32,000 bases of DNA from NCBI RefSeq assembly GCF_000018105.1, contig NC_009926.1, forward strand, positions 300,001 through 332,000, read 5' to 3'. The stretch comes from Acaryochloris marina MBIC11017 (lineage in GTDB: Bacteria > Cyanobacteriota > Cyanobacteriia > Thermosynechococcales > Thermosynechococcaceae). Both the position numbers and the translations under genes were made by a program. A model generated the notes under the pieces. The model was given only the letters and a program-made list of their open reading frames with translations, had not been told where the DNA came from and did no database searches. Shown here piece after piece: positions 1 through 32,000 of this stretch (position 1 is the first letter of the stretch; every line of letters starts with the position of its first letter).

Positions 1-65
1 CCTCGACCTGTTCATGATCAGATTAGATCTCCAGAATGTTTACTGAACAAGAGAGAACACAACTT

Positions 66-1037
66 TCAATTCAAGGGTTTAGGAAATGGAGGGTTCGAAT
101 TTAAGGACTTTACGGGAGCACGCTGGGTCGAATCCTTCAGCAGATTTGCAATTTTGACTAATGCCTGGCGATGTTCTGCCTCCACCTCTAACCGTGCGAG
201 TTCTTTCAGTAAGTCTGGAAGTTGATGGTAAGAGTCTGAAGGGCTGGCATCCACCAACAGTTCTCTCACCGTATCAAACCAATAGCCAGCCTTTGCGAAT
301 ACCGCAGCCTTTTGTTGTGGCGTGCGGGCCTGGGATAAGGCTTGTTTCAAAGCGGGAGAAGGTGCCTTGACATCAATTTCAGCGATAAAAAACTGATTAA
401 ACCTGTCACTGCTGGGATTGCAGGCCATACTCAGCTGAACAAAATACCGTTGACCCGTTTGAAGCACTGACTTATCTTCCGGCAACGTGTATTGAATTAG
501 TCCTGAAGCCGTCTCTACATATTCCAATTGATACAGAAGTTCAGAGCTTTGGTCAGAAGGGTCGGTAAACAAGGAAATCTGAATGCGATAGGGATGTGAT
601 GCGCTTATAAACCAAGCAAACGTTGGGGTCACAGAACTTGTTCTGCCCACATGCTGAAGTGGGGCTAACAATGTGATGGGTAAAGTCTTGGGCTGGTCGG
701 ATGCCGGCGGGCGAAGTAATGGCTTCGGTCCCATGTGACTTGATGCTTGAACAGGTTGTGAGTGCTCAAAAGTCAGATCGCAACTTCGGGAGCCATTAGA
801 GCCAAAAACTCCCTTTGGAGGATCTCCCGTTGGCGGTTGATATCGTCTGGCCCAGGCTGTACTGGGAAACACTAAAAAAAATGCAAAGATAATCCCTGCA
901 ATCGGGTGGGAGTGGATGAGTTTACTCCTCATTCCTAGTCCATTAAATGGATGAGACAGTTGTTGTTCCATGACAAATGAGTAAGTGAGATGAATAATAT
1001 TTTGTGATTTTGGCTGCGGCTTTTCTACTGACTGCAT
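66..1037 (-). CDS. DUF928-family secreted protein (cyanobacterial)
   Basis: 323-aa ORF with an N-terminal hydrophobic signal-like segment (IAGIIFAFFLVFPSTAWA). It is followed by a PPTGDPPKG..GSNGSRSC segment, PTFAW, and a C-terminal AGYWFD motif, an arrangement I recall as typical of DUF928. Confidence 0.7.
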   Translation of the reverse strand: MQSVEKPQPKSQNIIHLTYSFVMEQQLSHPFNGLGMRSKLIHSHPIAGIIFAFFLVFPSTAWARRYQPPTGDPPKGVFGSNGSRSCDLTFEHSQPVQASSHMGPKPLLRPPASDQPKTLPITLLAPLQHVGRTSSVTPTFAWFISASHPYRIQISLFTDPSDQSSELLYQLEYVETASGLIQYTLPEDKSVLQTGQRYFVQLSMACNPSSDRFNQFFIAEIDVKAPSPALKQALSQARTPQQKAAVFAKAGYWFDTVRELLVDASPSDSYHQLPDLLKELARLEVEAEHRQALVKIANLLKDSTQRAPVKSLNSNPPFPKPLN

Positions 1038-1461
1038 AAGCTATACAGCCCAATTTGCCTAGCCTTGAAGAGTACGGAGGTATTGTTTTTTTAGAAACTG
1101 AATTTTATTTGCCTAATTTAGATAGATTAGGGATGATTAGTCTCTAGAACTTAGTTCTCCACATTTTCATAAAGCACAAAAGAAACTATTGCTTTTTACA
1201 TTTCAATCTTTTAACAAGTACTTCAAAAAACATCATTCTACTGAATGGTGAAGTTGGACTATCCATGCTTAGTTCATCTCGGCTTAGTGTCCTGTGCAAA
1301 ATGCCAGTCGTTTGAAAAGCTGAGTTTTTCAGTTGTTTCCATATCTTTGGGCTAGCAAAATATATTTGCTTAACTTTTTCCTCTGAAAAGATGTTGATGT
1401 TTCAGTGGGAATTATCTGGATTTATATACATCGTTGATGTTCCAATTATCGCCAAATCAAT

Positions 1462-1519
1462 CAGCAGATAAAATCCCTATTTATTCAGATTTATTCAGGG
1501 AAAAGTTCAGGTTGTACCA
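1462..1519 (+). repeat. Intergenic TTCAGG-repeat element, copy 1
   Basis: CAGCAGATAAAATCC, then TTCAG at 1484, 1494 and 1506 (spacing 10 and 12 nt), ending GGTTGTACCA. Homologous to 2105-2160 and 4447-4506. Confidence 0.75.
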
Positions 1520-1560
1520 TGAATGCCTTTCTGGCTTGAATCTCGTTAGAGTGAAACCCA

Positions 1561-1875
1561 CTAGCGACAGTATCGGCTAATATCTTCACCACACTGGTCC
1601 GCAAGATAGGATAGGGCTCGAAATCTTAAGGCAACTACTTCTTCATAAGCTGGGTTGAGCTTGCAGAGTGGAGGAATGTGGAATAGCGTATGCCCCAAAA
1701 AGCGAATATCTCGTTCAAACGGGCACTGAGTTGGCACGAGCTGGCAAATGAGATTAGCGGTTGAGCGATGTTCGACATTTATGGAAACAAATACTGAGTG
1801 GACGCGTTTCAAAAAAAATTGTTTGAGACTTTGTTTTGTAGATGAATGGAGCCTGAGACCGTTGATGTGAAACAT
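1561..1875 (-). CDS. Mo-dependent nitrogenase C-terminal domain family protein
   Basis: 104-aa ORF. The segment CPFERDIRFLGHTLFHIPPLCKLNPAYEEVVALRFRALSYLADQCGEDISRYC matches the conserved Cys-containing core I recall for this small cyanobacterial family. Confidence 0.7.
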   Translation of the reverse strand: MFHINGLRLHSSTKQSLKQFFLKRVHSVFVSINVEHRSTANLICQLVPTQCPFERDIRFLGHTLFHIPPLCKLNPAYEEVVALRFRALSYLADQCGEDISRYCR

Positions 1876-2104
1876 AAGATTTCCTCGACTGGAATTGGAA
1901 TGAAATAGAGTTAGTATGATGAGGCTAAACTGAGTTCACTGCTTCCAAGGAGAAGTAGAAACCAAACATAAAAAAAATGACCCAAGTGCTAATGATGTTT
2001 GTAAATAGAACTGTCGATATGATTGGTGATTCTCCACTGGGGACGTGAGTGATAGTTTGAGGTTGCACTTCTGTTCATCGTTGATTTCACTATCAATGAA
2101 ATAC

Positions 2105-2160
2105 TCAGCAGAAAAAATCTAGGAAAGTTCAGTTTCATTCAGGTCTTAGTTCAGGTACTG
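2105..2160 (+). repeat. Intergenic TTCAGG-repeat element, copy 2
   Basis: TCAGCAGAAAAAATCT, then TTCAG at 2128, 2138 and 2150. The 22-nt offset and the 10/12-nt spacing are the same as in copy 1. Confidence 0.7.
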
Positions 2161-2219
2161 AAAAAATGGGTTACATCATCTGTACTAAACTACTGAAACC
2201 AAAGCCTAGGAACCTTTAT

Positions 2220-3953
2220 CTAAGCAGGAGAAAGAAGCTTACAAGAAACATTGTCCTTAACCTGTTGTCGATGAACGGCCAAATGGAGAGGTGTTTCAGA
2301 AGGACTAATTTTGTAGATAAAGTTGTGACGAGCAGTATTGTAAGCGTTGCTGGTGAAGTCAAGCTTCATCTGTTCTAGTTCTTCTTGCCGATAAATTGCT
2401 ATAGGCTTGTATTGTTCATCCAAAAATCGTTGTTTATTCTTGAGCCATAGAATGTCCTGAAAATCCTCTCCCTGAGCTAAGCTCTCAGCCTCTTTGATAA
2501 CCTGTGTCTTGAAGTCAGATACTGTATTGCCAAAATAGTCATCAATAAGGCCAATGGACTTTGCAGCCCGTGTACCCATCGGCATACACACACTGGTCAG
2601 CTTCTGGGCCATCTCTGGACCCACTCGTCGAGGCAAGGAATAGGTCCAATACTCTGAGCCATAGAGCCCCATTCGCTTATAGTGAGGGTTCAGCACAATG
2701 CCTTCGCGAGCATACACTCTGTCCACAGCTAAAGCCATCATCACCCCACCCGCAGCGGCATTACCTTGCATCGCAGAAATAACGAGATGAGTATCAGTTC
2801 GTAATACCTCATATACAAAGTCATTGATGGCATTGATGTTTTGCCACGACTCTGCAGCAGGATCAGCCGATGCTTCTACCACATTCAGGTGAATACCATT
2901 GGACCAAAAACCTTCTCCTCCCATGAGCAAAATTACTTTTGTGTCTTTGGTTCGAGCATAGAGATAGGCATTCCGCAAACGTTGGCATTGCTCTGTGCTC
3001 ATGGCACCGTTATAGAAAGGAAAATGCAAATAGCCGACCTGGTTCTTTTCCTCGTACCAAATATCCCGAAAAGTAAGTTCATGAGGAGATAACTCCAAAG
3101 ACACAGGAACCTCTGGCAGAGCGTGTATGTATTCCCTCAATACTTGAGCAGCAGGTAGCTTAAAGAACACTTGCTCCTCTTTTTTCTTGCGCTTTAGATG
3201 GGTAATCCAAACAGCGCCATCAATCGTCGCTCGACATATAGCCCCATACCTTTGGGCAATCAATTCTCCTGGCTTACCCGTTAAGGTATTTTCTGGATGC
3301 GCACCATAGAGATAGAATTGCTCCCCAAAGAGTACATCAAGCAAACCCGGTTGGCTATCTGCGCTGCGAATCTTACGGACAATCTCAGCAGTGGTATCAC
3401 TCTCCCAGGAGATTGCCCTATGAGACTGTTTGAGGGGATTACGCCAAGTACCTTTGACATCTGGATTACCGTAATCAAGAGGTTCAGGCTGATATTTAGG
3501 ATCAATAAAGTTGGCTAAGGTTTGCTTGATACATGTGATCGCCGCTTGAGCGCCCTTCCCTCGATACAAATCACTTTTAGTTTCTCCTTCTAAGGGGAAA
3601 TTAATAGATGCCCAAATGTCACCCGCATCCATTTCTGCATCCGCTTGTAAAGCTGTCACGCCCCATTCAGATTCATCTTCGAGAATCGCCCAGTCAATGG
3701 ACGAAGGGCCGCGATCACCTTTGATACCTGGGTGAATAATGATGCATAGGTGTTGTTTCCAAATATCTTCTGGGATAGCAGTTTTCAAGAAGGGGGCAAC
3801 GATGACATCCGGTTGAAACAAATCAACTGCTTGGCGCATTCGTTCATGATCCAAAGCCAGTTCTATGGAAACTTCGTGGCCTAAATCGACTAACTCGACA
3901 TGGAAGCGCTGAGTCATACTGTTGTAGGCTGAGGCAAACAATAAAATTTTCAC
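2220..3953 (-). CDS. hypX: HypX/HoxX-like hydrogenase maturation protein (formyltransferase-like N-domain plus enoyl-CoA hydratase/crotonase-like C-domain)
   Basis: 577-aa ORF with a GTG start preceded by GGAGAG. The N-terminus (MKILLFASAYNS..IIIHPGIKGDRGPSSIDWAI..DAGDIW) is formyltransferase-like. The C-terminal half (GNAAAGGVMMALAVDRVYA..LNPHYKRMGLYGSEYWTY) is crotonase-like. This two-domain architecture is that of HypX/HoxX. Confidence 0.75.
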   Translation of the reverse strand: MKILLFASAYNSMTQRFHVELVDLGHEVSIELALDHERMRQAVDLFQPDVIVAPFLKTAIPEDIWKQHLCIIIHPGIKGDRGPSSIDWAILEDESEWGVTALQADAEMDAGDIWASINFPLEGETKSDLYRGKGAQAAITCIKQTLANFIDPKYQPEPLDYGNPDVKGTWRNPLKQSHRAISWESDTTAEIVRKIRSADSQPGLLDVLFGEQFYLYGAHPENTLTGKPGELIAQRYGAICRATIDGAVWITHLKRKKKEEQVFFKLPAAQVLREYIHALPEVPVSLELSPHELTFRDIWYEEKNQVGYLHFPFYNGAMSTEQCQRLRNAYLYARTKDTKVILLMGGEGFWSNGIHLNVVEASADPAAESWQNINAINDFVYEVLRTDTHLVISAMQGNAAAGGVMMALAVDRVYAREGIVLNPHYKRMGLYGSEYWTYSLPRRVGPEMAQKLTSVCMPMGTRAAKSIGLIDDYFGNTVSDFKTQVIKEAESLAQGEDFQDILWLKNKQRFLDEQYKPIAIYRQEELEQMKLDFTSNAYNTARHNFIYKISPSETPLHLAVHRQQVKDNVSCKLLSPA

Positions 3954-4446
3954 GAGATGTTCTCTCCGTTTTAGTTAGGTTCAACTACGTGAGAAAAGGT
4001 GACCCTTGTTGATAGGTCATGAAACAACTGGAGCTAGGATGCTGAGTTGGCGATCATTCAGCCTCTTCTGATGCAGAATGATTTATCCGGCCAGCAGCTT
4101 CATAACAATCCAGCACAATATTTGCCCCCTCTTAAATTGAGATGGCTTGAACAATATCCATGTTCTTAGCCGCTATTAGGCGGAATTTTTTCCCATCACT
4201 ATCAGTGAGTTCGTAGCTTTAAGCTGAAGCCGCAGGGGTATCAGCAGCAAGATAGTTACTTAAGTTTCTGGCAATAACGCCATTTGTTTAGCTAGGTGAG
4301 TCATTTGGATGCTCCTTTAAAGATTAAAGATCAAGCGAAGATCTTCTGGGCATACTGTGCAATAAAAAAAGTTGTTGGTAGTTCAGCGTAGGTAAAATGC
4401 CTAGACTGTGATGCTTCGTTGTTGAACTCAATATCCCAAAACCGAA

Positions 4447-4506
4447 TAGCAGATAAAATCCTGATTTATTCAGGAAAATTCAGGTATCGCTCAGATTGTT
4501 GTACCA
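4447..4506 (+). repeat. Intergenic TTCAGG-repeat element, copy 3
   Basis: TAGCAGATAAAATCC, then TTCAGG at 4469 and 4479 and a degenerate CTCAG at 4490, ending TTGTACCA. Colinear with copy 1 apart from a 10-nt unit indel. Confidence 0.75.
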
Positions 4507-4896
4507 ACAGAAAACGCTTGCCACTCACTAGGCATATTCCGGGGACTGGTGTTGAAGCGAAGATTGACTTGAAATGATTTGGAAGTGGGCACCCCACAGA
4601 ATAGAAATTCTTTTTTGAGTGTGGTGAGCGTTTACGGAATCGATGTGATAACTGCAATGAGCTAATTACATCTCTAAAACATCGGTTCTGCCCCTTCTGT
4701 GGCCAGGCGTATAAGCTCACAAAAACCTAATTTTTGAAGTCTGAAAAGTACTGATAAATGTAGTTTACAGCGATCCTGTGAGAAAAATTTGGTCTATCCC
4801 GGCATGAGGTGAATTTAAACCCTGTGGTGCAAACTATTTCGCGTTTGACTCAACAAGCTGATGTACTGCCCTTACATCGAAATTGCCACAATGTAC

Positions 4897-7800
4897 TCAT
4901 AAGGCTATGTCAAAAGCTCCTAACGCTTGCAAAGAACACTTTTGAGAATCGCTCAACCCCGCTACCCCTGTAATGTTCATTCCTTCATAAGGGCGATCGC
5001 TCCTGAAGGTTTTAATCAGCTCACCCGTTGTTGCATTCCACAGCTTGGCAGTTTCATCCCAAGAACCCGTAACAAAGGTTGTACCATCAGGGCTAAATGC
5101 TAAATCCATAATCATGCGCTGATGAGCAAATAGTTGGGGCTGGTGGGTTCCCTTGTTGGGGTGCCAAATCGTCAATCGTTGGTCGCCGCCACCAATGGCA
5201 ATCATGAGTTCATCTCTAGCACTGGAATTGGAAGATGTCGGAGAAAAAGCCACTGCCATGGCTATCTGCTGGGGTAAAACCTGCAAGCATTCACCCGTGG
5301 CCGTAGACCATAATCGGACAGTCTGGTCAAACATACTGCCGCTTACAAGCTGTGTTCCATCGCCACTAAAGGCAATACTCTGAACAGCCCCTTCGTGATC
5401 TTCTAAGGTGTTAAAACATTTGCCTTCCTCAATGTCCCACAGCTTGAGGGTTTGGTCATAGCTGGCGCTGGCTAACAATGTAGCGTCTGTCGGACTAAAA
5501 TCTAACGACCAAACACAACTATCGTGACCCTCCAAAACTTTTAGGCACTGGCCCGTTTGCACATCCCACAGACGAATCGTTTGATCGCCACCGCCACTTG
5601 CCAAGAGGCTACCATCGGCATTGAATACCGTAGTCCAGAGCTGTTTGGTGTGGCCTTTCAGAATTTTCAGACATTGTCCCTTTTGCGCATCCCATAGACG
5701 GATGGTTTGATCTTCACCACAACTCGCTAGCAGCTTGCCATCCGGACTAAAGACGACAGACGTCACCCGGCGAGGATGCCCCTTGAGGGTTTTGTAGCAA
5801 GTTCCTGTTGCTACATCCCAAAATCGTAAGAACTGTTCGTCACCGCTGCTCACAATGGTTTTACCATCGGGGCTAAAGGCGACGGTCCAAACCTGCTGAG
5901 TATGGCCCTGCAAGGTTTGCAGACACTGACTGGTCAAGACATGGACTGATTGAGGTTTTGATGTGGCTTCAGATGTGCCTGACTCCAGCCACGAAACATC
6001 CCATAAACGAACAGTCTGATCTTCACTACCGCTGGCCAATAATGCCTGTTGGCGAGACAGTTTTTCAGATGAAAGCATGGACATTAGGGGCTGGGGTGAA
6101 AACGTTACCGACCAGATTCGGTGGTCATGGCCATCCAAAATCTTCAAGCAGTGCCCGGAATAAACATCCCACAATCTCACCGTTTGGTCTTCGCTACCGC
6201 TAGCAATGATATTACCCTGGGGGTTAAAAGCTACTGACCAGATCCAGTTGGTGTGCCCCCTTAAGGTGTGAATACAGCTACCGCTGCTGACATTCCACAC
6301 CTTAACAGTGTTGTCATGGCTCCCACTGGCTACCCTTTGACCATCAGGACTATAAGCCACAGACCAGATCCAGTTGTGATGACCAATTAGGGTTTTGAGG
6401 CACTTTCCAGTTGCAACGTCCCACAGCTTCAACACATTATCTTCACCACCACTGATAAGGTGCTGACCATCCATAGAGAATTGAACGGACCAAATTGGCT
6501 GAGTATGTCCCTCGAAAATCCGCAAGCACTCGCCCGTGTAGACATCCCACAGCCGTAGGGTTAAGTCTTGGCTACTGCTAATTAAAGTGTGACCATCAGG
6601 ACTAAACATGACGGTACACACTTGGCCCTGATGAGCACTCAAGGTTCTTAAGTGTTGGCCCTGTTTAAGGTCCCACAACATGATCGTGTATTCGTCAGAT
6701 CCACTTGCCAGCAAAGTGCTTTCAGAGTTAAAGGCTACAGTACGCACCCAGTCAGAATGGCCTTGCAATGTGTGAAGCGGTTGGCCATTAGCAACACTCC
6801 AGACCCCCACATCACAGTTAGTATCACCTGTTGCAAGCAGCTCTCCATCAGAACTAAACTCTGTGGCGAGAATGCCACTAAACGTTTGCATAAAAACAGT
6901 TTTATGAAATTTAGCTTGAGTGAAGTCAACCTGGTGCAGAGTCATATCTTGCAGATAGGCCTGCCAGATTGCCAGGTTTGAGAAATTATAGCCTTGGGCA
7001 TCTAACTGAAGCTGACGACAGAGATTGAGTACATTTCCGCCACCATAGCTGACACGATAGACTTCGTCACTGCGCAGTGTATCTAGGGTCGCTTGCAAGT
7101 GCTTGGCCATACCAGTTAGGGAACCGAATTCTTGGTTCAGGGCATGTATAACAGGGTCTAAAATTAAGCGGCATTGGCTGATGCGAATGAAATCTTTGAT
7201 GTTGGTTTTGATCAGGGCGTGGTGGGTAAATAAATCAAAGGTTTGGTGAATTAACTCAGTGGTGATTTGCTCAATAAAGTGCTCGGTGACGTACTCCATC
7301 ACTACAGGCTGCTGGGTATAGCTGCCGATCTGACGTTCAATCAGATTTCGGCGACAGAGGGCCTCCAAAGCTTCTAGCAAACGATAGCGTGGCACTGGGG
7401 GAACGATATCTTCTTGCAAAGCGTCTACGGTTGTCCAATCTCGATTGATGGCCAACCAATACATCAGCGTCTGCTCCAATCGCGAGAGGCGCTCGAATTG
7501 CTGATCGAGGAGTTGGCGAATCCCGTTAAACAATACTGTTCCCTGGGCAAGAAAGGTGGCAATGTCTCCCTCAAACAAGTCTTGAACAGAGGTAGCCACA
7601 ATCTTGAGCGCCAGTGGATTTCCACCGCAGGTCTCAATTAGCTGGGAGCGTGAGATTGCAGAACCGGACAACCCTTTTGCCGTAAGGATGGGGTCAGCAT
7701 CGGCATGCAACCCCCCGAGGACTAATGATCGCACAGCTAAAGCTAGACCTTCTTGAGCAGCAATGGCTTCGGGTTTTTCGCGACTGGTGATTACCAGACA

Positions 7801-8544
7801 ACTCGTATGAGCTATATCACCCACTAGCTGTAGCAGTTGACCATACTCTTCATAACCTGAACGAAAGAGTCCTAGAGATTCTGGCTGCAGAATAGCTTCT
7901 AGGTTATCCAGAACCAGCAAACACTTCCTGGCGCGCAACGTCGGCAGCAGGGCACTGAGTTCAGGACGAGAATCAGTTTGTCCCGAGAGCAAGGGTACCA
8001 GTTCGGTCAGCAGCGTCTCCAACGGTGGAGCATTCCGGAGACTACGCCATACAATCTGATCAAATTTGGACTGAAGCTGCTGGGCCAGTTTGACGGCTAA
8101 GGTCGTTTTGCCAATGCCACCGATGCCCAGCAAGGCGACTAGGCGGCAAGCGTCACCCACAATCCACTGCTGGAGAGTGCTCAGTTCGGTAGACCGACCT
8201 AGGAAGAAGGAGACATCTGGAGCGGCGCCCCAATCACAGTGGACGGTCTGCGGGAGGGGAGGAGGCTGAGTTTGTGCCTCCACTAGATAGCGGCTCAGAG
8301 CAACCTGAAAGCTTGTTTTGGTGATCTTTTCGCCCAGAGCCTTGGAGAGCAGCCGCCAGAGTTTAGGGCCAATGTCTCGCTTAAGATAGTTGATGGAATA
8401 GTGGGAGGTGGCAGCAATTTGCTCGTAGGTTTGATCTGCAATCGCACCCAAAAGAATCGTAGTCTCTACATCTGAGAGATAGCGATTGGCCTGTTTAAAG
8501 ACGGCTGCATTAGCGGCAGCAACAATGCGCTCTGATTCCGTCAT
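4897..8544 (-). CDS. STAND NTPase: N-terminal HTH-like domain, NB-ARC/NACHT-type P-loop ATPase, 14 WD40 repeats
   Basis: 1215-aa ORF. Walker A GIGGIGKTT lies at about 8104-8127 and Walker B LLVLDNLE follows. A short pentapeptide-like linker (NFSNLAIWQAYLQDMTLHQVDFTQAKF) precedes 14 recognisable GH..WD units (LWDL, LWDV, VWNV, FWDV ...), enough for two 7-bladed propellers. A HIP1 site lies inside the gene. Confidence 0.9.
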   Translation of the reverse strand: MTESERIVAAANAAVFKQANRYLSDVETTILLGAIADQTYEQIAATSHYSINYLKRDIGPKLWRLLSKALGEKITKTSFQVALSRYLVEAQTQPPPLPQTVHCDWGAAPDVSFFLGRSTELSTLQQWIVGDACRLVALLGIGGIGKTTLAVKLAQQLQSKFDQIVWRSLRNAPPLETLLTELVPLLSGQTDSRPELSALLPTLRARKCLLVLDNLEAILQPESLGLFRSGYEEYGQLLQLVGDIAHTSCLVITSREKPEAIAAQEGLALAVRSLVLGGLHADADPILTAKGLSGSAISRSQLIETCGGNPLALKIVATSVQDLFEGDIATFLAQGTVLFNGIRQLLDQQFERLSRLEQTLMYWLAINRDWTTVDALQEDIVPPVPRYRLLEALEALCRRNLIERQIGSYTQQPVVMEYVTEHFIEQITTELIHQTFDLFTHHALIKTNIKDFIRISQCRLILDPVIHALNQEFGSLTGMAKHLQATLDTLRSDEVYRVSYGGGNVLNLCRQLQLDAQGYNFSNLAIWQAYLQDMTLHQVDFTQAKFHKTVFMQTFSGILATEFSSDGELLATGDTNCDVGVWSVANGQPLHTLQGHSDWVRTVAFNSESTLLASGSDEYTIMLWDLKQGQHLRTLSAHQGQVCTVMFSPDGHTLISSSQDLTLRLWDVYTGECLRIFEGHTQPIWSVQFSMDGQHLISGGEDNVLKLWDVATGKCLKTLIGHHNWIWSVAYSPDGQRVASGSHDNTVKVWNVSSGSCIHTLRGHTNWIWSVAFNPQGNIIASGSEDQTVRLWDVYSGHCLKILDGHDHRIWSVTFSPQPLMSMLSSEKLSRQQALLASGSEDQTVRLWDVSWLESGTSEATSKPQSVHVLTSQCLQTLQGHTQQVWTVAFSPDGKTIVSSGDEQFLRFWDVATGTCYKTLKGHPRRVTSVVFSPDGKLLASCGEDQTIRLWDAQKGQCLKILKGHTKQLWTTVFNADGSLLASGGGDQTIRLWDVQTGQCLKVLEGHDSCVWSLDFSPTDATLLASASYDQTLKLWDIEEGKCFNTLEDHEGAVQSIAFSGDGTQLVSGSMFDQTVRLWSTATGECLQVLPQQIAMAVAFSPTSSNSSARDELMIAIGGGDQRLTIWHPNKGTHQPQLFAHQRMIMDLAFSPDGTTFVTGSWDETAKLWNATTGELIKTFRSDRPYEGMNITGVAGLSDSQKCSLQALGAFDIAL
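4993..5000. repeat. HIP1 palindrome GCGATCGC
   Basis: Exact octamer. Confidence 0.9.
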
Positions 8545-8930
8545 GGCATCTAATGGAGAACCTGACTGCCATTAGCCTAACTTACCTTTCCATAACTTGA
8601 GCGGCATACTACCATCCAGAAATCTCGCCCAGATGATCCTGATGACTCCTTATCCAAATTTGTCGGCACTAACGTCTTTCCCATTTAACAGGCTCGTTTT
8701 GAATAGGGATGGAGATCGTGGATCAAATTAGCATTGAGGGGATTGCGTGAATATGTTGCCATCCTCCATCGATTAGAGGTGTTGTACGACACTTGACCTG
8801 TAATTCCCTGCTAGAAGGTCTTCGGTGGCATGGATCTTCTAATCACCTGTATAGGGAGTTTAGACGACAAAATGACGCATAAGTAATACTTAGCTGTCGA
8901 GTAACAGTGGCAAAGGTATATGAGCAGGAA

Positions 8931-9440
8931 ATGAACCAACCTATTGTTTCAGAGAAACTACGAATTCGACGATTTGAGCGAGATGATGTCGAAGACTTTG
9001 TCAGCTTTATGACAGACTCTGACTCTACCAAATTCCTGACTTTCGGTGAAGAGCAGAAAAGCCAGGAAGGAGCCACAGGGCTGCTTAAAGCAACCATGGA
9101 ATCCTATGATTCCGATGCACCGCTGATGGCTTTCGCAGTCGAAAATCAACAAACAACGGAATTTGTTGGATTCTGCGGATTGACTCCACGTGAGGAAGGT
9201 ACTGTGGAAATCATGTACGCAGTGATGCCAAACGAACGAGGTCAAGGATATGCAACTGAAATCGCGGCAACATTGGCGCAGTATGCCATTAGCCAACTTG
9301 GCTATCGCAGAGTGATAGCTCCCATCTCTCCTGAACACAAAATTTCAAAGGCCGTAGCGGTGAGGGCAGGTTTTAAGGATCATGGTATCAGTCAGAACCC
9401 AGATTCTCTGGTGAAGGTGCACCTATTCGTATTTGAGTAG
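8931..9440 (+). CDS. GNAT-family N-acetyltransferase (RimJ/RimL-like)
   Basis: The ORF opens at a GTG at 8907, but I prefer the ATG at 8931 (MNQPIVSEKLRIRRFERDD). The GNAT motif-A-like RGQGYATE and the N-terminal 'LRLR.. ..D' pattern are typical of RimJ/L-type acetyltransferases. Confidence 0.75.
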   Translation: MNQPIVSEKLRIRRFERDDVEDFVSFMTDSDSTKFLTFGEEQKSQEGATGLLKATMESYDSDAPLMAFAVENQQTTEFVGFCGLTPREEGTVEIMYAVMPNERGQGYATEIAATLAQYAISQLGYRRVIAPISPEHKISKAVAVRAGFKDHGISQNPDSLVKVHLFVFE

Positions 9441-9816
9441 ATATAGCTCTCGCCCCTCTATTGATCTAGATTTCGTAGCAGTACCAAGATGTCTTTCTTG
9501 TAGTTGCCCCCGAGATCGCTTGACGTTTAGGTGCAGTTCCCCAATATACATCCATAACTATTCCTGAACTTTTCTGTAACGACAGCCCAGAGAACCTGTC
9601 ATATAGTAAGCGACGTGGATGAGTGAGATATTTCTAAACACTCGCATCCATTCAGATCGGACAGTCGTATAGACAATAGATGGTAAACGTCCAGACTTCT
9701 CTTAATCGTCTGCACACTTATGTAGTAAGACAGTGTCGCCTATTTAGAGGTTGGCACAGAATTCTGATTGGGAGGGGTTGATTTGCAAACCAATAGCTTA
9801 TCGAAGGAGACTAACT

Positions 9817-10452
9817 ATGACTCTTCAACTAGGTGATACAGTCCCAAATTTTACTCAAAAAACAACCGAGGGTGACCTTAACTTTTATGACTGGGCAGGC
9901 GATTCCTGGGTTGTCCTGTTTTCTCACCCTGCAGATTACACGCCCGTATGTACCACTGAACTCGGCAGCGTTGCCAAACTCAAGTCTGAGTTTGCCAGTC
10001 GGAATGCCAAGGTGATTGCCCTGAGTGTCGATGATGTTAACTCCCATAAGGGCTGGATTAACGATATCAACGAGACCCAAAATACCGTTGTCAACTATCC
10101 CATCATTGCCGATGCGGATCAAACCGTGGCCAATCTCTACGGCATGATTCATCCCAATGCCAATGCCAAGGTGACAGTGCGAACGGTTTTTGTGATCGAC
10201 CCCGACAAAAAGTTGCGTCTGACCCTTACCTATCCACCGAGTACGGGGCGAAACTTTAATGAAATTTTGCGGGTTCTTGACTCTTTACAGCTAACCGATA
10301 ACTACAGTGTGGCCACGCCTGTGGACTGGACAGATGGGGATGATGTTGTGGTTGCACCCAGCATTTCAACAGCAGATGCTAAGCAGAAATTCCCCAAGGG
10401 TGTTAACGAAATTAAGCCCTATCTGCGGATGACGCCCCAACCCAATCGATAG
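9817..10452 (+). CDS. 1-Cys peroxiredoxin (Prx6 type)
   Basis: ATG at 9817 is preceded by GGAG. The protein begins MTLQLGDTVPNF, carries the active-site motif FSHPADYTPVCTTELG, and has a Prx6-like C-terminal domain. The ORF-track start at 9751 adds an unsupported N-terminal extension. Confidence 0.9.
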   Translation: MTLQLGDTVPNFTQKTTEGDLNFYDWAGDSWVVLFSHPADYTPVCTTELGSVAKLKSEFASRNAKVIALSVDDVNSHKGWINDINETQNTVVNYPIIADADQTVANLYGMIHPNANAKVTVRTVFVIDPDKKLRLTLTYPPSTGRNFNEILRVLDSLQLTDNYSVATPVDWTDGDDVVVAPSISTADAKQKFPKGVNEIKPYLRMTPQPNR

Positions 10453-10462
10453 CGCAAATCGG

Positions 10463-11737
10463 GTGTGTTCCCCATTAGTCAACACACCGATGGAGATTCA
10501 TCTTATGAGAACCCAATCTTGTAGTTCTCCCAATACCGATACAGAGTCTATACCGTCTGCTCCCATGTTGAGCGCAACGGTCAAAGATTATCGAGCGATC
10601 GCAAATCAAGTATCCGCCCAACTAGCTGCCCATGGAGTTGAGCAGGATACTAAAGCTGGCAGTCCGGTTGAGGAAGTGAACGCTTTAAAGCAATCTGGGC
10701 TGATACTCCTTCCTGTCCCTCAGGAATTCGGGGGTGCGGGAGCCACCTGGCCTCAGATTTATAACGTCGTACAGATATTATCCAAAGCTCAGGGGTCAGT
10801 GGGTCAACTCTATGCTAACCACGCAACGTTAGTCTCTATGGGCAGGCTGGTGGGTGGGCCGGGTCAGGCAGAGCGATATTACCGTCTGACCTCCCAGCAG
10901 AATCTTTTCTGGGCTAATGCCCTCAATAGCCGAGATCAACGTTTAAAACTGATGAGCGTCAATGGTGCGTTTCGTCTCAATGGCGTTAAGAGCTTCTGTA
11001 CGGGTATGGTCGCTGCTGATATCAGCATCGTTCTCTCCATGGAGGAGAAAAGTAACCATCCTGTCCTGTGTGTTGTCCCGATGGACCGAGAGGGCATTAC
11101 CTATAACGACGACTGGGACACGATGGGACAACGTCGCACAGCCAGTGGCAGCTATACGTTCCATGATGTTCTGGTGAAACCAGACGAGGTTTTGGGACCG
11201 CCTCTGTCTAGCGGTGCATCCACCACACTCAAGTCGCTGATTGCTTTATTGGGGCAGACCTTCGTTTATCTCGGCATTGCTGAGGGAGCGCTGGAGGCCG
11301 CCAAGGGGTACACAACCACCTCAGCCCTAGCCTGGATGGCATCCGATGCGGAAACAGCAACACAGAATCCGTTTATTCTGCAACGCTATGGTCAGATGTG
11401 GGCTGAGTTACAGGCTGCGATCGCCCTCGCCCATCAAGCGTCTGAAGCCCTACAAGCGGGCTGGGAAAAGGGAACAGCTCTAACGACAGAAGAACGAGGC
11501 GAGATTGCGATCGTAATGGCCTCTGCCCGAGCAATTGCCATCCAGGCAGGCATCAAAATCACCACCCACATCTTTGATGGGATGGGACCTAGAGCCACTG
11601 CTGCTAACTATGGCTTTGACCGCTACTGGCGCGACCTCCGCACCTTTAGCCTGCACGACCCGATTGATTATAAATTCAAAGACATCGGTAATTGGATGTT
11701 GAATCAGCAGTATCCCACCCCGAGTCAATATTCTTAA
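10463..11737 (+). CDS. Acyl-CoA dehydrogenase-fold flavoprotein (SfnB/DszC-like oxidoreductase group is possible)
   Basis: 424-aa ORF only 10 nt after the prx stop. The overall ACAD-like pattern is present (..GLILLPVPQEFGGAGATW.., ..MGQRRTASGSYTFHDVLV.., C-terminal ..YWRDLRTFSLHDP). The start is uncertain: ATGs at 10490, 10505 and 10565 are alternatives. Two HIP1 sites lie inside. Confidence 0.75.
   Translation: MCSPLVNTPMEIHLMRTQSCSSPNTDTESIPSAPMLSATVKDYRAIANQVSAQLAAHGVEQDTKAGSPVEEVNALKQSGLILLPVPQEFGGAGATWPQIYNVVQILSKAQGSVGQLYANHATLVSMGRLVGGPGQAERYYRLTSQQNLFWANALNSRDQRLKLMSVNGAFRLNGVKSFCTGMVAADISIVLSMEEKSNHPVLCVVPMDREGITYNDDWDTMGQRRTASGSYTFHDVLVKPDEVLGPPLSSGASTTLKSLIALLGQTFVYLGIAEGALEAAKGYTTTSALAWMASDAETATQNPFILQRYGQMWAELQAAIALAHQASEALQAGWEKGTALTTEERGEIAIVMASARAIAIQAGIKITTHIFDGMGPRATAANYGFDRYWRDLRTFSLHDPIDYKFKDIGNWMLNQQYPTPSQYS
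10595..10602. repeat. HIP1 palindrome GCGATCGC
   Basis: Exact octamer. Confidence 0.9.
11417..11424. repeat. HIP1 palindrome GCGATCGC
   Basis: Exact octamer. Confidence 0.9.
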
Positions 11738-11832
11738 CCTCAATGGTGAAACGGCAGCAGAACCCTCAATACGGCAGGCGAAACGCTCTGCAGACTGTTG
11801 GAGCAGGGTGAGATAAAAAAAGGAGCGAAACG

Positions 11833-12537
11833 ATGTTATTCAGGCAACTCTATGACCCGGAGTCGAGTACCTATACCTACTTGATTGCGGATTCCAAGAG
11901 TCGTATGGCTCTGCTAGTGGATCCAGTGCTGGAACAAGTGGAGCGCGATCTCAAACTACTACAGGAGCTGAAGCTAACACTCAGTTCCTGTGTTGAGACT
12001 CACATTCATGCCGACCATATCACGGGAACCTATCAGCTCCAGTCCCAGACGGGCTGCTTGAGTACTGTCCCTGCACATGGCCCTGCTGTCTGTGCCGATC
12101 GCCAGCTACAGGATGGGGAAATTCTAACCCTGGGTGATATTTCACTGAAGGCGATCGCTACCCCTGGCCACACTGACAGCCATAATGCCTATCTGGTCAA
12201 TGGCCATCGCGTCCTCACGGGTGATGCACTGTTGATTCGGGGGTGTGGTCGTACCGACTTCCAAAGTGGTGATGCAGGAACCTTATATGACTCCGTCACT
12301 CAAAAGTTGTTTACGTTGCCAGATGCAACTCTTGTCTATCCTGGGCATGATTATCACGGTCTAACCGTCTCCACGATTGCGGAAGAACGGCAGTGGAATC
12401 CTCGATTTATGGGACGAGACCGCAATACCTTCATCGAATTCATGAACGCGCTCGATCTCCCTGACCCTCAAAAGATGATGGAAGCAGTTCCGGCCAATGA
12501 GCACTGCGGTCTAGTCGTTTCAACAACTGCAAGGTAG
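11833..12537 (+). CDS. MBL-fold metallo-hydrolase, ETHE1/persulfide-dioxygenase-like
   Basis: 234 aa preceded by AAGGAG. The N-terminus FRQLYDPESSTYTYLIAD and the metal motif ETHIHADHITG, followed by ..TPGHTDSH.. and ..GDALLIRGCGRTDFQ.., are typical of ETHE1-type sulfur dioxygenases. Confidence 0.8.
   Translation: MLFRQLYDPESSTYTYLIADSKSRMALLVDPVLEQVERDLKLLQELKLTLSSCVETHIHADHITGTYQLQSQTGCLSTVPAHGPAVCADRQLQDGEILTLGDISLKAIATPGHTDSHNAYLVNGHRVLTGDALLIRGCGRTDFQSGDAGTLYDSVTQKLFTLPDATLVYPGHDYHGLTVSTIAEERQWNPRFMGRDRNTFIEFMNALDLPDPQKMMEAVPANEHCGLVVSTTAR
12151..12158. repeat. HIP1 palindrome GCGATCGC
   Basis: Exact octamer. Confidence 0.9.
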
Positions 12538-12546
12538 GTGAACACT

Positions 12547-13557
12547 ATGCGTATTGCCCATGATATTACTCAACTAGTTGGTCACACTCCATTGGTGCAA
12601 CTTAATCGGATTCCTGCTGCAGAAGGATGTGTTGGACGTATTCTTTTCAAGCTAGAAAGCATGAACCCCTCTGGCTCCGTCAAAGCTAGGATTGGGGTCA
12701 GTATGATTCAAGCTGCGGAAGAAGCAGGTCAGATTCACCCAGACAAGACGGTCTTGGTGGAGCCCACGGCAGGCAACACAGGTATTGCACTAGCAATGGT
12801 AGCAGCGGTGAAAGGCTATCGTCTCATCCTCACTATGCCGGAGACCATGAGTCAGGAGCGGCGCAAGCTTCTAAGAGCTTACGGGGCAGAACTTGTTTTG
12901 ACACCGAGTTCAGAAGGGATGAAAGGAGCCATCCAACAAGCCATGGACTTAGTAGAAACTGTGCCCCACGCATTTCTTCTGCAACAGTTTGAGAACCCTG
13001 CTAATCCTGAGATACATTTCCAAACAACGGCGGAGGAAATCTGGGCGGATACTGAAGGACAGGTGGATATCTTAGTGGCTGGTGCGGGAACTGGTGGCAC
13101 AATCACAGGTGTTGCTAAAGCCATCAAGCGCAGGAAGCCCTCGTTTCAGGCAATCGCTGTAGAACCTCAATCTAGCCCTGTTTTATCTGGGGGAAACCCT
13201 GGTTTGCATCAAATCCAGGGTATTGGACCCGGATTTGTACCGTCCGTTCTGCAAGTCAACCTATTGGATGAGGTAATTCGGGTCGCAGATGAAGATGCAA
13301 TCGCCACTAGTCGTCGTTTAGCTTGTGAAGAAGGATTGCTATCTGGCATCTCATCTGGCGCTGCGCTTTGGGCCGCTCTGCAAGTAGCTCGGCGAATTGA
13401 AAATGCAGAGAAGTTAATTGTTGTCATTCAACCCAGCGGTGGTGAAAGGTACCTAAGTACGGGGCTATTCAACAATTTGATGCCAGGACTCAGAACAGAT
13501 GTTCTCAACCAAGACAAACTACCCCATAAGATTCTGATTGGCAGATGTGCAAACTGA
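12547..13557 (+). CDS. cysK: Cysteine synthase A / O-acetylserine sulfhydrylase
   Basis: Near-colinear with E. coli CysK as I recall it: [21 protein letters not shown] (PLP lysine), [71 protein letters not shown] prefer the ATG at 12547; the ORF opens at a GTG at 12538. Confidence 0.9.
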
Positions 13558-13868
13558 AGAATAGAAGGAGAGCGATTAAAACCGGGGGAAACGTTGATAT
13601 AGCAGTACACTGAGGAAATGAATGCCCCCCCAGCTCTGGTTATATTCCAGCTGAAAGCTGTGATGGCTGAGGCCGATCAGAGACCATCGCTGGCATCAGA
13701 TTGATCATAGGTTGATAGCATCGGAGATCCACATGTTGAACGTCGGGGACTATGACGGGCAGCGTATCACCATCCGAGTCGCAAAGCAGACAGTGTGGTA
13801 CGGTGCTGAAGGTCTCCAAGAACTTCTGTTCATGGCTTCTGAAAGTGGTTATAAAGTAGGCTCACTAC

Positions 13869-15503
13869 CTAAGCTATATTGCTGATTGACTGAGAGTTCT
13901 GGAACCAACTTTCAGGGTTGTAGGTCGCAGACACATTCACTAATCGGTCAAGATTCTTACCAAAATATAGACTCAATGCCTGCTGTATCGGTGGTGTACC
14001 AGCCTTCGTACTTCCTATATAAATATCAGGATAGTTATAGTAGCAACCTTCAGTTCCAATACCATTTGGGATACCTCCTGAATCACTATAAATATTCTGA
14101 TATATTTGATTGAGCCAGCTCACATGCGCCGTTTTAAGTGTCTCATCGTCATACCCTGGGGGCAAACTAGTGACCCAATAGCTCTGGTATTGCAGTTTCA
14201 TAATTGAGCTTCGTTGAGTTATGGCTGTTGCATTTGAAGGGACTGTATTGATCTTTCCTCCATAGGCATCAAACTGGATCAGTGAATTTTTCATATTCAC
14301 TGATTTCCCATTCGGATCTATAACTTTTTGTGTCAGCCCACTATAGGCTGCTTTCATCATAGAATCTGTAAACTTTTGAGTATGATACGCAGACTTATAT
14401 TTACCGTATCTGTTAGGCCCAGAGGCATTCAACTGCTGCATACCTTCTAGGAAGGTATAGCCCCGAGATGAGGATTCCGGATTTAAACCTAGAGCTTTAG
14501 TACTTGGGATATATGGATGCCCATTTATCACTAAATCATCCATTGAAAGCGGTGATAATAACTCTGCTTCTTTTAGCCTGTTTTCGTGGCGGCTGAGAAG
14601 TTCAGTCTCGAAATTAGTATGTATACCATGTAGTGATTCATTGTATATATCAACAGATGAGAAGCCAAGGCTCCCAGCATCCATATGATTTCCATGAAAG
14701 ATCCCAAAAGTATTCCAAGAAGACTCACTTTGATTCGTATACACATCTTGAAAATAGTTCAAAATCGAACTGAATGTCTCAAAAGATATGGGATTATTGC
14801 TATTCGATAGCATCCAATTCCAGTTTAAAGACTGAATGTAAATGTAGTCGGGAGAATCAGGTAGATTTTGGAGATCGAAGTAGTATCGAGTAATAATCCC
14901 AAACTGCCCTCCTCCCCCACCGCGAATGGCCCAAAATAGCTCAGGTTGGTTTGTTGCTGAGCATTGAGAGATCATTCTGGCCCCATTTTTTCGATCACCG
15001 ATGACTATATCAATAGCTATCAAGTAATCGATTGATAGTCCATAGAGCCGAGATAAGACTCCATATCCACCACCCGTAATATGTCCGCCAAGACCAACAG
15101 AGTAGCAAGCCCCTGCTGGTACAGTCTTTTGATAGACATTGTTGAGTAACCGATACATATCCCAGTTGCCCAAACCAACGTCTAAATAGATGCTGGGAAT
15201 ACTACCAACGGTGGCTTCACCATAGGATTTCAGACCAGTTAAATCGATAACGGCCTTCGTACTTGGATTGTAAACAAAACCTTCATAACAATGGCGACCA
15301 CAGGTAATCTGACACTGCCCTGGTTCAATAGTTTTGTCCCTAAGAACAGTATTAAAAGCATCTACAACGTCAATTCCCGCTGTTGGTCGATAGATCTGTA
15401 GTTGATCATTGCTAGCATACCAGCGCTTATTAAATCCTTGTCGGTCACTCACTGATGCCGGAATAATAGGAGCATCACCAGAATTACTCACATTTATCAT
15501 CAA
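13869..15503 (-). CDS. FAD-linked oxidase of the VAO/PCMH fold, berberine-bridge-enzyme-like
   Basis: 544 aa. Motifs present are ITCGRHCYEGF (equivalent of the RSGGH.YEG His motif), GACYSVGLGGHITGGGYG, WAIRGGGGGQFGIIT, and a C-terminal BBE-like YYNYPD. The codon composition looks AT-rich and N/S/Y-rich. Confidence 0.8.
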   Translation of the reverse strand: MMINVSNSGDAPIIPASVSDRQGFNKRWYASNDQLQIYRPTAGIDVVDAFNTVLRDKTIEPGQCQITCGRHCYEGFVYNPSTKAVIDLTGLKSYGEATVGSIPSIYLDVGLGNWDMYRLLNNVYQKTVPAGACYSVGLGGHITGGGYGVLSRLYGLSIDYLIAIDIVIGDRKNGARMISQCSATNQPELFWAIRGGGGGQFGIITRYYFDLQNLPDSPDYIYIQSLNWNWMLSNSNNPISFETFSSILNYFQDVYTNQSESSWNTFGIFHGNHMDAGSLGFSSVDIYNESLHGIHTNFETELLSRHENRLKEAELLSPLSMDDLVINGHPYIPSTKALGLNPESSSRGYTFLEGMQQLNASGPNRYGKYKSAYHTQKFTDSMMKAAYSGLTQKVIDPNGKSVNMKNSLIQFDAYGGKINTVPSNATAITQRSSIMKLQYQSYWVTSLPPGYDDETLKTAHVSWLNQIYQNIYSDSGGIPNGIGTEGCYYNYPDIYIGSTKAGTPPIQQALSLYFGKNLDRLVNVSATYNPESWFQNSQSISNIA

Positions 15504-15844
15504 TTCCCCCTTAAATAAATTGATTGAAATTTAACTCGTTTCGTATTTCGAAATTTAGAACGAGTAGATTCTTAGTTCTATTTAATAGGTATGCCACTTC
15601 AGAGAAATCATTCCTTGGAATTAAAGGAAACTTAGGGAATAGAGGTTTCAGGCTTGCCAATGTTGAAGTTAGAGCCTTGGATTGGGGGATTGAGCTAAAT
15701 GCTAAGCACCAGCTCTATGAGGTGAATAGAGAAGCACCAGAGAGCGAGGATGGGGTGACTGTTGATCAGTCTAAAGGCATTGAACTGAAGACTGTTATGT
15801 GGGGGCATGGACAATAAAGATAAGCGTTTTTAATATGGGAACGT

Positions 15845-16300
15845 TTATCGAGAATGGACAACACGGATCCCAAATTTGCGCCGAATTTCATTGAGGGGCA
15901 TTTCAAGGTATCGGTCATAGTTACTCCAAGGCCAACGCTTTCGCATTTGGACACAATGCCAAATCGTTATTGGCACCAAGACGATCGATTTTATTGTCGT
16001 TAAGACAATGTCAAAGAGGCCCAACTTTCGGTATATCTCTTTTGATTCCTTAGACCCATATCCTCGTAATACTTGCAGACCAATTGACGTTCCAAATATA
16101 GTGCTGATCTTAACAACTGCTTCATCGGACAGCGTCGTGTCACACCCAAAGACAACATGGACAACATCATGACAGCGAAAGAATCTCTTCTCAGCCGTTG
16201 AAACATTCCTTCTCTCAACTAACCCTGAATTACAGGAGTGATACTCTTCAAGCCCTTCGATCAGAGTCTGGGTAGAATTCTGTTGCTGATATCTATACAT
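15845..16300 (-). CDS. Hypothetical protein with a Coq4-like HDxxH-x(11)-E motif
   Basis: 151-aa ORF with an ATG preceded by GAGGAGA. The segment FRCHDVVHVVFGCDTTLSDE fits the HDxxH..E zinc-ligand signature of the Coq4 family. The assignment rests on this motif only. Confidence 0.5.
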   Translation of the reverse strand: MYRYQQQNSTQTLIEGLEEYHSCNSGLVERRNVSTAEKRFFRCHDVVHVVFGCDTTLSDEAVVKISTIFGTSIGLQVLRGYGSKESKEIYRKLGLFDIVLTTIKSIVLVPITIWHCVQMRKRWPWSNYDRYLEMPLNEIRRKFGIRVVHSR

Positions 16301-16447
16301 TTTGTCTCCTCATAGAAGAAGAGTTATGAAGAATAGTTGTTCATCTCATGTATAGTAATTTTTCAGTAACTACTGCTGTGATCGCTGGCAGATGGTGGGC
16401 GTAATGCTAATCTCAACACTGTGCTCTCACACCTCTCCAAGATAACC

Positions 16448-17032
16448 ATGAGTCAAGCCCTACCCTCCCTCATCGTCAATCGTTCCTTCATGGCAGAGTT
16501 CATTGAAGCGGAGAAACCCTGCTGTGCCTTGGGGATGGTGGAAGTTGAGGATCAACCATGTGGGTTTGTAACCCTGAGACCAGAGCCAATGATTCCCCCA
16601 GGCGCAACGGATCTGGGTTTCAATTTTGGACATACAATTTTCGGAACCAGCACCTATGAAGTGATCCACTTTGCCTTTGAATTCTATGGGTTCCAGACTT
16701 TTAACGTGCTCATCAATCCCAATAATCCAATTGCCCAAGTGGTCTTGAAACAGATGATCAAGTCTGGGGACTACTTTTTCTTTGCCATTGATGAAGAAAG
16801 TGGCAGTGCTACTGCTTTTCGGAGTGAGATTGGGGATGACACCTTGCTCAGCCTGCAAGAAAATTGGGAACGAATTCAGCATTCCAATACGACAGAGGAC
16901 CAATATCATCATGTGATGTTGAAGTTCGCGGCCAACCCTCATCCACCAGGAATTCTCCTCAAGTGGGTGTGCGGGGATAATATCGAGTATTTGGATTTGA
17001 CCAAGGATAGGATGAACTTGACGCCTGCATAG
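16448..17032 (+). CDS. Hypothetical protein
   Basis: The plus-strand translation (MSQALPSLIVNRSF..) has protein-like composition. The fully overlapping minus-strand ORF 16460-17068 is W/R/H-rich and looks like a shadow frame. Confidence 0.5.
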   Translation: MSQALPSLIVNRSFMAEFIEAEKPCCALGMVEVEDQPCGFVTLRPEPMIPPGATDLGFNFGHTIFGTSTYEVIHFAFEFYGFQTFNVLINPNNPIAQVVLKQMIKSGDYFFFAIDEESGSATAFRSEIGDDTLLSLQENWERIQHSNTTEDQYHHVMLKFAANPHPPGILLKWVCGDNIEYLDLTKDRMNLTPA

Positions 17033-17161
17033 TTGATTGTTCCGGTGATTATGCACTCCCTTCTTCATTCAAGACAATCGATGAGGGCAGACTAATTAAT
17101 ATGGTCACCATTGAGTTGTCCATTCAGCCTAATTGCTTTTTCGATTATCAGGAGTCTATTG

Positions 17162-17470
17162 GTGAGTGCAAGTCAGATTTCTCAAGCCCTTCTGAGAAGG
17201 TATGAGCCAACCTGTGGCGTGAGTATCGAAGCAGTAGAGCTGCTACTTCTTCTAGTCAAGCAGAAAGACAAGGTTGATTTTGAATTCATTTGGCAACAAC
17301 GGGGCCGACGCAATCCTAAAGAATTAGCTGCAATGCTTGATGAACTCATCACAGCAGGTTTGATCAGAGAGGTTCCAGGTAAGAGCGCAGAGATTGCAGA
17401 TGGGTGGAATAGAACAGAATCCCTACAACAACCTACTGGGCTGAGTGATGATGATTTTGGCGCCTCTTAA
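17162..17470 (+). CDS. Hypothetical protein (possible winged-helix-like)
   Basis: A GTG at 17162 lies 7 nt after AGGAG, in frame with ORF 17111-17470. The composition (..AVELLLLLVKQKDKVDFEFIWQQRGRRNPKELAAMLDELITAGLIREV..) is plausible. I recognise no family. Confidence 0.35.
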   Translation: MSASQISQALLRRYEPTCGVSIEAVELLLLLVKQKDKVDFEFIWQQRGRRNPKELAAMLDELITAGLIREVPGKSAEIADGWNRTESLQQPTGLSDDDFGAS

Positions 17471-17582
17471 ATAAGAAGGAATATCGTTCCAGGAGAATGA
17501 AGTCTCTGACTAATCTTTCCCTCTCATTAAACTTCGTTCTCTACTTCTACTCAATCAGGACAACATAAAGGAGTCATCATAA

Positions 17583-17798
17583 ATGCAGCATCAATTCATT
17601 CTTTTATGTGTTTTAGGTCCGGTGTTTATTGCACTGAGCGCTTGTAGCAATCCGGCCAATGAACTTTATCAGAAACCCGTTGATCAAGGGCAAAAAGCTA
17701 TCGATAAAGCTGGAAATGTACAGCTAGAAATTGACAAGGCGCAATCAACTCTTGAGCAGCAGGAAAAATCTCTAGCGGGAGAGCAAAACAGTCAGTAA
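17583..17798 (+). CDS. Small lipoprotein
   Basis: ATG is preceded by AAGGAG. The signal peptide carries a lipobox (FIALSAC) and is followed by a hydrophilic Q/K/E-rich mature part. Confidence 0.6.
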   Translation: MQHQFILLCVLGPVFIALSACSNPANELYQKPVDQGQKAIDKAGNVQLEIDKAQSTLEQQEKSLAGEQNSQ

Positions 17799-18099
17799 TC
17801 GTGATTTCAAAATCAAAGAAGCGTGCAGAAGCTCAAATTAAGTAGGATGGGAACCCTATTCGTCTTAGATTGGGATTGTCTCCTCAACAACTTGCCACTT
17901 CGACTGTATCCGCTAAGTCTGCTGCCTCACCGATTCCTCAATCTCAATCTTCCCTCGCCCGAATCGTCCATCGACCTCATCGATGATCGACATCAGGTGC
18001 TTGCGGTAATACCTCAGATCAGGAAAAAATGAACTCGCAGCCAGTAGGGGATAATATAATTGCAAGAATGATTCTAGTCATAGAGAGCATAGAAAAACT

Positions 18100-18612
18100 A
18101 TGGCGATTTCGATGTATAAAGCTTCGGTACCTCCTTTAATTCGTTGCCTCAATAACTTATCTGGGATTCTGGAGAAGGGAGCTGCCCATGCTGAGAATAA
18201 AGGAATCGATCCCAGTGTCCTTATCCATTCCCGGCTCTTTCCTGACATGTTGCCACTTGCCAAGCAAGTTCAGATTGCGTCTGATGTAGCGAGAAAAGGA
18301 GCAGCAAGACTTGCAGGTATAGAAGCACCTTCTATTGAAGACAATGAAGCATCATTTCCAGAACTAATCACCCGGTCAAGTACAACAGTAGATTACCTAA
18401 ATACTTTCACACCGGATCAAATTGATGGTACAGAGGATAAAATCATATCCCTCCCCATCAGAGGTGAAATCTACAAATTCCCTGGCTTACCCTACCTACT
18501 CACTTTTGTTAAACCCAATGTGTACTTCCATGTGACAACTGCTTACAACATCCTCAGGCACTCTGGGGTTGAATTAGGTAAGTTCGACTATCTAGGGAAA
18601 CCAGAGCATTAG
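18100..18612 (+). CDS. DUF1993 domain protein
   Basis: 170 aa. The N-terminus MYKASVPPLIRCLNNLSGILEKGAAHAE..IHSRLFPDMLPL and the C-terminal FHVTTAYNILRHSGVELGKFDYLG match my recollection of DUF1993. Confidence 0.75.
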   Translation: MAISMYKASVPPLIRCLNNLSGILEKGAAHAENKGIDPSVLIHSRLFPDMLPLAKQVQIASDVARKGAARLAGIEAPSIEDNEASFPELITRSSTTVDYLNTFTPDQIDGTEDKIISLPIRGEIYKFPGLPYLLTFVKPNVYFHVTTAYNILRHSGVELGKFDYLGKPEH

Positions 18613-18751
18613 AAAATGCCATCAAAACGACAGGTTTTAACCCACCAGACCGCAGCCGATGCAGATAATCGATTATCAGATCTGTCTCCACGACTTCTGA
18701 GAGGATGCTCTAAAGGTAAGTGCTTGAGAATTAGCTCTCTATAAACTTTAC

Positions 18752-18791
18752 TTATTCTGACAAAAGCTTTTCTAGCTCATCCAATAATTTC
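18752..18791 (-). pseudogene. parB: Displaced 3' end of parB (last 10 codons plus stop), separated from the gene by the IS insertion
   Basis: Removing 18792-20184 (the IS plus one TSD copy) joins frame ..SKIKKL to LDELEKLLSE-TAA, with the stop at 18752-18754. Confidence 0.7.
18784..18791. repeat. Target-site duplication, left copy (ATAATTTC)
   Basis: Identical 8-mer directly abutting both IS ends. 8 bp is the usual ISL3 duplication size. Confidence 0.85.
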
Positions 18792-18812
18792 GGCTCTCTG
18801 GGAATTAGCGTG
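18792..18812 (+). repeat. ISL3 left terminal inverted repeat
   Basis: GGCTCTCTGGGAATTAGCGTG. A GGCTCT.. start is typical of ISL3 ends. Confidence 0.85.
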
Positions 18813-18890
18813 TAGCAGTCCTACATTTAGTGTGTTTCCTTTTTCATCCCTATGGAATGATCTGAGGTAGTACTTCAGAGCAATGGCGTA

Positions 18891-20135
18891 ATGGATAACT
18901 CAATTCGCATCCCGCTCAACCTTCCTGATATTCGAGTTCTAGAGCTATCGAAGACTGAGAGAGGGGATTGGCTCATCAAGATTGAGAGTACGCTTCAAGG
19001 AACAACCTGTCATCAATGCGGACGTGAGATTACTGACCTCCATTGTCATGATCAGCCTTTTCGGATTCGTCACCTGCCATTATTTGAAGTCCCCGTTTAC
19101 TTAGAAATTCGGCCCAAGCGTTATCGATGCAAGTATTGCGATGACCATCCCACAACAACTCAACATTTAGAATGGCACGAACCTCGCAGTCCCAATACAA
19201 AAGCATATGAGCGTTGGCTTCTGCGAATCTTGATCAATTCAACGGTCTCAGATGTTGCCAGAAAACTAGGCGTTAGTGAGGATATCGTCAGTGGAATCAT
19301 TGATCGTTGGATTGCCGCTCAAGTTGACTGGAGCGAATATGCAGACCTCAAAGTTATGGGGATGGATGAGATTTCTCTCAAACGAGGCCATCGTGATTTT
19401 GTGGTTTTGATCACGATTCCTACGACGGATGGGGTGGATATATTGGCAGTTCTAGCCGACCGTAAACAGCAGACAGTGGCAAATTTCCTTCAATCGATTC
19501 CCATTGATTTACGCCAAACCATTGAGCGCGTCTGTACGGACATGTACCAAGGATTTGTCAGTGCAGTCCGAGAACAATTGCCGCAAGCCAAAATTGTCAT
19601 TGACCGCTTTCATGTGACCAAAGCCTATCGTAATTGTGCTGATACGGTTCGTAAACGTGAGGTCAAACGTCTACGACGAGAGCTCTCTAAGCAAGAGTAT
19701 GACAGCATCAAAGGCGCGATGTGGCCTTTTAGAAAACGACCAGAGAATCTGAAAGAGTCAGAGCAACAACTCCTTGAGCGATTGTTTGCTTATTCTCCAC
19801 AACTGAAACAGGCGTACAACCTCCGAGAGAAACTCACGCAGATATTTGAGGGCAGGTACACCAAGCACGGAGCTAAATGTGCCATCCGTGCTTGGTGTAA
19901 ACAAGTACTCAAGAGTGACATCAAGGAATTCGATTGTTTTCTGACCACTATCAATAATTGGATGGACGAGATGACCAACTATTTCCTGGAGGGGTGGACC
20001 AGTGGTTTTGTGGAAGGATTTAATAACCGAGTCAAAGTCTTAAAAAGACGATGCTACGGTATTTTCGATATTGAAAGACTCTTCCAAAGGATTTCTCTTG
20101 ACCTCAATGGGTATCAGACATTCGCTGTGACCTAA
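18891..20135 (+). CDS. ISL3-family transposase
   Basis: 414 aa. The N-terminal zinc finger (CHQCG..CKYC), an HTH segment and a DDE core (..MGMDEISLKRGHRDFVVL.., ..VCTDMYQGF.., ..WTSGFVEGFNNRVKVLKRRCYG) have the ISL3 layout. Confidence 0.9.
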   Translation: MDNSIRIPLNLPDIRVLELSKTERGDWLIKIESTLQGTTCHQCGREITDLHCHDQPFRIRHLPLFEVPVYLEIRPKRYRCKYCDDHPTTTQHLEWHEPRSPNTKAYERWLLRILINSTVSDVARKLGVSEDIVSGIIDRWIAAQVDWSEYADLKVMGMDEISLKRGHRDFVVLITIPTTDGVDILAVLADRKQQTVANFLQSIPIDLRQTIERVCTDMYQGFVSAVREQLPQAKIVIDRFHVTKAYRNCADTVRKREVKRLRRELSKQEYDSIKGAMWPFRKRPENLKESEQQLLERLFAYSPQLKQAYNLREKLTQIFEGRYTKHGAKCAIRAWCKQVLKSDIKEFDCFLTTINNWMDEMTNYFLEGWTSGFVEGFNNRVKVLKRRCYGIFDIERLFQRISLDLNGYQTFAVT

Positions 20136-20155
20136 ACACTATATCTAGCGGCTAC

Positions 20156-20176
20156 CACGCTAATTCCCGGAGAGCC
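20156..20176 (-). repeat. ISL3 right terminal inverted repeat
   Basis: The reverse complement reads GGCTCTCCGGGAATTAGCGTG. Confidence 0.85.
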
Positions 20177-21071
20177 ATAATTTCTTAATTTTACTTCGGT
20201 TTCTTGAGTTATCTAGTACCTTGCTTTTTTGCAATCTTGAACCGATATCTTTACAGCGTTGGGATAAAAGATTTTGAGGGGTTTGTTTATCTTCAGCTTT
20301 CAGAGATTGAATTTCTAGCTTTATATCTTTGAGTGACAATTGTTCCGTAATTGCAGTATTTAAGAGATTGGCCCTTACTTTTTTATCACTGACACGAGCA
20401 ATAGCTTGACACTTTGTATATTCAAGCAAGCCTTGGCGGAGTACCTCTAAAACATCTTCGGGTAGCTTCAATAGTGGAAGGCGGCTAGATCTGAAACTAT
20501 CAATAGAGAAACGGCCCACTTCCTGCATTGTTTGTTGAACAGTATCGAGTTGGGACAAAACGTTTTGTCCCAACTCCTGACCTCGATGCTTCGCGTGATG
20601 AGCTTGATAGAAAAGGGCAATAACTTGCTCCTTATTAAGTTCAAGAACTAGCCCCAATAAATCAAGGATTGCATCAGTCTCTTCTATCGGATTTAGGTCT
20701 TCTCGTTGAAGGTTCTCGATTAGAGCTACATGTACAGCTTCACGATTATTGAGTTGTTTAGCGATTATAGGGACTTCAGTAAGACCTGCCTCTTTAGCAG
20801 CTCGTAAGCGACGCTCTCCAGCCACTAATTCATATTCACCATTCTTAAGAGGTCTTACAAGGAGTGGTTCCAAAACTCCATGCTCTTTAACTGAAGTAAC
20901 CAATTGAGCAAGTTTTTCGGCGTTGAAATACTTTCGAGGTTGGTTTGTAGGTAAATGAATATTCTTGATAGGTATAGACAGTGAGGAGCTTGATTGCCCA
21001 ACAGAGTCGCGATTGAGTATTGCTGCTACATTAGTCAATTTAGGTTTCGGTGTTCTTTTTCGTGACGGCAC
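20160..21071 (-). CDS. parB: ParB/Spo0J-family partition protein with an IS-altered C-terminus
   Basis: GTG start overlaps the parA stop (TAGTG). ParB box LVAGERRLRAAKEAG is present. The last 5 codons and the stop (WLSGN-TAG) are supplied by the TSD and the IS right end. Confidence 0.85.
   Translation of the reverse strand: MPSRKRTPKPKLTNVAAILNRDSVGQSSSSLSIPIKNIHLPTNQPRKYFNAEKLAQLVTSVKEHGVLEPLLVRPLKNGEYELVAGERRLRAAKEAGLTEVPIIAKQLNNREAVHVALIENLQREDLNPIEETDAILDLLGLVLELNKEQVIALFYQAHHAKHRGQELGQNVLSQLDTVQQTMQEVGRFSIDSFRSSRLPLLKLPEDVLEVLRQGLLEYTKCQAIARVSDKKVRANLLNTAITEQLSLKDIKLEIQSLKAEDKQTPQNLLSQRCKDIGSRLQKSKVLDNSRNRSKIKKLWLSGN
20177..20184. repeat. Target-site duplication, right copy (ATAATTTC)
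   Basis: Identical to 18784-18791. Confidence 0.85.
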
Positions 21072-21823
21072 TATAGTGACTCCAGGTTTTCAGCAATAGA
21101 ATGCAAAATAGAATTAGCAGGATGCTTACGGTCATATATCTCTAAAGGAGTATGATTCATAGATGCATCTGCAAAAGCAACTGCTTTTGGTACTGGAGGG
21201 AATACGGGAGCAATTCCACTGAACTGCTCAATCACTGCTTCAAGAATTTCCTTACTCTGAGAAGTTCGATCATGCAAATTTGGAATTACACCCGCAATTT
21301 GTAGGTTTGATGCCACTCCCTCTACCTTTAGTTCGTTGATCGTGCCTAATAATAAATCTAATCCAACAAAACTTTTATACTGAGTCTGCATTGGAATCAG
21401 TATGTGGGTTGAAGCAACTAAGGAAAGTATGCTGAGTACGCCTAGAGTTGGAGGACAATCAATAAGGATGTAATCGTAGTTTGACTCAATTGATGAAATA
21501 GCTCTTTTTAGACGAGTCTCTTTTGCAATTGCAGTAGCAAGTTGTACGTCAGCAGCACTGAGTGACAAATTACTTGGAACTAAGTCCATTTCATGAATAC
21601 CACAGAGAATTGGTAACGTTTTTTTGTCTAAAATACTTTGGGACACAGTTGTTGCTACTTCATAGGAAGAGATACCCATAAAAATTGTCAACGAGGATTG
21701 AGGATCCATATCAACGAGTAAGACACTATGCCCTAACTGCGACAAAGCATATCCCAGGTTCATTGCAAGGGTTGTTTTTCCTGTACCACCAGCTTGGTTA
21801 AAAAAAGAGAAGATCTTTGTCAC
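21071..21823 (-). CDS. parA: ParA-family partition ATPase
   Basis: 250 aa with a deviant Walker A (FNQAGGTGKTTLAMNL), then LLVDMDPQ and ILIDCPP. Confidence 0.9.
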   Translation of the reverse strand: MTKIFSFFNQAGGTGKTTLAMNLGYALSQLGHSVLLVDMDPQSSLTIFMGISSYEVATTVSQSILDKKTLPILCGIHEMDLVPSNLSLSAADVQLATAIAKETRLKRAISSIESNYDYILIDCPPTLGVLSILSLVASTHILIPMQTQYKSFVGLDLLLGTINELKVEGVASNLQIAGVIPNLHDRTSQSKEILEAVIEQFSGIAPVFPPVPKAVAFADASMNHTPLEIYDRKHPANSILHSIAENLESL

Positions 21824-21905
21824 AGAATTAAATGTCGCAACACAGAGACAGTTTACATTTAGTTTTGAATATATGAGAAGTTCAAAGTCTACTTTAGGTT
21901 AATTT

Positions 21906-22103
21906 CTATAAATATTGATCGTGGAAACGCTCGCCACGGGGTACGTTCCAGGGACTGGTATTGGGGCGAGAGTTAGCTAGAGGTATAGCCAGAGTGGCTG
22001 CCCCCGAAACCAGCAAGAGTATAGCGCAATCCAGATCGGCAAGGTCGCCCTCCCAAAACAATACTTTTGCTCCGCGCTCTGCCTTTGCTTTGGGATGTTG
22101 CAT
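21906..22103 (-). CDS. Hypothetical small protein
   Basis: 65-aa ORF whose ATG overlaps the stop of the upstream TPR gene (TAATG), suggesting translational coupling. I recognise no family. Confidence 0.3.
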   Translation of the reverse strand: MQHPKAKAERGAKVLFWEGDLADLDCAILLLVSGAATLAIPLANSRPNTSPWNVPRGERFHDQYL

Positions 22104-22588
22104 TATTGGGCGGGCTTAGCCAAGTGTGGAATCATTTTCACCAAAAGAGCAGCAGATTGATTCTGCGGATCAAGCTGAGTAGCCTTGGTTGCTGATTGCA
22201 AAGCTGCTTGATAATCCTTGAGCATCAATTGGCTTTTAGCAAGATTGAGATGGGCCTCAGCACTCTTTGGCTGTAGTCGGGTGACTTGGGCAAAATCCTC
22301 AGCGGCTTCCTGAAAATTCTTTTCTCCCATGAATAGAACGCCCCGAAGTGCATAGGCTTCAGATAAAGATGGATCAATCTGGATGGCTTGATTAAGTTCT
22401 GCCATCGCTCCCTGAAGATCTTCTTGTTCTAGGCGAGAAATTGCAGCAGTATAGTGTGGGTTCGACTGCGGATTGGGGGCTGCAGTTGCTAGCGGTGATG
22501 GGTGGAGAATAGATATCCCTTGACCCAGGCTGAGTAGCATCGCAGCGATCGCAACCGTGAAATAGACCCGAATTGGTTTATGAAGCAT
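22103..22588 (-). CDS. TPR-repeat protein with an N-terminal signal or anchor
   Basis: 161 aa. A hydrophobic N-terminus (YFTVAIAAMLLSLGQG) is followed by about three TPR-like units (..AIQIDPSLSEAYALRGVLF.., ..VTRLQPKSAEAHLNLAKS.., ..ATQLDPQN). It contains a HIP1 site. Confidence 0.7.
   Translation of the reverse strand: MLHKPIRVYFTVAIAAMLLSLGQGISILHPSPLATAAPNPQSNPHYTAAISRLEQEDLQGAMAELNQAIQIDPSLSEAYALRGVLFMGEKNFQEAAEDFAQVTRLQPKSAEAHLNLAKSQLMLKDYQAALQSATKATQLDPQNQSAALLVKMIPHLAKPAQ
22545..22552. repeat. HIP1 palindrome GCGATCGC
   Basis: Exact octamer. Confidence 0.9.
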
Positions 22589-22631
22589 TCTCTATCCCCC
22601 GAAATTGGTGCTCTTCATTTTACAACTAGCC

Positions 22632-23036
22632 TTAACTCGGTTGTACTGCCCGAAATCGCATCTCTTCAACCCAGACCTCGCTAAACTCCCCAAATCTTTC
22701 TCCAGGTGTGAGGACATGGGTTGCACCCTCCTGCTCTGAAATAAACTCTTGTCGCCATAGCTCCCAGGCTCGGATGGAGGGCAGGCTCAAGTCCGCACAA
22801 TATTCAGCCCAACTGTCTTGCTGGAAGCGGGAAGTACCAATGTGAACGTGCTTGAAATAGACTTCGATCAGACCCCAGTCAACCAATTCTTGAACAAACT
22901 GAGGATGTGCTGACGGTGGCCCCTCATCCTGCTCTATTGGTGCTTCAAGGGAAAGATTGAGCATTTCACCAGAACTTAGCTTGGCAACTCTAAGAATTTC
23001 TAGCTGGATCTGCGAAAGAGAAGGGATAAAAGTCAT
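22632..23036 (-). CDS. Hypothetical protein
   Basis: 134-aa ORF with an ATG start and protein-like composition. I recognise no family. Confidence 0.45.
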   Translation of the reverse strand: MTFIPSLSQIQLEILRVAKLSSGEMLNLSLEAPIEQDEGPPSAHPQFVQELVDWGLIEVYFKHVHIGTSRFQQDSWAEYCADLSLPSIRAWELWRQEFISEQEGATHVLTPGERFGEFSEVWVEEMRFRAVQPS

Positions 23037-23111
23037 TTCTTATCCTCACGCTGATGAAATCCTAACAAACCCAGCCCCTAAGTCTCCTCAGAGGCTAGGT
23101 CTACGGTCTGC

Positions 23112-23768
23112 CTAGGATTTAGCAGCTTCTTGCTTCATCACATCAGCAAGGGTCACCCGCTTGGTTCCAGTCCGACGCTTCCCACTACCACTAGCCACGA
23201 CAGGAGTCGGGTCTTGAGGTACGGCCAACTCATCATCCAGTGGGTCAGGATCAACAGGCGGATCAAGGACCGGGACCGGAGCCTCATCAAGGATAGTCAT
23301 GGATTCTTCAGCCACGGGTTCAGCCTGCCCCAGGTCGTCCGAAACATCAGGAGCCAGATCTTCAGCCTCGACCTCAGAAGTATCCTCGACCGGATTGTCG
23401 GCTAGGAATGCCTGAGTCTGTACCTTGAACCAATCGATAGCCTTTTCATGGAGCTTCCAGTGAGCATCAATCCGATCCGTGAGCTGAGTCTTGATAAGCG
23501 CTTGGACGAACACCGTCTCTTGCTGACAGCCTTTGCGGTAGACAGCCACAGTTCGTTCCTTGACCTCCTCAAAGATGGGGCCGTGCTTCTGGCTCACTTT
23601 GGAAAATCCCCAGGAGCAGAGGGCAGTGAAGTTTTTCCAGCCCTGGATTTCCTTGCGAATGACGAACAAGAAGGCTTTGTTTGCAGCTAGGCCCACTTGG
23701 GTAGCGGCGGTGTCGATGACTTCGTTGTGGTCGGCTTGTTTGACGGTGATGCTTGTAATCAATTTCAT
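23112..23768 (-). CDS. Hypothetical protein with an acidic, Pro-rich, probably disordered C-terminal half
   Basis: I prefer the ATG at 23768 (MKLITSITV), which follows AAAGGA; the ORF opens further upstream at 23822. The C-terminal region is rich in D/E/P and ends in a basic tail (GKRRTGTKR). Confidence 0.5.
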   Translation of the reverse strand: MKLITSITVKQADHNEVIDTAATQVGLAANKAFLFVIRKEIQGWKNFTALCSWGFSKVSQKHGPIFEEVKERTVAVYRKGCQQETVFVQALIKTQLTDRIDAHWKLHEKAIDWFKVQTQAFLADNPVEDTSEVEAEDLAPDVSDDLGQAEPVAEESMTILDEAPVPVLDPPVDPDPLDDELAVPQDPTPVVASGSGKRRTGTKRVTLADVMKQEAAKS

Positions 23769-24103
23769 AAGTGTTGTCCTTTGAATAACGAATAGTGGAT
23801 AGGGCACGACTGGCATGTGCAACTGAGTCGGCCATGTGGATATTGAGAAAATGCAAGGGGGTGTCTTGACCCTCGCGTGAGAATATACCCTCAGTAAAAA
23901 TCAGGCTCGATGGGGAGCTGTGGTGAGGTGGATTTGGAGAAAATACTTTGGGTGGGGGAGTCCCACTGCCTATGTATCAAGATAGCGTGAAAGCCTTGAG
24001 GATACAAGGATTTGGGGATTAGCGTTTCTGATCGGTGGAGGGAGGGAGACTAGGCAAAGCTAATGATTAGTGTGCAGGTGCTAAGAAATGAAGTGGTCGA
24101 TAA

Positions 24104-24742
24104 TTAAGATTCACTGACAGCAGAATCGTGGATGACAAAATGGCTTGTCTGATCAACAGACATCCATCCTTCTTTCCGTAAACTGCTTAGAATACGAGAT
24201 GCCGTCACACGACTAGTGCCCGTTAGATTGGCGATTTGCTGATGGGTAAATCGAACACATATCCTTACCCCTTCGGGAGTCATTTCTCCTACTTCTCTCG
24301 CTAAAAGCAACAACAATTGCTCTATACGCTTTCTTATGAGTCGGTGGTGAACAATGGATAATAACGCTTCAGTCTGCTGAAAACGCCGATTCAGTTGTAT
24401 CAATATTCTCTGAGCCAACAATGGTGAACGCTCAAGCTCAGATTGTTCGATACGCATCAACACGACATCAGTTAGTGCGATAGCCTCATACGCTTTGATT
24501 TGGGTCAATGGAGGTCCAAAGGGCATATCTGGACAGGCCAGTCCCAGGATCGACTCCTGTCCCTCCGAGTCTAAAGTGCAGATTTGAACAACGCCTCGAC
24601 AGACAATCCAAATATCATGGATATGCAGCGGCACGTTGAACCCTTTACTGAAGGCATAGGTTTGGCGACCTTGATATTCGTCCTCAAGCATTTGACGCCA
24701 GTTTTGGTTTGAGGATGCTGGTAGTTCCTGTGTCTTAAACAT
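24104..24742 (-). CDS. Crp/Fnr-family transcriptional regulator
   Basis: 212 aa with an N-terminal cNMP-binding-like beta-roll and a C-terminal HTH (FTHQQIANLTGTSRVTASRILSSLRKEGWM). Confidence 0.85.
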   Translation of the reverse strand: MFKTQELPASSNQNWRQMLEDEYQGRQTYAFSKGFNVPLHIHDIWIVCRGVVQICTLDSEGQESILGLACPDMPFGPPLTQIKAYEAIALTDVVLMRIEQSELERSPLLAQRILIQLNRRFQQTEALLSIVHHRLIRKRIEQLLLLLAREVGEMTPEGVRICVRFTHQQIANLTGTSRVTASRILSSLRKEGWMSVDQTSHFVIHDSAVSES

Positions 24743-24888
24743 CTATGCATAACCCCGAATACTTAGCTATCAGGTCGAATAAGGAGTTTGACGCAAACTT
24801 TTCCTTTTCTGCTCAATATTCGGCCTCTAAATACGCTCACCAAAATCTATCTAGTAACCAGCATTCAAAGCTTCTAGGGTTACCGAAG

Positions 24889-25371
24889 TCAATGAGACCA
24901 TTCCCCAATACGACAAACTTCAAACGCGATATTTCCAAACAAGACTAGGGGTACTAAAAGGCCCTCAGTACAATAGCCCTGATTGGGAATTTGACGAAGA
25001 GGGTAACGCTGATGCCACTCCGCTAGATATTGCCTAAATTCCATAAAGCAAATCAACCAAACGGAGTTGCGAGGGGGGACATAATAGGCCAACACATCGG
25101 CCTCAGATGCATAGGCCCAGCCTTGAACCGCTCTGACATCTACGCTGATCGTTTCGATGAATGCATTGCCCGTCCTACCCGCTGTCATATCTGCTTTATA
25201 CTCGACCGACATCCATGACCCGTCTGGTGCTTGAAACCAGCGGTCTATCCCCTGTCGCTGCTCTTGACGAGAGGCAGGTTCAATCCAGAAGTACTGCTGA
25301 AAATACGCATCGAGGGTCTGTTCATGATGTGTCCCGATCACAAACTGCTGCTCAAAATCATAGGCTGGCAT
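24889..25371 (-). CDS. Hypothetical protein, possible PD-(D/E)XK nuclease fold
   Basis: 160 aa. The motif arrangement GIDRWF...MSVEYKAD fits D-x(13)-E-x-K. This is a motif-only assignment. Confidence 0.45.
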   Translation of the reverse strand: MPAYDFEQQFVIGTHHEQTLDAYFQQYFWIEPASRQEQRQGIDRWFQAPDGSWMSVEYKADMTAGRTGNAFIETISVDVRAVQGWAYASEADVLAYYVPPRNSVWLICFMEFRQYLAEWHQRYPLRQIPNQGYCTEGLLVPLVLFGNIAFEVCRIGEWSH

Positions 25372-25421
25372 GGGGTGCCCCCTCAGCGGTGTGGAAGGAT
25401 GCGCTGACCTGGCATCAGGTC

Positions 25422-25441
25422 TATATTCCCATTGTGAACGA
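25422..25441 (-). promoter_or_regulatory. Conserved upstream motif P1 (plus strand TATATTCCCATTGTGAACGA)
   Basis: Identical at 18 of 20 positions to 26060-26079. It lies 50 nt upstream of the 25371 start and contains a TGTGA half-site. Confidence 0.5.
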
Positions 25442-25524
25442 TGACCTGGATTATGGTTAGTTAGCTGAGTAGAGATACCAGAAATGCCCTGGATAGGGAG
25501 TTAGAAATCTGAGCTGAAATTCAT

Positions 25525-26010
25525 TCATGGATTTAAAGCATTGCCCCCAACATCACTGAGACCCCAAAAGACCTGATAGTGCAACCAAAACCCTGATACG
25601 GCCAGTATAATCACACTCGCCAATGCACACAGTAAGAACACATTCAGATCTGTGTCTTTTCCTACAAAGACGTGAGAATTCCTATCCCATCGTCGGAGCA
25701 AGGCGGGGTCCAGATGGCACCGTAGATAGCATTGCTTCTGACGCTGACTCCAAAAGCGATGGTCAAGGGGATACCCTAATTCTTCGGGGTAAAAGTGAAC
25801 TAAGGCATCTTCAAAAGTCTCTCCCACCTCTAAGCCCACATACAAAAAGTTTTGTTGCACTCGCGTGACTTTAGTGGGTCTATTATCCCAATAGCGCAGC
25901 AATACCCAATCTCCCTCTATAAAAGCATCAGAGCCCATGACTTCGCCCATAAGCAGGGGATCAAGTTGGGGAGTGGGAATCAGTTTTGCATAGCCATTGC
26001 GTTCATTCAT
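25525..26010 (-). CDS. Hypothetical tail-anchored membrane protein
   Basis: I prefer the ATG at 26010, which follows GAGGAG by 6 nt (MNERNGYAK..); the ORF opens at a TTG at 26106. There is a single C-terminal TM helix (LNVFLLCALASVIILAVSGFWL). Confidence 0.5.
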   Translation of the reverse strand: MNERNGYAKLIPTPQLDPLLMGEVMGSDAFIEGDWVLLRYWDNRPTKVTRVQQNFLYVGLEVGETFEDALVHFYPEELGYPLDHRFWSQRQKQCYLRCHLDPALLRRWDRNSHVFVGKDTDLNVFLLCALASVIILAVSGFWLHYQVFWGLSDVGGNALNP

Positions 26011-26059
26011 TGCTATCTCCTCAGCGACTAGAGGGGATGCGCTAGCCTGAATTAAGGCG

Positions 26060-26079
26060 TATATTTCTATTGTGAACGA
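26060..26079 (-). promoter_or_regulatory. Conserved upstream motif P2 (plus strand TATATTTCTATTGTGAACGA)
   Basis: Paralog of P1, 49 nt upstream of the 26010 start. Weaker similarity continues for about 20 nt on the high-coordinate side. Confidence 0.5.
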
Positions 26080-26184
26080 ATTTCTAGATTTTGTTGATGG
26101 GGCCAAGCAGCAGAATCAGGATGATTATTGTAGAAAGCCACAAACCACACCAGGGACTCTGATAGGGCTAATGAACTAACCTTG

Positions 26185-26397
26185 CTACACACTACGACTG
26201 GCATCTCCTAGCAAGAAAACATGGATGAACTGCTCTGCAAATTGTCGTGGTATCACCCAATAAGCACAGCCTACGATCAGATAAGCCTCTGGTTCGCTAG
26301 TGAAATAATAGTCGATGTAAACATTGCACTTGTTCGCCACTTCATAATAAGAGCAACCCAATTTGTAATAGTCTGGTGGCTCCACTTCTAAATTCAC
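26185..26397 (-). CDS. Hypothetical protein, possibly the 3' part of a frameshifted gene
   Basis: 70-aa ORF with a GTG start. Its frame stays open upstream to 26478 without a start codon. A 28-codon ORF with a good RBS (26448-26534) sits just upstream in another frame. Confidence 0.35.
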   Translation of the reverse strand: MNLEVEPPDYYKLGCSYYEVANKCNVYIDYYFTSEPEAYLIVGCAYWVIPRQFAEQFIHVFLLGDASRSV

Positions 26398-26447
26398 AAA
26401 CCCTTCAATGGTGACCTCTGATAGAACGAAGCACTGGATTTCAATCT

Positions 26448-26534
26448 TCAGATTACCCGGCCCAGAGATTCCATGCCGACTTGAGTCTCAGGCTTCAGAT
26501 CTACTCGCCACTCCTCAATTTCTTCGCTCTTCAT
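26448..26534 (-). CDS. Small ORF (28 aa), possibly the 5' part of a frameshifted gene
   Basis: ATG is preceded by GGAGGT at 8 nt. The peptide is MKSEEIEEWRVDLKPETQVGMESLGRVI. Confidence 0.25.
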   Translation of the reverse strand: MKSEEIEEWRVDLKPETQVGMESLGRVI

Positions 26535-26549
26535 CCACTGTTACCTCCA

Positions 26550-27320
26550 TCATCCAAACACTGGAAACTCCCGCACTCGAAGATCCTGCGGCCATTCCTC
26601 GGCATCCCCACCCTTCGCAGAACGGAGCTTGGGAACCCCCACGGGCTTGCTGCCAAGCTGCTTGATAAACACGGGGATTTCTGCTGATTTGCATTGGTCT
26701 CGAATGGAGCGAATCCAAGTAACATCACAAGGCCGAGCGCTTGGGCCAGACTCACCCCCGGTGATACACCAATTCGCGGGAAGGGCGCTTAGATCCAAGG
26801 GTTCGAGCAAGGGTTCACAACTTAGGAAAATGCCGCCGACTTTCTTCTGTAGCTTTGCCAGTTTGGGAATGACGACATCGCTTTCTCGCTGGGTGCAGAT
26901 GCTTTGGCCCAGCCAGACTTGAGAAGGAACTTGTCTGAACTGGAGAAACTTAGCCGCGACATCCACCCGCTTGGTCAGTAGCAACCAGATCAGGTTTGGG
27001 GTTTTCTCGATGACCTCATCAAACAGATCTAACCGCCAATTAATCAGGTCATCCCGGTCCTCAAACACATCGGCCAAGGACGCACAGAAGACCGTTTCAG
27101 TGACTCCTCGCTCTGCAGCTTTGCGGTTCCATTTATGAGGTTGCTTCCAGTAGGATTCTGATGTGCGAGATCTGGTTCCATCTTTGCCCCACTTCACGCG
27201 ATGATATCGTTTGTCCATCATCGCCTCAGCGTAGCAATTCAAACAGCCAGGACTGTTGTGTGCGCAGCCGATCCAGGAATTGAATGTGTGGTGGGTCCAC
27301 TCAATTTTGCTATTCTCCAT
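26550..27320 (-). CDS. DUF5131 / phage Gp37-Gp68 family protein
   Basis: 256 aa. The N-terminus MENSKIEWTHHTFNSWIGCAHNSPGCLNCYAE (C-x6-C-x2-C) and the later ..WLLLTKR.. and ..ITGGESGP.ARP.. fit the family as I recall it. Confidence 0.8.
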   Translation of the reverse strand: MENSKIEWTHHTFNSWIGCAHNSPGCLNCYAEAMMDKRYHRVKWGKDGTRSRTSESYWKQPHKWNRKAAERGVTETVFCASLADVFEDRDDLINWRLDLFDEVIEKTPNLIWLLLTKRVDVAAKFLQFRQVPSQVWLGQSICTQRESDVVIPKLAKLQKKVGGIFLSCEPLLEPLDLSALPANWCITGGESGPSARPCDVTWIRSIRDQCKSAEIPVFIKQLGSKPVGVPKLRSAKGGDAEEWPQDLRVREFPVFG

Positions 27321-27759
27321 TGGTTAACTCCATCAAAATTTTCAATGTTTCAGGTCGGACATCTCGGAGTCCCTGAGACCCGCGATAGGGAATCGGCTCA
27401 GGCAGTGGAACGATGCTTCCTAACTGCCAAGCAAAGCGCCCCAGTTGCCAGCAACCCACGGCCAACTCCAGCTCAGTCTGTCTGCTGATCAGACTTGAAT
27501 CCATCCGGGGACAATCCACCAGATCCGAAATAGCCACGATGCAACCGAGCGGGTAATCACATGGGTTGCGAGGCACCTTGCCATCCGTCAGATTATTGAC
27601 CTGGCCCACTATCGCTTGCCCGTCTAAATTGATAGGTCGCTTGGCTGCATGAATCGCCAACTTACCCCGGTAGCGAGTGCCCCATGATCGAGTCTCAAAT
27701 TCCTTGAAGTTCAGGGCAATGAAGGTCGCCCAAGGTTGCCAGAGGGTGATGATTTTCAT
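27310..27759 (-). CDS. ASCH-domain protein
   Basis: 149 aa. The N-terminus MKIITLWQPWATFIALNFKEFETRSWGTRYRGKLAIHAAK is the typical phage-type ASCH N-terminus. Its end overlaps the DUF5131 start by 11 nt and its start overlaps the upstream stop (ATGA). Confidence 0.7.
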   Translation of the reverse strand: MKIITLWQPWATFIALNFKEFETRSWGTRYRGKLAIHAAKRPINLDGQAIVGQVNNLTDGKVPRNPCDYPLGCIVAISDLVDCPRMDSSLISRQTELELAVGCWQLGRFAWQLGSIVPLPEPIPYRGSQGLRDVRPETLKILMELTNGE

Positions 27760-28016
27760 CGTTCCGCCTCCATTGGCATTCCTATAGCTTCATGCATTTT
27801 TTCTGCAATCCCCCAGCAGTCATCGCAAATTTCAAAGTAATCGTCATCAGCACCCTTGCAATACGGTTGAAGATAGCCGCAGGACTGACATTCGTAATAT
27901 TGGCCCGCTTCGCAGCCCAGGCAAAGAGACTTACTGCGACTACTCAGGCATCCCAAGGGTTGCAGTTGCATGATGCCTCGACCTTGCTGCAAAAGATTCC
28001 ACACCTGCTTTTTCAT
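27756..28016 (-). CDS. Cys-rich small protein (putative zinc ribbon)
   Basis: 86 aa with ATG preceded by GGAGGTG. It has eight Cys including CxxC pairs (CLGC, CQSC, CDDC). Confidence 0.55.
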   Translation of the reverse strand: MKKQVWNLLQQGRGIMQLQPLGCLSSRSKSLCLGCEAGQYYECQSCGYLQPYCKGADDDYFEICDDCWGIAEKMHEAIGMPMEAER

Positions 28017-28160
28017 TGCTTCACCTCCAAATATGAATTTTCAAAAAGTCTTATGTCGGGCCTGCATTCTCCCCAAATTCCCCGGCAGGCAGAGTCCAGG
28101 CAATCGGGTTAACGAGGATGGGCACTGTATAGTCTTGGCTCAGGGCTAACCAGAACTGGT

Positions 28161-28703
28161 TTACCCTTCTTGCGCTCGAAGTTGCTTTTCCCGTTCGATT
28201 GCAGGATTCAGCAGTAAATCTTGGAGATTTAAGGTACAACCTTCCTCACTCGGCAGCGGACAAACACCGAAATAGTGAGGCAACCGCACCAGCTCTGACT
28301 GGATGAAATCAAACTGCAAACTGAAGATGGAGTACTTTTTCTGTGCCCGTACCTGCATCCGTCGAATGCGTTCTCGATACTTCCGCGCCATCGGCCAAGG
28401 TCGATAGGGGCGACTGGGCTTGCTGGAGATCGGGCCAGAGCGAATGGCTTGGGGAATTACAATACCGTTTGCCTTGTGGTACGCCTTCACCGCAGCTCCC
28501 ATTTGTGGGGTGGGCACTTCCTGTAAACGCTGCCAGGTTTGCTGGAACATCTGGTTGGCGATTGCCAGTATCTCCGCTGCTTCCTTGCGGAGCTGCGCTA
28601 ACATCCGTTCAAAGGCTTGGCGTTGTTTAGTGGTCTTGACTGGACCAGATTTAGGGAGCTGGAGAGGGAGAGCCGTTTGGACAGCAATCATGATCAACCT
28701 CAT
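28161..28703 (-). CDS. Hypothetical basic protein
   Basis: 180-aa ORF. The first ATG overlaps the upstream stop (ATGA). An alternative ATG at 28691 has GAGG 7 nt upstream. I recognise no family and see no C5-MTase motifs IX or X. Confidence 0.5.
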   Translation of the reverse strand: MRLIMIAVQTALPLQLPKSGPVKTTKQRQAFERMLAQLRKEAAEILAIANQMFQQTWQRLQEVPTPQMGAAVKAYHKANGIVIPQAIRSGPISSKPSRPYRPWPMARKYRERIRRMQVRAQKKYSIFSLQFDFIQSELVRLPHYFGVCPLPSEEGCTLNLQDLLLNPAIEREKQLRAQEG

Positions 28704-29533
28704 TCAAATAATGACAATTGCGGCTGAGGATCTGAATCCTTACTTTTCCTTTTGGGCTTTTTCGCTGGACTCGTTTGATGAATGCCCCCAAATGCCTCTG
28801 CTTGCTGATGCAAGGTTTTGCGAAGTGCATCATACGTGGAAAAGCCCCCATCTGCGATTACCCGGCAAAAGGCATCGATCACGGGGACACTTTCAGGGGT
28901 CACCATACTGACAATTCCTGGTACGTTCTCCATAACAAAAGTTTTGGGTCGGATCTCCAAAATCATGCGGGCGAATTCAAAGATCAGACTATTTCGCGGA
29001 TCAAGAACTTGTCGCTTACCTGCGATTGAAAAGCCTTGGCAAGGTGGGCCACCAAAGACACAATCGACTTCACCAACTCCCACGCCGATGGAATCTAGGA
29101 TCTGCTGGCCCGTGAGCTGACGAACATCCCCCAGCCAGAAATGCTCCACACCGGGACGCTCTGGGGGGCGATGCTGGCCCGACAGGAAGCATTGAGCAAT
29201 GCCACCGTCCTTATCCATCTGCATGATTTTCTCTAGCAGTTTCGTAAACCTGGCCTCATCCTCATCTACGACAAAATTCATATCCAGGGGATAAGCTCCC
29301 AGATTAGCGAGATAGGTTAGTGCTGCATTGGCATCCTTTTCAACGGCGGCTACGACCTGAAACCCACCCTCGATCATCCCCAGACTGAAACCGCCACAGC
29401 CACAAAACAGGTCAATGGCGATTGGAACGTCATACTCTCGTTTGGGGAGCAATAGCCCAGACTGTCGTTGATGATAGGTGGATTGCTGAGGGAGGTAGAG
29501 GCCATCCCCGCTTTGGACAAACAAATCGTTCAT
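28700..29533 (-). CDS. DNA (cytosine-5)-methyltransferase-like protein with motifs I-VI only, no TRD and no motifs VIII-X
   Basis: ATG at 29533 is preceded by AGGAGG. Present are motif I IDLFCGCGGFSLG, motif II AAVEKD, motif IV GGPPCQGFS, motif V DPRNSLIFEF and motif VI FVMENVPG. The protein then ends after about 70 aa in a K-rich tail and PQLSLFE. Confidence 0.75.
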   Translation of the reverse strand: MNDLFVQSGDGLYLPQQSTYHQRQSGLLLPKREYDVPIAIDLFCGCGGFSLGMIEGGFQVVAAVEKDANAALTYLANLGAYPLDMNFVVDEDEARFTKLLEKIMQMDKDGGIAQCFLSGQHRPPERPGVEHFWLGDVRQLTGQQILDSIGVGVGEVDCVFGGPPCQGFSIAGKRQVLDPRNSLIFEFARMILEIRPKTFVMENVPGIVSMVTPESVPVIDAFCRVIADGGFSTYDALRKTLHQQAEAFGGIHQTSPAKKPKRKSKDSDPQPQLSLFE

Positions 29534-29546
29534 GTCCGTCAACCTC

Positions 29547-29762
29547 CTAACAACACAACTTGAGACGGACAGCAGGGCGCAAATCCGTGATTTTGACCGT
29601 GGTGAAGTTCTTGCTCCACTTCCCGGATTTGTCCTTGGCAATCATCAGAACGTGCTGTCTGGAGACTGTGGAGAACACCTTGAGACGGGTGCCGTTTTGT
29701 CTCCTGAGCGTTCCGAGGAAGTACACCAGATGATGCTGAGGCGAGTACACTAACTTGCTCAT
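29547..29762 (-). CDS. Hypothetical small protein
   Basis: ATG at 29762 is preceded by GGAGGA (MSKLVYSPQHH..), giving 71 aa. It ends 13 nt before the MTase-like start. Confidence 0.45.
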   Translation of the reverse strand: MSKLVYSPQHHLVYFLGTLRRQNGTRLKVFSTVSRQHVLMIAKDKSGKWSKNFTTVKITDLRPAVRLKLCC

Positions 29763-30108
29763 GGAATTTTCCTCCAATATTCAATTAATTAATTTGGGGT
29801 GTGGCTACCCTTCAATTTCGAGATAGGTAACGGCAAGCGAACCCTCAATATCTGCAGTGCATTTTCTAAAGCAGATGCAATCACCGTCTGGTTCTAGAAA
29901 ATATTCCATCCAGTACTCATGGCGAACCTGATGCGATTCAGCGGGACAGTCTGGATTGACGGCCTGAGCAAACGAAACTGGATCTAAAGTGCCAATGGTT
30001 CAAGGCATGGCATGATTTATCTCCTGTTTGAGTGATGCGATTTTTTGAGAGCTTCGATAGTTGTTCCAAAGTGAGTCTTGGGCTGACATCGGCCTAGACA
30101 ACCACGTC

Positions 30109-30393
30109 TTACGCCCTTGATGAGAGAGCGGCAGTGCGAGGAGTAAGAGTTACAACTTTTACTCGTTGCTCGAAGCGTTCCTTTCCTTCCAGTCGCCGCA
30201 ACCTTCTGCTCAACTCTGGTGTGGGGTATATTCCTCGTGATTGCCCACAGTCCCGGCAAATCCACCAAGTATGGCTTCCACCAGTACGATGCAGAGGAAT
30301 GATTTGGTAGGCAATTGCCACTTTATACTCGTGACAATCGCAGCATTGTTTAACGGACGGCTGATAGAGCCGCCGCACGTTACGAGTAAACAT
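30109..30393 (-). CDS. Hypothetical zinc-ribbon protein
   Basis: 94 aa with ATG preceded by AGGAG. Two CxxC pairs are present (CCDC ... CRDC). Confidence 0.5.
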   Translation of the reverse strand: MFTRNVRRLYQPSVKQCCDCHEYKVAIAYQIIPLHRTGGSHTWWICRDCGQSRGIYPTPELSRRLRRLEGKERFEQRVKVVTLTPRTAALSSRA

Positions 30394-30564
30394 GGTACGT
30401 TGCTCCTAGGATGTTTATTGGTTATTAGCTGAGGCGGTTCATGCTCAGAAAGAATCGCCTCTTTATTCGTCTAATTGCTTGGAAACACAAGATTTATAAA
30501 CACCAGTCAAATTATTTTGTGGTCGTGGTAAATTCTGAGGCGACTGTGAATACAAATCACTCTT

Positions 30565-30620
30565 AAGGGCGACACCACACCAACTCCTAGTCGCCCTTTC
30601 TCATACCAAAATCTGTTTTG
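30565..30620. repeat. Hairpin element A (AAGGGCGAC-N16-GTCGCCCTT plus conserved flank)
   Basis: Perfect 9-bp stem at 30565-30573 and 30590-30598. It is a paralog of 31177-31230 and begins 7 nt 3' of the DUF4326 gene. Confidence 0.6.
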
Positions 30621-30626
30621 ATTGGC

Positions 30627-31022
30627 TCAGGATAGCTCCAACTGCTGGGGTTCCGGGTGTTTCCATACAAGGTAGGACTTAATAACATCGCCGTGGCAGG
30701 CCAGGGGAGCGCACCAACAGAGCAACTTCACTTCTAGCATGGCCTCTAGTTTGGCTAGCTCTACCATCACTTGAGGACGACTGGGACGCTTCCACATACC
30801 TGAGACCTGGACGTTGTACTTGTCAGCCAGATCTGGGACCACATCAATGGGATTGGCCCCCAGGTTGGCAACTTCATGGAGGTATTCACGGAATGCAGCG
30901 ATGACTGCCATGCGCTCGGATTCTTGGAACATGTGAAAGGGATTGCCAAGGACGCTGGCACGGTCGCAACGGTAGCCCTCAACATTGCGATTATGGCGAA
31001 GATTAACGACGGTGATGTTCAT
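30627..31022 (-). CDS. DUF4326 domain protein
   Basis: I prefer the ATG at 31022 (MNITVVNLRH..). The segments GNPF and LLCWCAPLACHGDVI match the DUF4326 pattern I recall. Confidence 0.7.
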   Translation of the reverse strand: MNITVVNLRHNRNVEGYRCDRASVLGNPFHMFQESERMAVIAAFREYLHEVANLGANPIDVVPDLADKYNVQVSGMWKRPSRPQVMVELAKLEAMLEVKLLCWCAPLACHGDVIKSYLVWKHPEPQQLELS

Positions 31023-31114
31023 GATATATTTGCCATTGAACGAGATAAGCTTTACGGCTTTAGGCAGGGCGTTTTTGAACACGAGAACTGCCCTTTACTA
31101 ATTCAATTAGGTCG

Positions 31115-31157
31115 ATCTAGCACGGCTTCAAACGCAAATTTTAAGACTGTGCTAGAT
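31115..31157. repeat. 9-bp perfect inverted repeat (ATCTAGCAC-N25-GTGCTAGAT)
   Basis: Read directly from the sequence. It lies about 95-135 nt upstream of the DUF4326 start. Confidence 0.5.
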
Positions 31158-31176
31158 TTCATGAAGATTCTGTTTT

Positions 31177-31230
31177 AGGGCGACCCTAGTCAACTCCAGG
31201 CCGCCCTTTCTCGTCAGCAAAATTGTTCAG
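31177..31230. repeat. Hairpin element B (imperfect paralog of element A)
   Basis: AGGGCG(A)CC ... GG(C)CGCCCT stem, with a CAACTCC-containing loop and CCCTTTCTC flank shared with element A. It lies about 35 nt 3' of the ssb reading frame end. Confidence 0.5.
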
Positions 31231-31264
31231 AAGAGTCACTTTTGGGGGTTCTTTCTCATCACCC

Positions 31265-31702
31265 CTAGAAAGGAATATTGTCATCAACAAATGAACCACC
31301 ACCAGCTTTTGACGCTACTGGTGGCTTCACCTGTCTCTGGGGCTGAGGCGGGGTATGGGTCGGGGCTGGTGCAACAGTGTTGCTCGATGCCTGCTCCCCT
31401 TGCTTGGAACCCAGCAGTTCAACCCGTTGGCAGCGAACCACCACCTTTGAGCGATTGCCGCCTGAGTTCCTGTCAACCTAGCGCTCTTGCAACAGGGAAC
31501 CACTGACCCCAATTTGCGACCCTTTCTGGCAGTACTGCCCAATCACCTCAGCGGTCTTTTCCCAAGCCTCTATCTCGAAAAAGTCAGTCTCGTCTTTGGT
31601 GCGGTTGATGGCAAGGTGGAATTTGGCAATGACTTTGCCAAACTCGAAATAGCGCATCTGTGGATCTGCAGTGAGTCTTCCAATAAGATTTACGGTATTC
31701 AT
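31265..31702 (-). pseudogene. ssb: Single-stranded DNA-binding protein gene with one in-frame TAG (31478-31480)
   Basis: ATG is preceded by AGGAG. The N-terminal OB fold reads MNTVNLIGRLTADPQMRYF...GSQIGVSGSLLQER. A TAG follows, and the same frame continues VDRNSGGNRSKVVVRCQRVELLG..., then a P/Q-rich linker, then GGGSFVDDNIPF-stop, the canonical SSB acidic tip. Confidence 0.8.
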
Positions 31703-31947
31703 ATATAGACTCCTAATTTTTCAATATTTTTAAGTGCTGTGTGCCAATTAGGGACTGAGTTTAATGCCCTCTCACATCACACTTTTTCTTTCAAAGCAGA
31801 ACGCTGGATAAGTTCAAATTTCCAACTCCAGCAAGACGTGATGAGTTTTTTCAGATTGTTGTCATCACTTATCTCGATTGGGGCATCCTCACTAATGGAG
31901 TCATGAGAACAGAGAGCTTCTCCAACTCCACCACGTAAATAGACCTC

Positions 31948-31980
31948 GACAGCTTCGGTAACGAGAAGCTGTCTTTTTTT
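31948..31980 (+). terminator. Rho-independent terminator-like hairpin, plus-strand orientation
   Basis: GACAGCTTC-GGTAACGA-GAAGCTGTC (perfect 9-bp stem) is followed by TTTTTTT. No annotated plus-strand gene lies upstream of it. Confidence 0.55.
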
Positions 31981-32000
31981 GTCTCAAACTCCCCTCAAAC

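Follow-up and report, generated by a model that had tools for sequence, protein, structure and literature searches.

A conserved unidirectional gene array beside parAB on an Acaryochloris marina plasmid and its possible role in plasmid establishment

The window, a 32,000-nucleotide stretch of Acaryochloris marina MBIC11017 (NC_009926.1, 300,001 to 332,000), carries a head-to-tail run of minus-strand open reading frames at positions 24889-31702, as the preliminary description had stated; 12 genes are supported in this block instead of the approximately 14 counted there. GGAG-type ribosome-binding sites lie upstream of most of the array genes. The three start/stop overlaps reported earlier, ATGA at 28700-28703 and 27756-27759 and 11 nt at 27310-27320, were found at the same coordinates. 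Since the remaining junctions are gapped by 13-346 nt (13-331 nt with alternative ORF starts), tight coupling, formerly ascribed to the whole module, is confined to two sub-operons, orf71-MTase-orf180 and Cys86-ASCH-DUF5131. The GC content of the block is 0.50, against 0.46 for the remainder of the window, and one transposase (ISL3) is present in the window. The lack of HIP1 sites in the block had been taken as a distinguishing feature, and indeed none occur there and five occur elsewhere in the window, but with 1.35 expected in the block (P(0) = 0.26) the absence is at chance level. The earlier calls of an SSB N-terminus, DUF4326, ASCH, DUF5131, PD-(D/E)XK, a Cys-rich pair and a tail anchor were retained, while the label "truncated" for the methyltransferase (MTase) was not.

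Immediately ahead of ssb and on the other strand, an intrinsic-terminator-like hairpin with a 9-bp stem and T7 (31948..31983, plus strand) marks the upstream limit of the visible array. The ssb gene (31265..31702, minus strand) is a pseudogene: its OB-fold N-terminus (31481-31702) matches PF00436 (3e-21), an in-frame TAG at 31478-31480 stands where a conserved Trp codon is expected, and the C-terminal part past the stop closes with the SSB tail DDNIPF. The identical stop was seen in an independent Logan contig (L003), and ssb is a nonsense mutant in this copy. It is followed by a DUF4326 protein (30627..31022, minus strand; PF14216, 2e-16; phrog_464), 131 aa from the ATG according to homolog lengths, the ORF of which reaches further upstream to a GTG at 31082. 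The DUF4326 family belongs to a rhodanese-phosphatase-like clade with a predicted role in processing ADP-ribose derivative phosphates (PMC9503650). Next come a zinc-ribbon-like protein of 94 aa with two CxxC knuckles (CCDC ... CRDC; 30109..30393, minus strand), kept after DUF4326 at seven loci in related plasmids, and orf71 (29547..29762, minus strand), a small hypothetical gene conserved at homologous loci ahead of the methyltransferase slot. Direct reading gives paired CxxC motifs in two array proteins and a C-terminal hydrophobic helix in one.

The short C5-cytosine-methyltransferase-like protein (28700..29533, minus strand; 277 aa) contains motifs I, IV, V and VI, followed by a disordered basic linker and a terminal QLSLF-E (codons 28706-28720). 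The family is widespread and conserved at about 270 aa, with the QLSLF tail at the end, indicating that the short length is a family trait and not a one-off truncation. Like the canonical C5 MTases M.HhaI and M.HaeIII and the split M.AquI, it is invariant in motifs I (FxGxGG), IV (PCQ), V and VI (ENV), and its predicted fold superposes on the N-terminal part of the catalytic domain of canonical C5 MTases; unlike these three, its members are 246-303 aa long and lack motif VIII, the target recognition domain (TRD) and motifs IX and X. The split of M.AquI falls between motifs VIII and IX, whereas the short enzyme stops after motif VI, and no conserved neighbour gene of the family supplies the missing motifs. 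The QLSLF tail, which is absent from the full-length Dcm of sister arrays, resembles in its sequence a beta-clamp-binding motif. By analogy with the tethering of eukaryotic DNMT1 to PCNA, a cytosine-MTase-type enzyme would thus carry a short linear motif of the sliding-clamp-binding kind, although here the motif is QL[SD]LF and not a PIP box, clamp binding is putative and half of the MTase domain is missing. The gene orf180 (28161..28703, minus strand), which an ATGA overlap couples to the short MTase in translation, is also present without this MTase in pMB01 and an S15 plasmid, and was not found beside distant short MTases.

The second sub-operon begins with Cys86 (27756..28016, minus strand), a small protein with three CxxC pairs that is ATGA-coupled to an ASCH-domain (PUA-like) protein (27310..27759, minus strand). 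The latter has no Pfam match itself, but it matches the solved ASCH domain of human ASC-1/TRIP4 (4e-11) and phrog_3193 (6e-32), and its relatives pass PF04266. The overlapping DUF5131 (Gp37/Gp68) protein (26550..27320, minus strand; PF07505, 3e-61) has a three-Cys motif, C19, C26 and C29 (C-x6-C-x2-C), which varies little or not at all among 45 homologs, and it is radical-SAM-like, an assignment for which the SFLD listing (PMC9477430) is cited. An intact gene of 115-135 aa follows DUF5131 in related plasmids, while here a frameshifted remnant is left (26185..26534, minus strand), with the frame shift near 26469 relative to the 115-aa homologs. It is followed by a tail-anchored-type protein of 161 aa with a single C-terminal hydrophobic helix (25525..26010, minus strand; 50% identity to the pREC3 homolog) and a PD-(D/E)XK-fold nuclease-like protein of 160 aa (24889..25371, minus strand), with D43, E57 and K59 invariant. 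The AF2 model of the latter (pLDDT 94) gave I-Ssp6803I as the best fold match in the PDB, followed by weaker matches to RecU/PrfA (E 0.12) and an EcoRV-type restriction endonuclease (E >= 0.4).

The minus-strand run does not end with the block, and a co-oriented, conserved backbone continuation (20160..24742) encodes a Crp/Fnr regulator (24104-24742), hyp218 (23112-23822), hyp134 (22632-23036), a TPR protein (22103-22588), ParA (21071-21823) and ParB (20160-21071). The parAB neighbourhood described earlier is therefore real, but the supposed 3 kb separation is filled by genes running contiguously to parAB.

The window is collinear with plasmid pREC3 of Acaryochloris marina MBIC10699, and the array recurs at the same backbone position at at least nine loci on at least eight plasmids in three other Acaryochloris strains, in the order DUF4326, zinc ribbon, orf71, MTase slot, ASCH, DUF5131, hyp115, Crp and hyp218. 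The genes thus co-occur outside this strain, a point that the preliminary description had left to comparative data. The plasmids are pREC2, pREC3 (two copies), pMB01, pMB03, S15 unnamed8, unnamed10 and unnamed43, and partly pMB04. In relatives, the array is flanked by a sigma70-HU-AbrB-DUF932-HTH segment on one side and Crp-parAB on the other, and starts with small ORFs after a DUF932/HTH/DUF3768 segment. Gene content is mosaic among the copies: the MTase slot is occupied in some by the short C5 type and in others by a PAPS-reductase-like gene together with a full-length Dcm, a 376-aa hypothetical gene and MT-A70. On a metagenomic contig, a short C5-MTase (63% identity) and DUF5131 are joined with ArdC-N, ParB_N, KilA-N and MT-A70.

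In both cases with mobF nearby, which are conjugative plasmids (n=2), 17-18 kb separate the array from the intergenic region upstream of mobF; the array is on the side away from the relaxase, and its transcription points away from that intergenic region. In pREC2, mobF occupies 24.6-30.8 kb (minus strand) and the array begins at 49.3 kb (plus strand); for copy 2 of pREC3, mobF is at 138.4-142.4 kb (plus strand) and the array at 121.0-112.3 kb (minus strand). With oriT positions inferred by analogy with F and R388, this arrangement would be a leading-region topology, with a 17-18 kb stretch of mixed orientation between oriT and array. Since the two relaxases are only 40% identical, the arrangement is old. 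The syntenic counterpart of the window is copy 1 of pREC3, about 85 kb from mobF, and several array-bearing plasmids are typed non-mobilizable.

Because the window is collinear with pREC3 and has no nucleotide match among 50,697 phage records, its DNA is plasmid and not prophage. As described earlier, no capsid, tail, terminase, integrase or relaxase gene was found in the window, and neither were oriT or T4SS genes. It is unlikely that the block is a captured remnant of a phage or phage-plasmid early region, consisting of passive selfish "moron" genes with no collective function. All annotated families are typical of such regions: DUF5131, ASCH, DUF4326 and orphan MTases stand in head-to-tail arrays of small genes in temperate phages, more than 581 viral contigs carry DUF5131, as do prophage early regions, ASCH, DUF5131, DUF4326 and the MTase have PHROG matches, and the short C5-MTase is found in prophages adjoining ParB_N or DUF4326; mosaicism between copies and two pseudogenes would also fit. 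However, structural, lysis, terminase and integrase genes are absent from the window and from up to 20 kb of annotated flank around the homologous arrays, and the array keeps its place in the plasmid backbone beside parAB, between transfer and partition genes, even in plasmids with only 40%-identical relaxases, which speaks for its having been kept as a plasmid module. An anti-phage defence system of host or plasmid is highly improbable. DUF5131 matches the B components of the PADLOC candidates PDC-M41 (PDC-M41B, 5e-46) and PDC-M30 (PDC-M30B, 5e-45), and nuclease and MTase-like genes lie nearby, but no A component or other PADLOC model was matched in the window except generic MTase models, no restriction-type partner of the MTase was found, the context is a plasmid backbone and not a defence island, and DUF5131 is abundant in phage genomes themselves.

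A dedicated DNA-modification operon, in which the MTase-like, Cys-rich, ASCH and radical-SAM-like DUF5131 proteins would form one pathway that installs or reads a non-canonical base on plasmid DNA apart from conjugation, is a doubtful though conceivable alternative. The overlapping start and stop codons of Cys86, ASCH and DUF5131 and the conserved three-Cys motif are in line with it, as are the ASCH-DUF5131 adjacency across two DUF5131 subtypes only 42% identical, the PAPS-reductase-like gene in the same slot of relatives, and ASCH-Dam (P0384) and DUF5131-DUF4326 (P0024) fusions. MT-A70 directly precedes ASCH at five loci, where it replaces Cys86. On the other hand, Cys86 stands apart from ASCH and DUF5131 in pMB04, DUF5131 occurs without ASCH in pREC2 and directly after MT-A70 without ASCH in copy 1 of pREC3, and no ASCH-DUF5131 fusion was seen among ten multidomain ASCH relatives. 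A detectable ASCH relative is near DUF5131 in only 2 of 80 viral contigs, among which no neighbour family exceeds 13; the adjacency is kept within Acaryochloris and elsewhere in a few phage contigs. The trio, earlier suggested to act together, is therefore not a general unit, and to our knowledge DUF5131 has no known biochemical activity.

From the observed gene content, conservation, position and orientation, the block is best explained, with a probability of roughly 0.55, as this replicon's copy of a conserved unidirectional accessory array of the Acaryochloris MOBF/MPF_T megaplasmid backbone that works as an establishment (leading-region-type) module. Leading regions characteristically encode SSBs and orphan MTases on the transferred strand (PMC11541004). 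Like the leading-region islands of F, R388 and pESBL (Samuel et al. 2024, PMC11541004), the array is unidirectional, lies across the inferred oriT from the relaxase, holds ssb, orphan DNA methyltransferases and many small proteins, and is mosaic between related plasmids, with a link to ArdC-N and ParB_N in one relative. Unlike them, it lies at least 17-18 kb from the inferred oriT instead of directly beside it, contains no ArdA, KlcA, PsiB or Acr homolog, and resides in a cyanobacterium on plasmids of 140-400 kb. Thus, of the establishment, anti-defence or DNA-modification cassette proposed earlier, the plasmid array and the leading-region topology in two relatives stand, while no window protein matches known anti-restriction, anti-CRISPR, anti-defence or SOS-inhibitor families, no Frpo-like ssDNA promoter hairpin stands out (best z-score -2.35) and ssb is disrupted.

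As an establishment module, the array would be expressed in time for its products to act on the plasmid's own DNA upon cell entry or replication. Single strands would be covered by SSB, and marks set by orphan methyltransferase-like enzymes would guard the DNA from restriction. The short C5 enzyme would probably ride on the replisome through its clamp-binding-like tail, while ASCH, DUF5131, the PD-(D/E)XK nuclease and DUF4326 may contribute accessory activities directed at nucleic acids or ADP-ribose, such as those deployed against host defences. Here a nonsense mutation has inactivated ssb and a frameshift the gene that follows DUF5131, so this copy is partly decayed and under relaxed selection, and paralogous arrays on co-resident plasmids probably serve as its backup. 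The array is a rather typical case of a type already known, one of several copies across the large plasmids of Acaryochloris.

In the region 24889-31702 of the window, every credible ORF was found on the minus strand. After adjustment of the starts against annotated homologs and ribosome-binding sites, 12 genes were supported, so the head-to-tail array of the preliminary description stands with fewer members than the roughly 14 that it counted. In the order of reading, these minus-strand genes encode SSB (31265-31702), a DUF4326 protein (30627-31022), a 94-aa protein with two CxxC knuckles (30109-30393), ORF71 (29547-29762), a 277-aa C5-methyltransferase-like protein, hereafter the short MTase (28700-29533), ORF180 (28161-28703), Cys86, an 86-aa protein with three CxxC pairs (27756-28016), an ASCH protein (27310-27759), a DUF5131 protein (26550-27320), a disrupted small gene product (26185-26534), a 161-aa protein with one C-terminal hydrophobic helix (25525-26010), and a 160-aa PD-(D/E)XK-type protein (24889-25371). 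The DUF5131, DUF4326, SSB and DNA_methylase assignments were all above the Pfam threshold. The three start/stop overlaps named previously (28700-28703, 27756-27759 and 27310-27320) were exact. Since gaps of 13-346 nt (13-331 nt with an alternative set of ORF starts) were observed at the remaining junctions, coupling is confined to two sub-operons, orf71-MTase-orf180 and Cys86-ASCH-DUF5131, and the tight coupling proposed for the whole block does not extend beyond them.

The same-strand run extends past 24889 through genes encoding a Crp/Fnr regulator, two conserved hypothetical proteins and a TPR protein, and then reaches parA-parB at 20160. An ISL3-family transposase gene (ISAcma10-like, 18891-20135) is inserted beside parB, and plasmid pREC4 has a 99.9% identical copy within its mobF relaxase gene, which is thereby interrupted. 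The upstream cargo (4897-8544 and 66-1037) encodes a 1215-aa WD40-repeat protein and a DUF928 protein, typical cyanobacterial conflict or signalling genes that are unrelated to the block; the pREC3 ortholog of the WD40 protein is annotated as NB-ARC, STAND-type, and a CHAT-domain protein neighbours these genes in pREC3.

The window was collinear with plasmid pREC3 of A. marina MBIC10699, with the same order of cargo genes from DUF928 to parAB, and positions 13000-32000 showed 96.8% nucleotide identity to pREC3 over 69%. Nucleotide matches of the block were mosaic, at 80-89%, and came from Acaryochloris plasmids only. By reading of annotations and phmmer searches of locus ORFs with the window proteins, one ordered array was recovered at at least nine loci: pREC3 copy 1 (the counterpart of the window), pREC3 copy 2, pREC2 of the same strain, pMB03, pMB01, S15 unnamed43, S15 unnamed8, S15 unnamed10 and, in part only, pMB04. 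The block genes thus co-occur outside the source strain, and the concern that their association might be peculiar to it can be set aside. The two pREC3 copies (NZ_AP026078.1, 42.7-52.6 kb and 112.3-121.0 kb) are on the same strand, each with its own parAB, suggesting that pREC3 is a cointegrate of two plasmid backbones.

The consensus order of the array begins with sigma70, HU and AbrB genes and continues with DUF932 or DUF945, a divergent HTH gene, a small gene and DUF3768; the middle part comprises small ORFs with or without a HAD phosphatase, DUF4326, a zinc-ribbon protein, orf71, a variable slot, ASCH and DUF5131; the downstream part comprises hyp115-135, sometimes the tail-anchored protein and the small nuclease, then Crp/Fnr, hyp218 and parAB. 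Three contents of the slot were observed, namely the short C5 enzyme with orf180 (the window and pREC3 copy 1, followed in the latter by hyp376 and MT-A70), orf180 with Cys86 (pMB01 and S15 unnamed43), and a PAPS-reductase-like gene with a 483-aa Dcm and MT-A70 (pMB03, S15 unnamed8, S15 unnamed10 and pREC3 copy 2). In the third, hyp376 usually lies between Dcm and MT-A70 and is missing from pREC3 copy 2.

The position of the array was then compared with that of the conjugation genes. On pREC2, mobF (24.6-30.8 kb, minus strand) comes after the genes for the T4SS and the coupling protein and has a small accessory gene upstream; the array begins at 49.3 kb on the plus strand. On pREC3, mobF (138.4-142.4 kb, plus strand) also has a small accessory gene upstream, and array copy 2 spans 121.0-112.3 kb (minus strand). 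Both arrays are on the non-relaxase side, 17-18 kb from the intergenic region upstream of mobF and directed away from it. Copy 1 of pREC3, which shares its strand with copy 2, lies about 85 kb from mobF. The relaxases of pREC2 and pREC3 are 40% identical and no nucleotide similarity was detectable between their putative oriT (intergenic) regions, indicating that the arrangement of array and mobF has persisted through a long divergence. [quoted passage not shown] By analogy with these plasmids, the Acaryochloris arrays would lie in the leading half and be encoded on the transferred strand, and those of pREC2 (plus) and of both pREC3 copies (minus) would point away from the putative oriT.

[quoted passage not shown] The block contains an ssb, a nonsense mutant here, and an MTase-like gene. 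A metagenomic contig also encodes, in one direction, ArdC-N, ParB_N, KilA-N, MT-A70, a short C5-MTase 63% identical to that of the window, and DUF5131. A strict leading-region label is opposed by the mixed orientation of the 17-18 kb spacer on pREC2 and pREC3 and by the typing of several array-carrying plasmids as non-mobilizable. Neither oriT nor a relaxase gene was present within the 32-kb window, and no window protein matched ArdA, ArdC, KlcA, PsiB, Acr-type or other known anti-restriction or anti-defence families, so that the anti-defence function suggested earlier found no backing among known families. Folding of ten intergenic regions as ssDNA, a weak test, returned no Frpo/ssi-type single-strand promoter (best z -2.35).

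Two genes of the window copy are decayed. An in-frame TAG at 31478-31480, after residue 74 of ssb, replaces a conserved Trp codon by a single TGG to TAG change, and the identical stop was found in an independently assembled Logan contig (L003). Apart from this change, the two halves share 74% identity with the intact SSB of pMB04; the window ssb is a nonsense mutant, in which an intact OB fold and an acidic C-terminal tail do not occur in one frame. Compared with the 115-aa genes of pREC2 and pMB03, the gene downstream of DUF5131 (26185-26534) carries a frameshift near 26469; its homologs in related plasmids are conserved at 115-135 aa. These two lesions indicate relaxed selection on the window copy. 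One strain harbours both pREC2 and pREC3, the latter with two array copies by itself; paralogous arrays on co-resident plasmids could complement the decayed copy.

The absence of HIP1 sites from the block was uninformative. Five HIP1 sites in the other 25.2 kb predict 1.35 sites in the block, with P(0)=0.26, so that the lack of HIP1 noticed earlier is real and within chance. Neither HIP1 depletion nor GC content, similar in block and rest, was significant as a sign of foreign origin, and no clear depletion of common 4-6-mers pointed to restriction-site avoidance in the block versus the rest of the window. Promoter-like sites from a consensus scan were no more frequent than in shuffles, and no Rfam match was obtained at E <= 0.1. 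The ssb-DUF4326 spacer contains an imperfect inverted repeat of 18 nt (31115-31157, 78% complementary, 7-nt loop), and the predicted folding of this spacer and of the one after it was slightly better than that of shuffled sequences (z about -2.3). A strong intrinsic-terminator-like hairpin (31948-31983, plus strand, 9-bp stem, T7), which could end an antisense or small transcript, was observed on the opposite strand, some 250 nt upstream of ssb; the sole plus-strand ORF before it is a 55-aa GTG ORF (31739-31906).

For the protein families, the ASCH protein of the window gave no Pfam match itself, and similarity to the solved ASCH domain of human ASC-1/TRIP4 (4e-11, phmmer) and to phrog_3193 (6e-32), together with relatives that pass the PF04266 threshold in a full HMMER scan, identifies the product of 27310-27759 as an ASCH (PUA-like) protein. 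The DUF5131 protein matched PF07505 at 3e-61, and the C-x6-C-x2-C motif noticed earlier is confirmed by C19, C26 and C29, which are invariant or nearly so among 45 homologs. This spacing differs from the canonical radical-SAM CxxxCxxC; the family is classed by SFLD as a radical-SAM subgroup (PMC9477430), and the protein weakly matches the NCBIfam model 'radical SAM mobile pair protein A', so it appears radical-SAM-like. The literature on DUF5131, Gp37/Gp68 and PF07505 yielded nothing beyond the SFLD listing. For the 160-aa protein, the PD-(D/E)XK guess was right: D43, E57 and K59 are invariant in an alignment of 47 sequences, and the AlphaFold (AF2) model (pLDDT 94.4) predicts a nuclease fold whose best PDB match is the homing endonuclease I-Ssp6803I (Foldseek, E 5e-4, probability 1.0), with weaker matches to RecU/PrfA (E 0.12) and an EcoRV-type restriction endonuclease (E >= 0.4). 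DUF4326 is phosphatase-like, and Iyer et al. predicted that it acts in the processing of ADP-ribose derivatives (PMC9503650).

The Cys86-ASCH-DUF5131 trio was observed in the window, pMB01 and S15 unnamed43, the latter two near-identical. At five other loci the position of Cys86 is taken by MT-A70; pREC2 has DUF5131 without ASCH, pREC3 copy 1 has MT-A70-DUF5131 without ASCH, and on pMB04 Cys86 adjoins ssb without ASCH or DUF5131. The members thus occur apart in related arrays, and an obligate three-protein machine is not supported. The adjacency of ASCH and DUF5131 is kept across two DUF5131 subtypes that are 42% identical, and no ASCH-DUF5131 fusion was found among ten multidomain ASCH relatives. 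Fusions of DUF5131 with DUF4326 (P0024) and of ASCH with a Dam-type N6-adenine methyltransferase (P0384) hint at functional links between array-neighbour families. A loose functional link of the trio families to DNA methylation is plausible.

The short MTase retains motifs I, IV (PCQ), V and VI (ENV), matches PF00145 only up to about profile position 119 of 324, and stops about 75 residues past ENV. The protein and 120/120 closest relatives lack motif VIII, the TRD and motifs IX and X, so by its motifs it is not a full C5-MTase. It was earlier called truncated, which holds in that only motifs I-VI are present and fails as a description of local damage, the 120 closest relatives being equally short (246-303 aa, with one of 363 aa, among more than 7,000 relatives). 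These 120 are about 50% identical across distant phyla and sited in phage or plasmid early regions. In its AlphaFold model (pLDDT 82), the short MTase overlays the N-terminal portion of the catalytic domains of HhaI, HaeIII and DNMT, the match spanning about 190 of 327 HhaI residues. ORF180 was rejected as the missing C-terminal half: it has no Pfam match and no similarity to full-length Dcm, no homolog lies beside distant short MTases, and it also occurs without the MTase. The 483-aa Dcm of pMB03 was rejected as a full-length ortholog, since motif I alone aligns.

The bacterial beta-clamp-binding consensus is QL[SD]LF. The short MTase ends in QLSLF (residues 272-276, codons 28706-28720) after a basic linker with pLDDT <50, a tail that resembles this motif. 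The pattern Q..[LMIFV]F was present in the last 25 residues of 74/120 relatives, compared with 5/324 control proteins from three families, and in the protein body of only six of the 120; the full-length Dcm of the sister arrays is without a QLSLF-type motif. No report of a clamp-binding-type tail on a bacterial cytosine methyltransferase was found in the literature. It is possible, although on balance doubtful, that the short MTase represents a large unrecognised family of half-size C5-MTase-like plasmid and phage enzymes, tethered to the replisome via the predicted clamp-binding QLSLF. If true, the family would be a bacterial counterpart of DNMT1-PCNA coupling and would modify or covalently engage cytosines of newly replicated mobile-element DNA without a TRD of its own. 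The family with its clamp-binding-like tail is a specific, testable lead and the most interesting by-product of the analysis. As a separate observation, hyp376, an unannotated protein of about 375 aa without a Pfam match (pMB03, locus L005 16807-17934; pREC3; S15 unnamed8 and unnamed10), ends in KQLSLV, also clamp-binding-motif-like.

The conservation, position and orientation of the array were observed on the plasmids themselves, and the block is read, with a confidence of 0.55, as a leading-region-type module for plasmid establishment that Acaryochloris megaplasmids have conserved; the roles of its products are predicted. The products would act on the plasmid's own DNA: SSB would coat ssDNA, the swappable MTases would self-modify plasmid DNA, with the short MTase possibly tethered to the replisome, ASCH, DUF5131 and the small nuclease would be nucleic-acid-directed accessory enzymes, and DUF4326 would add a phosphatase-like activity, predicted on ADP-ribose derivatives.

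DUF5131 has 5,189 homologs at E <= 1e-10, outside the genus on more than 581 viral contigs and 348 plasmids and usually within early regions of prophages, a distribution compatible with a phage-derived early region that is passively carried. No phage DNA matched the window in 50,697 phage records, the preliminary finding of no capsid, tail, terminase, integrase or relaxase gene in the window was borne out (one ISL3 transposase was present), and capsid, tail, portal, terminase, lysis or integrase genes and att sites were found neither in the 32-kb window nor in the annotated flanks of related arrays; the block does not qualify as a prophage or phage-plasmid, and a phage origin of this kind is quite unlikely. 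At 80 viral DUF5131 loci, clustering of the neighbours gave no family at more than 13 loci; among the recurrent ones were N6/N4 MTases (7 loci), C5 MTases (6) and a 240-aa family without annotation (8). At these 80 loci, phmmer recovered relatives of ASCH, of the short MTase and of SSB at 2, 3 and 1. A self-contained DNA-modification operon is an unlikely explanation of the block. A defence system related to PADLOC PDC-M30/M41 is highly improbable, since its B component (DUF5131) alone matches and none of ten block proteins corresponds to an A component.

Most of the preliminary observation holds, some of it having been overstated, and its interpretation is partly supported, with the block read as a leading- or establishment-type accessory region of a kind already known, in an under-studied host. 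In Acaryochloris, an unusually large part of the genome is borne by several co-resident megaplasmids, whose maintenance and exchange are poorly described. A conserved array with an exchangeable methyltransferase slot is common to these plasmids, and its orientation with respect to mobF is like that of a leading region. Phages and plasmids are rich in DUF5131, ASCH, DUF4326 and the short C5-MTase, families whose roles are predicted here. The array would extend the leading-region concept beyond Proteobacteria and Firmicutes, and may offer a concrete handle on plasmid establishment and restriction evasion in cyanobacteria.

What the first reader, a model, noticed from the sequence alone, without database searches (positions are those of the whole stretch)
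28700..29533. C5-methyltransferase-like protein with only the catalytic N-terminal half, a large insertion, and a C-terminal beta-clamp-binding-like QLSLF peptide
Motifs I (FCGCGGFSLG), II, IV (GGPPCQGFS), V and VI (ENVPG) are clear. However, the protein ends about 70 residues after ENV. I find no QxRxR (motif VIII), no target-recognition domain, and no motif IX or X (GNAVPP-type) in any minus-strand frame downstream, including the translationally coupled 180-aa ORF. There is also an unusually long insert of about 65 aa between motif II and the GDVRQL/motif IV region. The C-terminus is a Lys-rich linker (SPAKKPKRKSKDSD) followed by PQLSLFE, which matches the bacterial sliding-clamp-binding pentapeptide consensus QL[SD]LF at the terminal position where such motifs usually sit. 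A clean terminus of this kind argues against a random truncation. It suggests either a split enzyme with an unrecognised partner (split C5-MTases such as M.AquI exist) or a repurposed SAM/cytosine-binding module recruited to the replisome.
Basis: partly seen in the sequence, partly recalled or inferred. Interest (0 to 1): 0.7.

Follow-up and report, generated by a model that had tools for sequence, protein, structure and literature searches.

The report
Clamp-tethered half cytosine methyltransferase of mobile elements
This plasmid gene belongs to a widespread, undescribed family of phage and plasmid proteins that keep only the catalytic front half of a DNA cytosine-methylating enzyme and end in a conserved peptide that matches the docking motif for the bacterial replication clamp. 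This suggests that the clamp, not a DNA-reading domain, brings the enzyme to newly copied DNA.

Summary
Window 28700-29533 (-) encodes a 277-aa protein with C5-methyltransferase motifs I-VI/VII only, an insert of about 50 aa (not 65) between motifs II and III, and a C-terminal QLSLF after a disordered basic linker.

It is not a truncation accident:
- About 160 clusters at 50% identity share the architecture, mostly on phage contigs.
- A 96%-identical copy sits on a conjugative Acaryochloris marina plasmid.
- The catalytic Cys (PCQ) and ENV are kept in 109 of 112 representatives.
- A Q-x-x-[LMIF]-F tail is present in 66 of 120 members (0.4 expected from shuffles) and in 0 of 106 full-length relatives.

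No canonical C-terminal half (motifs VIII-X) lies within 10 kb in 58 loci, nor anywhere in one complete phage genome. No neighbouring gene is conserved, so a split enzyme is not supported.

A sister subfamily keeps motif VIII but also lacks the TRD and motifs IX/X, and carries the same tail. An unrelated Dam-like N6-adenine methyltransferase clade in the same phages carries it too.

Best reading (confidence 0.45): a TRD-less cytosine-C5 enzyme that mobile elements tether to the host beta clamp to modify newly replicated DNA, probably with low specificity. Neither activity nor clamp binding has been tested. I found no literature on this.

The parts
28700..29533 (-). CDS of the 277-aa short ('type A') C5-methyltransferase-like protein, stop codon included
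   Evidence: ORF list, sequence and translation. PF00145 E=3e-30 with partial coverage. A 96%-identical ortholog is annotated 'DNA cytosine methyltransferase' on A. marina plasmid pREC3.
29543..29548 (-). Shine-Dalgarno-like AGGAGG, 9 nt upstream of the ATG
   Evidence: Read directly from the sequence.
29444..29461 (-). Family-specific N-terminal element SGLLLP (residues 25-30; G26, L27 and P30 nearly invariant)
   Evidence: Alignments A1/A2. A G-[LIGV]-x-[LIVMF]-P element lies within 30 aa upstream of motif I in 107 of 120 type A, 54 of 67 type B and 0 of 88 canonical proteins.
29378..29413 (-). Motif I, DLFCGCGGFSLG (SAM-binding loop)
   Evidence: Aligns to motif I of 3g7u and M.HaeIII. D41, F43, G45, G47 and G48 are invariant.
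29303..29356 (-). Motif II region, VVAAVEKDANAALTYLAN
   Evidence: hhalign to the canonical profile. Y74 and N77 are invariant.
29144..29290 (-). Family-specific insert of about 49 aa between motifs II and III (residues 82-130), predicted to fold as beta-alpha-beta-beta
   Evidence: Clean insertion in hhalign against the canonical profile. AF2 pLDDT is 89-98 in this region. The motif I to PCQ spacing is at least 95 aa in 56 of 57 type A (median 126) and 67 of 67 type B proteins from the loci, and in 0 of 88 canonical ones.
29114..29134 (-). Motif III, LGDVRQL (G135, D136 and R138 nearly invariant)
   Evidence: hhalign; alignment.
29027..29053 (-). Motif IV, GGPPCQGFS, with catalytic Cys165
   Evidence: Aligned to PCQ of solved C5 methyltransferases. 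C165 is invariant in 120 sequences. PCQ is kept in 109 of 112 short representatives.
28973..29002 (-). Motif V, DPRNSLIFEF
28916..28930 (-). Motif VI, ENVPG
   Evidence: E202, N203 and V204 are invariant; aligned to ENV of solved structures.
28841..28900 (-). Post-VI helix ending in DGGF (the position of motif VII 'GY'). The homologous core ends here.
   Evidence: hhalign ends at residue 234 against the canonical profile.
28724..28795 (-). Low-complexity, Lys-rich, predicted-disordered linker (residues 247-270)
   Evidence: AF2 pLDDT is below 50 for residues 247-260 and 265-267. The sequence is highly variable across homologs. Median net charge of the 30 aa before the tail motif is +3 in type A.
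28706..28720 (-). C-terminal QLSLF, an exact match to the bacterial beta-clamp-binding pentapeptide consensus QL(S/D)LF, one residue from the C-terminus
   Evidence: Q272 is invariant in A1 and at least 90% conserved in A2. The consensus is quoted in PMC9690074. AF2 predicts a short helix at 271-276.

Best explanation
The gene encodes a member of a conserved family carried by mobile elements (phages, prophages, conjugative plasmids). The family consists of TRD-less 'half' cytosine-C5 methyltransferase-like enzymes.

The protein keeps the SAM-binding motifs (I-III) and the nucleophile and acid motifs (IV PCQ, VI ENV). It has lost motif VIII, the target-recognition domain and motifs IX/X. It has gained an N-terminal element and a folded insert of about 50 aa.

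Its flexible C-terminal linker ends in a beta-sliding-clamp-binding peptide (QLSLF). I infer that this peptide docks the enzyme on host DnaN clamps left on, or moving with, newly synthesised DNA of the element. The clamp would then supply the DNA tethering that the missing small domain normally provides.

I further infer that the enzyme acts on cytosines of freshly replicated DNA with little or no sequence specificity, protecting the incoming or replicating element from restriction.

Shown here: the architecture, its conservation, the absence of a partner half, and the coupling of the tail to the truncated architecture. Inferred: clamp binding, catalytic activity, low specificity and the protective role.
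For: 1. Conserved architecture. The top 120 homologs are 246-303 aa long (one is 363 aa) at 47-90% identity, from diverse phyla. An exhaustive HMMER search finds 159 clusters (50% identity) at E<=1e-30. Of the best 150 representatives, 112 have 55-110 aa after ENV, and 109 of those 112 keep PCQ.

2. Tail motif. Q272 is invariant in the 32-sequence alignment. A strict Q..[LMIF]F lies in the last 25 aa of 66 of 120 members, against 0.38 expected from shuffles, 0 of 106 in canonical C5 methyltransferases, and 14 of 908 in neighbouring ORFs. It usually sits 0-6 residues from the C-terminus, after a variable linker that AF2 predicts to be disordered.

3. Coupling of features. The N-terminal element, the insert, the truncation and the tail occur together in type A and in the sister type B. 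Type B keeps motif VIII, and 35 of 73 members have the strict tail. None of these features occurs in canonical relatives.

4. Independent class with the same tail. In a clade of Dam-like D12 N6-adenine methyltransferases found in the same phages, 45 of 120 members have the strict tail (0.4 expected). Nearly all the others end in Q[LMI]x[LIM][ILV].

5. No split partner.

6. Fold. The AF2 core is confident (pLDDT above 88 for most of residues 31-160 and 181-240) and Foldseek matches only C5 methyltransferases.

7. Context. The family sits in replication or early modules of phages and on a conjugative plasmid, next to ssb, DUF4326, MT-A70, DUF5131 and ParB-type genes.

8. Precedents. DNMT1 is targeted to new DNA by a PCNA-binding motif (PMC9690074). 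Plasmid methyltransferases M.EcoGIX and M.BceJIII are promiscuous, replication-coupled and associated with Pol I (PMC7736820). Orphan methyltransferases are enriched in plasmid leading regions (PMC11541004).
Against: There is no experimental evidence for clamp binding or for methylation.

Type A lacks motif VIII. Its arginines are important for catalysis in M.HhaI (established knowledge; the R165 and R163 mutant structures appear). It also lacks motif X, which completes the SAM pocket in canonical enzymes. An unaided methyl transfer is therefore uncertain.

The N-terminal element and the insert show no profile similarity to the missing parts, so the idea that they compensate is only an inference from co-occurrence.

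About 45% of members lack a strict tail motif. Many of these have near variants (PSLF, DLF, QLSFL), and a few have no recognisable tail at all.

Linker charge differs between subfamilies (median +3 in type A, -3.5 in type B). A DNA-binding role for the basic linker is therefore not general.

I did not locate oriT or the relaxase near the gene, so a leading-region position is not established.
Confidence: 0.45

Rival explanations
1. Split methyltransferase. The 277-aa protein is the N-terminal subunit of a two-piece enzyme, and a separately encoded C-terminal subunit (motif VIII, TRD, motifs IX-X) assembles with it, as in M.AquI.
For: Natural and engineered split C5 methyltransferases exist (established knowledge: M.AquI; fragment complementation of M.BspRI). 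A translationally coupled 180-aa ORF follows the gene.
Against: The C-half HMM has 30 of 30 sensitivity on held-out sequences. In six-frame ORFs within 10 kb of 58 family loci, its only hit below E=0.01 is a separate complete methyltransferase in L123. It finds nothing in the whole window, in 29 kb of pREC3, or in the complete prophiGD36-2 genome. No neighbouring gene family is shared by more than 13 of 58 loci. The 180-aa ORF has no homolog in any locus.
Confidence: 0.1
2. Clamp-directed effector without methyl transfer. The protein uses the clamp-binding tail to reach the replisome. There it acts as a clamp competitor or regulator, or uses the Cys-C6 covalent chemistry for something other than methylation, such as transient covalent capture, C5 proton exchange or deamination, or transfer of another group.
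For: Motifs VIII and X are lost, which should cripple canonical catalysis. The tail is the best-conserved family-specific feature. The top PDB fold match happens to be a C5-carboxymethyltransferase that uses an alternative cofactor, 8yf3. Phage and toxin proteins that bind the clamp by this motif are known, for example SocB (PMC9690074).
Against: SAM-binding motifs I-III and the catalytic PCQ and ENV are under strong purifying selection, which a pure clamp competitor would not need. The family occurs on prophages and plasmids that depend on host replication. The same tail sits on complete Dam-like methyltransferases, which points to delivery of a methyltransferase rather than clamp inhibition. 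The 8yf3 match is no better than the matches to ordinary methyltransferases.
Confidence: 0.2
3. Decaying pseudogene or annotation artefact: a truncated remnant of a full-length dcm gene whose terminal QLSLF arose by chance.
For: The protein scores below the NCBIfam dcm cut-off (89 against 100.65 bits). It covers less than 40% of the Pfam model. The nearby ssb carries an in-frame stop, so the region does contain at least one damaged gene.
Against: Length, insert and tail are conserved over about 160 clusters at 50% identity and across several phyla. Catalytic residues are invariant. The AF2 fold is confident. There is no downstream remnant of motifs VIII-X in any frame. Tail enrichment is more than 100-fold over shuffles.
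Confidence: 0.02
4. The Q-x-x-L-F tail docks to a partner other than the beta clamp, for example a phage or plasmid protein or another host hub. The enzyme is then targeted elsewhere.
For: Short linear motifs are degenerate. Several members have divergent tails. No binding data exist.
Against: The most common forms (QLSLF, QLDLF, QMSLF, QLALF) match the published consensus QL(S/D)LF, and the motif sits at the extreme C-terminus, where clamp-binding motifs usually lie. It is conserved across hosts from cyanobacteria, Firmicutes, Actinobacteria and Verrucomicrobia, with no conserved element-encoded neighbour. This favours a universally conserved host target such as DnaN.
Confidence: 0.15

Closest known systems
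Canonical prokaryotic C5-cytosine DNA methyltransferases (PF00145; e.g. M.HhaI, M.HaeIII, prophage CP-933R methyltransferase 3g7u)
   Same: Homologous over motifs I-VII, with 42% identity to the closest canonical profile over 150 columns. The PCQ and ENV catalytic residues and the DPRNSL motif V are the same. The fold matches only this family.
   Different: Lacks motif VIII, the TRD and motifs IX and X. Has an extra N-terminal element, an insert of about 50 aa between motifs II and III, and a clamp-binding-type tail that is absent from 106 of 106 canonical relatives.
Eukaryotic DNMT1-PCNA targeting (PIP-box-mediated recruitment of a C5 methyltransferase to replication forks)
   Same: A cytosine-C5 methyltransferase-family catalytic module is coupled to a sliding-clamp-binding short linear motif, which gives preferential action on newly replicated DNA (PMC9690074).
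   Different: DNMT1 has a complete catalytic domain with a TRD, and the PIP box is N-terminal and auxiliary. Here the clamp motif is C-terminal and of the bacterial beta-clamp type. It accompanies loss of the whole DNA-recognition half, and the gene is carried by mobile elements.
Split C5 methyltransferase M.AquI (alpha and beta subunits) and fragment-complementing M.BspRI (established knowledge)
   Same: A polypeptide that carries only the N-terminal motifs of a C5 methyltransferase.
   Different: The M.AquI alpha subunit extends through motif VIII and part of the TRD, and it has an adjacent beta subunit with motifs IX-X. No such partner exists near 58 family loci or in a complete phage genome.
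[quoted passage not shown]
   Same: Encoded by mobile elements, promiscuous, replication-coupled, physically associated with a host replication protein (Pol I), and protective against restriction on entry.
   Different: They are N6-adenine methyltransferases of a different fold class. The association is with Pol I rather than through a clamp-binding peptide, and they are not truncated.
DNMT3L (established knowledge)
   Same: A naturally truncated C5-methyltransferase-like protein that lacks the C-terminal motifs.
   Different: DNMT3L has lost its catalytic residues and works as a regulatory subunit of DNMT3A/B. This family keeps PCQ and ENV and shows no conserved partner.
Type B sister subfamily found here (e.g. 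P0269, 321 aa)
   Same: Aligns end to end (hhalign probability 100, E=6.6e-94). It has the same N-terminal element, insert and Q..LF tail, and likewise no TRD or motifs IX/X.
   Different: Type B keeps motifs VII-VIII (NYGVPQxRRR) and the following FPMPTxW. Its linker is acidic rather than basic.

Membership tests
C5-cytosine DNA methyltransferase (PF00145 / TIGR00675 dcm) | Motif I FxGxG SAM-binding loop | tested here: met
   DLFCGCGGFSLG aligns to motif I of 3g7u and M.HaeIII. Invariant across the family.
C5-cytosine DNA methyltransferase (PF00145 / TIGR00675 dcm) | Motif IV PCQ catalytic cysteine and motif VI ENV | tested here: met
   GGPPCQGFS and ENVPG are aligned to the solved enzymes. 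C165, E202, N203 and V204 are invariant.
C5-cytosine DNA methyltransferase (PF00145 / TIGR00675 dcm) | Motif VIII QxRxR | tested here: not met
   hhalign ends at motif VII. The C-half HMMs give no hit in the protein or in the window.
C5-cytosine DNA methyltransferase (PF00145 / TIGR00675 dcm) | Target-recognition domain plus motifs IX and X (GNxVP) | tested here: not met
   The protein ends 75 aa after ENV, whereas canonical relatives have at least 200 aa there. No similarity was found in any frame.
C5-cytosine DNA methyltransferase (PF00145 / TIGR00675 dcm) | Passes the curated full-length model threshold | tested here: inconclusive
   The Pfam gathering score is passed (106 against 22 bits), but only profile positions up to about 119 of 324 are covered. 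The NCBIfam TIGR00675 score of 89.2 is below the cut-off of 100.65.
C5-cytosine DNA methyltransferase (PF00145 / TIGR00675 dcm) | SAM-dependent methylation of cytosine C5 in DNA | not testable with these tools
   Needs biochemistry or methylome sequencing.
Bacterial beta-clamp (DnaN) binding proteins | Pentapeptide matching QL(S/D)LF, or its variants, in an accessible and usually terminal position | tested here: met
   QLSLF at residues 272-276 of 277, after a linker that AF2 predicts to be disordered. The consensus is quoted in PMC9690074.
Bacterial beta-clamp (DnaN) binding proteins | Motif conserved among orthologs while the flanking linker varies | tested here: met
   Q272 is invariant in 32 sequences. 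66 of 120 members match strictly, against 0.38 expected. 60 of 112 representatives at 50% identity match.
Bacterial beta-clamp (DnaN) binding proteins | Physical binding to the hydrophobic cleft of DnaN | not testable with these tools
   No complex prediction or binding assay was available, and no dnaN was identified among the window ORFs examined (Pfam scans).
Split C5 methyltransferases (M.AquI type) | A second gene, usually adjacent, encoding the remaining motifs (IX-X, with or without the TRD) | tested here: not met
   No such ORF lies within 10 kb in 58 loci, and none in the complete prophiGD36-2 genome. No neighbour is conserved.
Orphan anti-restriction methyltransferases of phage early regions and plasmid leading regions | Carried by a mobile element, without a cognate restriction enzyme, in an early or establishment gene cluster | tested here: inconclusive
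   Carriage by phages, a prophage and a conjugative plasmid is shown. The neighbours are ssb, DUF4326, MT-A70, DUF5131 and ParB-type genes. No restriction endonuclease was searched for systematically, and the position relative to oriT was not established.

The most novel reading that the evidence does not exclude
The bacterial sliding clamp replaces the target-recognition domain of a DNA methyltransferase. On this reading, the family would be the first prokaryotic clamp-dependent DNA-modifying enzymes: minimal cytosine-C5 catalytic modules that are inactive in solution and become active, sequence-nonspecific methylases only when docked on DnaN at replication forks or on clamps left behind on nascent DNA. 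The same docking peptide on unrelated Dam-like methyltransferases would then mean that replisome-coupled 'methylate as you copy' is a general anti-restriction strategy of phages and plasmids.
Probability: 0.3. Interest if true: 0.85.

Novelty: new variant of a known kind. Interest (0 to 1): 0.74.

Why it matters
If the reading is right, mobile elements solved the problem of protecting new DNA before restriction enzymes find it by attaching their methyltransferases to the host replication clamp. That would parallel eukaryotic DNMT1-PCNA coupling, which has not been described in bacteria.

It would also define the smallest known C5-methyltransferase catalytic unit, one without a TRD or motifs VIII-X. 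That bears on how base flipping and cofactor binding can be achieved, and could yield a compact, clamp-addressable, low-specificity cytosine methylase for tool-building.

In practical terms, annotation pipelines now label these proteins 'DNA cytosine methyltransferase' without noting that half the enzyme is missing. Clamp-binding tails on phage methyltransferases would be a new class of beta-clamp client, relevant to clamp-targeting antibiotics and to phage-host conflict.

Tried and rejected
- **C-terminal half elsewhere.** I built HMMs for motifs VII-VIII, for IX-X and for the full C-half from canonical relatives in the fetched loci. Sensitivity was validated at 30 of 30 held-out sequences. 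There were no hits near family members.
- **Conserved neighbour or partner.** BLASTP clustering of genes around 58 loci was run. The commonest neighbour is DUF5131, in only 13 of 58 loci and at variable offsets. jackhmmer with the 180-aa downstream ORF found no homolog.
- **Circular permutation.** I asked whether the N-terminal SGLxLP is a relocated motif X, or the insert a relocated TRD. hhalign of these segments against the canonical profile gave probabilities of 1% or less.
- **Domain fusions as functional hints.** Ten unusually long family representatives carry no Pfam domain other than PF00145.
- **Dedicated family models.** None exists in Pfam, NCBIfam or PHROGs; only generic methyltransferase hits appear. 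PADLOC was not searched.
- **Structure libraries.** PDB and BFVD return only generic C5 methyltransferases and no short homolog.
- **Literature.** Searches for clamp-binding methyltransferases, QLSLF with methyltransferase, truncated C5 methyltransferases in prophages, and DUF5131 found nothing relevant.
- **Leading-region test.** Scanning 49 kb upstream in pREC3 found no relaxase or oriT marker, so this was left open.
Full report
**1. The object**

Window 28700-29533 (minus strand) is a clean ORF of 277 codons. It starts at ATG 29533 with an AGGAGG 9 nt upstream, and ends at TGA 28700-28702.

Pfam assigns it to PF00145 (C5 cytosine DNA methylase) at E=3e-30, but only profile positions up to about 119 of 324 are matched. 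Sequence search of the PDB matches motif I and motifs IV-VI of 3g7u, M.HaeIII, M.HhaI and DNMT1, and nothing beyond. NCBIfam's dcm model scores 89 bits, below its cut-off of 100.65.

A profile-profile alignment of the family against full-length relatives places residues 33-234 on canonical positions 8-157 of 431. This spans motif I through the 'GY' of motif VII, with one clean insertion of 49 residues (82-130) between motif II (TY..N) and motif III (GD.R).

The protein ends 75 residues after Glu202 of ENV. Its last 30 residues are a Lys-rich, predicted-disordered linker followed by QLSLF-E.

**2. Not an accident of this locus**

The 120 best database homologs are 246-303 aa long (one is 363 aa). 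They share 47-90% identity and come from metagenomes and from genomes assigned to Peptococcaceae, Desulfobulbaceae, Caldilineaceae, Moorellaceae and others. phmmer scores against fetched loci are bimodal:
- Family members score above 160 bits and have 62-95 residues after ENV (two outliers have 47 and 132).
- Ordinary C5 methyltransferases score below 117 bits and mostly have at least 200 residues after ENV.

An exhaustive HMMER pass over 1.84 billion representatives finds 159 clusters (50% identity) at E<=1e-30. Of the best 150, 112 have the short architecture and 109 of those keep PCQ. In the alignments, Cys165, Glu202-Asn-Val, the motif I glycines and Arg180 are invariant.

AlphaFold2 with the 120-sequence alignment gives a mean pLDDT of 81.7. 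Most of residues 31-160 and 181-240 score above 88, and the insert region scores 89-98. The exceptions are the catalytic loop after PCQ and the C-terminal linker, both below 50. Foldseek finds only C5 methyltransferases, with about 190 aligned columns.

**3. Where it lives**

A 96%-identical ortholog is annotated 'DNA cytosine methyltransferase' on Acaryochloris marina MBIC10699 plasmid pREC3, which is 303 kb and typed conjugative (MOBF/MPF_T). The downstream genes there follow broadly the same order as in the window: hypothetical protein, MT-A70 (not found in the window), Gp37/Gp68 (DUF5131), Crp/Fnr, TPR, ParA/ParB. The window region is a mosaic of Acaryochloris plasmid DNA.

Elsewhere the family is mainly viral:
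- 52 of the best 80 IMG/VR hits are family members.
- Only 3 of the best 80 hits in the species-representative genome set are family members. Both scans were capped at 600 pattern matches.
- One deposited phage carries it: Mycobacterium prophage prophiGD36-2 gp17, whose tail reads ...GQDALFEVDA.

Neighbours are typical early, replication or DNA-modification genes: RecT, ParB-N, KilA-N, ArdC-N, MT-A70 and DUF5131. In the window they are ssb and DUF4326.

**4. Is it half of a split enzyme?**

I trained an HMM on the region after ENV of 65 canonical methyltransferases. It recovered 30 of 30 held-out C-terminal halves at E<=1e-46. In all six frames of 58 family loci (up to 10 kb on each side), its only hit below E=0.01 was a separate complete methyltransferase in one locus.

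It found nothing in the whole window, in 29 kb of pREC3, or in the complete 43.6-kb prophiGD36-2 genome.

Clustering of neighbouring genes shows no conserved partner. The commonest neighbour, DUF5131, is present in 13 of 58 loci at variable offsets. The translationally coupled 180-aa ORF has no homolog next to any other member. The split-enzyme reading is therefore not supported. A non-homologous, unlinked partner cannot be excluded.

**5. The tail**

In the 32-sequence alignment Gln272 is invariant and the consensus tail is Q-x-S-L-F, while the preceding linker is unalignable.

| Set | Strict Q..[LMIF]F near the C-terminus |
|---|---|
| 120 closest homologs (last 25 aa) | 66 (shuffled tails: mean 0.38, max 4) |
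| Canonical C5 methyltransferases | 0 of 106 |
| 908 neighbouring ORFs (last 30 aa) | 14, or 1.5% |
| 112 short representatives at 50% identity (last 30 aa) | 60, with many near variants such as PSLF, DLF and QLSFL |

The motif usually ends 0-6 residues from the C-terminus. The commonest forms (QLSLF, QLDLF, QMSLF, QLALF) match the published beta-clamp-binding consensus QL(S/D)LF, which typically sits at C-termini (PMC9690074).

**6. Two further observations**

First, a sister subfamily ('type B', about 300-350 aa) aligns end to end with the window's family (hhalign E=6.6e-94). It has the same N-terminal G-L-x-L-P element, the same insert and the same Q..LF terminus. It differs in retaining motifs VII-VIII (NYGVPQxRRR, FPMPTxW) before the linker. 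It also lacks the TRD and motifs IX/X, and 35 of 73 members have the strict tail.

The N-terminal element and the insert are strictly coupled to the truncated, tailed architecture. The motif I to PCQ spacing has a median of 121-126 aa in types A and B against 72 in canonical proteins, and 0 of 88 canonical proteins reach 95. The N-terminal element is present in 107 of 120 type A and 54 of 67 type B proteins, and in 0 of 88 canonical ones.

Second, several of the 'background' neighbour ORFs with such tails are themselves DNA methyltransferases of an unrelated class, the D12 Dam-like family. Among 120 homologs of one of them, 45 end in a strict Q..[LMIF]F (0.4 expected). Nearly all the rest end in Q[LMI]x[LIM][ILV] directly after a conserved W[ML]NY.P. 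The same kind of C-terminal peptide has therefore been attached to two unrelated methyltransferase folds in the same mobile elements. This points to a shared function: delivery to a common host hub on DNA.

**7. Mechanism proposed**

Shown:
- A conserved catalytic half with SAM-binding and nucleophile motifs, carried by mobile elements.
- Loss of the DNA-recognition half.
- Family-specific folded additions.
- A conserved clamp-motif tail on a flexible linker.
- No partner half.

Inferred:
- The tail docks on host DnaN.
- The clamp, which encircles duplex DNA at and behind forks, supplies DNA tethering and processivity in place of the small domain.
- The enzyme modifies cytosines in freshly synthesised DNA of the element with little sequence specificity.
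- This protects the DNA from restriction during establishment or replication.

Precedents exist. DNMT1 is targeted by a PCNA-binding motif (PMC9690074). The plasmid methyltransferases M.EcoGIX and M.BceJIII are promiscuous, replication-coupled, associated with Pol I and protective on entry (PMC7736820). Orphan methyltransferases are enriched in plasmid leading regions (PMC11541004).

The main weakness concerns type A, which lacks motif VIII and motif X. By established M.HhaI biochemistry, loss of the motif VIII arginines severely impairs catalysis, so unaided methyl transfer is uncertain. The protein could need the clamp-DNA complex, an unknown partner or different chemistry. I put about 0.75 on clamp binding and about 0.45 on the full statement.

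**8. Rivals**

- Split enzyme (0.1): the evidence is against it, as described above.
- Clamp-directed effector without methyl transfer, or with other C5/C6 chemistry (0.2): possible because motifs VIII and X are gone. However, conservation of motifs I-IV and VI, and the presence of the tail on complete Dam-like enzymes, argue for methyltransferase delivery.
- Tail binds another partner (0.15): cannot be excluded without binding data.
- Pseudogene or chance (0.02): refuted by conservation.

**9. Novelty**

No dedicated model exists in Pfam, NCBIfam or PHROGs. No solved structure exists. No paper in the searchable library links a bacterial or phage DNA methyltransferase to a clamp-binding motif.

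The protein belongs to the C5-methyltransferase superfamily but fails four of that family's defining features. The concept has a eukaryotic analogue in DNMT1-PCNA. I therefore rate it a new variant of a known kind, of high interest because it is widespread, cleanly defined and directly testable.

Noticed in passing
L134:16588-17442, L090:9133-9990, L094:9224-10201, L106:10680-11900, L104:5780-6682; proteins P0382-P0501: A clade of phage Dam-like (D12 class, PF02086) N6-adenine methyltransferases ends in a clamp-binding-type peptide directly after a conserved W[ML]NY.P. 45 of 120 members have a strict Q..[LMIF]F (0.4 expected from shuffles), and most others end in Q[LMI]x[LIM][ILV]. These are complete enzymes, so the tail is not restricted to truncated methyltransferases.
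   Followed up: partly
proteins P0269, P0215, P0262, P0270, P0271-P0342: Sister 'type B' subfamily. It has the same N-terminal element, insert and Q..LF tail as the window protein but retains motifs VII-VIII (NYGVPQxRRR, FPMPTxW). It still has no TRD or motifs IX/X. Its linker is acidic instead of basic.
   Followed up: partly
L165:1423-2274 (Natrialba phage PhiCh1 ORF80); L135, L140, L154: Haloarchaeal-virus C5-methyltransferase-like proteins (283-322 aa) are truncated after motif VIII, have no motifs IX/X and no large insert. They share a conserved Q-A-T-[LIF]-D-A-F about 25-35 aa from the C-terminus, which resembles a PCNA-interacting (PIP) box. This is a possible archaeal counterpart of the bacterial clamp tail. 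The four sequences are closely related, so the conservation is weak evidence.
   Followed up: partly
window 31265-31702 (-), stop at 31478-31480: The ssb gene (OB fold at the N-terminus, DDNIPF tail at the C-terminus) is interrupted by an in-frame TAG at the position where I would expect a Trp codon (TGG) by analogy with other SSBs (from memory, no alignment made). This could be a nonsense mutation (pseudogene), a sequencing error, or a readthrough site.
   Followed up: partly
window 26550-27320 (-) and 27310-27759 (-): A DUF5131 / 'phage Gp37/Gp68' protein has a weak hit to radical SAM mobile pair protein A (TIGR04471). It overlaps by 11 nt an upstream 149-aa protein (phrog_3193) that PGAP annotates as ASCH-domain in related Acaryochloris plasmids. 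DUF5131 is the commonest neighbour of the short methyltransferase (13 of 58 loci) but sits at variable distance.
   Followed up: partly
window 28161-28703 (-): A 180-aa ORF whose ATG overlaps the methyltransferase stop codon (ATGA). It has no Pfam, NCBIfam or PHROG hit and no homolog in any other family locus. PGAP calls a 176-aa version on pREC3.
   Followed up: yes
L104:13220-14431; L085:3482-4753; L001:3807-4289; L127:14584-14955; L107:10500-10913: Other phage proteins next to family members also end in Q..LF-type tails. One is a radical-SAM-like 403-aa protein (RQAELFR), one is a Gp3-like recombination directionality factor (QSTLF), and three are small unknowns (QLALF, QLSLF, QSSLF). These may be further clamp clients.
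   Followed up: no
window 27756-28016 (-): An 86-aa Cys-rich ORF (CLGC...CQSC...C..DDC) between the 180-aa ORF and the ASCH-like gene, with no family hit. It may be a small zinc-ribbon protein.
   Followed up: no
window 18891-20135 (+), 20160-21823 (-), 4897-8544 (-): An ISL3-family transposase, a ParA/ParB partition pair and a 1215-aa WD40-repeat protein. With the 96% pREC3 ortholog, these indicate that the window comes from an Acaryochloris megaplasmid and not from a prophage.
   Followed up: partly
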